DNA from: Macrostomum lignano
Lineage: Eukaryota
Reading direction: 5' to 3'
Length of the DNA: 64,000 nucleotides
Assembly (NCBI GenBank): GCA_002269645.1
Contig: NIVC01003414.1
Coordinates: 1-64,000, forward strand
A program made the translations under genes and the position numbers. The notes under the pieces are model-generated. The model did no database searches. It saw nothing but the letters and a program-made list of their open reading frames with translations, and was not told the DNA's origin. Within the stretch, counting starts at the first letter, position 1. The number at the start of each line of letters is the position of its first letter. Shown piece after piece: positions 1 to 64,000 of this stretch.

Positions 1-1628
1 GAGGCCAAACAGAATGACTGGAAGTGAAAGAGAGGCCAGACAGAATCACAGGAAGTGAAAGGGAGGCCAGACAGAATGACCGGAAGTGAAAAGGAGGACG
101 ATACAGAATGACCGGAAGTGAAAGGGAGACCAGACAGAATGACCGGAAGTGAAAAGGAGACCAGACAGAATGACCGGAAGTGAAAAGGAGACGATACAGA
201 ATGACCGGAAGTGAAAGGGAGGCCAGACAGAATGACAGAAGTGAAAGGGAGGCCAGACAGAATGACCGGAAGTGAAAGGGAGACCAGACAGAATGACCGA
301 AGTGAAAAGGAGACGATACAGAATGACCGGAAGTGAAAGGAAGGCCAGACGGAATGACTGGAAGTGAAAGGGAGGCCAGACAGAATGACCGGAAGTGAAA
401 GGGAGACCAGACAGAATGACCGGAAGTGAAAGGGAGGCCGAAAAGAATGACCAGAAGCGAAAGGGAAACAGAAATTATGACCAGAAGCGAAAGGGAGGCC
501 AAACAGAATGACTGGAAGTGAAAGGGAGGCCAGACAAAATTACCGAAGTGAAAGGGAGGCCAGACAGAATGACCAGAGTGAAAGGGAGGCCAGACAGAAT
601 GACTGGAAGTGAAAGGGAGACCAGACAGAATTACCGGAAGTGAAAGGGAGGCCAGACAGAATGACTGGAAGTGAAAGGGAGACCAGACAGAATTACCGGA
701 AGTGAAAGGGAGGCCAGACAGAATGACTGGAAGTGAAAGGGAGGCCAGACAGAAATGACTGGAAGTGAAAGGGAGACCAGACAGAATTACCGGAAGTGAA
801 AGGGAGGTCAGACAGAATGACTGGAAGTGAAAGGGAGGCCAGACAGAATGACCGGAAGTGAAAAGGAGACGATACAGAATGACCGGAAGTGAAAGGGAGA
901 CCAGACAGAATGACCGGAAGTGAAAAGGAGACCAGACAGAATGACCGGAAGTGAAAAGGAGACGATACAGAATGACCGGAAGTGAAAGGGAGGCCAGACA
1001 GAATGACAGAAGTGAAAGGGAGGCCAGACAGAATGACCGGAAGTGAAAGGGAGACCAGACAGAATGACCGGAAGTGAAAAGGAGACGATACAGAATGACC
1101 GGAAGTGAAAGGAAGGCCAGACGGAATGACTGGAAGTGAAAGGGAGGCCAGACAGAATGACCGGAAGTGAAAGGGAGACCAGACAGAATGACCGGAAGTG
1201 AAAGGGAGGCCAGAAAGAATGACCAGAAGCGAAAGGGAAACAGAAATTATGACCAGAAGCGAAAGGGAGGCCAAACAGAATGACTGGAAGTGAAAGGGAG
1301 GCCAGACAAAATTACCGAAGTGAAAGGGAGGCCAGACAGAATGACCAGAAGTGAAAGGGAGGCCAGACAGAATGACTGGAAGTGAAAGGGAGACCAGACA
1401 GAATTACCGGAAGTGAAAGGGAGGCCAGACAGAATGACTGGAAGTGAAAGGGAGACCAGACAGAATTACCGGAAGTGAAAGGGAGGCCAGACAGAATGAC
1501 TGGAAGTGAAAGGGAGGCCAGACAGAATGACTGGAAGTGAAAGGGAGACCAGACAGAATTACCGGAAGTGAAAGGGAGGCCAGACAGAATGACTGGAAGT
1601 GAAAGGGAGACCAGACAGAATTACCGGA
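1..1628. repeat. 31-bp minisatellite (GACCGGAAGTGAAAGGGAGGCCAGACAGAAT), about 52 copies, runs off the window start; includes a ~770-bp higher-order duplication
   Basis: Unit periodicity read directly. The variant block GAAATTATGA recurs at 471 and 1243. The array resumes at 13042 after the LTR insertion. Confidence 0.95.
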
Positions 1629-3845
1629 TGATGTAACCACGCTCTGGTCGCGGGATAGGGCATGGGAACTTTTTCGAAAGTGCCTCCTATCCCGTGCACC
1701 CTCTGCACAGAGCTGTCGAGACTCGGCCAGGTCTCCGACCGGGCCTGGAGACTCCCGCTCTGCTGCACCCCTCCTGCTGCCTTGGTCCCGTCTCTCCTGC
1801 CGCCACACCTGCCTTTCCGGAGCCCCTACCCCTTTCTGTACCTCCCCCTCTACCCTATCTCTTCTGTTCCCGCCCTATTCTTCCTGTACTTTCTCTACCT
1901 CCTCCCTTTTTTTGTCTCCCTCTGCACTCTTTTCCTGCGCTGTCCCCTCTTTCCCTGTGTCTACTTACAGTACTTTGTGTGCTCACCGTCTCCCCATCCC
2001 CTCTCAAACTCCCAAACGGTGACGCAAGTCGTGTGACCCCTTCTCCCCCTCGGTGACTCATCGATGACTCATCCCCCTCTCTTGCGCAACCTTTTCTCAC
2101 GCTATTGTTCTCCTTCCCAAATTTCTCATGTGACACCCACCCCACCTCCGCTTCTATTGTTCTCGTTTTTGCTTCTTTTGTTCTCTCGACCCCCACCAAT
2201 TATCACATTTTCTCCGATTTTCTCTTTCTTTTGTTCTCGTTTTCGCACCTAATTATCACCTTTTCTCCAATGTTTACTTTTCCATTGTTCTCAGTTTTCC
2301 CCAATTATCCCCGATTTCCAATTCCTTTGTTCTCGACCCCAGCCCTATTGTTCTCAATGTTTGCTTGCGCAACACTTTCGCGACCACCCGCTGCGCCAAT
2401 TATCCCCCACCCCACCTCCGGATTGCGCAATTTCCCGATTTCTCATGTTGCTATGCCGGTCTCATGCTTCTCATCATGACTCATTCTGACGTCATTCTGC
2501 CGGCAGCCAATCAGAGAGAGGGAGCCATGGTAACGACCTTGAGGAGGCGGCTGTGAGGTCTATAAAAGGAAGCGATTTCGGCATGAGAATACTCAACTGA
2601 GTTTATCTCTGTTCCTCTCCTCGTCCTTCTTTGGACTTGCTGTCAGATTGAGTTCTGACCCATTCGTCTATAAGACGAATCCCTGCCGGTCCGCGGTCTG
2701 TTACCGCCAAGTTATCCTTAGCTCCCCAAGTGAGCTCGCCTATCGGCCAGCGGTCTGATACCGCCCAGCATCATCAGCATCGCCTGATCTACATCAGCGC
2801 CTCGTCGCTCCAGCGCATCGCCGCTTCACCGTCTGCCTGACTGCAGCCTACAGCCGCCCTCGGTCACTCCGCCTCTCTCTCTCTCTGTGCAGCTGCCGGT
2901 AAGTTCCTGCTACTAATTTGTGCTCTAATTGCCTTTGCTTATCCGGGGTTTGCCTATTTTCCATTGTCTGATTAGAGAGCTGAGCCAATTGTGATACCGT
3001 ATCTTTTGCTGTATTTTACTCAATAGTGAAGCCGCCTAATTGCCTGCTTATTTGCCTAAGGGCCTAATTATTAACTATTAACTAACTTCATCATTATTCA
3101 ATCTTTCACCATCATTTCACTCATGGCTTGCTAAGCCTTTCTCCCGGGGTGGCAAAGCATAAGGAAGTTTGGGTAAGCTAATGGCCTCTCCCCGTGCAAA
3201 GCCCGCCTGTGAGTGCGTGCTGCGGGGCCGCGTGTGCGTGCAGTAGAGGGATTAGCGAGTCTTGGCACAGAATGGCAGTAGGAAGGTTGCAACCCCATGC
3301 TAACGCGTCCCTTCGCCCTGAGCAATCTAAACTGTAGACAGTACATGTTCGCCTCATACTACTCTTAGTAATCAAAGTCGCAAGTCAGCCTCGCTCACAG
3401 CCACAAAGGATCCCCTGCTGAGAAATCCTCCAGGATTGAGCCCAGAGTTCCCGATCATGCCCCAAGCAGAGTCCCTGTACTCGGCTGCATGCGTCTCCCC
3501 TGTTAGCCTAAATCCCCTGGTAACCAATCCAGGCGGGGCTCTAGCCTCGAGAGGTCTGGTAGAAAGATCCAGGTGCGCCAGGTCACATAGAGTGGTGGCA
3601 GCCACTCGGTCATACCATGACCGAGTGACCAACTATTGCACCTTGGCTACAGGTGGGGTCCATGTGGGTCCTTGGCCCTCTGGTCACGAAGCGCTACCAA
3701 AGCTACTAATCATGTGGGCGGGACAGTCTGGTGCTGGAGGTCCGTCAGGTCATTGCCCGGTCATAGGCAGCCTACGGTCATTGCCCCCTCTAGCCATGCG
3801 TTCGTCTCTCTACGGAGCGGACAGGCGACAAGGGCGGTTACATCA
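1629..3845 (+). repeat. 5' LTR (2217 bp)
   Basis: TG...CA ends with a 10-bp terminal inverted repeat. Matches 10676-12892 except for about 3 substitutions and 2 single-base indels seen by eye. Confidence 0.95.
2487..2567 (+). promoter_or_regulatory. LTR Pol II promoter: CRE-like TGACGTCA, CCAAT box, TATAAAA (2561-2567)
   Basis: The motifs occur in canonical order and spacing and are repeated in the 3' LTR (TATA at 11609). Confidence 0.65.
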
Positions 3846-3848
3846 AAA

Positions 3849-3866
3849 TGGTGGCAGCGGTGGGAT
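3849..3866 (+). other. Primer-binding site complementary to the 3' end of tRNA-Leu (TGGTGGCAGCGGTGGGAT)
   Basis: 18 nt, 3 nt after the LTR end. It is the reverse complement of the conserved animal tRNA-Leu(AAG/UAG) 3' end ...AUCCCACCGCUGCCACCA. Confidence 0.9.
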
Positions 3867-6196
3867 CTGGTGCAAACAGCGCTGAGTTTCGGACTGGTGG
3901 TTTAGATGTGACAAGCGCACCTGTGGCATCCCTCAGAATGGTGGCCGAAGCGCAAAGAGTGCCATGTCTAAATCTACCAATCGTAAAAATCGCCAATCGT
4001 CATTCTCTTCTCCCATGGCGTGAGGCAACAAAATCCAAAAATATTAATGTAACTTTTCAAATTTTTCGGGCTGCGAATTCGTTCAATTCATTCGAAATTT
4101 CCAAATTCATTCATTCGCCAAAAGCCCCTGATTCAATTTAAAATTAATTTAGCCGATCAGTTTCAGCGCTAGAAAGTGTGAAGTGGTAGACGAGCGGATT
4201 TGATTACAATCAGAATAGCTACCTGGTAACGGAGTGTGTGAAGAACTGCGAAAGTGAATTTTCCGGACTCACTTTCTATTTCATGGTAATATGCTTTATT
4301 TCCCCTCCCTTTCTTTCTCTCGCCTAGCCTACAGCAGAACTGTGTGAGTGTTGAGGTGGACAGCCAGCCAGGTACGGAAGCCTCATCACGCAAGCACAGG
4401 GAAGCTGGAAGCGAAGCATTTCTTTCCTTTGTCCTACCTCTTTCTTTTACTCGGGGAGTGTAACAGTCGCTCTCCCTGATCGCTCAGTTAATCCTAGAAA
4501 TGCGTAGAGACCGGAGCGTGTTTTGTTTGTCCATTAGAATGAACAGCTATCAAGGGCTATGGGGAACTCGCTATATATGCATAGTAAGGGAAGCAGTAGT
4601 CATGGCCTTGGAAACATTGGGGGATACCAAAGTCTCGCAGGAATGGGAATAGCGGTGTGATTGTATCTCTGTAGGGTATCAGTGTGACTCAAAAATCTCG
4701 GGCTAAAAAAAGTGTCACCTCCTATGGAATACCTGCGATCAGCCCGGACCTGAATTCTGCGGTAACCCCTGGTGCCTTCATGGCTGGGATTCGATCCCAA
4801 CGTGTCTGCTGACTCTCCCCACTGTATTGCAGACCCGGTAGTAACTGCTTTGGTTGCATTTGGGCTGGTGCAGTGGCTGGAAATAGTAGATCCCATAGTA
4901 TCCTATTGATAGTGGAGTTCAGTGAGTATTGGAATGGTGTACTGGAAGTCTGGTGGCCCCCAGTGATCTCGTAATGTTTCCTGCTGCATTCTCCTCCTTT
5001 AGTAATTCCTCCCCCCTGCTGTCAGTCTGATAGGGGAGGTGGGTGTGCCAATCAGCCCGACCCGGTAGAACGGCGCTCCTGCCCGACTTGTCAGCCTGGC
5101 CCAGGAAGGCGCTATTGCGCAACTCTTTTCCCCTCTGGCCACTGCAGCCCACTAAGCGCTTAGACGCAGGGTTGCATGCAGTCCCCTAATGTAAAGCCCC
5201 GGTACATAGAGTGCCACCCCAGTGCCCCGCAAGGTCAATAAGACGGGTTGACGTCTCTGGCAACTTGGAATAACCTAGATGGAGGTACCGCTGTCTCCTG
5301 GTAGAACCGGGCGTTCAAGTACAGTAAAGTGGAGAGGCTGACAACTGTAGGACTTTCTCCGCCATCAGATAAAGGTCCCAAGTATGCTATTTCGAGCTGC
5401 AGCAAAGGTGGAGTATCGGAGGGGCAAGCATTTCAGGAAGATACTCACTTAGGTCTGTTTATCCTAGGAAAGCGGGCGAGAGTTTCAGGCTTGTAATCCG
5501 CCTAACCTGAAAACTTCGGGGACAGTTTAGTCTGGACTCCCGCTGCGCGCCTTCGCTCTGAACAGAAGGGGAGGTCTTGGTTTTTGTGGATTCTGCTAGA
5601 CGTAGGGGAGCTGGATTCCCGCCTTTTGTGAAGCTGCGTGTACAAGATTGGTAGTCCTGAGGTGGAAGCCCCACTGGACTCCGACGGTTTTCCGGCTGTG
5701 CAAGGGCAGTAAAGTGGGAGGACCTCCATGGGGATTGCTCCCGCCACTTGGGTTTTTGGGTCCAGGCGCCAACGCTTCTTCGTAGTAGCTTTCTTAAGGA
5801 AATGGGGTCCGGCGCGCAACCCTAGGGGAGAATTTGTACAGGTGCCGTAAGTCCGTTTACGGTCGGCATTTGGGTTCCCTAGCATGGCCGCAAAATGAAG
5901 GTCAAGTCTCTCTGAATAGCCAATTTTTCCCTGTCAGGATGTGCCATAGACAACTGGTAGTGGTAGCCGCAGTTTGAGTCAGTGTGCTTTGCCGAGTGAA
6001 GCCGTTAGGACTGCCTAAATGGAATTATGTGGAGCCACCCGTTTTTCAATTTGTTTTCTTCGACGCCGCAAGTGTGTGAGTTTTGTCTGTGTTTGTGTGT
6101 TTCGGATCAACTTTTCGGTCTTTACCTGTAGTTGCCCCGGTTTTCTTTTCTTTTCCTTCCCGGTGGTGGGTACTCCCCCAGCTATCCGGCATTCAC

Positions 6197-7640
6197 ATGT
6201 CACGGGCGCGTGGAGATAGGGTCGTAGAAGCTGTGTGCGCAGACGCCCCTGGTCAACCACCCTCGGCCGCTGACACCCCAGCAGTTGCCGCCCCCGCAGC
6301 CGCAATGGCCGCAGCCGCTGGTAACCAGGTCCCTCAGCCTCCAGAAGCAGTAGTAGTTGAGGAACCAGATGAAGGAGTAGCAGCTCCCGCTCCCAATCAG
6401 GGTGGCGCAGCAGCCGCCGCTGCTCCCCGGACGCAGCCCAGAATCCTCCTCAGGCAGTCCCGCAGCTAGGAGACTTAGTTGCCGCTATAGCCAATGCGTT
6501 TAACCAGCTAAACATGGGCCAAGACGCCCAGAGGCCGAAAATCTACGTAGAAAAGTTCTCTCCCGGCGAACACTGTTTTGTGCAATGGGTAGAGAGAATG
6601 ATCTACAAGCTGGACGCGGAGAGAACTGTAGGAGATCAGGCTAGGAAGCAGGTGCTCATCTCGCACCTCCCAGGTGAATTTCAGAACTTAGCCTTAGGAT
6701 TGGACGGGCAATTGCCCTTTGAGCAGTTCGTATCTAGATTAGGAGAGCAGTTGGGCGAGGCCAACACTGATCTGGCTAAGAGAAATAAGCTGAAGAATCT
6801 GAGCCAGAAACCCGGCCAATCACATAGTGCTTTTGCTGCTATGATAAGATCTCAGATAACGGCCATGTTTCCTCAGATTCAGGGTGAGCAGAGAGAACAA
6901 GAAATCGTGTACACCTACTTGGAACACGCTAAGCTCCCCCGCCAGGTCAGACAAGATCTGTTGAGCCGTCGCTGGCAGACAATTGAGCAGGTGTTAGAAC
7001 AGCAGCAAGCCCTGTTAGAAGCCGCAGACTTAGCCGGGAAATGGGACAGTAGTGGCCCGCCCAGGTCTGAGTCCCGCACCGAAGTCCGTCTGCAACCTCA
7101 GCAGCCACCCAGGCCCCCTCGCAAGTGGGTCAGGATGGTGAACCAGGAAGCTGACGAGACGGAGGAGGACGGTGACGGCCTATCAGAGATGCAAGAGAGG
7201 TTGGGCGCGCTAGAGCAAACGCAAAAGGATCTGCGCAACCAGCTGGTGCAGCTCAATGAAACTATGAAGGCGACAGCAGAGTCTGTTGCCCAGCTGCCCC
7301 AGCAGATGAGGCCCCCTCGCCCCGCCACTCCCAACAGGAACTGGAGGCAGGGGCAGGGCGGCTCTAATAGCAGTAGGAACTGGCGCCAACCCCAGCCCCC
7401 GCCGCTTGCAATTCAGGAGGCGCCCACGCCGCCGGCGCCGGGTGTGCAGCAGCAGCAATTGCAGCTTCGTGCGCCACTGATCGCCATAGGCAAGATTTAG
7501 AGGAGTGGGGCAGAGATATGTTAGACGAGGCTACCAGGGAGAGGCAGGAGAGGCTCGCCCAGCTGCGCGCGCAAGCTCTGATGCCTCCTCCTTCCACGCC
7601 TGAAGAGCCCCCGGGTTCGGGAAACCCGTGGGAGGGCTGA
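6197..7640 (+). CDS. gag: Gag (Ty3/gypsy capsid-like); as written it needs two 1-nt frameshifts (~6425 and between ~7377-7497)
   Basis: Ala/Pro-rich N-terminus from ATG 6197; core ORF 6514-7500 with capsid-like KLKNLSQKPGQSHSAFAAMIR; coiled-coil segment; an alternative frame open 7377-7640 ends GSGNPWEG* across the slippery site. Confidence 0.75.
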
Positions 7641-7682
7641 ATGGCCCGGCCCGAACTCAGCCCCGTTCCCTCTCTAGGGCCC
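7619..7682 (+). promoter_or_regulatory. -1 ribosomal frameshift signal: slippery G GGA AAC plus downstream stem/pseudoknot
   Basis: GGGAAAC at 7619-7625. Stem GGGCTGA (7634-7640) pairs with TCAGCCC (7657-7663), and loop GGCCC can pair with GGGCC (~7677-7681). A -1 shift enters the protease frame. Confidence 0.8.
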
Positions 7683-8143
7683 AGCTTAACCTGCCACGTC
7701 CGCCCAGCAAGAAGTTTAGATTTGAGAAGGTACCCGATTTCTATCAGCCAAGACCAGCTAGAGGACAACGCGGGAGAGATATTGTTGTAGAGTTGCCAAT
7801 TGAGAATGTTCCCACCCGCCTCCTGGTAGATGGGGGCAGTGCGCTGTCTTTGCTAACAGTCAAAGACTTTACTAAAATTACCGGACAGAGTGTGGAGGCC
7901 CTGGAGCCCCCATGTGTGAAGGCCGTGTCCTACACGGGCAATGAATTAGAGATGCTAGGCCAGGCCACCCTCACAGCAGTTATTGGGCTAGAAGAGGTGA
8001 GAATCCTCTTTCTGGTCGTTGGCAATTCAGCAGCAGTTTCCCTCCTGGGTAGTGCTTTTCTAGCCAGTACGCATGCTATCATAGACTATCGAACAGAAAA
8101 GGTTTACTTGCTAGGTGTGAGTCTCCCATTCGACCCCCGCTGA
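7619..8143 (+). CDS. pro: Retropepsin-like aspartic protease (stand-alone pro ORF, stop at 8141-8143)
   Basis: Active-site motif RLLVDGGSALSLL, flap-like VSYTGNELEMLGQ, and C-terminal LLGSAFL...IIDY typical of retroviral-type proteases. Confidence 0.85.
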   Translation, partial: GKPVGGLNGPARTQPRSLSRAQLNLPRPPSKKFRFEKVPDFYQPRPARGQRGRDIVVELPIENVPTRLLVDGGSALSLLTVKDFTKITGQSVEALEPPCVKAVSYTGNELEMLGQATLTAVIGLEEVRILFLVVGNSAAVSLLGSAFLASTHAIIDYRTEKVYLLGVSLPFDPR

Positions 8144-8734
8144 GTAACAGATCGGTAGCTAGCCAGTGATTGCTTAATTCCCCCCCCCCGATTCGCGTGT
8201 CGAAATTTTGCTCGTGTTGCCCCGTTGGAGACCGCTTTTCGCGTATTTACGTATGCCCTCTATTACTCGAATTTATGTTGTGACCTCGTGCTCGTTGGTG
8301 TTGTTTAAATATCTAAGATTTTAGCTCGAAAATTAGGCCCGTACAGTATGCGTTAATTCCCTATCAGTAAATATTAACTTGGAAACTAGTAAAATTTCTA
8401 TGGGTCTGCTCCACAGGAGGTCCTGCCCGCTGTTTAAGATTTTCTGGGAACAATGGAAGTCTGGGACCGTAGGAAATTAGCACCTTTAGGTCTGATTTCG
8501 TGTGTTTGTTCACACTTTGTGAAAGTCCGATTTTGGAAAACTTTTAATTGGTTTCGATGAGGCAATAGGGGGGGCATTCGATGTAATTAAGTTTATCAGG
8601 CAAATGGGGCAGCAATTAGTTTAGAGTAGGCCAGTGGTTTAGTCAATGTAAAGTCAGGTAAGTAATTAAAGTCAAGTTATGGGGACAGATAGTTTAGAAT
8701 TAGTAAGTTAAGTAAGCATTAAGAACCACCAGCA

Positions 8735-9141
8735 TCAGCAGTTGGGAAGCCGCAGAAATAGCTCCAAGAGCAGTAGCCAGTGCATTGTGAGACCGGCTAT
8801 TAGGGCCGTCGACAGCACGACCAAGTGCCAGGAGCCGTCGGTCTCCACCACAGGGGTTGGCAAGGGCTGTGGAGCGGCAGCCACGGGCGCCACCGCGGCG
8901 ACCGGCGGCGGAGCGTGCGCTCGGGCTGACAACGGCGGTGGTACCGAATGCCAACCGGCCCCGGACGCTGGTTCGCTGGCGGCTCGGCGGTCGCATGGCC
9001 CGGGAGCCGCGGCGCCTATGTCACCAGATGGCGCAGCCGGCCCAGAATCAGAGGGGGCGTCCGGCTCTGAATGGCTGTCTTCGGGCGCTTCGTAGTCGGA
9101 CTCCTCTTCAAGGATGGGCTCGGCTACTAGCGGCCGGAATC
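8735..9141 (-). CDS. Antisense exon encoding an acidic/Pro-Ala-rich polypeptide with a hydrophobic C-terminal segment
   Basis: Acceptor TTCTCATTTTCAG|G at 9141. The only open frame reads FRPLVAEPILEEESDYEAPED...HLVVLSTALIAGLTMHWLLLLELFLRLPNC*. No upstream in-frame AUG was found. Confidence 0.45.
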
Positions 9142-9956
9142 CTGAAAATGAGAATTTAAGGGATGAGATAGGAGTTAGGAAACTAGCAAATTATTAGGAT
9201 GTAGATAGATGGGGATCTTAACTTTATGGCGTGTGATAGTGGCCTTCTTGGGGGTTTCTTCATTTCTTCATTCCCTCTCCTTCTCTTGAGCTCTAGGTGA
9301 TCAAGTAGTGGTAGCCTTATTCCCCGCCTTCTTTTAATAATACACCTCAAAGTGAAGGCAGTTTTTCGTCTTCCTCTCCTCTGGTAGAAGGGCAAATGGT
9401 GACAGTTTCCCCGTGCAATCCACTCTAATTGGTGACGAGGTCCCTCTTTCTCTTCCCTGGTAATGTACAAATGGTGGCAGTTTTCCCTAGCAACCTCTCT
9501 CAAAATGGTGGCGGATCCTCCTTTTCTTTTCTTTAGTAATGCGCCAAGGTGGTGGTAGGTTCCCCTTTCTCTTTTATAATAGTACATCAAACTGGTGGCA
9601 GTCAAATTAATGACTAATTCCTCTTTCAAACTCTTTCGGCTGTTAAGTTTTTGAGGGTTTCGGAGATGTGAATGAGGCCTGTGTGTGTGTTTCTGTGTGT
9701 GCCACTATTTTTAATTTCACTATTTTTCTAATAAAAACTTGTTTTTCTAATATGCCACCTTTTACTAATAATATACGAGTCTTTGTTGTGCGTCAATCAA
9801 ATTCATAAAAATAAGTCTGTGTTGGCCTCTCACTCTTAGTACCGTAAGAAAAGACATATTGTACTACTACAGTTGGCTCAGTTTAATATGAAAGGCATGG
9901 CAAGTGGGTGGATTTCGTTTAACGTATAGGCGAAAGGAAATCAGGTTGGTGATGGG

Positions 9957-10069
9957 ACTTACCGAGTAGTTGTATAGTTTGGAAAATCGCGCTGAGTGCC
10001 TTGGTTGGAAACTGCGACTCCGTGTAGGTTGCAGGCAGCCGGCTCCCGTTATCAGTGGCGCCTTTTATA
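9957..10069 (-). promoter_or_regulatory. Candidate antisense promoter (TATAAAAGG 10069-10061) and first exon ending at donor CG|GTAAGT (9962)
   Basis: Motifs on the minus strand, with the same TATAAAAGG ... CG|GTAAGT layout as the sense LTR promoter. Confidence 0.45.
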
Positions 10070-10658
10070 CAGTGGCCAGCGCACGGCGCGGCGCCTCCCA
10101 GCCTACAACCGATCGCCCCGAAGCCCTCTGACTGGCTGAAGCGGGGTCCGAGCCTTCAAGGACGCTAGGCCTCCGTGCGGTTGAACTCCCGGCGAAATTA
10201 GCTTATTAATTTACTGCGCTGCATTAGTATTTTTCCCCTGTGTAATTGTCATTCTCCCCGAGGCTCTGCCCTTGGCTGTGTGCTAGCAACCCTTCCCCCC
10301 CTTTTTTTTCCCCACTTCCCTCACCCTTCCCCGTTTCCTCTCTTTCCCAGCTGCGCTTCTATCCAATTATGATAATTTATTGTTGACAATTCGCTATTTT
10401 TCTCCCTACTATTGCGCTGTCTGTGTTTCCCCCCTCCCACTTTAGCCACAGCAACAGTTGAAATTTTTGAAATTCTGTATTGCACTCCAACCTATGTATC
10501 TCGTTTTGTGAATTTATTGCTATCCCCTCTATTTTATCGCCTTTTTCCATTCCCGCTCGCGGATTGTTAATTCTGTGATTTCACGTTCGGTTGAGGTCCC
10601 GCTCCCGTCTGTGTGGTTCCATGTTGGGCAGTGATGATGACGGAACCAGTTCCGTCAC

Positions 10659-10675
10659 AAAAGGCAGTGGGGGTG
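10659..10675 (+). other. Polypurine tract
   Basis: Purine-rich AAAAGGCAGTGGGGGTG immediately 5' of the 3' LTR. Confidence 0.7.
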
Positions 10676-12892
10676 TGATGTAACCACGCTCTGGTCGCGG
10701 GATAGGGCATGGGAACTTTTTCGAAAGTGCCTCCTATCCCGTGCACCCTCTGCACAGAGCTGTCGAGACTCGGCCAGGTCTCCGACCGGGCCTGGAGACT
10801 CCCGCTCTGCTGCACCCCTCCTGCTGCCTTGGTCCCGTCTCTCCTGCCGCCACACCTGCCTTTCCGGAGCCCCTACCCCTTTCTGTACCTCCCCCTCTAC
10901 CCTATCTCTTCTGTTCCCGCCCTATTCTTCCTGTACTTTCTCTACCTCCTCCCTTTTTTTGTCTCCCTCTGCACTCTTTTCCTGCGCTGTCCCCTCTTTC
11001 CCTGTGTCTACTTACAGTACTTTGTGTGCTCACCGTCTCCCCATCCCCTCTCAAACTCCCAAACGGTGACGCAAGTCGTGTGACCCCTTCTCCCCCTCGG
11101 TGACTCATCGATGACTCATCCCCCTCTCTTGCGCAACCTTTTCTCACGCTATTGTTCTCCTTCCCAAATTTCTCATGTGACACCCACCCCACCTCCGCTT
11201 CTATTGTTCTCGTTTTTGCTTCTTTTGTTCTCTCGACCCCCACCAATTATCACATTTTCTCCGATTTTCTCTTTCTTTTGTTCTCGTTTTCGCACCTAAT
11301 TATCACCTTTTCTCCAATGTTTACTTTTCCATTGTTCTCAGTTTTCCCCAATTATCCCCGATTTCCAATTCCTTTGTTCTCGACCCCAGCCCTATTGTTC
11401 TCAATGTTTGCTTGCGCAACACTTTCGCGACCACCCGCTGCGCCAATTATCCCCCCACCCCACCTCCGGATTGCGCAATTTCCCGATTTCTCATGTTGCT
11501 ATGCCGGTCTCATGCTTCTCATCATGACTCATTCTGACGTCATTCTGCCGGCAGCCAATCAGAGAGAGGGAGCCATGGTAACGACCTTGAGGAGGCGGCT
11601 GTGAGGTCTATAAAAGGAAGCGATTTCGGCATGAGAATACTCAACTGAGTTTATCTCTGTTCCTCTCCTCGTCCTTCTTTGGACTTGCTGTCAGATTGAG
11701 TTCTGACCCATTCGTCTATAAGACGAATCCCTGCCGGTCCGCGGTCTGTTACCGCCAAGTTATCCTTAGCTCCCCAAGTGAGCTCGCCTATCGGCCAGCG
11801 GTCTGATACCGCCCGCATCATCAGCATCGCCTGATCTACATCAGCGCCTCGTCGCTCCAGCGCATCGCCGCTTCACCGTCTGCCTGACTGCAGCCTACAG
11901 CCGCCCTCGGTCACTCCGCCTCTCTCTCTCTCTGTGCAGCTGCCGGTAAGTTCCTGCTACTAATTTGTGCTCTAATTGCCTTTGCTTATCCGGGGTTTGC
12001 CTATTTTCCATTGTCTGATTAGAGAGCTGAGCCAATTGTGATACCGTATCTTTTGCTGTATTTTACTCAATAGTGAAGCCGCCTAATTGCCTGCTTATTT
12101 GCCTAAGGGCCTAATTATTAACTATTAACTAACTTCATCATTATTCAATCTTTCACCATCATTTCACTCATGGCTTGCTAAGCCTTTCTCCCGGGGTGGC
12201 AAAGCATAAGGAAGTTTGGGTAAGCTAATGGCCTCTCCCCGTGCAAAGCCCGCCTGTGAGTGCGTGCTGCGGGGCCGCGTGTGCGTGCAGTAGAGGGATT
12301 AGCGAGCCTTGGCACAGAATGGCAGTAGGAAGGTTGCAACCCCATGCTAACGCGTCCCTTCGCCCTGAGCAATCTAAACTGTAGACAGTACATGTTCGCC
12401 TCATACTACTCTTAGTAAACAAAGTCGCAAGCCAGCCTCGCTCACAGCCACAAAGGATCCCCTGCTGAGAAATCCTCCAGGATTGAGCCCAGAGTTCCCG
12501 ATCATGCCCCAAGCAGAGTCCCTGTACTCGGCTGCATGCGTCTCCCCTGTTAGCCTAAATCCCCTGGTAACCAATCCAGGCGGGGCTCTAGCCTCGAGAG
12601 GTCTGGTAGAAAGATCCAGGTGCGCCAGGTCACATAGAGTGGTGGCAGCCACTCGGTCATACCATGACCGAGTGACCAACTATTGCACCTTGGCTACAGG
12701 TGGGGTCCATGTGGGTCCTTGGCCCTCTGGTCACGAAGCGCTACCAAAGCTACTAATCATGTGGGCGGGACAGTCTGGTGCTGGAGGTCCGTCAGGTCAT
12801 TGCCCGGTCATAGGCAGCCTACGGTCATTGCCCCCTCTAGCCATGCGTTCGTCTCTCTACGGAGCGGACAGGCGACAAGGGCGGTTACATCA
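10676..12892 (+). repeat. 3' LTR (2217 bp)
   Basis: Near-identical to 1629-3845. Confidence 0.95.
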
Positions 12893-13041
12893 AAATGGTG
12901 GCAGCGGTGGGATCTGGTGCAAACAGTGCTGAGTTTCGGACTGGTGGTTTAGATGTGACAAGCGCACCTGTGGCATCCCTCAGAATGGTGGCCGAAGCGC
13001 AAAGAGTGCCATGTCTAAATCTACCAATCGCGGTTACATCA

Positions 13042-13370
13042 CGGAAGTGAAAGGGAGACGATACAGAATGACCGGAAGTGAAAGGGAGGCCAGACAGAAT
13101 GACCGGAAGTGACAGGCCAGACATAATGACCGGAAGTGAAAGGGAGACGATACAGAATGACCGGAAGTGAAAGGGAGACCAGACAGAATGACCGGAAGTG
13201 AAAGGGAGACGATACAGAATGACCGGAAGTGAAAGGGAGGCCAGACATAATGACCGGAAGTGAAATGGAGGCAATACACAATGACCGGAAGTGAAAGGGA
13301 GGCCAGACAGAATTACCGGAAAGGGAAAAGGAGGCTAGCCAAAATGACCGGAAGTGAGGGAAGGGAGGCA
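13042..13370. repeat. Continuation and end of the 31-bp minisatellite
   Basis: Same unit as 1-1628, decaying into unique sequence near 13330-13380. Confidence 0.9.
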
Positions 13371-13954
13371 AGTCAACATTCCCATTAGTATCAGAACAGC
13401 CGGTATGTTCAGAAAAACCCAAATTTTATATACTGGGAGCTAAAGTTAATTTATAAATTAGGCAATCACCAGGCGCATAGGAAATGTATTTATTTAGGCG
13501 AGGAATTTTAATCAATAAATAGTATGAACGGCTTAAGGAGAAATTTTTTGCATGAATTTTCAGCAATACAAACCCAGTGCTGCACGCCTGCAGAAGATAG
13601 TGAGAATACGTGTAGATCTGATAGAGAGCAGTAACCTGGTGTTAAAAACTGGATTTGCAGTAAAACAAAACTCGCTGAAACAGAGAATTACTTGGAGCAT
13701 AATTAGATTAATTAGCCATGCGGCTGTTAAGGGATTTTAGCTATTAAAAAAAATTGAACGACAAGTCCACGAGCCAAATACACGGGCCACTCGGAACATT
13801 TGCGTGTAAGCTACTTTCAGTAGAAGTTAAATATAAGCAATTTTTTGTTTTTCAGGACACGACTTGGCTGTATTGGAGTCAGTATTCTTTCTGACTATTG
13901 GAAATGCTACCCGAGCGGCCCATATAGTTATCATAGCATTTGCAGTCATAGCAG

Positions 13955-15008
13955 TTACTGCTGAGGCGGCGGGGGCACCACAACCACGGGCCTGCGGCTG
14001 TGCGAGATGACAAACTCGCTAACTGAGCCCAGGATTGTGCGGCGAATAGTGCCGAGGCCGCGCGTTCCCATGACAACCAGGTCGGCCTTCTCCTCGGCTG
14101 AGGCGTCCACCACGGCCGGGCCGGGGCTCAGCGAGTCGGCGTACTTCCACCTGCGGGCGGCCGAGAGTCAGTGCGCGTGCACCCACAACTGAGTTCATTG
14201 GCTTACTGGATTAATGCGCCACTCTGCGCCGCTGTGGGGCACATATTGTGGAGTTGGAGACTGTAACTATTTCTGCATGTCTGCCTGCCTGTCTGAGTGT
14301 CTGTCTGCCAGCCTGTCTGTCTGTCTGTAAACCTGCCCTAGTGTCTGTCTATCTGTTTGTCAACCTGCCCTAGTGTCTGTCTGTCTGTTTGTCAACCTGC
14401 CCTAGTGTCTGTCTGTCTGTTTGTCTGTCTGTTTGTCAACCTATCCTAGTGTCTGAGTGTCTGTCTGTCTGTCTGTTTGTCAACCTATCCTAGTGTCTGA
14501 GTGTCTGTCTGCTTGTCAACCTGTCCTAGTGTCTGTCTGCCTGCCAGCCTGTCTTTGTGTCTGTCTGCCAGCCTGTCTGTCTGTCTGTCAACCTGCCCTA
14601 GTGTCTGTGTCTATGTCTGTCAGAATGCCCTAGTGTCTGCCTGTCAGTCTGTTCTAGCGTTTGTCTTAGTGCCTTTGTTAGTGTTTATCTGGCTCTCTGC
14701 CTCAATGCCTGCCCGCCAGCCGACCTGCACTGCATGCTGTGTTGCTTGCACTGCTCCATCATGCTCTCCTCCAGCCGGGCCACCCGCTTTCTCAAGCTCT
14801 CCTCGGCTTGTCGAACGTCGCTATCGGATGCCGGAATTCCGGTGGGCGCCACCAGGTGGCTGGGCAGGCTGCCAGTGTGGAAGAGAATCACATCCTCCCC
14901 TGGCGTGGCCAGGTTGGTGCGGTACCAGTCGAATGCGTTCTGGCTGTGGCTGGAGCCGTCAACAGCAATCAGCACCCTCTGCTGCGGCTTGGAGGACTGG
15001 CCACCCAT
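13955..15008 (-). CDS. Universal stress protein (UspA domain), copy 1; exons 15008-14725 and 14150-13955; 159 aa
   Basis: RVLIAVDGS motif in exon 1; ADLVVMGTRGLGTIRRTILGSVSEFV...PVVVVP in exon 2; GT-AG phase-2 intron gives a continuous frame. Confidence 0.92.
14280..14700. repeat. (TGTC)n-based low-complexity repeat in the USP copy 1 intron
   Basis: TGTC runs interspersed with CCTAGTGTC. Confidence 0.9.
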
Positions 15009-15313
15009 GATGCAAAATAGGCTGCAGTGGGGGAAATTGGACTAGGCTAAACTACTGACCACGAAGACGAACTTCTAGCCATCTGTAGCAATTAGAAAAC
15101 TTTCATAATTTAGGTACCCAGCATCATAAAACTAATGCCAAGCCAGGTTATAGCAACTGTCTGTCATACATGTACATGTACACTAATTACATCAACTATG
15201 ATATAGATGAAAGGCTTAAGAATAGTTACAAGCAGAAAAGATCATGTCAGCACATAGTTCAGTAGATTTTATCTATACCCGCTAGACTTCTAGTAAAATT
15301 ATTAAAAGAAGTA

Positions 15314-15399
15314 TTTTTATTTATTAGAGGCAGGGGGGTTGTGTGCACCCTGGCGCACTTTAGGCGACATAGGCACACAACCGGCGAGAGGTAATATAG
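15314..15399 (-). mobile_element. 5'-truncated copy of the SINE seen at 62370-63372
   Basis: Matches the SINE 3' end (62371-62455). Flanked by a 13-bp TSD ATTAAAAGAAGTA (15301-15313 / 15400-15412). Confidence 0.75.
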
Positions 15400-16139
15400 A
15401 TTAAAAGAAGTAATATTACTTATTCAATTTTGGTAATGGCATATTATACTAAATAAGAGAATTTGTATCATAACCCATTTACACTTTGACTTTATATGAA
15501 AATGCCAGCATAAATAAGTTTTATTAACTACATTAATTTCTTATAAAGTTTTTTAGCCAAGGTCTCTACAATCAGACATGTAAAACACCCAAAATTTCAA
15601 AACTGCCTCTTAAAAATGATTGAGTTTTTTGTGCAAGTTATTATTTAAAACTTCAAAATTATACCCTCTAGATACTCGTAAAAACTTGGTTTATAATGGA
15701 ATTGGAAAGAAAACAGAAAAAGAAGAGACAACAGGAGAAAAATGCAATAACAAAGAAAGTACATCTTTGTTGAAACAAAGTTGCATAGCTAGTAGTAATT
15801 AATAAGGTTTGGGCATATATGATCTCTTCTTTCCTCTTTCAATATAAAGAAAGAGTTGTCCTTTTATACCTTTCTGAAGGGGTCAATTTTGCAACATACC
15901 TTTAGTAAACAAGTATAGTAGATAAGATTATATAAAAATCAGATGGGCCTAGTCTGAATATTAAGGCTTTCTAGAAATTTCATTATATCCGAATAAATAA
16001 AGAAACAAAAATTCATTAAAAATGGGTTGCTATATTACATAAATTGATTATATCTAATTACTTATGTATTAATTTTTGCAAAAATGATTTTATTAACCAT
16101 ATCATTATGGAATGCAAAATAGGTGTACCAAGAATTAAG

Positions 16140-17720
16140 TTAAGTGAGGTAAAGGGAGGCTAGCAAAATTGACTGAAGTGAGGGAAAGGGAAGCTAGCAA
16201 GAATGACCAGAAGTGAGGGAAAGGGAAGCTAGCAAGAATGACCAGAAGTGAGGGAAAGGGAAGCTAGCTAGAATGGCCAGAAGTGAGGGAAAGGGAAGCT
16301 AGCTAGAATGACCGGAAGTGAGGGAAAGGGAAGCTAGTTAGAATGGCCGGAAGCGAGGTAAAGGGAAGCTAGCTAGAATGACAGGGAGGGAAAGGGAAGC
16401 TAGCTAGAATGACCGGAAGTGACGGAAAGGGAAGCTAGCTAGAATGACCGGAAGTGAGGGAAAAGGGAAGCTAGCTAGAATGACCGGAAGTGAGGGAAAG
16501 GGAAGCTAGCTAGAATGACAGGGAGGGAAAGGGAAGCTAGCTAGAATGACCGGAAGTGAGGGAAAGGGAAGCTAGCTAGAATGACCGGAAGTGACGGAAA
16601 GGGAAGCTAGCTAGAATGACCGGAAGTGACGGAGAGGGAAGCTAGCTAGAATGACCGGAAGTGAGGGAAAGGGAAGCTAGCTAGAATGACCGGAAGTGAG
16701 GGAAAGGGAAGCTAGCTAGAATGACCGGAAGTGAGGGAAAGGGAAGCTAGCTAGAATGACCGGAAGTGACGGAAAGGGAAGCTAGCTAGAATGACCGGAA
16801 GTGAGGGAAAGGGAAGCTAGCTAGAATGACCGGAAGTGACGGAAAGGGAAGCTAGCTAGAATGACCGGAAGTGAGGGAAAGGGAAGCTAGCTAGAATGAC
16901 CGGAAGTGACGGAGAGGGAAGCTAGCTAGAATGACCGGAAGTGAGGGAAAGGGAAGCTAGCTAGAATGACCGGAAGTGAGGGAAAGGGAAGCTAGCTAGA
17001 ATGGCCGGAAGTGAGGGAAAGGGAAGCTAGCTAGAATGACCGGAAGTGAGGGAAAGGGAAGCTAGCTAGAATGACCGGAAGTGAGGGAAAGGGAAGCTAG
17101 CTAGAATGGCCGGAAGCGAGGGAAAGGGAAGCTAGCTAGAATGACCGGAAGTGAGGAAAAGGGAAGCTAGCTATAATGGCCGGAAGCGAGGGAAAGGGAA
17201 GCTAGCTAGAATGACCGGAAGTGAGGGAAAGGGAAGCTAGCTAGAATGGCCGGAAGTGAGGGAAAGGGAAGCTAGCTAGAATGACCGGAAGTGAGGGAAA
17301 GGGAAGCTAGCTAGAATGACCGGAAGTGAGGGAAAGGGAAGCTAGCTAGAATGGCCGGAAGTGAGGGAAAGGGAAGCTAGCTAGAATGGCCGGAAGTGAG
17401 GGAAAGGGAAGCTAGCTAGAATGACCGGAAGTGAGGGAAAGGGAAGCTAGCTAGAATGACCGGAAGTGAGGGAAAGGGAAGCTAGCTAGAATGGCCGGAA
17501 GTGAGGGAAAGGGAAGCTAGCTAGAATGACCGGAAGCGAGGGAAAGGGAAGCTAGCTAGAATGACCGGAAGTGAGGGAAAGGGAAGCTAGCTAGAATGAC
17601 CGGAAGTGAGGGAAAGGGAAGCTAGCTAGAATGACCGGAAGTGAGGGAAAGGGAAGCTAGCTAGAATGACCGGAAGCGAGGGAAAGGGAAGCTAGCTAGA
17701 ATGACCGGAAGTGAGGGAAG
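16140..17720. repeat. 35-bp minisatellite (GACCGGAAGTGAGGGAAAGGGAAGCTAGCTAGAAT), about 45 copies
   Basis: Periodicity read directly. It occupies the paralogous position downstream of USP copy 2. Confidence 0.95.
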
Positions 17721-17769
17721 GGAAAGCAAGTTAACTTTCCCAGTAAAAGTATCATAATCAGAATTAAAA

Positions 17770-18067
17770 TAAATAATAATTGATTACACCTGCACTAATG
17801 ACCAGATGTGCAACCGACAGCTCAGCCGCAGCTATTGCGCGGCGCATCTGAAGGCTACGTACGGCTGTTCAGTCCAAGGACTGGGGGGTCGTCATACACA
17901 CCCTCAATTTCCCCAGCTAATGCTGGCACCCATTTTACAGCTGGGTGAACTGAAGCAATGCAGAGTTAAGTGTCTTGCTCAAAGTGTTTAAGTGGCATCG
18001 GGAATCGAACCCCTGGCCTTCAAGTTGAGTCCGACGCTCTACTCTAAGCACTAGGCTACAGCCCTAT
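17770..18067 (-). mobile_element. tRNA-derived SINE with a CORE-like central domain
   Basis: Head GGCTGTAGCCTAGTG (A box) and GGTTCGATTCC (B box), then TTGAGCAAGACACTTAAC...CAGCTGTAAAATGGG. AT-rich tail and possible TSD AATTAAAA. A decayed copy lies at ~31385-31480. Confidence 0.75.
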
Positions 18068-18691
18068 AATTAAAAGAAACTCGCAAAAACAGAGAATATT
18101 TTCAGACTTTGCCTGGGAGCTAAAGGTAATTTCGATAATCACCAGGCGTAATAGGAAATGTATTTACTTGGGCAAATAATCTTGATAAAGCAAAAGTATC
18201 AATCGACCCTGTGCCGCACGCCTGCAGAAGATAGTGAGAATAGATCTGATAGAGAGCAATAGGCTGATGATAAAACCGAATTTGCAGTAAAAAAAAACTT
18301 GCTGAAACAGAGAATTTGTTGGATCACGATTAAATTAATTAGCTATGTGGGTATTAAGAGATTTTTGCTATTAAAAACTAAATAAAAAGTCTACAGAACA
18401 ATTTGTCTAGAACAGATATGCAAACAATTAATGGATACTGTAATAACTTAACTAGATAGGCCACTCGGCACATTTGCGTGCAAGCTACTTTCAGTAGAAC
18501 GTTGAATAGAAACATTTAATCATTTTTAAGACAAAAGAACTCGTTTATTTGCGCTGGCTACAAACCCAACTGGCATTTTCTTTTAAAAAATAGCTTACAT
18601 ATCCTTCCTTGCTACTGAACTGACAGTAAGATAAGCTGCTATGCTACCCGAGCGGCCCATATAGTTATCATAGCATTTGCAGTCATAGCAG

Positions 18692-19891
18692 TTACTGCTG
18701 AGGCGGCGGGGGCACCACAACCACGGGCCTGCGGCTGTGCGAGATGACAAACTCGCTAACTGAGCCCAGAATTGTGCGGCGAATAGTGCCGAGGCCGCGC
18801 GTTCCCATGACAACCAGGTCGGCCTTCTCCTCGGCTGAGGCGTCCACCACGGCCAGACCGGGGCTCAGGGAGTCGGCGTACTTCCACCTGCGGGCGGCCG
18901 AGAGTCAGTGCGCGTGCACCCACAACTGAGTTCATTGGCTTACTGGATTAATGCGCCACTCTGCGCCGCTGTGGGGCACATATTGTGGAGTTGGAGACTG
19001 TAACTATTTCTGCATGTCTGCCCTAGTGTCTGTCTGTCAGCCTGCCCTAGTGTCTGTCTGTCTGTCTTAGTGTCTGTTAGCCTGCCCTAGTGTCTGTCTG
19101 CCAGCCTGTCTGTCTGTCTGTCAACCTGCCCTAGTGTCTGTCTGTCTGTTTGTCAACCTATCGTAGTGTCTGAGTGTCTGTCTGCCTGCCAGCCTGTCTT
19201 AGTGTCTGTCTGCCAGCCTGTCTGTCTGTCTGTCTGTTTGTCAACCTATCCTAGTGTCTGAGTGTCTGTCTGTCTGTCTGTTTGTCAACCTATCCTAGTG
19301 TCTGAGTGTCTGTCTGTCTGCCCTAGTGTCTGCCCCAGTGTCTGCCTGCCCTAGTGTCTGTCTGTCTTACTGTCTGTTAGCCTGCCCTGCCCTAGTGTCT
19401 GTCTGTCTTAGTGTCTGTTAGCCTGCCCTGCCCTAGTGTCTGTCTGTCTTAGTGTCTGCCAACCTATCTGTCTAAGGTTGTCTGCCTGCCTGTCTTAGTG
19501 TCTTTCTGTCTGTCTGTCTTACGGTTTGCCTATCTCTATCTGTCCATCTTAGTGTCTACATGTCTGTCTGTCTGTCTGCCTCAACGCCTGCCCATCAGTT
19601 TTTCCACCTGCACTGCATGCTGTGCCGCTTGCACTGCTCCATCATGCTCTCCTCCAGCTGGGCCACCCGCTTTCTCAAGCTCTCGTTGGCACGTTGAACA
19701 TCGCTATTGGATGCCGATATGCCAGTGGGCGCCATCAGGTGGCTGGGCAGGCTGCCAGTGTGGAAGAGAATCACATCCTCCCCTGGCGTGGCCAGGTTGG
19801 TGCGGTACCAGTCGAATGCGTTCTGGCTGTGGCTGGAGCCGTCAACAGCAATCAGCACCCTCTGCTGCGGCTTGGAGGACTGGCCACCCAT
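18692..19891 (-). CDS. Universal stress protein, copy 2 (tandem paralogue); exons 19891-19608 and 18887-18692; 159 aa
   Basis: Same exon sizes (284/196 nt) and motifs as copy 1, with a modest number of substitutions. Confidence 0.9.
19010..19590. repeat. (TGTC)n-based low-complexity repeat in the USP copy 2 intron
   Basis: Same motif family as 14280-14700. Confidence 0.9.
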
Positions 19892-21049
19892 GATGCAAAA
19901 TTTGGCTGCAGTGGGAAATTGGACTAGACTAAAATTTAGGTACCTAGCATCTCAGAATTAATGCTGAGCCAAATAATAGCAACTTGAAAATATATTGCTG
20001 ATATAATTATATGTAGCTAGTGGTCAACTAGGATGGTAAACTCTATTAAGAGTTTAAGCATATGATAGACTTTTTAAAGGAGTCAATTATGAGCCACAAG
20101 TTTAAAACCCTAAACAAAATCATCTCTTAAAATGCAAACTTCTTAGTCTTTAATTCCCTAACTCCTAATTTATCCCTAATCCCTTCATTTCATTTACAAG
20201 CCACAACACTAATACTCAACTTTTGACTTGTTCCAAATCTTTGTCACATAAAATCTAGTATTTGTTATTTGGATTGTCAACTTGTCTATTCCAAATTGAA
20301 CTGAATATTTGGTCAATTTGATACAATTCTAAATATTTGTCCTATCTCTATACCTAACCTCATTTTATAATGCAAAAATAGGAATGAAAGCACAGTAGTA
20401 GTGCAAGCAAATTTTTTGAGGAAAGGGCCAATTTGAGAGTCTAAAGCTCTAATGGGGAAAGAAGGGGTGGCTCTTGATTATAGCAAAAATTTGCTTGGTC
20501 CCCACCTTTATTTTTTCTGGTCTTTGCCTAATGAAGGGGGCGACTGCCTTTTCCTATCTCCTCTAGTTCTACTATTATGCAAACATTAAATATTAAATTA
20601 ATATTCAAGACATCTGGTTTAAAAAAGACAAAACAGAAAAAAACTAGATAATTTGCTTTTTATTTTTGTTTTAACTTTGATATGGCCTTTTAAGGATAGA
20701 TACAAAAATCATGCATTATATTGCTTAAACTATGTATTTATGCTATAACTAAACTAGATCTTTCTTATAATTTTAAAATCAGATGCCTTTTGGCCCTTGA
20801 TTTTGCATTTTTAATTATATATACATTGCTACACTAGAACTATTAGACTATTTCATAGCTTGATAAATTTTAGGGTTAAGTTTAAGTTTTGTTGGGCTAA
20901 GTAAAAGGCTATTACTTTAATTAAAATAATTAGTATAACTTAAAAACATTTAGAATCAATTAAACTTGAGTTTGCACCACTCAGTCCCTAAATTAAAACT
21001 CTAATATTTTAGATAGCTATTGTGTCTACTAATCTCTAACTATAAAAAT

Positions 21050-21750
21050 CAAAACTCTGTCTGTCTGTCTGTCTGTCTGTCTGTGTGTGGACAATTTTGA
21101 TCGCTATGGACTCCCAAACCACTCAACCAAATTACACCAAACTTTACACCCACCCTAAACTCACTACGGAGAATGTCTTAGGCTACCTTTTAATTTCCTA
21201 GACTCAAGTCTTCCTACCTAAAAGTACAAAAAACTGCTCAAAATGCGCGATTTTTTCACTAAATCCTCCATAGCGCCGCTCCACTTCTACCGATTCTCTT
21301 CAAATTTGACACAGGCAATTTTCAACTATTTTGACACAATCGTGTAAAATTTTAAACCTCAAAGTTAATCCTGAAAGCCGCTGTGCACTTTTAAAGTTAG
21401 GCTGTTTTTTTCAGCGTAGCAACCACCCCAACCTCCGCCCGCCTGCCTCTCTTTCCCGATCTGGCCTGGGCCCAGATGTGTAAAAGGGTTTCAAAATTGA
21501 CTAACTTTCAGCTGCCATAAGTTTTCTCCACGTAAAGCGATTGACTTCAAACTTGACACAATTCTTCATTGACTCATTCTCTATCTAAATGTAAAGTTTC
21601 AACTCTGTAACTCAACAGAAAAAGAAACTGTAAGCATGTGAAGTTTGTCTGCTTTTTCTGTTGTTTGTGCCACTCACTCACTCATTCCCCCAGAGCCAGA
21701 CGAAGGGTCAGGCAATAGGACTGAATGTACATAGCGAATGTACAGTGTTT
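21050..21750. mobile_element. Possible Helitron/Helentron-like non-autonomous repeat
   Basis: (CTGT)n microsatellite followed by repeated CCGATT...TCAAA(C/T)TTG-type blocks and a GC-richer end. Resembles DINE-1/HINE layout by recall only. Confidence 0.35.
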
Positions 21751-22249
21751 TGGAATAACTTTTTAATAGCCTTCTCTGCACCCCCAGAGTGGAGAGGCTA
21801 CGTTTAGCCATGACAGTTTAGTGAGAAATTCTAACCACTGCCCTCCCCTCTGTATTGGCAAACTCTGCAGCAGTTTAACAGTGGATGGCAATTGGCAATT
21901 GGCAAATCGAGGGAATCCACTAACCAGCATGGTTTGTAAAAGCGAAAGATTTATGAAAAGGCGATGCGATGCAATGAAATACATACAATCCTACTAAATT
22001 AGGCACACCATGGAAATTTTAGGTTTCGTTTAAAGGTACCGTGTAAATTTTAAATGGCCTTCTAAGAAATGCGTATTTCCTTGGTTGTTAGACTGATGCA
22101 GACTGCAGTGGAGCTGAAGATACCCAAATTCCTTTCAGGGCTGCAAATTTGCAAGAAAAATGACTGACGTGATCAAAGCATGATAACAACCATGAGAGTA
22201 CTACGTCTCACAAACTGGCTTTCCAAGCAGGGATGGGCAGACTTTTACC

Positions 22250-22993
22250 TCAAAGGCCAGATAAAGAATCCAGCTCATGGCTGAGGGGCAGATGAGAGTG
22301 GAAAGAAGAAGGAATAGACGATTCGAAGAGAAGAGAAGCGAAAGAGGGGATAAAAGAAAAGATAAAAGATAATAGGAGAGATGAGGGGGTGATGACGATG
22401 AGAGAGAGGGAGAGAAGAGGGGAGAGAGGAAAAGCGAGAGTAGAGAGTAGAGATGAGAGAGCAGAGAGCTGCAGATGAGAGGAGAGAGGAGACAGCAGAG
22501 AGGAGAGCAGAGAGGAAACAGGTGAAAGAAGAGATGAGAGAGTACAGGGAAGAGAGAAGAGATAAAGATACATCTCTACATCTCTAAGGTTGTAGAGATG
22601 AGAGGTGGAAGGAGAGATGAGAGATGAGAGATAACGGATAGAGGAGAGTGGAGTGAGAGAAGAGAGGGAGACAGAGTATAGAAAAGGGAAGAGAAGAGAA
22701 AAGAAGAAAGGAGAAAGGAAAGTGAGGAGTCAAAAGAGGGGAAAGAAAAAGAGTACAGAGGAGAGAGGTGAGAGAACATATAAGACAGAGATGCCAGATT
22801 AAAGAGGGGGATGAGAGAGCAGAGACGAGAGTGAACAGATAAAAGATGGGAGAGTAGAGAGAACAGAGGAGAGGTTACAGAGACGAGAGGAGAGAGGAGA
22901 GAGGAGAGACAAAAGTAGAGAAGTGAGTGAGGAGAGAGGAGAGGAAATAGGAGAATGGAGAGGGGAGAGAGTAGAGAGAGGAGGAGAGATAAC

Positions 22994-23074
<81 letters not shown>

Positions 23075-23520
23075 AGCAGAGAGAAATGAGAAGAGATAAG
23101 AGAGAAAAGATAAAAGAAGAGAAAGGAAAGATGAGAGAGCAAAGACGAGAGAGAAAAGAGGTGTGGGAAGAGACGAGAGAAGAGGGGAGAGATGAGAGAG
23201 TAGAGGAGAGAGTTAAGAGAAGAGAGAAAAGAATAGAAAGGAGAAGGAAGATAAGAGAGAAGAGGGGGTGAGAGGAGAGAGGAGAGGGGAGAGAGGAGAG
23301 GAGAGAGGAGAGGAGAGAGAAAAGAAGAGACAAGAGATGAGATAAGAGAGATGAAAGAGAAGAGAGATGAGGGAAGATACGAGAGAAGAGGGGAGAGAGG
23401 AGAGAGGAGAGAGGAGAGAGCCTCAGAGAGGAGAGACGAGGGACGAGAAAGATGAGAGGAAACAAAGAGACGATAGAAATTTTAAAGGATCCAAGGGACG
23501 TAGGGAGAGTCAGGGAGAGA
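22250..23520. repeat. GA-rich polypurine low-complexity tract with a pure (GA)n run near 23000-23066
   Basis: Composition read directly. Confidence 0.95.
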
Positions 23521-24323
23521 CCAGAGTTTAGCAATATGTTTTAGAGTCAGACAGACATTGCCTGACATTCTGCGCAGTACCCCAGCCAACAATGTCTCAA
23601 ACCCTAATTTTACACGAATGTGCTCCATTTTATGTCTACCTCTATCCTACTAACTATTAACAAGTTTTTGTTTGTGTATGGCCTTAGATTTCAGAATACA
23701 TGCAAAAGTAGTTCCGGGTATTGGAATTCCCCGGGTTCAAAATCCGCGGGTTTCAACAGCTTGTATTCTATATAAAAAGCTAAAAATTGACATTTTAGGG
23801 GCCTGTTAAGAATGAGCTATTAAAACCCACAGATTTAAAACTCATTGAATTCCAAAAAATCCTTAGAACTATTTTTGTATGAATTTTGAAATCTGAAGTC
23901 ATACTTCAAACCCATATTCTAGATCATATAGGCTAATATGAATCCAAAAATATAGGTATGTATTGGCCTTGCATGCCAAAAGTTAGGCCTACATAGTTGG
24001 CATATATGACTCCTTAAGAAAATAGTGTAGGGCTTATATATACTTGGTATGTATTTTAAAAAATCACACAAAAGAATTAAATAAAAAATGATTGAAAAGA
24101 TTATTTGTAAGCATAAATTTCTAGCTTTCTAGTTTTTTAGTTCACAATAATGTATTTAAACAAATGTTTATGTATATTCATTTGTTGCTATAAATAAATA
24201 TTTATAAATAAATAAACAACCAAATAATTAGCCAAAAAGGGTAATTTATTGTTGCAATATCAGCCTAGATTCAAAAGTATGGGTAGGGTATGCACTTTAA
24301 TTTTTTGATAGGGGCCTATGCAT

Positions 24324-24517
24324 TTATAACCATACATGCGCAACTTTGGGATTCACTCGGCCGTTTCTATTGGCAACACACGCATTTAAGTTGCTATTGG
24401 ACAGAACAGTAGTCACGTGACTGCTCTCAGCCAATAGCGACTTACATGCGTGTGTAAGTGTGTTGCCAATAGAAATGGCCGGGTGAATCCCAAGGTTGCG
24501 CCCAAGCATGTTTATAA
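24324..24517. mobile_element. Imperfect ~190-bp palindrome (MITE-like) centred on GTCACGTGAC
   Basis: The arms pair (GCGCAACTTTGGGATTCACTCGGCC... / ...GGCCGGGTGAATCCCAAGGTTGCGC), with TTATAA at both ends. Confidence 0.7.
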
Positions 24518-25260
24518 CTAGGCCTATTCCATTTTGGTTTTAGGGCCTAGGTATGCATCTAGATCTAATATGATCTAGACTAGGGTAGGGGGCCTATAGA
24601 CTCAAACAAAACCTTACTAATGGTTAAGGAAAGGAGATAAACAACACTTAGCCTTAGGATTAAATTTGAATTAAAGTGAACTGCTTTACTCAAGCAAAAG
24701 ATGCAATAAAGTGTAATAAAGCATATGCACTATGCAGTACATAAACCATTATAGGCCTACCCTAATACTAATAGACTCTTGATATACTTGTATTTAAATA
24801 GCTAATTATATACACCAAACAATAGTCAAAAGTTAGGCCTACACCCACCAACCAAGCAAGAATATTTTTATTCACTTTTTACTGTGCATTTTAAATGAGA
24901 AATTTTCTCTCTAACTACGCCTGATTTGTACATGTGGAACTTTTGACTGTTACTGAGTATACAATATAATGTAAAATTATGTACATAGCATTGATTGCCT
25001 AAATTATTAGGCCTAGATTTTGAGTTGTACACATTTACACACTTTTAATAGCATTTAGAATATATATTTATGAAGCCAATGGTCATGTTGAAGTCCTTGT
25101 CCTTGGCAATATTTTGCTCATTGAATTATAGAAATTTATGTCATTGCATTAAGGAACAACTTTAGAAGTCTATCTTGTTGTTAAAGAATTTGCTCAGCTT
25201 GTTTTAACTGTTGGTGGATTTAATTTTCTCCAATTTAAACTTTAGCCAAGGTCTATTGAC

Positions 25261-25362
25261 AAATTTGGTGTAATACTTTTGATTCATGCAAATGAGATTT
25301 AACTCATTTAAGATTTAAGATCAAATCTCATTTGCATGAATCAAAAGTATTACACCAAATTT
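25261..25362. repeat. Perfect 40-bp inverted repeat with a 22-bp spacer
   Basis: 25261-25300 is the exact reverse complement of 25323-25362. Confidence 0.9.
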
Positions 25363-28300
25363 TTCATTTTTACATCTTAAGATGTAAAATAGGAAAAATA
25401 CTTTAATTAGCAACTTGCAAGACATAATTAAGACCAAACCAACGCACTACTACCTATCAAAGCTTATTTGAATAAAAAATGCACAAATATTTTTTCTAAG
25501 AAGTTTCAAACAGTTTCAAAAGTTTGGTTTCCGAGTTTCAAAGAAAAAAAGACTTTAAAACGGCGTAAATGGTTTCAACAAAGTACTTTAATTGTGTAAC
25601 CTTTTTAATTACTGCATAAAAAAATTAAAAGGAAATAAGAAGTCATTTACAATTTTTATGCGTGCTTTAATTAGTTTATTAGCCGAAAGCTAACATTGTC
25701 AGATTATATTTATGGTGGTTGTTTGACAGCAAAGCTGTATTTATTTTTTGTAATTTTTTGTCATATAAAGAAAGCTACGCTAAGCCACGCCACGCCTGGG
25801 TCGTTCGCAAATTCTAGGAGGAGCAAAAATTTTAACAATTTTCCGAACATTTACTATTGTTACTGCCATATTCAAAATAATAGGACACTTTTATCTGTGA
25901 ATAAAGATAATTTTTGGGTTGAACTTTATCATGCAAAAGTGTTTTTAATCATCTGGCGGTATTAAGCGATAATTAGCGATGAAAAAATTCAAATTCAATC
26001 ATTTCACCGATGTTAATTTTTGATACTACAAGATGTCTGTAGCTAAAACAAGTTGTTGTTGTGTTGAAACCTTGCTATATTACATTTAAAATGAAAGCTT
26101 ATATAAATTTAATTTAAGAATTTTTTAAAGCTCAATAAACTGCACTATAAATGATTTTATAGACGCTTAACTGGACGCCTAGCATTTCCGGTGGGATAGC
26201 CTCTTTGCGTCTCACAAAATGTATTTTTCAGCTGACGTCTAGAATGTGCGCTTAAAATGATACATTTTGATGCAGATAATTAGAAAAACATGTCTTATTA
26301 TCTTTTTGTAAAAAATTGTTATGAAATAGAGCACTATTATTGATAAAAATAATTAAAAGCAACCATGCATCGCAATTAACTCCTACTTTGAAGCACAAAA
26401 TAAATATCCTGTAACCACACTAGCATTCTCCATGGAGCACCTTTTGAGCTGAAATTTTACACAGATATCCAGTAAAGTAAACTGAGCAAATGATTTTTTT
26501 TGTTTTTGAAAATACTTCAATTTGGCTATGTATCAGTTAGTACATTGGACATATTTATTATATTTTTATTAAAATCCTTGTAACCAAGCTACAGAGAAAC
26601 ATGTGCAAAACTGGACCTTGAAATTTGACCTGAATGATCAGCAAATGTGTATCTCGAAATGATTTTTTTTGTTTTCATCAAGTCATTCTATGCTAATTTT
26701 TTCTGAAGGTAAAGATACCATATATTTAGAGTCAATAGGGGAAGCATTTAGACTTATTCAATAGTCATTAAAATTGCAACTATATTATTATAATATAGTA
26801 ATAATATTATACATGTATTATATAGTAATATTAACTTCTAAGATGCCCTTATAAATTTAAGTAAAGACAACAGGCCTTAATTAATTAATCAGCATTTTGA
26901 AGAAACTGACCTTATACAGATGGGCCCCAAGCTAAGAAATGAATGTAGAGCTTATTTCGTGTAAGGTATAAAAATCAATTTATTAAAATATTAAATACTT
27001 CTAATAAATTGGTTAAATTAGTTATTTACCTTGAATTAATTTAATTTTAATAATTAAATATATAAATTTGTTTCACTTCTTACTGCATTTAAATAGAGTA
27101 CCTCTCTACTATACTATAGAAGTATAGTAAAAGTACATGGTAAAAAAGTATAGTAAAAAATTTTCTTTGGTTTAATCCCAGCTTGCCTCAGTTTTTTAGT
27201 CTTAATACGAGCTAGATAGTAAGTGTTGATTAATTTGCTCCATCACCTTTTGCCACGGAAACAGCACATGTCGGACATGCAACACTCTTCCTGATCCCTG
27301 GATTCAAGATGACTGCTTCTGCTTCCTAATGCTTGAAAACTGAGCTCATGGAGCTTTAGGTTATGCTGTCAGAGTGCTGCTGCCGGTGCTGTGTGTGTAT
27401 GTGTGTGTCTTCTGCGGGTAGGTTCCATGTCCCTCAGTTTAGCCACTGTTGTGGGCTAACTGGAGGAATTGCCGTTGTCGGTGCTGCAGGTGGCACTGCA
27501 TGGTAGTATTGACGCTGTCAGTGACGCTGGCAAAGGCTTGGACGAAGCTAGGTGCCGTCATTGTCAGAAGGACATGCGTGTGCTGCTTAGACCAGTGCGC
27601 ACATTCGACTGGACTCGTATCTGGTGCAGTCTGGTGTATTCACTGAGATTGTGTGGATCTGCCTCCTCGCATCACCTCAACCAGGCTCAATTTCTTTTGT
27701 AGAATTTTCGTGCGCTGCTTAACTGCATCTTGTGCCTGCTGAGTGATGCCAAGAATTGTGCCACACAATAATTTGGCCCATAAACTACTCGTATATTATA
27801 CATATGTATGCACAGCACACACACACGCTGCGCGCACTCGTGCATAGACCATTTAAGCACGCAAAATCGATGTATGAATCCTACATTAAACGTACTAGTT
27901 AATGGAATTCTCATCTCATGAGCTCTAGTCTATGGACAAACCTGAAATTACTAGAATATCTAGACAGATCTAAACTTCTTTGAGCAGCGCGCTGCGCTGC
28001 GAGCAAATACATGTAGATTCCTTAGCGCAACTAATTAATAGTGTAGTACAGTCTACAGCCTGAAGTAGCCTGTGTAAGATGCGGAGGGATGATTTTTGCA
28101 TAGGAAGCCACTACGGTAAGGTTGATGGAACTATGGGGAGGTGAGAGATTCAAAGCGAGGGACGGAAGCCATGCATAGTTCGATCATAAGTTTGATTATT
28201 GCATGAGTCTGGGGATGCATTAACGAGAGGCAGACGAGAGCATAGAAATAAAGCGGGCTAAATATATTAATACACAAAATTACATGTACTAGCTAGTAAT

Positions 28301-29258
28301 TTCAGAATGGTCAGCGACTCCTCCGATTTGTATCCGCGACCGCGTGCCCACAAATCCCCCGGCAGACCCTGTCGCAGTTGGTGGTTGTGCACAGAATACA
28401 ATGTTAATTTTCGAGCTTCTCTGCAAAAAATGCGTGATGCACTCAAGATGTGTGCTATAGTCTACTTCTTTGATTGATGGCTGGGTTTTGCCTTTTCGCT
28501 TGTGATCATCAAAAGCTTGGGCGTCATTGCTACTGGTGTTTCAGTGTGCGCATTATGTCTGGTTATCATATTATGTGCATGTGCAGTGTCTTTTACCTAC
28601 ATTTTTGTTTGTCTCTGTTTCCTGCATGCTCTTTCGCATTTTTACACCTCGCACATCCTCATTTTTCTCAATTAACAAGTGAAATCTTTTCTTAAAGACT
28701 AATTGCTATTTTAGTTAAGCTAGTAGGTTTTTGGTATTTAAATAATTCAATTTTGTCTATTTTCCAAAAAGTTTCAAAAAATGAATTAATTAAAATAAAT
28801 TTGAATTATTTTAGGTTAATTGGAGTAAAATGTCTAATAAGTAACTATGATTTTTTATTTTAAGTACATGTAGCTTTGGTATAAGTATTAATGTAATGAG
28901 TACTTAAAGTAAAATCAAGCAAGTTATAGTTTTCAGAAATTATGCTACAAATAATCAAATATATACTAGTATCTGAATTCCTTTATTAAGGAACATGCAG
29001 TCGATATTAAATCCACAATGTGCTTTTTGGTGTTCAAGGATAGTTCCCTGACTTTTTCTATTATTAGTTAGATTTTATTATATTTAATGTAAAAATGAAC
29101 AATTCTATTCAAGGTAAAAATGAACATTCTTTATTTGTCCAATCATCTTGCCTTTGAAAAGATACATAGTGAAAACTTGATTTTTAATTCAACCTTTCAA
29201 GACTTATTTAGACTTCTCAATTCAGTGATTAGTTAAACTGATCGAAGTTCTTTCGAGT

Positions 29259-30022
29259 GCATGCTATAATAATTTCGCACTTTTTCGCACACGATAATTT
29301 TAAATGTCTGGGATTTGGAGCAGAGTAACAAAATGCTGTGCTCAAAAACATTTCCTTTGTCAATTTCTTGTTCTTTTATTTTTGCAAAAGAAATTTAACT
29401 GCATATTTAAAATAAAAATGGAAGAAAATTTTATTTTCTCTTTAATATTTTTGTCGTTTATTTTCCGCAACAAAGAATAACAAATAGCCTTGATTTCTTC
29501 TCAATTTCAAGTTTTCTTGTGGTTTTAGTAGCAGCTTCTTACAGAAATTGTCAAAAGAATTTTTTTTGTACGATTATTGGTCGATGTATAAACTTTTTTT
29601 GCAATAACAAAAAGTTGTGACCTAGCTTTGAGAACGACCCGCATGCTATAATAATTTCGCACTTTTTCGCACACGATAATTTTAAATGTCTGGGATTTGG
29701 AGCAGAGTAACAAAATGCTGTGCTCAAAAACATTTCCTTTGTCAATTTCTTGTTCTTTTATTTTTGCAAAAGAAATTTAACTGCATATTTAAAATAAAAA
29801 TGGAAGAAAATTTTATTTTCTCTTTAATATTTTTGTCGTTTATTTTCCGCAACAAAGAATAACAAATAGCCTTGATTTCTTCTCAATTTCAAGTTTTCTT
29901 GTGGTTTTAGTAGCAGCTTCTTACAGAAATTGTCAAAAGAATTTTTTTTGTACGATTATTGGTCGATGTATAAACTTTTTTTGCAATAACAAAAAGTTGT
30001 GACCTAGCTTTGAGAACGACCC
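29259..30022. repeat. Tandem duplication, 382-bp unit x2
   Basis: GCATGCTATAATAATTTCG starts at 29259 and 29641; the copies look identical by eye. Confidence 0.9.
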
Positions 30023-30460
30023 GCCTAGCCCTAGGCCTACCCCTTACGTATATATGTGGCCAATGGCAGTGGCGGATATAAGAGAGGGGTTATGGGGCCA
30101 TGACGCCTTCCCGGGCATCTCTTATGGTCAAAATATTTAATTTATTATTTATTTATTCCATAGGCCTTTTTACTAAAAATCGAAATATCTATTGCTTTGT
30201 TTCAATGATTATTAGGTATATTAGTCATATAAAGAAAGCTACGCCAAGCCAAGCCATGCCACGCCTAGCCCTAGGCCTACCCCTTACGTATATATGTGGC
30301 CAATGGCAGTGGCGGATATAAGAGAGGGGTTATGGCCATGGGGCCATGACACCTTCCCAGGCATCTCTTATGGTCAAAATATTTAATTTATTATTTATTT
30401 ATTCCATAGGCCTTTTTACTAAAAATCGAAATATCTATTGCTTTGTTTCAATGATTATTG
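30023..30460. repeat. Tandem duplication, ~240-bp period (second copy partial), containing a CAGTGGCGGAT MITE end
   Basis: GCCTAGCCCTAGGCCTACCCC starts at 30023 and 30263. Confidence 0.85.
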
Positions 30461-30738
30461 GAATATATTGGATCTATGACCTATCTATGAAATGACAATA
30501 CTTTGGTGGGTCTGCTGATTTGTAAGAGAAGAGGTAGGCCTAGGCTAGTAAAGACTAGTTGGCTTGGCTAAGTTTGGTTTACCTTAGCTTAGGTAATTAT
30601 TCTTAATCTTAGGTTTGTTTTCCTTAGGTTGGCTTCCCAAAATCAAATTCTAGATCCGAATCTGCACTAGGCTATGGAATAGAGCCTAGGATTAGGCTAC
30701 TATTTAGTAAGTAATTGTTTTTGTTGATTATAAGTGCT

Positions 30739-31215
30739 CTGGCCTGCCATAGCTGGGAAGGTAGCAGTTTTTGGTGAATTTTCTGGCGCAAATTGGCCCT
30801 TTTTTTGGCACACACGGTGCACACGGCGTACAAGGAAAAATTGAAAATGCTCTGGCGGCGCACATGACACATGGCGCTAAAAAAATATATAGTTACACTT
30901 CGTTATACTTTGCAAAATATATAGTGTCAGGCCTAATTCCATAATTCGTAAAATAAAATGTTATATTATCAATTATTATATTATTATTATATATAACTAA
31001 AATTACATAAATCACGATATAAAATATGTAAATGAAATTCAAATTTGTCTACCGTAAATTCAAATTTACCTTACCTTACCTTAGACTTACCTTATCATGG
31101 CGCGCTGCGGCGCATAAAAACTTTTCTTCTTCACGGCGCACGGCGCACAGTGCTCAAAAGCCATCAAAATAGTTCCAGCGCACACTGTGCCACCTTCCCG
31201 ACTATGGCTGGCCTG
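30739..31215. mobile_element. Degenerate MITE
   Basis: ~25-bp imperfect TIRs (GGCCTGCCATAGCTGGGAAGGTAGC / GCCACCTTCCCGACTATGGCTGGCC). No clear TSD. Confidence 0.35.
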
Positions 31216-33242
31216 ATAGCCAATGGCAATAGGTAGATGCAGTATAGCATAGGCCTATGCAATTGACAGCTTAGCCATAGACATAGCTATTGTGTGGTAT
31301 AATTGAAGATAGCCAAGAACCAAATATAGGCCTACATTCAATTATTCTAGCTAATACTAGTAAACTAAAACAGACAAAGCAAAGCACCCATTTTATAGCT
31401 GGGTGAACTAAAGCAATGTAGAGTTAAATGTCTTAGGTCTACTCTTGCTCAAGAATATAATTTTTTAGACTTAGAACCTTTTAAATTATAAGTCCAACAC
31501 CTTGGCTAGGCCTAATCCTTGTATTGTGGCCTTTATTAGCTGGTTTTATTATATAATCATATGCAACTAACTAGTGCCTAACATTTAGACATTTTGGTAC
31601 AAAACAACAAAAGTAAATTAAATTAACTTAATTTAAACTAAATAAAATGAAAAAATGGTAAATTAAAAATAAATTACTAGCATTTACTTTTGTTAGTAAA
31701 TAAGTTAGTAATAATAGGCCTAGGCCAATGAGTAGGCTATAATAGTTTCTAGACACAAGTATTATCTTATTCTTATATTTGCAACTTTGTCATCTTATAA
31801 GTTAGGCCTATATTTATTATCTATTTTAAAGATAAGATACTTTGTTATCTAGCCAATTTATATACTTTGGAGTTTGATCAGTTTGTTATCATCAATTAAC
31901 ATAAACCATTGTAGACTCAATTAATAAATGCTATTGCATACAAGGGTTGATAGTTATTTTATCTATTGCTAATTGTCTGTGACTCATTTACAAAATATAA
32001 ATGCAATCATTGCAGCTATGTAGTCAATGAGGGCTGTAGTTTATACTTGTTAAGATAAACTAATTATTTATTTTCTACCAAATCTTTTATTTGCAAATTT
32101 AAATTCATGAGAGTCATAAAAATAAGCTGCATAAAATATAGTCATATTTGCAAAGGATGGCTGCACCTAAAACTTGATGTATAATTTGCATTTGTTTTGT
32201 GTAGCTTATAAAAATTTTCATTCCTATGTGCCTGTTCTTCAGTGTTTTAAATAGAAAGGAGAGACAGTGGAGGCCCTTGCTTCACTTTTCTCCTGCCTAC
32301 ATCTATTGGCCCAAAGGCATGGCCATTGCCTTAGTTGGGCTATAGACAGCAGTAGCCTTGGTCCAGGAATGCTGTGCTTCAAGTTCAATTCTTTGTTATC
32401 CCACTTATCTGGCATGAGCAGAAGGTGCAGACAAGACACAGAATACTACCTGTTACAATAAATAAGCTTTTTTATATGATCATATAAGCCAGGGCCAACT
32501 TAAAATCAATATATGAGTATTTTTTTTAATAATTCAAAAAAACAAAACATTGAATACATAATAGTCTACATTTATATATGTATATATATTATTATATATA
32601 ATATTAATATAAAAAGTTATAAAGCTTAGAAATATATTAGATAAGCCAAATTGGGAGTATCTTATCTTAATCTATAGATATAGAAAATTGTCATCATTGT
32701 ACCATTGGAATGATAGTTTTTAGACCCATTTTTCATTTTCCATGTTTTTTCTCACTTTATATATTAATCTCATTTATTCTTTTTGTCCTATGTACTATCT
32801 GTATCATTTTTGTTCTTAGTTAATCAGTTTTGCAACATATCTGTCTTGGCTATCCACTTATCTAGGCCAGCTTAGTCAGGTGTTGTGCATGTATGCTAAA
32901 AGAATATATTAAAAATTAAATAGAGAGAGAAGCATATATTTAAAGAATAAAATCCACATATACAAGATATCTAAAATGCTATAATAAAAGATAGGAGTTA
33001 AGTGATACAGCTTATGGATACTAATAATAATAGTAATACTATTCACAATATACTAAGTAACTGTACTAATAATAGTAAAAATTATACTCGTAGTAGTACT
33101 AATAATCCTGCAGCATAGAAATTTATAACCTGTAAAATTAAAATAAAGGCCTATTATAGTTCTGAGTTCTGTTTGAGCCTTATAAGTTATCTCCCCAATG
33201 CTACACAGCTCCAACCTAACCATACACCCGCAGCCAATCAAA

Positions 33243-35470
33243 ATGCCCCTAGAAGCCAACCGAGATGATGCAATTCGTCAAGCTGCCGAAGAAACTGATC
33301 GATATTTCAATGCCGCATCGGCGCCCAGGTTAAAGTCGAATTATAATAATAAAAAGTGCAAGAATAACAAGAATAAATCGGCAAGTAGATCCCGCCCAGC
33401 CACGCTCGCCTCCCTGGCCAACCGGCCGGACGAGGAGACTTCGCTGCGCCTGGCCGAAGAGTACATCGAAGCCACCGAAGCTGCGGCCAGCTCGCCAACC
33501 GCAGCCGAGGCCGAGTGCGCCCGGATCTACTTTGCTGACTGGTCGCGCCGCCTTCGCGTGGGCGGATTCAGCCTGCTAGTGTATGGCCTGGGGTCCAAGC
33601 GGCACCTGCTGCGCCAGTTCAAGTCTGCCTGCCTCGGCGATCAGCTCTGCGCCGAGATTGACGGCTTCCATCCCGAGGCCGGTCCCAAGGCCATCCTGAC
33701 GGCGCTTGTTGAGGAACTGATCGGCGAGGTGACGCCCAGCTCTGCCAAGTCGCTGCCTGACATGGCCAGGCTGATTGCTTCTACTCTGGAGACTGTCGGC
33801 CTCACTCTGTACATTGTGGTGAGACTGGTTGACCTCAGCTCTGTCAACCTCACAAACTTGAACCCTCAGGCTTAATCCCAACCTACCAACCCCTCATGAT
33901 CTCGGGTCTTTAATCTAGATCCCTATACTGGATTCCCAAATCTCCCAGATCCCCATACTGAATTCCCAAATCTCTCAGATCCCCATACTGCATTCCCAAA
34001 TCTCTCAGATCCCCATACTGCATTCCCAAATCTCTCAGATCCCCATACTGAATTCCCAAATCTCTCAGATCCCCATACTGCATTCCCAAATCTCTCAGAT
34101 CCCCATACTGAATTCCCGAATCTCCCAGATCCCCATACTGCATTCCCAAATCTCTCAGATCCCTATACTGAATTCCCGAATCTCCCAGATCCCCATACTG
34201 CATTCCCAAATCTCTCAGATCCCCATACTGAATTCCCAAATCTCTCAGATCCCCATACTGCATTCCCAAATCTCTCAGATCCCCATACTGAATTCCCGAA
34301 TCTCCCAGATCCCCATACTGCATTCCCAAATCTCTCAGATCCCCATACTGAATTCCCGAATCTCCCAGATCCCCATACTGCATTCCCAAATCTCTCAGAT
34401 CCCCATACTGAATTCCCAAATCTCTCAGATCCCCATACTGCATTCCCAAATCTCTCAGATCCCCATACTGAATTCCCGAATCTCCCAGATCCCCATACTG
34501 CATTCCCAAATCTCTCAGATCCCCATACTGAATTCCCAAATCTCCCAGATCCCCATACTGGATTCCCAAATCTCTCAGATCCCCATACTGAATTCCCAAA
34601 TCTCCCAGATCCCCATACTGGATTCCCAAATCTCTCAGATCCCCATACTGAATTCCCAAATCTCCTAGATCCCATTCTGTCTTCCCAAATCTCTCAGATC
34701 CCCATACTGAATTCCCAAATCTCCCAGATCCCCATACTGGATTCCCAAATCTCTCAGATCCCCATACTGAATTCCCAATTCTCCCAGATCCCCATACTGG
34801 ATTCCCAAATCTCTCAGATCCCCATAGTCCAGTCCCAATACGCCGCCCTCAGTTCCACAGCCTTGACGGGCCGCAGCTGCGCACGGACAAAGCCGCGGAG
34901 GCCATCACGGCGCTGGTCTCATCACCGACTGTCCGAATGATCGCCAGTGTGGATCACCGGCTGTGCCAGTTGCTGTGGGACCGCGGCCAGCTCACCAGCA
35001 TGGCCTGCCTGTGGTGCCAGTTGCCCAAGCCGCTGCGCCCCTATATCGAGGAATTGCCTGCCAGCGCCGCCTACACCGGCCGGGCCGTCGAGTCGACAAC
35101 CGCCGGCGCCGGTTCTGGCGCCGTTGGCATCGGCGGCGAAGTGTCGGTCGCGCTGCAGCTGTCCAGCCTGCGGCACCTCATGGCCTCGCTGACGCAGAAC
35201 GCCAGGTCGCTGTTCGTCATGCTGGCCAGGCGGCAGCTGGAGCGGCCCGGTGAGCCCTGGCCGCTGGATGAGGTTTACACGGCCTGCCGGGACGGCATGT
35301 TGGTCACCTCCGAGCTCACTCTGCAGGCTCACCTCCGCGAGTTCCGCGACCACGGCCTCGTCAGGCTGAAATTCGACGGCCGCGGCCAGGCCGGCGACTC
35401 TGCGCTGGTGCCGCTGCCTGCCGACACCCTGGTGCAGTTCCTGGCTGCGTTCGGCGACGAGTGCGACTGA
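33243..35470 (+). CDS. ORC2: Origin recognition complex subunit 2; exons 33243-33818 and 34853-35470 (~397 aa; the start could be ATG 33198 or an unseen upstream exon)
   Basis: GFSLLVYGLGSKR, EIDGFHP, LYIV|FHSLDGP, IASVDH, LLWD, and winged-helix SLTQNAR...LREFRDHGLV all match ORC2 motifs. Phase-0 GT-AG intron. Confidence 0.92.
33915..34825. repeat. 30-bp minisatellite filling the ORC2 intron (about 30 copies)
   Basis: Unit CAGATCCCCATACTGAATTCCCAAATCTCT. Confidence 0.95.
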
Positions 35471-35514
35471 CACTGCGGCCTGGCGCCCTGAGAGTCAGCT
35501 GGAACCTCTGAAAC

Positions 35515-36310
35515 CCTTGAGAATCGTCCCATCCGCCCCTATGAGAATCGCCTTAATCCGCCCCCTATGAGAATCGCTCCAATCCGCCCCCTATGAGAAT
35601 CGCCCCAATCCGCCCCCTATGAGAATCGCCCCAATCCGCCCCCTATGAGAATCGCCCCAATCCGCCCCCTATGAGAATCGCCCCAATCCGCCCCCATGAG
35701 AATCGCCCCAATCTGCCCCCTTGAGAATCGCCCCAATCCGCCCCCATGAGAACCGCCCCAATCCGCCCCCTATGAGAATCGCCCCAATCCGCCCCATGAG
35801 AATCGCCCCAATCTGCCCCCTTGAGAATCGCCCCAATCTGCCCCCTTGAGAATCGCCCCAATCCGCCCCCCATGAGAATCGCCCCAATCTGCCCCATGAG
35901 AATCGCCCCAATCCGCCCCCCATGAGAATCGCTCCAATCCGCCCCCTATGAGAATCGCCCCAATCTGCCCCTTGAGAATCGCCCCAATCCACCCCCATGA
36001 GAATCGCCCCAATCCGCCCCCATGAGAATCGCCCCAATCCGCCCCCCTATGATAATCGCCCAATCTGCCCCCATGTGAATCGCCCCAATCCGCCCCCTAT
36101 GATAATCGCCCAATCTGCCCCCATGAGAATCGCCCCAATCCGCCCCCCTATGAGAATCGCCCCAATCCGCCCCCTATGATAATCGCCCCAATCCGCCCCT
36201 ATGAGAATCGCCCCAATCCGCCCCCTATGAGAATCGCCGCAATCCGCCCCCTATGATAATCGCCCCAATCCGCCCCTATGAGAATCGCCCCAATCCGCCC
36301 CTTTCGAATC
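35515..36310. repeat. ~25-27-bp C-rich minisatellite (ATGAGAATCGCCCCAATCCGCCCCC)
   Basis: Periodicity read directly. Begins just after the ORC2 stop. Confidence 0.95.
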
Positions 36311-36769
36311 GCCCCTTGAAAATTAGGAAGTCGCCTGTTTGACCCCATAGCCGCATTATATATCACTTTGTATTTAGTATTTTGCAGCTGCTACTATGAG
36401 TAGTCTGCTAACCATTCCTGCAGCTTTTTAATGCTAAAATTGTTGCTGCTCAATAATGTTCTCGAACATAGAATTTTTATTTTCCAACGTAATTTGTATT
36501 TTTTCATGTTGGTGCTATCACGTAAATAGTAATAATATTAATCTATTGTGCAATAGTTGTAAGCATTTTTATTACTAAAACGAGCCGCAGTCATTACTTT
36601 TACGCCTGAACTTATCAAATTTTCAACATGTCATGTCGTTTTCTTTACGTGTTTACTAATTTTTTACACTTAAAGAGGCTCAGAGGCTGATCTAGGTTAG
36701 TATCTTCGGGTTCTGGACCAAAAATCCCAAAAATAATCCCATATACCAAAACCGCAATCTTAATCCCCA

Positions 36770-37450
36770 AAACCGTAATCCCAGACCCCTAAACCGTAAT
36801 CCCAGATCCCAAAACCGTATTCATAAATTCCAAACCGTAATCATAGATCCCAAAACCGTAATCATAAATTCCAAACCGTAATCATAGATCCCAAAACCGT
36901 AATCATAGATCCCAAACCGTAATCATAGATCCCAAAACCGTAATCATAGATCCCAAAACCGTAATCATAGATCCCAAACCGTAATCATAGATCCCAAACC
37001 GTAATCATAGATCCCAAAACCGTAAGCATAGATCCCAAAACCGTAATCATAGATCCCAAAACCGTAATCATAGATCCCAAACCGTAATCATAGATCCCAA
37101 AACCGTAATCATAGATCCCAAACCGTAAGCATAGATCCCAAAACCGTAATCATAGATCCCAAAACCGTAATCATAGATCCCAAAACCGTAATCATAGATC
37201 CCAAAACCGTAATCATAGATCCCAAAACCGTAATCATAGATCCCAAAACCGTAATCATAGATCCCAAAACCGTAATCATAGATCCCAAAATCGTAATCAT
37301 AGATCCCAAATCGTAATCATAGATCCCAAAACCGTAATCATAGATCCCAAAACCGTAATCATAGATCCCAAACCGTAATCATAGATCTCAAATCGTAATC
37401 ATAGATTCCAAAACCGTAATCATTGATCCCTAATCCCAAACCGTAATCCC
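36770..37450. repeat. 20-21-bp minisatellite (GTAATCATAGATCCCAAAACC)
   Basis: Periodicity read directly. Confidence 0.95.
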
Positions 37451-37612
37451 ATAGTCTCTTCTGTAATCTTGAACACTGATCCCAAAACTGAGATGCCACA
37501 GGTAATCAAATCACATCAGTAAGCAAGCTGCCATATTCTATCCAACATTTCATGCTGTCGCCCTTCGCTGCTAAAGGCTCACTCACTGTTGACTACGCAG
37601 CCAATCAGAGGC

Positions 37613-38944
37613 ATGGCCCAGTACTCCGACACGAACCTAATCGTGAACTACCTGCCGCAGGAGCTTAGAGACGACGAGCTCCATAAGCTGTTCGACTCTC
37701 TGGCTCCGGGCGTGAAGTCGGTGAAGATCTGCCGCAACAACGCCACAGGCTACAGCTACGGCTACGGCTTCTGCGACTACAACTCGCACGAGGCCGCGGC
37801 CCGGGCCATAGACAACCTGAACGGCCACCAGCTGGGCAGGAAAACTATTAAAGTGGCCTTCGCCCGCCTGCGCAGCGAGGAGACCAGAAATTGCAAGCTG
37901 CACATCTCCTGCCTGCCGTTCGGCATCACAGAGGAGGCTCTGCAACAGGTGCTGGGAAGATTCGGTCCGATTATTAACTGCCGCTTGTTGCAGGGGCAGC
38001 AGCAGCAGCCGGCGGTGGCTCCGCGCGGTCTGCTTGGCTTCTGCTTGTTCGAAACTCACAGCTCGGCCCAGGCTGCTCTGGATGCCCTGCACAACAGGCC
38101 CTGGCCTGCTGCATCTGGCGACTCGGCTGCCAACTCGGAACAGCAGCTTGTGCAGGTGACATTGAGATGTGGGATCTGAACTTGGAATGTTTGGTCTGAC
38201 ACGGATGTGGGATCTGACACTGGGATGTGGTGGGATCTGACACTGGGATGTGGGATCTGACATTGGGATTCGGGATCTGAAATTGGGATGTGGGATCTGA
38301 ACTTGGGATGTGGGATCTGAAATTGGGATTTAGGATCTGAAATTGGGATTTAGGATCTGAAATTGGGATTTGGGATCTGAAATTGGGATGTGGGATCTGA
38401 AATTGGGATTTGGGATCTGAAATTGGGATGTGGGATCGGAAATTGGGATTTGGGATCTGAAATTGGGATTTGGGATCTGAAATTATGATTTGGGATCTGA
38501 CATTGGGATATGGGATTTTACATTGGGATGTGGGATCTGAATGAAATATGGGATATTTGAAATGGGTGTGGAATCTGGCATAGGCATTTAAAAGGATCAA
38601 CGATTAGAACGTGAGATCTGAAATTTAACATGTACATATATATTATACTGTATATATGCTTTCGGCGTTCTCCCGTTGCCGCGCAGATCCGCTTCGCCGA
38701 CGAGAACGAAAAAAAGGTCCGGCCTCCGTTTAGCGGCAGCCGGGGTGGCCGCAATTTCTACTTGCCTCGCCAGCCGCATCAGCAGCAGCAGCAGCAGCAG
38801 CACAACCAGCAGCAGTTCCACCGGCCCCATGCAAGGCCGCGCGGGGGCGGCGGCCCCGGTGGCTACGTGAACCAGCAGCAGCTCCAGCAGCAGTCTTACC
38901 CGGCTTGGTACACAGCTAGCGGAAATGGCAATTATTGCTCGTAA
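37613..38944 (+). CDS. Two-RRM RNA-binding protein of the Sex-lethal/ELAV family; exons 37613-38155 and 38687-38944 (266 aa), Q/G-rich tail
   Basis: TNLIVNYLPQ (RNP2), GYSYGYGFC (RNP1), KTIKVAFAR linker, second RRM ending LVQ|IRFAD across a phase-0 intron. An upstream exon is possible (acceptor-like CTACGCAG at 37600). Confidence 0.85.
38165..38580. repeat. 20-bp minisatellite (GGGATCTGAAATTGGGATGT) in the RRM-gene intron
   Basis: Starts within a few bases of the donor site. Confidence 0.95.
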
Positions 38945-39049
38945 GATGTTCTCGCTCGCATCCTAATTCTAATCACTCTTCGACTGTTTGCTTTGCTTGC
39001 ATTACATTGTTTTTCTTGAAATGCGCAAGTCAACTGTTTTTTTGTTATT

Positions 39050-40230
39050 CACTGCATGGATTGCTAATCTATCCCTGCAGTTAGAGAATAGAATGGATTG
39101 CTAATCTATCCCTGCAGTTAGAGAATAGAATGGATTGCTAATCTATCCCTGGCAGGTATTGAATAGAATGGATTGCTAATCTATCCCTGTGGGCATGGAA
39201 AAGAATGGATTGCTAATCTATCCCTGCAGGTATGGAAAAGAATGGATTGCTAATCTATTTCTGCAGGTATTGAAAAGAATGGATTGCTAATCTATCCCTG
39301 TGGGCATGGAAAAGAATGGATTGCTAATCTATCCCTGCAGGTATTGAATAGAATGGATTGCTAATCTATCCATGCAGGTATTGAATAGAATGGATTGCTA
39401 ATCTATCCCTGCAGGTATTGAATAGAATGGATTGCTAATCTATCCCCGCAGGTATTGAATAGAATGGATTGCTAATCTATCCCTGCGGGTATTGAAAAGA
39501 ATGGATTGCTAATCTATCCCTGCAGTTAGGGAATAGAATGGATTGCTAATCTATCCCTGCAGTTAGGGAATAGAATGGATTGCTAATCTATCGCTGCAGT
39601 TAGGGAAAAGAATGGATTGTTAATCTATCCCTGCAGGTATTGAATAGAATGGATTGCTAATCTATCCCTGCAGGTATTGAAAAGAATGGATTGCTAATCC
39701 ATCCCTGCAGTTAGGGAAAAGAATGGATTGCTAATCTATCCCTGCAGGTATTGAATAGAATGGATTGCTAATCTATCCCTGCAGGTATTGAATAGAATGT
39801 ATTGCTAATCTATCCCTGCAGGTATTGAAAAGAATGGATTGCTAATCCATCCCTGCAGTTAGGGAAAAGAATGGATTGCTAATCTATCCCTGCAGTTAGG
39901 GAAAAGAATGGATTGCTAATCTATCCCTGCAGGTATTGAAAAGAATGGATTGCTAATCTATCCCTGCAGGTATTGAATAGAATGGATTGCTAATCTATCC
40001 CTGCAGGTATTGAATAGAATGGATTGCTAATCTATCCCTGCAGGTATTGAATAGAATGGATTGCTAATCTATCCCTGCAGGTATTGAATAGAATGGATTG
40101 CTAATCTATCCCTGCAGGTATTGAATAGAATGGATTGCTAATCTATCCCTGCAGGTATTGAAAAGACCCCCATACTGGATTGCCAATCTATCTTTGCAGG
40201 TTAATAAGAATGGATTGCTAATCTATCTCT
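39050..40230 (+). repeat. 37-bp minisatellite (GAATGGATTGCTAATCTATCCCTGCAGGTATTGAATA), about 32 copies
   Basis: TCCCTGCAGG recurs at 39961 and 39998. Confidence 0.95.
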
Positions 40231-40844
40231 GCAGGGGTGGTTTTAAAAGTGCTTCGTAAATCCTGCAGTTTCTGACAATAAAGTGCAGACTGCGCAGCAA
40301 GTCCTCATTAACTCGTATTTCTGTTATTTAACGCTGGCAAGGCCAGTTCCAATGTCTTAATTGTTATGTAAATAAACTATTTAGTTTACGATTCATTGAA
40401 CCTTCGAGCAATAAAGACCGCCGTTTCAATTTAACTGATTGCATCATTTTTGACAGGTTTATTGCAAAGCAATACTTCAATGGAACTGTTATTCTCTTTA
40501 CACTTCTATTCTAAATCTTGTTTTGCTTTTCCTCCGTTCCTTTTTTGTTATCTTGAGTTGATATGAACTTTTATCTTTGTTTTCTTTACCACCTATTCTA
40601 ATGCTGCTGCTTGACATTGAAATGCTTATTGTTGTAATAATCACGCTAATTGTCTCATAGCTGCTTGAATATACGAGTCCTGTGTAGCCTTGTCCATTGC
40701 AGTTGTTATTATTGTATAACTTAGTAACGGACTTCTTGAGCCTGATATTGTTGTTTATTGAACGCCTGCCAAGAGTCCGGCTGGTTTCTTGAGCACGCCT
40801 TTACTTTTTTCGGATTGGTTGCTCAATTGTTGCAGGTACAGTCT

Positions 40845-41560
40845 AGCCCAGATACCACTTGGCACTCCAGATTCTAAATTGCCTTGGCACTCCAGATTCT
40901 AAATTCCCTTGGCACTCCAGATGCTGAATTGCCTTGGCACCCCAGATTCTAAATAGCCTTGGCACTCCATGTGCTGAATTCCCTTGGCACTCCAGTTGCT
41001 GAATTCCCTTGGCACTCCAGTTGCTGAATTCCCTTGGCACTCCAGATTCTAAATTCCCTTGGCACTCCAGATGCTGAATTGCCTTGGCACCCCAGATTCT
41101 AAATAGCCTTGGCACTCCATGTGCTGAATTCCCTTGGCACTCCAGTTGCTGAATTCCCTTGGCACTCCAGTTGCTAAATTCCCTTGGCACTCCAGTTGCT
41201 GAATTGCCTTGGCACTCCAGTTGCTGAATTCCCTTGGCACTCCATGTGCTGAATTCCCTTGGCACTCCAGTTGCTGAATTGCCTTGGCACTCCAGGTGCT
41301 GAATAACCTTGGCACTCTAGGTGCTGAATCCCTTGGCACTCCAGGTGCTGAATCCCTTGGCACTCCAGGTGCTGAATCCCTTGGCACTCTAGGTGCTGAA
41401 TTGCCTTGGTACTCCAAGTGGTGCTGAATTCCCAGATTCTAAATTGCCTTGGCACTCCAGGTGCTGAATTGTCTTGGTACTCCAAGTGGTGCTGAATTCC
41501 CAGATTCTAAATTGCCTTGGCACTCCAGATGCTGAATTGATCCCTTGGCACTCCAGGTTC
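40845..41560. repeat. 25-bp minisatellite (CCCTTGGCACTCCAGTTGCTGAATT)
   Basis: Periodicity read directly. Confidence 0.95.
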
Positions 41561-42029
41561 TGAGTAGCCTTGACAGTTGTTAGGGCAGTGTACATGTACT
41601 GAAAATCAGCAAAGATAGTTTGCAAGCTACTATTGAATTAAATAAAATATTTTCCCGTTTAATGCAGGTATCTGGGATACAGATTTCAAATATATTATAT
41701 TTAATGGGTGACAAGCTGATTTAACTTGTACCTGGAATGAAAAGCTAGGAAATGAAATGTTCTAGATAATACTTGATCAAAGCCTTCGGCTCCATCACAG
41801 GGTCGTCATTTTAAATGATGGGTGAATACTAAATATCATTAGATAAAAACACTTTACAGGTCAAAAATCAAATCGTTTTGATATCTGCATTTATGGAGCA
41901 CGGTAGCAACTGCACAAATTATTACAAATATTTTTTAACTAAAAATTAGCACTGGAATAAAATTGAAATTTTGGCTTCCGCACATCGAATTAATGGATAA
42001 TCAATTCTCGGGCTCGTCAAAATTGTCAT

Positions 42030-42875
42030 TATCTGTGTGATATGGACGATTATATCTGTGTGTTATGAACGATTCTCAGTGTGTTATGGCCTATGGGCGA
42101 TTATCTGTGTGTTATGGGCGATTATATCTGTGTGTTATGAACGATTCTCAGTGTGTTATGGCCTATGGGCGATTATCTGTGTGTTATGGGCGATTATATC
42201 TGTGTGTTATGAACGATTCTCAGTGTGTTATGGCCTATGGGCGATTATCTGTGTGTTATGGGCGTTTATATCTGTGTGTTATGAACGATTCTGTGTGTTA
42301 TGGCCTATGGGCGATTATCTGTGTGTTATGGGCGATTATATCTGTGTGTTATGAACGATTCTCAGTGTGTTATGGCCTATGGGCGATTATCTGTGTGTTA
42401 TGGGCGATTATATCTGTGTGTTATGAACGATTCTCAGTGTGTTATGGCCTATGGGCGATTATCTGTGTGTTATGGGCGATTATATCTGTGTGTTATGAAC
42501 GATTCTCAGTGTGTTATGGCCTATGGGCGATTATCTGTGTGTTATGGGCGATTATATCTGTGTGTTATGAACGATTCTCAGTGTGTTATGGCCTATGGGC
42601 GATTATCTGTGTGTTATGGGCGATTATATCTGTGTGTTATGAACGATTCTGTGTGTTATGGCCTATGGGCGATTATCTGTGTGTTATGGGCGATTCTCAG
42701 TGTGTTATGGCCTATGAGCGATTCTCAGTGTGCTATGAACTATTCTCAGTGTGTTATGGCCTATGGGCGATTATCTGTGTGTTATGGGCGATTCTCAGTG
42801 TGTTATGGCCTATGAGCGATTCTCAGTGTGTTATGAACTATTCTCAGTGTGTTATGGGCGATTCTCAGTGCGTTA
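42030..42875. repeat. 72-bp higher-order minisatellite built of ~20-26-bp TATGGGCGATT subunits
   Basis: 24-aa periodicity in the overlapping ORFs, and direct reading. Confidence 0.93.
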
Positions 42876-42893
42876 TAGGCACAAGTACTAGAA

Positions 42894-43338
42894 TAACTAG
42901 ATGGGTCACTCAGCACATATGCGTGTAAGCTAATTTCAGTTCAGTAGTAAGCTAAACTGTTTTAGCAACAGAAGCTAAAACAGAAGCATTTTTAAAGCCA
43001 AGGCTCATTTATTGGATCTAACCGCCCCCTCCCCAGCTTAAAACACCCTCCAAACGCGCCTTTCCACACTACACCCGCCCCGCCCCAATTTTTATCACCT
43101 TTCTCGGAATTCCAGCCTAAAGCTGCCATGTACATTTCAGTGGACTGGCTAAATGTACATTATGGCTGGACCAATTAGCAAGTTGTTTACGCCTGTAAGC
43201 TTTGGGCTTCTAAACTTATCAACGTCATTTCAGCTGCCTTTATTTTTATAAAATAGCTTATGTATTCTTCTTTGCTACTGCACTGAAAGTAGAAAGCTGT
43301 TTTACTAAGTATATATGCCCGAGTTGCCCATCTAGTTA
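42894..43338. mobile_element. MITE with TAACTAGATGGG TIRs; related fragments at ~13780-13825 and ~18450-18500
   Basis: Imperfect ~27-bp TIRs. The satellite motif resumes right after the element. Confidence 0.55.
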
Positions 43339-43521
43339 TTTTAGTATCTGTGGTATGGGCGATTATCGGTATCTTAAAGACGATTTTTGGGGTTATGGGC
43401 AATTCTCAGTGGTTAAGGAGCAGTACGCTCGAAATTATGATTTTAATACCGCAGTGCCGCTTTGTCGAGTTCAAGGAAAAACTGATCAGGCCCGATTCAA
43501 CTCTGAACTCCCAGTGGGAGA

Positions 43522-45108
43522 TCACTTGACCCGGATGCTCGGCTGCTGGTCACCGCCAGCGACAAGACGGCCGTCCACTGTTTTCTTGGTCACCCGGCCG
43601 TCCACAGTCTCAGTGACCGTCTCCACCCCGTTCTCCACCACCTTGTGCACCACCACCCGCCTGCCATCGCGCGTGTTTGTGAAGGTCTGCGTCACCCGGG
43701 TGGAGTGCAGCGGCGCGAACCGCTGACTGCCGCCTCGGCCGCTGCTGGCTGCGTTCCTAGACGACCGGCCGGCGCCGGCCGTATTGGACGACGAGGCAAA
43801 GCCGGCGCCGGTGTGCTGGTTGAAGTTGGCGAAGTTAAAGAAGTTGCTGCCGGGCCCTCCGATGTTGTTGCTGGCGCGGTGCCGGTCGCCGATGTCGCGC
43901 ATCGACTCCTCTAGCGTCTGATGGGTTGGTTGGAAATTTAACCGACAATGCCAATTAAAAAATATGAAGAATATCTGCAACACTCTACTTATATAGAGTT
44001 TCTAAGTAGAAAAATGAGGATTTGTGCAGTATTTTTACGACTAACCCGATATCACGTATCACATTGTTGCTGTTCTTACCTTGAACGGGTCCGGGTTGAA
44101 AATGCGCGAGAACGGGTCGCTCGGCCCAAAAAAGTCGCGAAATACGTCGCGTGGATCGCGGAAATGATACTGATGCTGGTCGTACCAATCTCTGTCGTGG
44201 CGCGGCTGATAGCTGCGTTGCTGGCGCTGCTGCTGGCGCTGCTGCTGCTGCTGTTGCTGACGGCGGAAGAAATCGTCTGCCTTGGTTTCACCCTCTTCAG
44301 CCGCCGCCGCCTCAGCGAGGCCTTCCTTGCCGTAGAAATCGTAGATTCGCCGCTTCTCCGGGTCGGACAGAACCTGGCAGATGTTTGGTCGGATTATTTC
44401 TTATTTCTTAAAAAATAACTCGAATGCTGGTAGAGTCGCTCGCTTGGCGAGAAGAATAAATAGAAAGCTTAATATCAACATTTGAATACGATTGCAATTT
44501 CTAACAACTTCAACGCGTTTCGCACGCCATGGTGCATCGCCAGGATTTTATTAGAACGATTTGAGAAATTGAGATTGAAAGCGATTGATTAAATATTGGT
44601 TTTTGCAACGTACACAGGTAAGGAGGGTAAGATTGAAAACAATTGATTACTCAAATCGTTCTAATAAAATCCTGACGATGCACCATGGCGTGCGAAACGC
44701 GTTGAAGTTGTTAGAAATTGCAATCATATTCAAATGTTGATATTAAGCTTTCTATTTAAAAAATAACTGTAGTGTGCTAATTTTTCTACTGACAATAGTA
44801 GAGTCAACAAACTATTATTAGTAATATAACGTATTCTGATAAAAATTCTATCGTGTGCTAATTTTTCTACTGAGAGCAGTAGAGTCAAGCGATGATTAAT
44901 ACCAAAACATGCATATATCAACGTGAATTTTCAATACCTCGTAGGCCTCGCTGATGAGTTTGAACCGGCGTTCAGCCTCATCAGGATTTGTCTGATTCTT
45001 GTCTGGGTGCCAGCGAAGTGCCATTTGCCTGTAGGCTTTGCGCACCTCAGCCTCAGAAGCGTCTGGGTTGATCTCAAGGATGGCATAGTAATTGTCTTCA
45101 GATGCCAT
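43522..45108 (-). CDS. DNAJB6: DnaJ/Hsp40 class B protein, DNAJB6/MRJ-like; exons 45108-44938, 44373-44080, 43917-43522 (286 aa)
   Basis: J-domain with HPD ([15 protein letters not shown]|VLSD), [13 protein letters not shown], and C-terminal [17 protein letters not shown]. All introns are GT-AG phase 0. Confidence 0.88.
44458..44757. mobile_element. Long-arm hairpin (108-bp inverted arms) in DNAJB6 intron 1, MITE/foldback-like
   Basis: 44458-44565 pairs with 44650-44757 with about 2 mismatches. A 12-bp direct repeat TAAAAAATAACT lies at 44409 and 44757. Confidence 0.75.
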
Positions 45109-45445
45109 GACTGTTGGCTGAAATAATTGTATTATTTTCAATAGAATCTGTCAGGCCCAATAATGGCTTTGTCTGCTTATAGATGACACATTTTTATACA
45201 AAAATAAAATCTAAGCATAATGATATAACTCCATAGCTAATTGCAGTTTTAATTTAGAGAACTGATATAGGCCTATTATTCATATTTAAAGAGTATAATT
45301 ATTTGATAATACATTTGACTCTACCATAGCAGCAGGTATGGCTATAGAAAATTGCAAGAAGATATACAGTTCCTGTGTCTAATTGGGATTGGCCACTAAA
45401 AGACTATTAGAGCCTTTGATTTTATGGCTGAAGGGTAAAGCAATA

Positions 45446-47840
45446 CAACAACAACAACAACAATAGAATACGCAGGTTAGCGTCACAGGGCGCGCTCCTG
45501 TCCCCGCCGGTAGGGTGCCTGCAGCGTCAGCAGCAGCACCTCCTGCACCGGCTCTGGGGGTGGCACGAGACCAGCATCCACGTCGCGCTCCTGGACACCC
45601 CGCCAATGTGGCAGGAGCTCCGTCCGTCCCTGCCATCGACGGGGTGACGAATTGGTCTCACCTCCGGGTATGCAGCCTGGAGCTGTCCCTCACCATTAGG
45701 TTGGCGGTGGGCGGCGCTTTTTACAGCGTAAGTCGGTCTGCGGAGGAGCCCTGCGCACCGGGACTCGGGTTCCCTTGCTTTCTGGCCACCCGCCGCAGGC
45801 CGCAAATTGGATTTTACCATCTACTGTCCGCCCACGCGGAGTCAGCGCCCCGACTGCATGGTGCTAGGCACCCGGTCCTATTAGCTACATCGTCTAGCTA
45901 CAATGTCCGTGACCCGAAGATGAAGAAGAACGAAGAAGAATGAAGAAGAACCGGCTCTGGGCAGTTCGACTCGGCACGGATGATGTGGCCTGCCAGCTGG
46001 AGTCGCCGACGGCGCAGCAGGTCGCTTGGACGGACCAGGCCGGCGCGGCGATACAAAGCCGCGTTGGTCACTCGCTTGTCGCCGATCTTGAAGGCGGCGC
46101 GCAGCAGGCCAGCGTGCGCCGCGTCAACTTGCTGCTCGAGCGACTCCGTCAGCGACTCAGCGTCCAGGTCTCGGCGTTGTACAGCAGGACGGTTTCGATC
46201 ACCGCCTGGAACAACGCCGCCCTCTGGCGGTCAGGTAAGGCCTCGGACTGCAGGGCTGCCCTCACAGAACGAAAGGCAGCCCAGGCAAGCCCGCGGCGAC
46301 GCCGCAAATCCTCGCGGACACCGGGAACTAGATTGCCGAGGTAGACGAACTGCTGACAACGCGGAAGCTCTGTCGCCTGTCCATCAGTGCCTCGGCACAA
46401 AATCGCTGCCTCGATGTCGTCTGGCACGCAGAGCACGATGGTCTTCTGCGTGTTGACCACCAGGCCGACACTCGCCGCAACATCATTTAGCTTGTCCAGT
46501 TGTCGCTGGGCGCCCTCGACAGTTGAGGACAGCAAGGCGAGGTCGTCGGCGTAGCCAAGCACGCTGAGCCGCCTCTCCGGTTGACGTCGACCGACGCGTC
46601 GCCGCAACAGAAAGCCGTCATCGTTGGTAGGAAGAGCGGTCCGCAGCACCCAGTCAAGCACCAGAACGAACAGGAACGGCGCAAGCGTTTCTCCCTGAAG
46701 CACCCCGGAAAATGTCTCAAAGAAGTCCGATAGGCCGTCTGGTGTTGAAACAGCAGCTTTCGTATCACGGTACATCGCCATGATGGCGGAATTCAGCTGC
46801 TCTGGCACGTTGTACGCACGGAGCACCTTTGGGAGCACAGACCTGACGACCGAGTCGAATGCCTTCTTGAAATCTATAAAGATAACAATCAGGATCGACT
46901 GACGTATCCGTGCTTTCTCGATGACTCGCCGAAGAGCCAGGATCTGCGTCACAGTGCCGCGATGGGGCCGGAAGCCGTTCTGCTCAGGACGCAGGTACGG
47001 ATCCAGCACGGGCTGCAACCGCGATAACAGCAACCGGTTGAACAGCTACGCAGCACAGGACTGCAGACAGATGCCTTGGTGCTTCTCAAGCCTCGTGGTG
47101 CCCGGCTTCTTTGGAACTGCGACGATGTGCGCCGTGCGGCCGTGGTCCATTCGTTGGGTGCCGCCTCACTGAAAAGTACGCAGTTCATCACTCTAGCGAC
47201 CCCACTGGCCACACAGTGGATGCGCAGCGCCTCGATGGGCACCTCGTCCGGACCCAGCGCTTTCCCGCCCGGTGACTGTTGGGCGAACCTCACAACGTCG
47301 GCTGTGCTGACTGGCGCTAGGCTGAAGCTCTCCTTTGCCGGCAACGACATCTCCGGCGGCAGCGTCAGATTGTCTGGCAGCGGGGGTGGCGGCGCATTGA
47401 CAACGGCGTCGAAGAACTCACGCAGCTCGTTCCTGCGCTCGTCCGCAGAGTCGCCTGCCAGGTTTAGCGGAATGCGCCGCTTTCGCCCTGTCAGAGCATT
47501 GATAGCCGACCAGGCCACGCGGCCTCTGGTATCGGGCCCAGCAGCAGAGCCTCCTCTGCCTCGCGTGTTGGTCGCCTGCTCAAACGGTGTCTCTCCAGCT
47601 CTTCCCTCGCTTGCCAAATTGCGGGGTCGGCTCGCCATACTGGCTGCTCTCTCTAGGCTGGTCGCATTAGCAGGACTGCTTGTTCCGCGGTGGCTCAAAC
47701 TGCAGTGCATACCTCCGCGTACTAAGCACCTCCACGCTTGCCACCAAGTGCAGTGATAAAAGTGCTAGCAAAGTGGCTGTGCATGTTGGCGTCCCTGAAC
47801 GCGCAGTAGTAGCACCATGGTGGCCACTTCGGCAGACGGT
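45446..47840 (-). mobile_element. 5'-truncated, frameshifted RTE-clade LINE (reverse transcriptase pseudogene)
   Basis: RT motifs QNGFRP, FIDFKKAFDSV, GVLQG, GYADD, FVYLG and LLYNAETW; (TTG)n tail; 12-bp TSD GGTAAAGCAATA (45434-45445 / 47841-47852). Confidence 0.92.
45559..45949 (+). mobile_element. 391-bp retroposon with a (GAA)n tail nested antisense inside the RTE
   Basis: 12-bp TSD ACCGGCTCTGGG (45547-45558 / 45950-45961). The RTE frame CPEP|VQEVLLL rejoins when it is removed. Confidence 0.85.
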
Positions 47841-50534
47841 GGTAAAGCAATAGAAATGAATAAATTTTGCTAGTAGCTTTTAAGAAGGGAACTCTAAAGT
47901 CCCTAGGGTCAGGTGTTCAAGCAATACAAGTTTAGACATTCTTCTTATATATTAAGGTAATTAAATGAGACACTATTAATAAGTAATAAGTTCAATTATT
48001 GATATCTAAGTTCTAGGTTATAGCCTAGGGATATTAACTATGGATATTCATAGTACGAGCGCTCGTAGTTAGACTATTATGAGAAAAATCTAGGTACACC
48101 TATGGATTGGATATAGATTAGGTCAAAGAAAAAAAACTTGTAGTAGTGAAACCCAATGGCAGTTATGCCTTACTGAAACTTTTTATTTTATCTATTATTT
48201 CATTTTAATATATTTTATTAAATTACAAAATTGCAACTTATAAATTTATTTTTTCATATTAGACTTTATAGTCTATAAAATGGCAATGGAAATATAGTAA
48301 AAGCTTATGAGATACTAACAAATAATATTGAGTATTAATGCCGAATGGGATGATCACTATATATATAATATAGTATATATGTTAATGAAATTCTAGTTTA
48401 AAAATTAAAATAGGCTTACTAGATTAGCAATAGCTTTTTCAATAATTTTAAAGTGACTGTTTGAAAATCATTCAGAAGGATAATGCAACAAACAAAAATC
48501 ATACTCATAACTTCTGCTTTAAAGCATTGCCATCAGGCTTCTAAATTTTACTTAAAAAATCAGGCCTACATCATCCATACTTAATGCATTTTCAAGTTTT
48601 CAATATAGAAAGCCTGGATTAAATATAGCTTAATTAGCAAAGTAGCTAACTACTTTGTGCTTGCTTTATGCTTTGGAGCTAGGAGGCTAGAAAATTGGTC
48701 TTTACTTTAGGTAAGGTGATGACAACTGAATAAATTGAATTTAAATAAATCAGTAGACGATTCAGATGAGATGAGGTTGGCATGTAGTGTTATACTATAA
48801 GGGTCAAATTACTTTGATTTATCGATTCAGCATTTAGACGTTAAAGAATTTATACAGCCTTTGAAATAATTGGCACACGGATATGTAGTTGAACAACAGT
48901 TAACAAGGATCTAAAAATTGGCATCGTCTCCTTGAATTAAAAATTCCCCATGAATATGAAAATATTAAATTCACATTTTTACCCAAAGCAAAGCAATAAA
49001 TCGTAACTTTTACATGATATTTTATGGATTTACGTTGATTTTATCCCTCATATAAATGAGAACTGTGAATTTTTGTTTAAACTGCTGAAAGGCGCATGCG
49101 GGCTCACGCAATGGTCTTTTTAGAGTTCCAGTATCTGGACTTAGTCTCGGACTTTTGAGAGCGCAAAAAATATAATAAAAATGAAGGTCACTTTAGAACA
49201 AGAAGCCGACCTCTTCCCCAGGAGTTGTGCTGGGTGAAGATGAATCGGTAGCTAAGCTATAGTGCTACATGTAACATAAAAAAATACAATTTGGCTACAT
49301 AGTACACATGTACAAGCATGTGTATAGGTTGGATTGACAGACATTGACAGTCATGGTAGATGTATCATATGTCTACTGCAAATGCGGTGCTGTACAATAG
49401 TTAGGAAAACTTTGAAGAATTTTTTAGGCTTTGTTGGGTCAAAAATACAATTGTATGATCGACTTGGGAATTAAAAATGTGCACAATTGCATTATATACA
49501 TGTACCTCACATGTACATATGTACATGTAAATGTAGTTGACGTAAACATACAAATGCAATTGTATTTTTAAACACACGTATATTTTTCGGCACAAAATAG
49601 CAATACAACAACAACATATATAGTCCCTAGAAGACAATTGACTTCCCTAGACTCCTATCATGGATAAATCATCCATGATCCATGCATGAGGCCATCCATG
49701 GATCATCCCTGAACATGTATGGACACATGGCTGTTCATAGATGGAACCATACATGTTTATGGATGGTTCCATAGATGTTCATACGTGGGAGTTTTCATGC
49801 ATGGTCATCCATGGACATTAAAAACTAGTAAATGTATCTTACTGCACTACTTTCAGTAGCCCATGACGATTTTTTGATGCATTGCCATTGACACGTTTAG
49901 TGTGAACTTTTTATGAGTAAGAGTAACTTATTCCCACATTTCTTCCAAGCGGATTAGAAGTTTTAATTTCAGGTTGCATTTACATGTAAGACATCTTTGG
50001 AGAAAAATCAGACCTTCCTCTAAACAGCAATTTGCAACCAGGCTTGAGCTAATAAATTTCCAAAAAAATGACATTTTAAGGCAAAAATGCAGCATACATG
50101 TAAGTTGTACAATTTCTTTTAAAACATTTAAAGTAGATTATTAAAGAACGCACACGACTGCTTTTATTTATTTTAGCATAACAAATTGAAATAAAATAGT
50201 AAGACGCTTTAAACTTTAAACTGCCTTAGTCGTGCACACGCAGGCAAAAAATACAAGAAATAAATTACAAATCAAAGCAAAAAACGAAGAGAAATAAATA
50301 GCTCTAAGGATGTCTATAAAAGTATTTTTACATTGGAACATTCTAGTCTCTAAACTTTCAGACTTTTAAAGCCACAAAGAGGCCGTGTTCGGGACTTGAG
50401 GTTGTCTATTTTTAATCTAATATTCAATAGAAAAATTGAAAAAGGTACAGTAAAGTACGTAGCTGCTTTTTTATTCCTATTTTCATTTTGACATCCTATT
50501 TGCTCTAAAGGGTCGACATCCTGAGTGCTTGCAC

Positions 50535-52838
50535 TTAATCATGTTCAAATGCCCGGGCTAATGGGATAGCACAATAGCAGTCTTTTTTAAACAATGGAAG
50601 CGGTACCGCTATGCAAGGACGTTCGATTTCAATTAAATCGACAGTTTTTTCAAAACACTGAGAATTATTTGGCATAGTAATTAAAACAAAATAAAAAGAC
50701 GAACACTTTTTATAAACAGAATACAGTGCTTGGCGCCATTCGAGCAAATCTTCTGGACAAGGATCAGATAGAAATGTAAAGTCGAAAAGAGAGCCAATTG
50801 GGTTAAATTCTTTAACTAGAGCTCGGTTAGGCATGACAAAGCGGATAATGGAACAAATTTGGCCAGACGATAAAACACAAAGATGATTGGAAGTAGATAC
50901 ATTTGAATTAAAAGTTGAAAAAAAGTAGCCATTAACGTAGGCCAATGTGCTTTTTAAAATTCCATTCGACCGGGATGGTTCTAACGCAATTGAGTTATAA
51001 GCTTCTAAGATACTCGCATCCTGAACTTCTGAAAAAAGATGATGCAGTTCCTTCTGGTATAAAAACTTGCTAACAAGTTGGGAACCAAATGAAACTGTTC
51101 CACACAAAAACTTTTTGAACATGCCCATTGCACTCTCAAAGGCGAACATCGAGTAACCAAAAACAGGACCAAGCATACTATACTGTTCGCCCATATGTAG
51201 AAGTAAATGAAAGTTGAGGCGAAGAATCTTTGGACCAAAGATATTTTGAGCATTTAAAAGAAAGTACTTTGACAGCATCTCTATATCGACTTTGTCGGAT
51301 TGGACATTATACAGCAAATGGTACAGAAGTACTAAATTTGTTACTAAGAGCTTAGTTGGAAGATGCGACGCTCTCTGCACTAAAGTAGGAAAACAGAAAT
51401 AAAGTGCAAAATTTTTATAATGCTTTGCCTTCCAGTCGGAGAGGGTTCGAACTTTTGACTGAATACTAATGCTCGGTGGTATAATCGAATCGCGAATACA
51501 AGAGGACACAAAGTCCGAACAACTAGAAGAACAGAAATATGGCTCGTGCCGGTTTGAAGGAGAGAAAATCTCTTCGAGCAAAAACTTAATTTGGCCTTCG
51601 AATAAACAGTGTAGACTATCAATTGGGTTACAATTAGGAAAGGAAATAATGTCCAACAGGCAACTGCGACTCTTAACACCAAAAACAGGCTTTTTACGAA
51701 TTTCTGCTAGACGGCAGTGCTCAATATGAGTAGTCATAGTCCGTAAAGGAAATATGTGCGCTTCGCTAAAGCGGAATACCCAGTTCTTGCCTTTCTCAGA
51801 TACTTTAATGCTTTCCCCCGGGTGCAGACATTTAGGGCAGCTAAACGCTCCATTAAATTGGTGAATACAAAATAGCTTAGCTAGCGCAGGTAAGTCGCAG
51901 ACTAACAAAGTACAATGAACAAAAACATTATATTCCAAAAATACAAATTGCTTTGGTAAGCTTTTCACGATTTCGGGCAAAAAAACCTGAAAATGTGGAA
52001 TAGCCTTTGCAGCGACAAGAGCAAGAAGAATGAGATTTGAGAACTTCTGTCGAATGTGCACAGGGAGATTTAATATCTGCGCTTGAAATGGCCAAAAGCT
52101 ACTTTTAGCATTGTCAAAAAAATTAGCTCCATCGGCAGAGACAAGTAGATGCAAGTGAATTGATTTATTAGAACTTCGCTGTAAATTTTGATCCGACACA
52201 ATTTTTGAATTCAGAACGTCAGAATTGCTACTGGTCTGTAATTTCTGTTCATAGTTAAGAATAGTTGTAAGATGTTTAGTCAAGATTGATCGCAGCTGTG
52301 GGACGATATTTAGCAGTGTTACAATCGACTTTGCCTTTGGTTGATGAATATTACACTGGGCTTTGCATTCACTGCAAAAAAGAAGCTCAGAGACACAACT
52401 GTCATCAAGACTGCAAGCTTCTTTAAGCCTGGACTTTAACACCTTTACGCTAGGTGGGATATTTTGATTAGATCTTTTAGTAAGGATCAAAATAAGCTTA
52501 AGCAGCCTATCTAGCGCAGCTTCAGAAACTCCAGACGTAATAGCCCACTGGTAAATTAATGCAGCCTGCACACATGGATCGTCTAAAGCTGAAAAATTCG
52601 GCAGATGACTCAATTCTTCCTCAAACTCTATATTGCCTGCATCAGGATTAGCAGGACCGGAACTACTAAAGCCCTCTGGTTGGGGTTGAGCTTCCAATAC
52701 ATTAGCGCTAGGAATTTGATTTAAAGAGCTGCTACTTGATGAGCTGTTGGAATGAGAATCTGAAGACAATATTTGGCAGGAGTAAGCCGAATAGTCAGTT
52801 GACAGGGATGCTTCAGATTCAGTGGACGTGTCAGACAT
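50535..52838 (-). CDS. CACTA/EnSpm-type DDE transposase, 767 aa, intronless
   Basis: SADG...SFWP...ILNLPVHIR, VCDLPA, NGAFSCPKC, DSLH, WKA, NFHLLLH...GP...MFAFES motifs typical of animal EnSpm/Mirage-like transposases. Confidence 0.92.
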   Translation of the reverse strand: MSDTSTESEASLSTDYSAYSCQILSSDSHSNSSSSSSSLNQIPSANVLEAQPQPEGFSSSGPANPDAGNIEFEEELSHLPNFSALDDPCVQAALIYQWAITSGVSEAALDRLLKLILILTKRSNQNIPPSVKVLKSRLKEACSLDDSCVSELLFCSECKAQCNIHQPKAKSIVTLLNIVPQLRSILTKHLTTILNYEQKLQTSSNSDVLNSKIVSDQNLQRSSNKSIHLHLLVSADGANFFDNAKSSFWPFQAQILNLPVHIRQKFSNLILLALVAAKAIPHFQVFLPEIVKSLPKQFVFLEYNVFVHCTLLVCDLPALAKLFCIHQFNGAFSCPKCLHPGESIKVSEKGKNWVFRFSEAHIFPLRTMTTHIEHCRLAEIRKKPVFGVKSRSCLLDIISFPNCNPIDSLHCLFEGQIKFLLEEIFSPSNRHEPYFCSSSCSDFVSSCIRDSIIPPSISIQSKVRTLSDWKAKHYKNFALYFCFPTLVQRASHLPTKLLVTNLVLLYHLLYNVQSDKVDIEMLSKYFLLNAQNIFGPKILRLNFHLLLHMGEQYSMLGPVFGYSMFAFESAMGMFKKFLCGTVSFGSQLVSKFLYQKELHHLFSEVQDASILEAYNSIALEPSRSNGILKSTLAYVNGYFFSTFNSNVSTSNHLCVLSSGQICSIIRFVMPNRALVKEFNPIGSLFDFTFLSDPCPEDLLEWRQALYSVYKKCSSFYFVLITMPNNSQCFEKTVDLIEIERPCIAVPLPLFKKDCYCAIPLARAFEHD

Positions 52839-53032
52839 TGTTATAAGTTATAAATTATAAATTATACATTCAACTTAAATTATTTAGATTAAAATTATGT
52901 GAATTAAATTAAGTGATAAAATTATAAAAATTCTAAATAAATTTAAATATTAAAATTATGGATTACCTTTAAAAAAACTGACACAGGTATAAAAGTAATT
53001 TGCTACAACAATATTGACTCTTGATAATATCG

Positions 53033-55011
53033 TCAGGATATCGAGGCTGCCGACGCCGAACGCTTCTGAGCACGCGTTTCTTCTCTAGCCAGTTGATTAA
53101 GGTGCTCTCGTACAGACTTCCAGATTTCAGTGAAGTCAAACCCAGATGTTCTGTAGCACAGGAGGATCAGACCTGGAATGTAAGATAAAGGGAAAATTTA
53201 ATGTATTTTATTGAGCATTAGGTTAAATAAAATACTAGCTTAATGCATTAATGGTTTCTTTCTAAATTATCTGAAATTAATTATTTTTATTGACTATCCA
53301 TCTTCATCTGCTACAATGACATTAAACTTAGTGTTCTACTACCCTATGAAAATTTACAGTGACCAAAAGGTTATCCAAATCATTCATTTTAAAGAAATCC
53401 TAAGCTTCAAGATTAGGTAAAATAAAATATGCAAAAAAGCAAATTGGACAGTGGAAATTTACGTTGGAATTCAGCCACATGCTCTGCTGGAGCTGGTCTT
53501 CGAGCACTGCGACGACCAGAGGCTGAGTCAATAATGTGCTCCATCAAATAGCCATCACCAAATCTGAGCCTAATGTAGCGCTTGATAAATTGCTTTGGGT
53601 CATTGCACAGAATTGAGGACAGTGATGCCAAAGATCCGTCAACACATCGGAAGTCCTATAAATTAGGAATTTAGGTGTAAGGACACAATGTTAATCTACC
53701 TTGCTAAGAATGAAAGTTACATCATCAGATTTGAAAAGAATAACCTCATCTGCATATTCCTTTATTGTTAATGTACCACTAAAGGCAGTATCCTTTTTTA
53801 GGAGCCGGCTTATTCTAGCAGTGAGACGCTTCTCAAGAGCTATCATCTCTGAGTGGATGAATTCCTTGATGCCTATAATTATTCAATAAATAATGTTTTT
53901 ACTACATCTTGTACATAATAATTTCAGAAATAACAGAAATTAAAGCTAAAATTTACCTTGCATAGAGGTATCAGGTTGTGTTTCCATGGCATGGCTTTGC
54001 TCCTGATCAACACCTTAAATCAATTGACAAAAGTATTAACTCAGTAATACTGGATAAAAGATCTCTACATCAGGATACAATTCTGTCAAAATCAATAGTG
54101 ACATATTTTCTAATATAAAGGCAATTTTTTTATTTCAAAATTTTGAAATTGGATCAAAAAGAAGACAAGCATATACTAACTTGAGTTCAAATGACCTGTA
54201 GCACGTTCTTGCTCTGCCTGTACAGTGGAAGCTTCCTTTTCAAAGGCAGAAATCACTTTATCTAAAATGTATATAAATTTGTACAAAGTAGCACATTTTC
54301 TATAGAAAAAGCATTATTCATATGCTTATCATATTTAAGATACTTAGGTAAATTATCATCAGTTACCATTTGGATTTGGAACAGCGAAATATTGGGCTTC
54401 CTCATCTTCATTATCTTCACACTCAATATTGTGATTATAAAGCTCCTGTAGCAAGTCACGGCTATTGCTGCCTTGGCATGAGCTAACTGCTGAACTTGCT
54501 AATTGTGGTTGTTGTTGTTGCCGATCTGTTGCTTTTGCAATGGTACTTTGGCTGTTACTTGCTCCTAGAAGAGCAATGGCTTGGTCAACTAATGAGTCAG
54601 TGTTTTCAGCCTCACTGACCAAAGACGACAATTCTCTCATTGCAGCAGCAATTTGCCGCTCATTTCCTTTAGCAATAAGAGTTGCAGAGTATAACCTAGC
54701 ATACATACGAAGAAAGACCTTGTCACCCTAAAAAGTTAAATATATAGACATTTTTTAAATTGTTTCAAACATTAAATTATTTCAATTAGATTTAATATTA
54801 ATTTTTTAATTATAAAAATTACTTGTGCCAATTTAATCTTGTCATCATCAGTCATGTCCCTTGGCCAATATGGTGACCCAAATGCAATAGTAGTATACTT
54901 CTCATTACTTGCAGCTCCATCAAGAATAAAACAAAAAAATGTTGATGAGTAGTCTAGATTGAATCGAGAAGTTGATTTTGAAGACTTACGAAGGCTTCTT
55001 TCAATGCTCAT
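53033..55011 (-). CDS. Transposon accessory protein, 7 exons (55011-54823, 54727-54367, 54261-54181, 54013-53957, 53872-53700, 53655-53463, 53172-53033), 397 aa, coiled coil plus BEN-like C-terminus
   Basis: All six introns are GT-AG with mutually compatible phases (0,1,1,1,0,1), giving one open frame of 1194 nt. The domain call is by pattern recall only. Confidence 0.8.
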
Positions 55012-55537
55012 GATTAAAAATTTGGATTGGCTAGAAAGATTGTATATATCTGTAAATGAGAAAGTAAGATATATTTAAAAATTTATAACTGTTTTAAGTA
55101 AACATAGTACAGAAACATAAAAAATATTATATCAATCAGTTAAATATTTTCATATAATGTTTTATATTTTATTTGTGTTTTTAACATAGAATAAATAAAT
55201 AGATCTAAAAAGTTTTAACTAGAACTTATTTAGTTCTAATATATAACCATTAAATCTTATTAGTCTTATCATTTTAGTTAGTTGAATATAGAAAAATAAC
55301 AATGCTAGAAAATTTTAATACTAATTTTTGAACAAATGAAACAAAACAGTTCTTTAAACCATAGCCTAGAAGTCTTAAAAATACTATAGTATTACATAGC
55401 TAAGACTAGTTATAAAAGTAGGCCTAAAGGTACAAGACCAAGACTGCAACAGTAAGCCTGTTATACTTAAACAAAAAGACAGTTTTATTTGTCAAGTCTG
55501 ATAATTGAAAGTACAAGTACAAGTAACAAAGCCTAGC

Positions 55538-56084
55538 CAAGGGTGGATCTAGAAGGGGGGCCAAGAAGGCCATGGCCCCCCCTTAGCCGTAGCCAAAGAA
55601 ATTTTGATCATACTTTTTTGGCCTGCTACTATGCCACAGGTTTTTTTTGTGCGCAGAGTGTGCGTATGCACCCTAAATTTTAAAATCGCACCCTTAAATT
55701 AAAAAAGTAGGTGCAGTTTAGGTGCAGTCTTATAACCATTTTTCTTTAAAGGCTTAACCATGCTTAAGCTATTTTTCATGCACTGCCTTAAAATATGAAA
55801 CAAAATAACTCTTTAAATCCTATTAAGTCATATAGGCGATATAGCCTATGGCTATAGCCTTATGTAAGATATTAAAATATACATTCCCAGTTGTCTGAAA
55901 CAAGACTCAAGAGAAATTACACTCTGAGCCTTAAAATTGCACCTTGAAATTTGGCACAAGGTGCGATTTTGCACCTTGTCTCTGGCAAAAAAACCCAGTA
56001 TGCCAGGTCTACTTTCCAATATGGGGTTGTAGTGCTTGGTATAGCTTGCCCCCCACCCTCAAAAATTTTCTGGATCTGCGCCTG
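55538..56084. mobile_element. hAT-like MITE nested in the CACTA element
   Basis: Imperfect TIRs CAAGGGTGGATCTAG / CTGGATCTGCGCCTG; 8-bp TSD AGCCTAGC / GGCCTAGC (7 of 8 match). Confidence 0.7.
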
Positions 56085-56743
56085 GGCCTAGCTATTATTT
56101 TTTTATACATAATTTAGTTGATATTAGATCTATCTATTGAATTTTACTGAAATAAACTATAGATAGTCCTTTTTAAATACATGATACACTAAGAAGGCCT
56201 AATACAACTTGAATTATAATGTGAGAAAAGGTAAGATAAAATAGGCCTAAATTCATTAATGCCTTAATGGTCTAATCTTATATTACTACCAAATTACTAA
56301 AAATTGACTTTTATTATGTATTATCTACTGGTAGTTACAAATAATTATTATCTACTGCATAAAGTATACGAAACTGTAATAGTCTGTCTTAGTTTCCGAC
56401 TAGCCAAAACCTGTAAGGTAGTGACATTAAAAAAATAAAACTTCGATTTACGCTATAGAATGGTTTGAACAATATATGTATTGCAGAAAAAAACAAAAAT
56501 GTTGTCTAGAAAATTTAAAAGTCAGTAAAGTACTACCTTTTGTTTTTTCTCCATTGTTTTTTTAGAAGAATAGGGTATAAAGTAGCACATAAAAATTATT
56601 TTCAAAAGAAACATATGAACGTGCTTCCATCCATGATTAAATCATGGAGCAAAAAAAATACATCCATGAAAGTTTCATGGACATGCATGAAAATGACATG
56701 GATCATGGATCATGGATGATTTATCCATGACTGGAGTCTAGGG

Positions 56744-57083
56744 TTGTTGATTCTCAGCAGATCTTGTCTATCTTCTTGGGTTGCTGCGCAATTAAGTAAC
56801 TTGCAAGAACGTGCAAGATCTTTGCTATAATAATACTTGAGTAAACTTACCAGATCTGGGCGACTTGCTACATCGTATAAGATCTTATCTTTTATGTCCA
56901 TTTGTAGCTTCGAATCGCATATTTTCTTAAATTTATTGTCCCATTTTGTCATAAAATAAAATAAGTTCAGCTAGAACACTTAGCCAAATGAATGACAAAA
57001 CAATTATTTACCTCCCATCGTAGAAGATCCTGCAAGAACCGAGCAGATTGAGAAGATCTGCAACATATGACTGTTTTATTGCT
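56744..57083 (-). pseudogene. 3' exons (57083-57012, 56925-56744) of an unidentified spliced gene whose last codons lie at 49642-49627, beyond the CACTA insertion
   Basis: Phase-0 GT-AG join SNKTVICC...LLRWE|KICDSK... Removing the element and one TSD restores ...LLRINKSIVF*. Upstream Cys-rich exon candidates (57286-57600) could not be joined reliably. Confidence 0.5.
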
Positions 57084-57863
57084 CTGCATATGTACATGTA
57101 TAAATTGTTCTCGAAGTACCTCAAGATTATAAATGTGTACGTATCATGTACATAAATTTGTAATATAATAATAAGATTTTCGTGAGATTCAATTTTTTGC
57201 GTACTACACGGACATGTACATGCAAATGCAGATTTCACCTACCAAAAAATTATTGTACATATGTAACACACGTGCAGGCACACTTTCAATTTTTGCATGT
57301 CATGTATATAGTTATGAGCGATCTTATCTGATCTGAGTATGAGTCTTGAGTCTGATCTGTTAATTGTTTTTTTAACAGGCTGGGTTTTTTAACAAACCTG
57401 CAACGGATGCAGTCAGCTGGTAAAATCTCTATACAGCTGTGCATCACAATTTTACCAGACACACAAATTACACAGTAAAATGCTCGACTTAACGTTGATC
57501 TTGTAAAATAATGAAATAAAAATTGCTTATCTTTACCATGTGAGCACTTGATAAATGCCAAAAAATGCAGAGGTCGTCTCTACTTTCCTTAGTTGCCATG
57601 CCGACAATCTGTACTGCTGTTCAGAGCAGAAATCGACCCGTAGATTTTAAAAACCGCGGGCATAAAGGCTCGCGTCGCTCGCGTAATCTAATCTGCTGTA
57701 GCTAGCGGGGTTGCCTTCGAATTGGGACTCATGCTGAGTTGTTTGGGCATAATGTTTATAAATTGCTTAGCAAGATTTAAAACTTCAGCCGTCAACAACT
57801 GACTACAGATCTTTTAAAGTTGTCTACTATATCTAGCTGAATTACTGTATCTACAAATTGTAA

Positions 57864-58022
57864 ATGTCGAAGTTAACTATTTTGTATCTGGCTGCAGCAG
57901 CACTGTTCTTCATAGCTGGCTGTACTGCTGAACAATACCGTAAGGCATCTATTTGACAGGCAATTTGCCTGTTTTGATTCCTTGTGTTGTCTGTCTGACT
58001 GTCTTAGTGTCTGTCTGTGCGT

Positions 58023-58057
<35 letters not shown>

Positions 58058-58128
58058 ACAGTCTGCCTGCCTGTCTGTCTGTCTTAGTGTCCATCTGTCT
58101 GTCTGTCTCTGTCTGTCCGTCTGTCTGC

Positions 58129-58175
<47 letters not shown>

Positions 58176-58359
58176 TCCTTAGTGTCCATCTGTCTGTCTG
58201 TCTCTGTCTGTCTGCCTGTCTGTCCGTCTGTCTGTCTGTCTGTCTGACAGTCTGCCTGCCGGTCTGTCTGTCTTAGTGTCCATCTGTCTGTCTGTCTCTG
58301 TCTGTCCGTCTGTCTGCTCTGTCTGCTTGCCTGTCTGTCTGTCTTAGTGTCCATCTGTC

Positions 58360-58398
<39 letters not shown>

Positions 58399-59136
58399 GC
58401 CTGCCTGTCTGTCTGTCTGTCTGCTTGACAGTCTGCCTGCCTGCCTGTCTGTCTGTCTTAGTGTCCGTCTGTCTGTCTGTCTGCCTGTCTGTCTGTCTGT
58501 CTGTATGTATGTCTGTCTGTCTGTCTGTCTGTCTTTCAACTGAACTGGGGTTATTTTTTCCATTCTCCTATCGATCGCAGGGCCGAAGTACTCCTACATT
58601 GGTTGCTATGGCGACACCAGCCGGCGGGACCTCTCCAACTACGTGGCCCGCAGCCGCATGTCGGTAGAGTTCTGCTACAGGGAGTGCGACAGGCTCCGCT
58701 ACCGGTACTTCGGGCTGCAGAACGGGCGCCTGTGCTTCTGCGGCAACACCTACGGGTTGTACGGACAGAAGAGCGAACGGGAGTGCAACCTGCGCTGCAA
58801 CGGCAACCGGGACGAGTTCTGCGGCGGCCGGCTGCGCAACTGCATCTACGAAATCCACACGGTGAGCGAAGCTGCAGTTTTCACTAATTGGCAAAGCACA
58901 TATGTACAAATGTACATGTACCTGCACAGTTTGTAATTGAGAGGTCTCAGAAGGTGAGATAAATATTACAAGTACATTTGCATACAGTCGACCATGAAAC
59001 AAACAATTTTCATGCGCAGATTGTTCTACTGATGAAACTTCTTAAAGCAGTATAGTGTGTTTATGTTGCTGAATTTAAAACAAATTATTATAGTGTTTTT
59101 AATTTTCACTTTCAGAGCGGCAGCTGGCGGAAGTAG
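57864..59136 (+). CDS. Small secreted single-WSC-domain protein; exons 57864-57939, 58581-58861, 59116-59136 (125 aa)
   Basis: Signal peptide [22 protein letters not shown]; WSC pattern YIGCY...C...C...YFGLQNG..CFCGN...C...C.G...CGG; consistent splice phases (1, 0). Confidence 0.88.
57980..58535. repeat. (TGTC)n low-complexity repeat in WSC intron 1; a (GACA/GACG) run also at 59145-59225
   Basis: Read directly. Confidence 0.9.
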
Positions 59137-59514
59137 CGACGCAGACAGACGGACAGGAAGACAGACGGACAGGCAGACAGACGGACAGGCAGACAGACGG
59201 ACAGGCAGACGGACAGGCAGACGGACGCTATAAAACGATATTTATGCACGCGCTTGTGCAATAGGGAGATTAGATAAAAAACTTTCTGTTGGCAATTGTT
59301 GAAGACAATTTGTTTTTGTAATAAGATAAACGAAGCAATGCATCTAGCATTACAGTAGTCATCATATCATTTTACTGCGCAAGTAATGAATACCTATATT
59401 ATAGTAATAATAAGATATACTGTATATAGCGCATATATCCAGATGTGCCGGCTCGTCACAGTGAAATATACACCTGAGAAAATTAATTAACAACCTTTGA
59501 ATCGGGAGTTTAAG

Positions 59515-62335
59515 GACACCATTCAATCCAATTGCCGGACCACATTCAATCCAATTGCCTGACCACATTCAATCCAATTGCCTGACCACATTCAATCCAA
59601 TTGCCTGACCACATTCAATCCAATTGCCTGACCACATTCAATCCAATTGCCTGACCACATTCAATCCAATTGCCTGACCACATTCAATCCAATTGCCTGA
59701 CCACATTCAATCCAATTGCCTGACCACATTCAATCCAATTGCCTGACCACATTCAATCCAATTGTCTGACCACATTCAATCCAATTGCCTGACCACATTC
59801 AATCCAATTGTCTGACCACATTCAATCCAATTGCCTGACCACATTCAATCCAATTGCCTGACCACATTCAATCCAATTGCCTGACCACATTCAATCCAAT
59901 TGCCTGACCACATTCAATCCAATTGCCTAACCCCATCCAACCCAATTGCTTGACCCCATCCAATCCAATTGCCTGACCCCATCCAATCCAATTGCCTGAC
60001 CCCATCGAGCCAAATTGCCTGACCCCATCCAGCCAAATTGCCTGACCCCATCCAATCCAATTGCCTGACCCCATCCAGCCAAATTGCCTGACCCCATCCA
60101 GCCAAATTGCCTGACCCCATCCAACCCAATTGCCTGACCCCATCTAATCCAATTGCCTGACCACATTCAATCCAATTGCCTGACCCCATCCAACCCAATT
60201 GCCTGACCCCATCCAACCTAATTGCCTGACCACATTCAATCCAATTGCCTGACCCCATCCAACCCAATTGCTTGACCCCATCCAATCCAATTGCCTGACC
60301 CCATCCAATCCAATTGCCTGACCCCATCGAGCCAAATTGCCTGACCCCATCCAGCCAAATTGCCTGACCCCATCCAACCCAATTGCCTGACCCCATCTAA
60401 TCCAATTGCCTGACCACATTCAATCCAATTGCCTGACCCCATCCAACCCAATTGCCTGACCCCATCCAATCCAATTGCCTGACCCCATCCAACCCAATTG
60501 CTTGACCCCATCCAATCCAATTGCCTGACCCCATCCAATCCAATTGCCTGACCCCATCGAGCCAAATTGCCTGACCCCATCCAGCCAAATTGCCTGACCC
60601 CATCCAATCCAATTGCCTGACCCCATCCAGCCAAATTGCCTGACCCCATCCAGCCAAATTGCCTGACCCCATCCAACCCAATTGCCTGACCCCATCTAAT
60701 CCAATTGCCTGACCACATTCAATCCAATTGCCTGACCCCATCCAACCCAATTGCCTGACCCCATCCAATCCAATTGCCTGACCCCATCCAACCCAATTGC
60801 CTGACCCCATCCAGCCGAATTGCCTGACCCCATCCAGCCAAATTGCCTGACCCCATCCAACCCAATTGCCTGACCCCATCCAATCCAATTGCCTGACCCC
60901 ATCCAGCCAAATTGCCTGACCCCATCCAATCCAATTGCCTGACCCCATCCAATCCAATTGCCTGACCCCATCCAATCCAATTGCCTGACCACATCCAATC
61001 CAATTGTCTGACCACATTCAATCCAATTGCCTGACCACATCCAATCCAATTGCCTGACCCCATCCAATCCAATTGCCTGACCCCATCCAACCCAATTGCC
61101 TGACCCCATCCAATCCAATTGCCTGACCCCATCCAATCCAATTGCCTGACCCCATCGAGCCAAATTGCCTGACCCCATCCAACCCAATTGCCTGACCCCA
61201 TCTAATCCAATTGCCTGACCACATTCAATCCAATTGCCTGACCCCATCCAATCCAATTGCCTGACCCCATCCAATCCAATTGCCTGACCACATTCAATCC
61301 AATTGCCTGACCACATTCAATCCAATTGCCTGACCACATTCAATCCAATTGCCTGACCACATTCAATCCAATTGCCTGACCCCATCCAGCCAAATTGCCT
61401 GACCCCATCCAACCCAATTGCCTGACCCCATCCAATCCAATTGCCTGACCACATTCAATCCAATTGCCTGACCCCATCGAGCCAAATTGCCTGACCCCAT
61501 CCAACCCAATTGCCTGACCCCATCCAATCCAATTGCCTGACCACATTCAATCCAATTGCCTGACCCCATCCAACCCAATTGCCTGACCCCATCCAATCCA
61601 ATTGCCTGACCCCATCAAACCCAATTGCCTGACCACATTCAATCCAATTGCCTGACCACATCCAATCCAATTGCCTGACCCCATCCAATCCAATTGCCTG
61701 ACCCCATCCAACCCAATTGCTTGACCCCATCCAACCCAATTGCCTGACCCATCCAATCCAATTGCCTGACCCCATCCAACCCAATTGCCTGACCCCATCC
61801 AATCCAATTGCCTGACCACATTCAATCCAATTGCCTGACCCCATCCAACCCAATTGCCTGACCCCATCCAATCCAATTGCCTGACCCCATCAAACCCAAT
61901 TGCCTGACCACATTCAATCCAATTGCCTGACCACATCCAATCCAATTGCCTGACCCCATCCAATCCAATTGCCTGACCCCATCCAACCCAATTGCTTGAC
62001 CCCATCCAACCCAATTGCCTGACCCATCCAATCCAATTGCCTGACCCCATCCAACCCAATTGCCTGACCACATTCAATCCAATTGCCTGACCCCATCCAA
62101 CCCAATTGCCTGACCCCATCCAATCCAATTGCCTGACCCCATCAAACCCAATTGCCTGACCACATTCAATCCAATTGCCTGACCACATCCAATCCAATTG
62201 CCTGACCCCATCCAATCCAATTGCCTGACCCCATCCAACCCAATTGCTTGACCCCATCCAACCCAATTGCCTGACCCATCCAATCCAATTGCCTGACCCA
62301 ATCCAACCCAATTGCCTGACCCCATCCAATCCAAT
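59515..62335. repeat. 23-bp minisatellite (CAATCCAATTGCCTGACCCCATC), about 120 copies, with higher-order blocks
   Basis: Periodicity read directly. The ORF track repeats at 276-bp (12-unit) intervals. Confidence 0.95.
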
Positions 62336-62369
62336 TTTCAGACTCAAGCGTATCCTCATTCCCTAACTC

Positions 62370-63372
62370 ATTTATTTATTAGAGGTAGAAGAGGCAGGGC
62401 CGTTGTGTGCACCTTGGCGCACTTTAAGCGACATAGGCACACAACCGGCGAGAGGCATTACTGCCCATTCCGCAGACTCCCCTGAGTAGGCTCACAAGCG
62501 CAAGCGCAAGTGCAAGGAGTGGACAGCGGCCCTAACTTTATTTATCGTTAGGCATGTACACTTCACCGTGCCTTGGGGGTTGGCCCTCAAGGGCGTTGAT
62601 TGCACGAGCAGAGCCAAGCCGAGAATCCAATTTAGCCCCAAATTAACGTGGGGGGGTTTCACAAACTCGAAATTTCACAACGTCGAAAGCACCTTCTTTC
62701 ACAAGGTCGAAACTTCACAAGGTCGAAATTTCACAACATCGAAAACTTTAGCAAAGGACTTCATAAGGTCGAAAATTCACAAGGTCGAAATTTCACAACA
62801 TCGAAAACTCGAAAAGCAGCCACTTTCATAAGGTAGAAATTTCACAAGGTCGAAATTTCACAACATCGAAAACTTTAGCAAGAGACTTCATAAGGTCGAA
62901 ATTTCATAAGGTCGAAATTTCACAACGTAGAAAACTACTGTATGGTTCTTGATAGATAAAATTTTCGACTTTGTGAAATTTCGAGCTTATGAAGTTTCGA
63001 CCTTGTGAAAGTGGCTGCACTTGAGTTTTCGATGTTATGAAATTTCGACCTTGTGAAATTTCGACCTTATGAAATCTCTTGCTAGATTTTTCGATGTTGT
63101 GAAATTTCGACCTTGTGAAGTTTCGACCTTGTGAAAGTGGCTGCTATTTGAGTTTTCGATGTTGTGAAATTTCGACCTTATGAAATTTCGACCTTATGAA
63201 GTCTCTTGCTAAAGTTTTCGATGTTGTGAAATTTCGACCTTGTGAAGTTTCGACCTTGTGAAATAATTTACTTTTCGACGTTGTGAAAGCACCCCATTAA
63301 CGTGACTGCACTTGGAATCGAGCCTGGACCGCTGGCACACCAGAGCCTGCGCTAGACCACTGGGCTACGGCC
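62370..63372 (-). mobile_element. tRNA-derived SINE (~350 bp) split by a foldback insertion
   Basis: Head GGCCGTAGCCCAGTGG (A box) and GGCTCGATTCC (B box) at 63372-63310; body 62641-62380; (TAAA)n tail; second truncated copy at 15314. Confidence 0.75.
62651..63295. mobile_element. Foldback-type element with modular inverted arms
   Basis: 9-bp TSD ATTAACGTG (62642-62650 / 63296-63304). The arms are built of TTTCACAAGGTCGAAA modules in opposite orientation around a ~27-bp spacer. Confidence 0.85.
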
Positions 63373-63599
63373 ACTGTCCGTCACTCATTGAGATAACGTA
63401 AAAATACGTGGTGATTTCGTTCATTTTACGCTCAGTACAGTGATGATACATGTCTGTAAAATACAGCGAGGCATGAATACCTCGCTCCAATGATAAAATT
63501 CATAAAATATATTTCATGGCACAGGCGTACATAACTACTTGACAAAAGACTTCGCATTTCAACTGCTGGCAACTGGTGCCAAGGAACTAAAGTGTCACC

Positions 63600-64000
63600 A
63601 TGCTCAGCTAAGGGATTTGGGATGCTTAGCTAAGGGATTTGGGATGCTTAGCTAAGGGATTTGGGATGCTTTGCTAAGGGATTTGGGATGCTTAGCTAAG
63701 GGATTTGGGATGCTTAGCTAAGGGATTTGGGATCATTAGCTAAGGGATTTGGGATGCTTTGCTAAGGGATTTGGGATGCTTAGCTAAGGGATTTGGGATG
63801 CTTTGCTAAGGGATATGGGATGCTTAGCTAAGGGATTTGGGATGCTTAGCTAAGGGATTTGGGATGCTTTGCTAAGAGATTTGGGATGTTTTGCTAAGGG
63901 ATTTGGGATGCTTAGCTAAGGGATTTGGGATGCTTAGCTAAGGGATTTGGGATCATTAGCTAAGGGATTTGGGATGCTTAGCTAAGGGATTTGGGATGCT
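63600..64000. repeat. 22-bp minisatellite (GCTAAGGGATTTGGGATGCTTA), runs off the window end
   Basis: Read directly. Confidence 0.95.

Follow-up and report, generated by a model that had tools for sequence, protein, structure and literature searches.

A candidate antisense gene with a predicted membrane tail in a Gag-protease-only LTR retrotransposon of the flatworm Macrostomum lignano

Introduction

Maize Grande (gene23), rice RIRE2, Retand (TRP28), PvRetro13 and the fungal Boty element are described as carrying an antisense open reading frame (ORF) downstream of pol and before the 3′ LTR (PMC7264820, PMC11963269). The function of the plant ORFs is still open, and an element in contig NIVC01003414.1 of Macrostomum lignano raises the same question in an animal where transgenesis and RNAi make it testable. 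In the stretch analysed here (64,000 nucleotides, positions 1 to 64,000 of the contig, hereafter the window), an original prediction made from the sequence alone placed a spliced minus-strand unit in the env position. Does this unit encode a protein, does it act as an RNA, or is it a relic?

A survey of M. lignano LTR elements classifies them by reverse transcriptase (RT), and the words 'antisense' and 'non-autonomous' are absent from its main text (PMC12801592); RT-based surveys of this kind are blind to a family that has Gag and protease only. In databases, the antisense exon itself passes for a host gene and goes by automatic names unrelated to it. We found no published description of the unit, subscription journals and an earlier M. 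lignano LTR classification lying outside the search.

Results

The unit lies in a young Gag-protease-only retrotransposon

The host element is a young, non-autonomous Ty3/gypsy retrotransposon of M. lignano that encodes only Gag and protease. It consists of the following parts.

1625–1628 and 13042–13045: target duplication of 4 bases, flanking the element
1629–3845, plus strand: 5′ LTR, from comparison of the LTR pair; read contigs leave the window sequence at 3845
2561–2906, plus strand: LTR TATA box (2561) and splice donor, with an intron from 2899; the sense counterpart of the antisense module
3849–3866, plus strand: primer-binding site
6197–7640, plus strand: gag, capsid-type, no zinc knuckle seen (profile and fold searches)
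7604–8143, plus strand: retroviral-type aspartic protease frame, entered by a −1 frame change, with a slippery-type heptamer at 7619
9300–9605, plus strand: array of about seven degenerate copies of a 12-mer reaching from the LTR end into the primer-binding site
10659–10673, plus strand: polypurine tract
10676–12892, plus strand: 3′ LTR, from comparison of the LTR pair
12893–13041, plus strand: extra tail of a primer-binding site, about 135 leader bases and a second LTR terminus

The two LTRs are 99.7% identical and have TG...CA ends with 10-base inverted termini; together with the target duplication, the primer-binding site and the polypurine tract, they make up the features expected of a Ty3/gypsy LTR element. 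We take the primer-binding site at 3849–3866 to be of the tRNA-Leu type; the window contains no tRNA gene for comparison. The insertion site is a 31-base tandem repeat array (1–1628 and 13042–13450). In the extra tail, the second LTR terminus is 12 bases long and the target duplication comes only after the tail, which resembles an aberrant reverse-transcription end that was integrated nonetheless. In a read run presumed to be DNA, LTR bins were tens of times deeper than internal bins, as a summed depth that gives no copy number, and solo LTRs in number, or other families, may share the LTR at 1629–3845.

Upstream of the gag ATG, the LTR donor at 2899 is followed by acceptor candidates at about 6130 and 6184 (2899–6196, plus strand); a candidate 3.2-kb leader intron from 2899 would strip the primer-binding site off the gag message. 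In the 12-mer array, four copies match at two mismatches or fewer, against at most one in 300 shuffles, and the array is a possible carrier of packaging or priming-related signals. An Rfam scan over 1600–13100 gave no match, and the element has no canonical heat-shock element anywhere along its length.

The gag of the window copy has two frameshifts, near 6424 and 7476, and contigs from four read runs vary in length at both. The frame at 6454–7155 has six Gag relatives (E 3e-8 to 7e-4, among 1.84 billion representatives), two of them from M. lignano, and the relatives carry Retrotrans_gag/PNMA domains. The predicted Gag fold is nearest to the PNMA2 and Arc capsids, with E values of 6e-3 to 2e-2 that fall short of the tool's 1e-3 mark; a Gag word search at 191–609 residues and a metagenome scan with Gag returned nothing. 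The protease frame matches ASPRV1 (E 1e-7). As for the RT, RNase H and integrase of an autonomous Ty3/gypsy element, none gave a Pfam match in the 46 stop-to-stop frames of at least 55 codons over 3850–10675, and tblastn with the pol-bearing part of the protein P0011 matched only the gag of the window.

The antisense unit has splice signals and one open frame

The minus-strand unit is made up as follows.

10061–10069, minus strand: TATA box TATAAAAGG, a motif beginning at 10069; predicted internal antisense promoter
9963–10040, minus strand: predicted non-coding first exon, its start placed about 30 bases past the TATA box
9142–9962, minus strand: intron of the window copy, with donor CG/GTAAGT at 9962 and a pyrimidine tract and CAG at its end
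8735–9141, minus strand: likely final coding exon of the candidate antisense unit, with a phase 1 acceptor, 134 full codons and the stop at 8737–8735
8747–8831, minus strand: codons of a predicted membrane helix, corresponding to residues 184–211 of the 215-residue sister protein P0008
8543–8548, minus strand: ATTAAA, candidate polyadenylation signal of the antisense RNA (motif)

On re-reading, the TATA box (10069), the donor (9962), the acceptor (9142/9141) and the exon from 9141 were all found where they had been predicted. The acceptor is preceded by a branch-like CTAAC (9178–9174, minus strand), and the module, which lies about 600 bases inward of the 3′ LTR, is directed against gag. The open frame, predicted at about 135 codons and counted at 134 full ones, encodes an acidic, then Pro/Ala-rich, then hydrophobic product, with a Kyte-Doolittle value of 2.0 over 19 residues near its end. 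Joining 9963 directly to 9141 does keep the frame open, as had been read, with only the near-cognate starts CTG (10038), ACG (10023), ATT (9987) and ATA (9975); the sole in-frame AUG, at 8785, lies within the hydrophobic tail.

Of the six frames of the exon, this is the only one free of stops. In 2000 dinucleotide shuffles, the same openness arose by chance at 3.8% for the given frame, 11.6% for any minus frame and 23% for any of six. The open frame by itself is weak evidence for coding (p 0.04–0.23) because the DNA is so GC-rich (68–75% over 8801–9100). Codon-position bias is stronger evidence: under a model whose training set was the gag and protease of the element plus 200 codons of a host gene, the exon frame has a log-odds of +6.4 and the other five frames −8 to −21, the maximum in 500 shuffles being 3.1. 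A six-class composition test pointed the opposite way, giving the exon 0.09 for a real frame, though its sensitivity is no more than 17 of 29 real windows. An Atlas search gave no usable match for the exon or P0008, Pfam found nothing for the exon, P0008 or the diverged sister protein P0003, and a PHROGs search found nothing. The exon also weakly resembles the Gag N-terminus (E 0.03), a match that was dismissed as low complexity.

The antisense promoter resembles the LTR promoter

The layout had been said to mirror the sense LTR promoter, and it does so in three motifs: the antisense module and the LTR have an identical 9-base TATA box and an identical 8-base donor, and a 9-mer is common to both introns, exactly 81 bases in from each donor. 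When the whole LTR was aligned to the whole minus strand of 8143–10675, the best local alignment was the donor region (2885–3030 with 9977–9829), with a score of 43 against a highest of 42 in 100 shuffles; the intron part alone was equalled in 2 of 1000. Around the TATA box, nothing aligned beyond the motif itself, 145 of 1000 shuffles being as good. The likeness was seen by local alignment only and was not reported by nhmmer or blastn. Its simplest reading would be that the LTR module was duplicated in inverted orientation long ago. The two modules may also have converged on motifs common in the host, as both 9-mers, that of the TATA box and that of the intron, have one further copy in the window beyond the element.

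Annotated sister proteins carry an ATG exon that the window copy lacks

A search with the exon returned seven clusters among 642 candidates, all from M. lignano; counting the members of these clusters and an additional longer model, there are 11 sister proteins. In ten of the 11, an 80-codon segment with an ATG sits in frame before the exon of the window. The joint falls exactly at the acceptor 9141 and in its phase in eight proteins and likewise in one diverged copy, while of the remaining two, one has its joint displaced by four residues without a change in length and the other has no upstream segment. Five of the 11 models start at the Met of the upstream exon (207–234 residues), and P0008, with 215 residues, is the unbroken form.

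The 80-codon exon has no match within the window. As ten of 11 sister proteins carry it, 9141–8735 probably forms the 3′-terminal exon of an antisense gene of about 215 residues. Contigs of sister copies break from or leave the window sequence at 9650–9665 and 9840, and one 2743-base DNA contig only partly fits the window; other copies therefore differ inside the intron, and the window copy likely misses a piece there. Judging from these breaks, the ATG exon likely lies at about 9650–9840 in fuller copies, and the window copy is likely a derivative without a start codon, able to make only an AUG-less RNA.

Ten of the 11 models are known through UniRef alone and, by accession type, are presumably predictor-based. 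The other, P0007 (BOX15_Mlig001352g23), comes from an annotation built on a stranded RNA assembly, in which the weaker strand was discarded at a fivefold difference (PMC5730564), a description that does not specify if ORF calling was limited to a single strand. Mlig001352 is absent from the searched supplements of PMC12801592, PMC5730564 and PMC5816591. The UniRef names (GPS, BON, US8A, LigA, ORF3 and Senescence) were rejected because near-identical proteins receive conflicting ones and Pfam supports none. P0017 was set aside as a chimeric model of ephrin-like repeats and a piggyBac transposase followed by the two antisense exons. Outside M. lignano, no relative of the antisense product and no family was found, and scans of metagenome and viral sequences with P0008 returned nothing.

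The ATG exon has the make-up of a shadow frame

The make-up of the ATG exon scores a log-odds of −16.5, where real windows range from −3.4 to +29 and shadows from −23 to +0.3. The six-class test assigns it to a reverse-strand shadow class with a posterior of 0.99, a class into which 1 of 29 real windows falls, and its second frame, which is read in P0005, goes to the matching shadow class, also at 0.99. Given this shadow-like make-up, fuller copies likely hold a sense ORF at the ATG exon, in the true env position. The antisense gene may overprint that ORF, or gene finders may have misjoined the exon, fusing a shadow with a real exon whose true start lies elsewhere. Just before the point where sister copies depart, the window has a branch-like, pyrimidine-rich acceptor candidate (9608–9645, plus strand), which could serve an env-position sense ORF spliced from the LTR donor.

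One read run breaks exactly at the acceptor

Contigs were compared from four runs, three presumed to be RNA and one presumed to be DNA; none is recorded as RNA, and all are strandless. In run X19, a contig of depth 48 stops exactly at 9142, and an intron contig continues at depth 25; nothing else aligned on 9167–9513, and the bin at the acceptor holds 520–1170 depth × bases unexplained, the size of a 30-base stub. Splicing to any partner that ends in G would produce a break at this base, although a diverged intron variant could explain it as well. The contig of run X2 breaks at 9128, and run X8 has no break there. Among the 15 of 20 joints listed, there was none into 9141, including 9141–9963, and no sense splice from the LTR donor 2899; the missing 9141–9963 joint is weak evidence because the expected splice from 2899 was not seen either.

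Differences between copies partly favour the predicted frame

Among the 40 rows listed of 374, five differences lie inside the exon. In the predicted frame, three are silent and two are replacements, the ones found in P0001 and P0008; in the third minus frame, two of the five would introduce stops. Between copies, the intron varies at 28 of 537 positions and the stretch 8180–9142 at 8 of 963, about six times more in the intron. In the diverged P0003, changes affect 20 of the 58 residues that can be aligned ahead of the tail and 2 of the last 37, both conservative, in a comparison that omits a frame-shifted middle of about 40 residues (p 0.001, 36 being entered). Should P0003 be a mosaic of subfamilies, as it may be, this too would account for the conserved tail and the unchanged ATG exon.

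Frame-breaking indels common in the exon had been named as an argument against the prediction, and here the outcome is mixed. Seven of the 11 models carry frameshifts in the exon (four lose the tail, three shift and then regain the frame), which speaks against it; the shifts are scattered, though two models have one in common, and all six gap letters of the X2 contig fall outside the exon, which speaks for it (the gaps in X8, two, and X19, four, are unplaced by the rows listed). The model frameshifts may be assembly errors, since the window has single-base length differences itself.

The product is predicted to be tail-anchored

AlphaFold predicts for P0008 a single helix at residues 184–211 of 215, with a pLDDT of about 90, and values below 60 for the rest. 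The predicted C-terminal anchor was thus recovered, with marginal hydrophobicity: the helix contains His, Trp and Glu and reaches about −0.5 kcal/mol on a membrane-insertion scale. The antisense product is predicted to be disordered apart from this C-terminal tail-anchor helix. The N-terminus of P0008 is basic and, by eye, has no hydrophobic signal, and its one membrane helix lies within about 30 residues of the C-terminus; without a hydrophobic N-terminus, the Pro/Ser/Ala arm would face the cytosol, in a tail-anchored layout. A mucin-like protein, which the original prediction had also offered, is unlikely for the same reason.

Discussion

A possible mechanism

These results suggest a chain of four steps. 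First, an internal TATA/donor module, which matches the LTR module in motifs and spacing, would direct transcription against gag. Second, fuller copies would splice the 80-codon ATG exon onto the exon 9141–8735, as the gene models and one contig break suggest. Third, the product of about 215 residues would be inserted into a membrane by its tail, with a predicted cytosolic arm that is basic, then acidic, then Pro/Ala-rich. Fourth, the protein might tether Gag or element RNA to the organelle membrane where particles assemble, and might act in trans for AUG-less copies such as that of the window. We lean towards the first three steps taken together; the fourth, the membrane tether acting in trans, is the likeliest role for the protein but a doubtful one, and the whole chain including it is a good deal less probable than its first three steps. 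As for a translated, tail-anchored antisense accessory protein, we consider the balance to be even. It is rather unlikely that fuller copies combine an env-position sense ORF, an overlapping, overprinted ATG exon, an inverted duplicate of the LTR promoter and a tail-anchored protein that docks the capsid.

If they do, an animal LTR retrotransposon that gave up RT and integrase would have retained a membrane-bound accessory protein on its antisense strand; if the unit is only a relic or an RNA, the finding is ordinary.

Alternative readings

The antisense RNA itself may be the product, pairing with the 3′ part of the element RNA and limiting copy number by small-RNA silencing or by blocking sense transcription, in which case the frame would be incidental or in decay. 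The window copy retains the promoter and the splice signals although it has no AUG, M. lignano has ping-pong piRNAs that target transposons (PMC4604429), and the micropia element is described as producing non-coding antisense RNAs from an internal promoter (PMC7264820). However, the codon-position bias, the excess of silent differences and the conservation of the tail would be unexpected of a non-coding RNA. We judge such an RNA product to be unlikely as the sole explanation, and it is compatible with the protein, since both may coexist.

Likewise unlikely is a passenger relic: a piece of LTR inverted long ago (promoter, donor and leader intron), together with a gene fragment, would have travelled along during amplification of the family, and gene finders would have produced the proteins by joining a shadow frame to this fragment. 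The alignment of the donor region to the LTR, the shadow-like ATG exon, the inconsistent UniRef names and the silence of Pfam all fit such a relic, and in a family as young as this one, with LTRs 99.7% alike, the frame of a relic would not yet have closed. Against this, the adjoining intron is about six times more diverged than the exon side, P0007 comes from an RNA-based annotation, and the break in the X19 contig coincides with the acceptor.

Very improbable is the direct splice of exon 1 to 9141 proposed originally, which would give a protein of about 165 residues from the CUG at 10038. The join is in frame and stop-free and may happen in copies like that of the window, but the CUG context is weak, the 9141–9963 joint is absent among the 15 of 20 listed and the X19 and X2 contigs run unbroken across the donor, both weak evidence, and the sister models place an ATG exon, missing here, before the acceptor, with exon 1 (9963–10040) coding in none of the 11.

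The least probable reading is that a spliced leader is trans-spliced to the acceptor, so that AUG 8996 opens a 98-residue protein in another frame, for this frame has none of the five exon differences silent and the lowest codon-position score (−20.6), even though it is likewise hydrophobic at its end. The M. lignano leader, which we take to end in AUG, would read just five codons from an AUG at 9141, whereas a leader ending in G would also give the X19 break. Trans-splicing is given for 38.8% of M. lignano genes (PMC5730564).

Comparison with known systems

The protein-coding reading has several partial parallels. By its definition, a TR-GAG element has gag (with protease), no RT or integrase, a recent insertion and an autonomous partner that shares its LTR and primer-binding site. 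The host element has the gag and protease, lacks RT and integrase and is a recent insertion with a young LTR pair, as in TR-GAG-type plant elements; it differs in its flatworm host, 2.2-kb LTRs, 2.3-kb leader and added antisense gene. In HTLV-1, HBZ is antisense, spliced and coding, starts in the 3′ LTR and encodes a nuclear bZIP protein.

The plant antisense ORFs, as their descriptions go, resemble the window unit in lying antisense before the 3′ LTR, with repeats nearby, and in occurring in non-autonomous copies; an upstream promoter of its own is demonstrated for Grande, and the window unit has promoter motifs. It differs from them in its animal host, the lack of pol, the likely splicing over a long intron and a predicted membrane tail in place of a nuclear or DNA-binding product. 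Neither TRP28 (PF04195) nor any other Pfam domain was found in the exon, P0008 or P0003, and without TRP28 the unit is not a member of the plant group. The likeness to plant gypsy elements that had been pointed out thus stands for position and probable promoter, and not for sequence, predicted location or host, which is a flatworm. Whereas the roles proposed for the plant ORFs are nuclear, the predicted tail anchor suggests one in the cytoplasm and linked to membranes.

The sORF2 of the Drosophila MDG1 group, a FAST-like fusogen, is, like P0008, a small single-pass accessory of an env-less LTR element (bioRxiv 10.1101/2025.03.14.642691). Compared with sORF2 as presented there, P0008 has no MGxxxS/T start and no Gly 2, a terminal instead of a central helix, one Arg after the helix and no polybasic tail, and lies on the antisense strand, so that it lacks the FAST-like features. 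The ORF3 proteins of LTR elements in bdelloid rotifers, some of them short and with membrane domains, share with the antisense product a family-specific occurrence, a length of 210–230 residues, the env position and a spliced message of their own, but have two membrane regions, cysteines and a furin site or coiled coil (PMC5408684). The antisense product has none of these and, unlike ORF3, is on the antisense strand. P0008 also differs from an Env glycoprotein, which would have a signal peptide, a cysteine-rich ectodomain and a fusion peptide; P0008 has 215 residues, two Cys, predicted disorder and a single terminal helix. As described, micropia has an antisense transcript at its 3′ end, like that predicted for the window unit, its transcript being non-coding and complementary to RT (PMC7264820).

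Other features of the window

Two similar universal-stress-protein exons lie on the minus strand at 14685–15041 and 19595–19951 (Pfam Usp, E 2e-6 for the first), and the copy of the TATA 9-mer at 15868 is a candidate promoter of the first. By eye, frames at 46149–47764 (minus strand) resemble a non-LTR reverse transcriptase, and an AT-rich frame of 770 codons at 50535–52847 (minus strand) resembles a DNA-transposon transposase. Host-like exons, again judged by eye, are found at 33186–35470 (ORC2-like), 37610–38944 (RRM-type) and 43522–44400 (DnaJ-like), and their introns are packed with 30-base tandem repeats.
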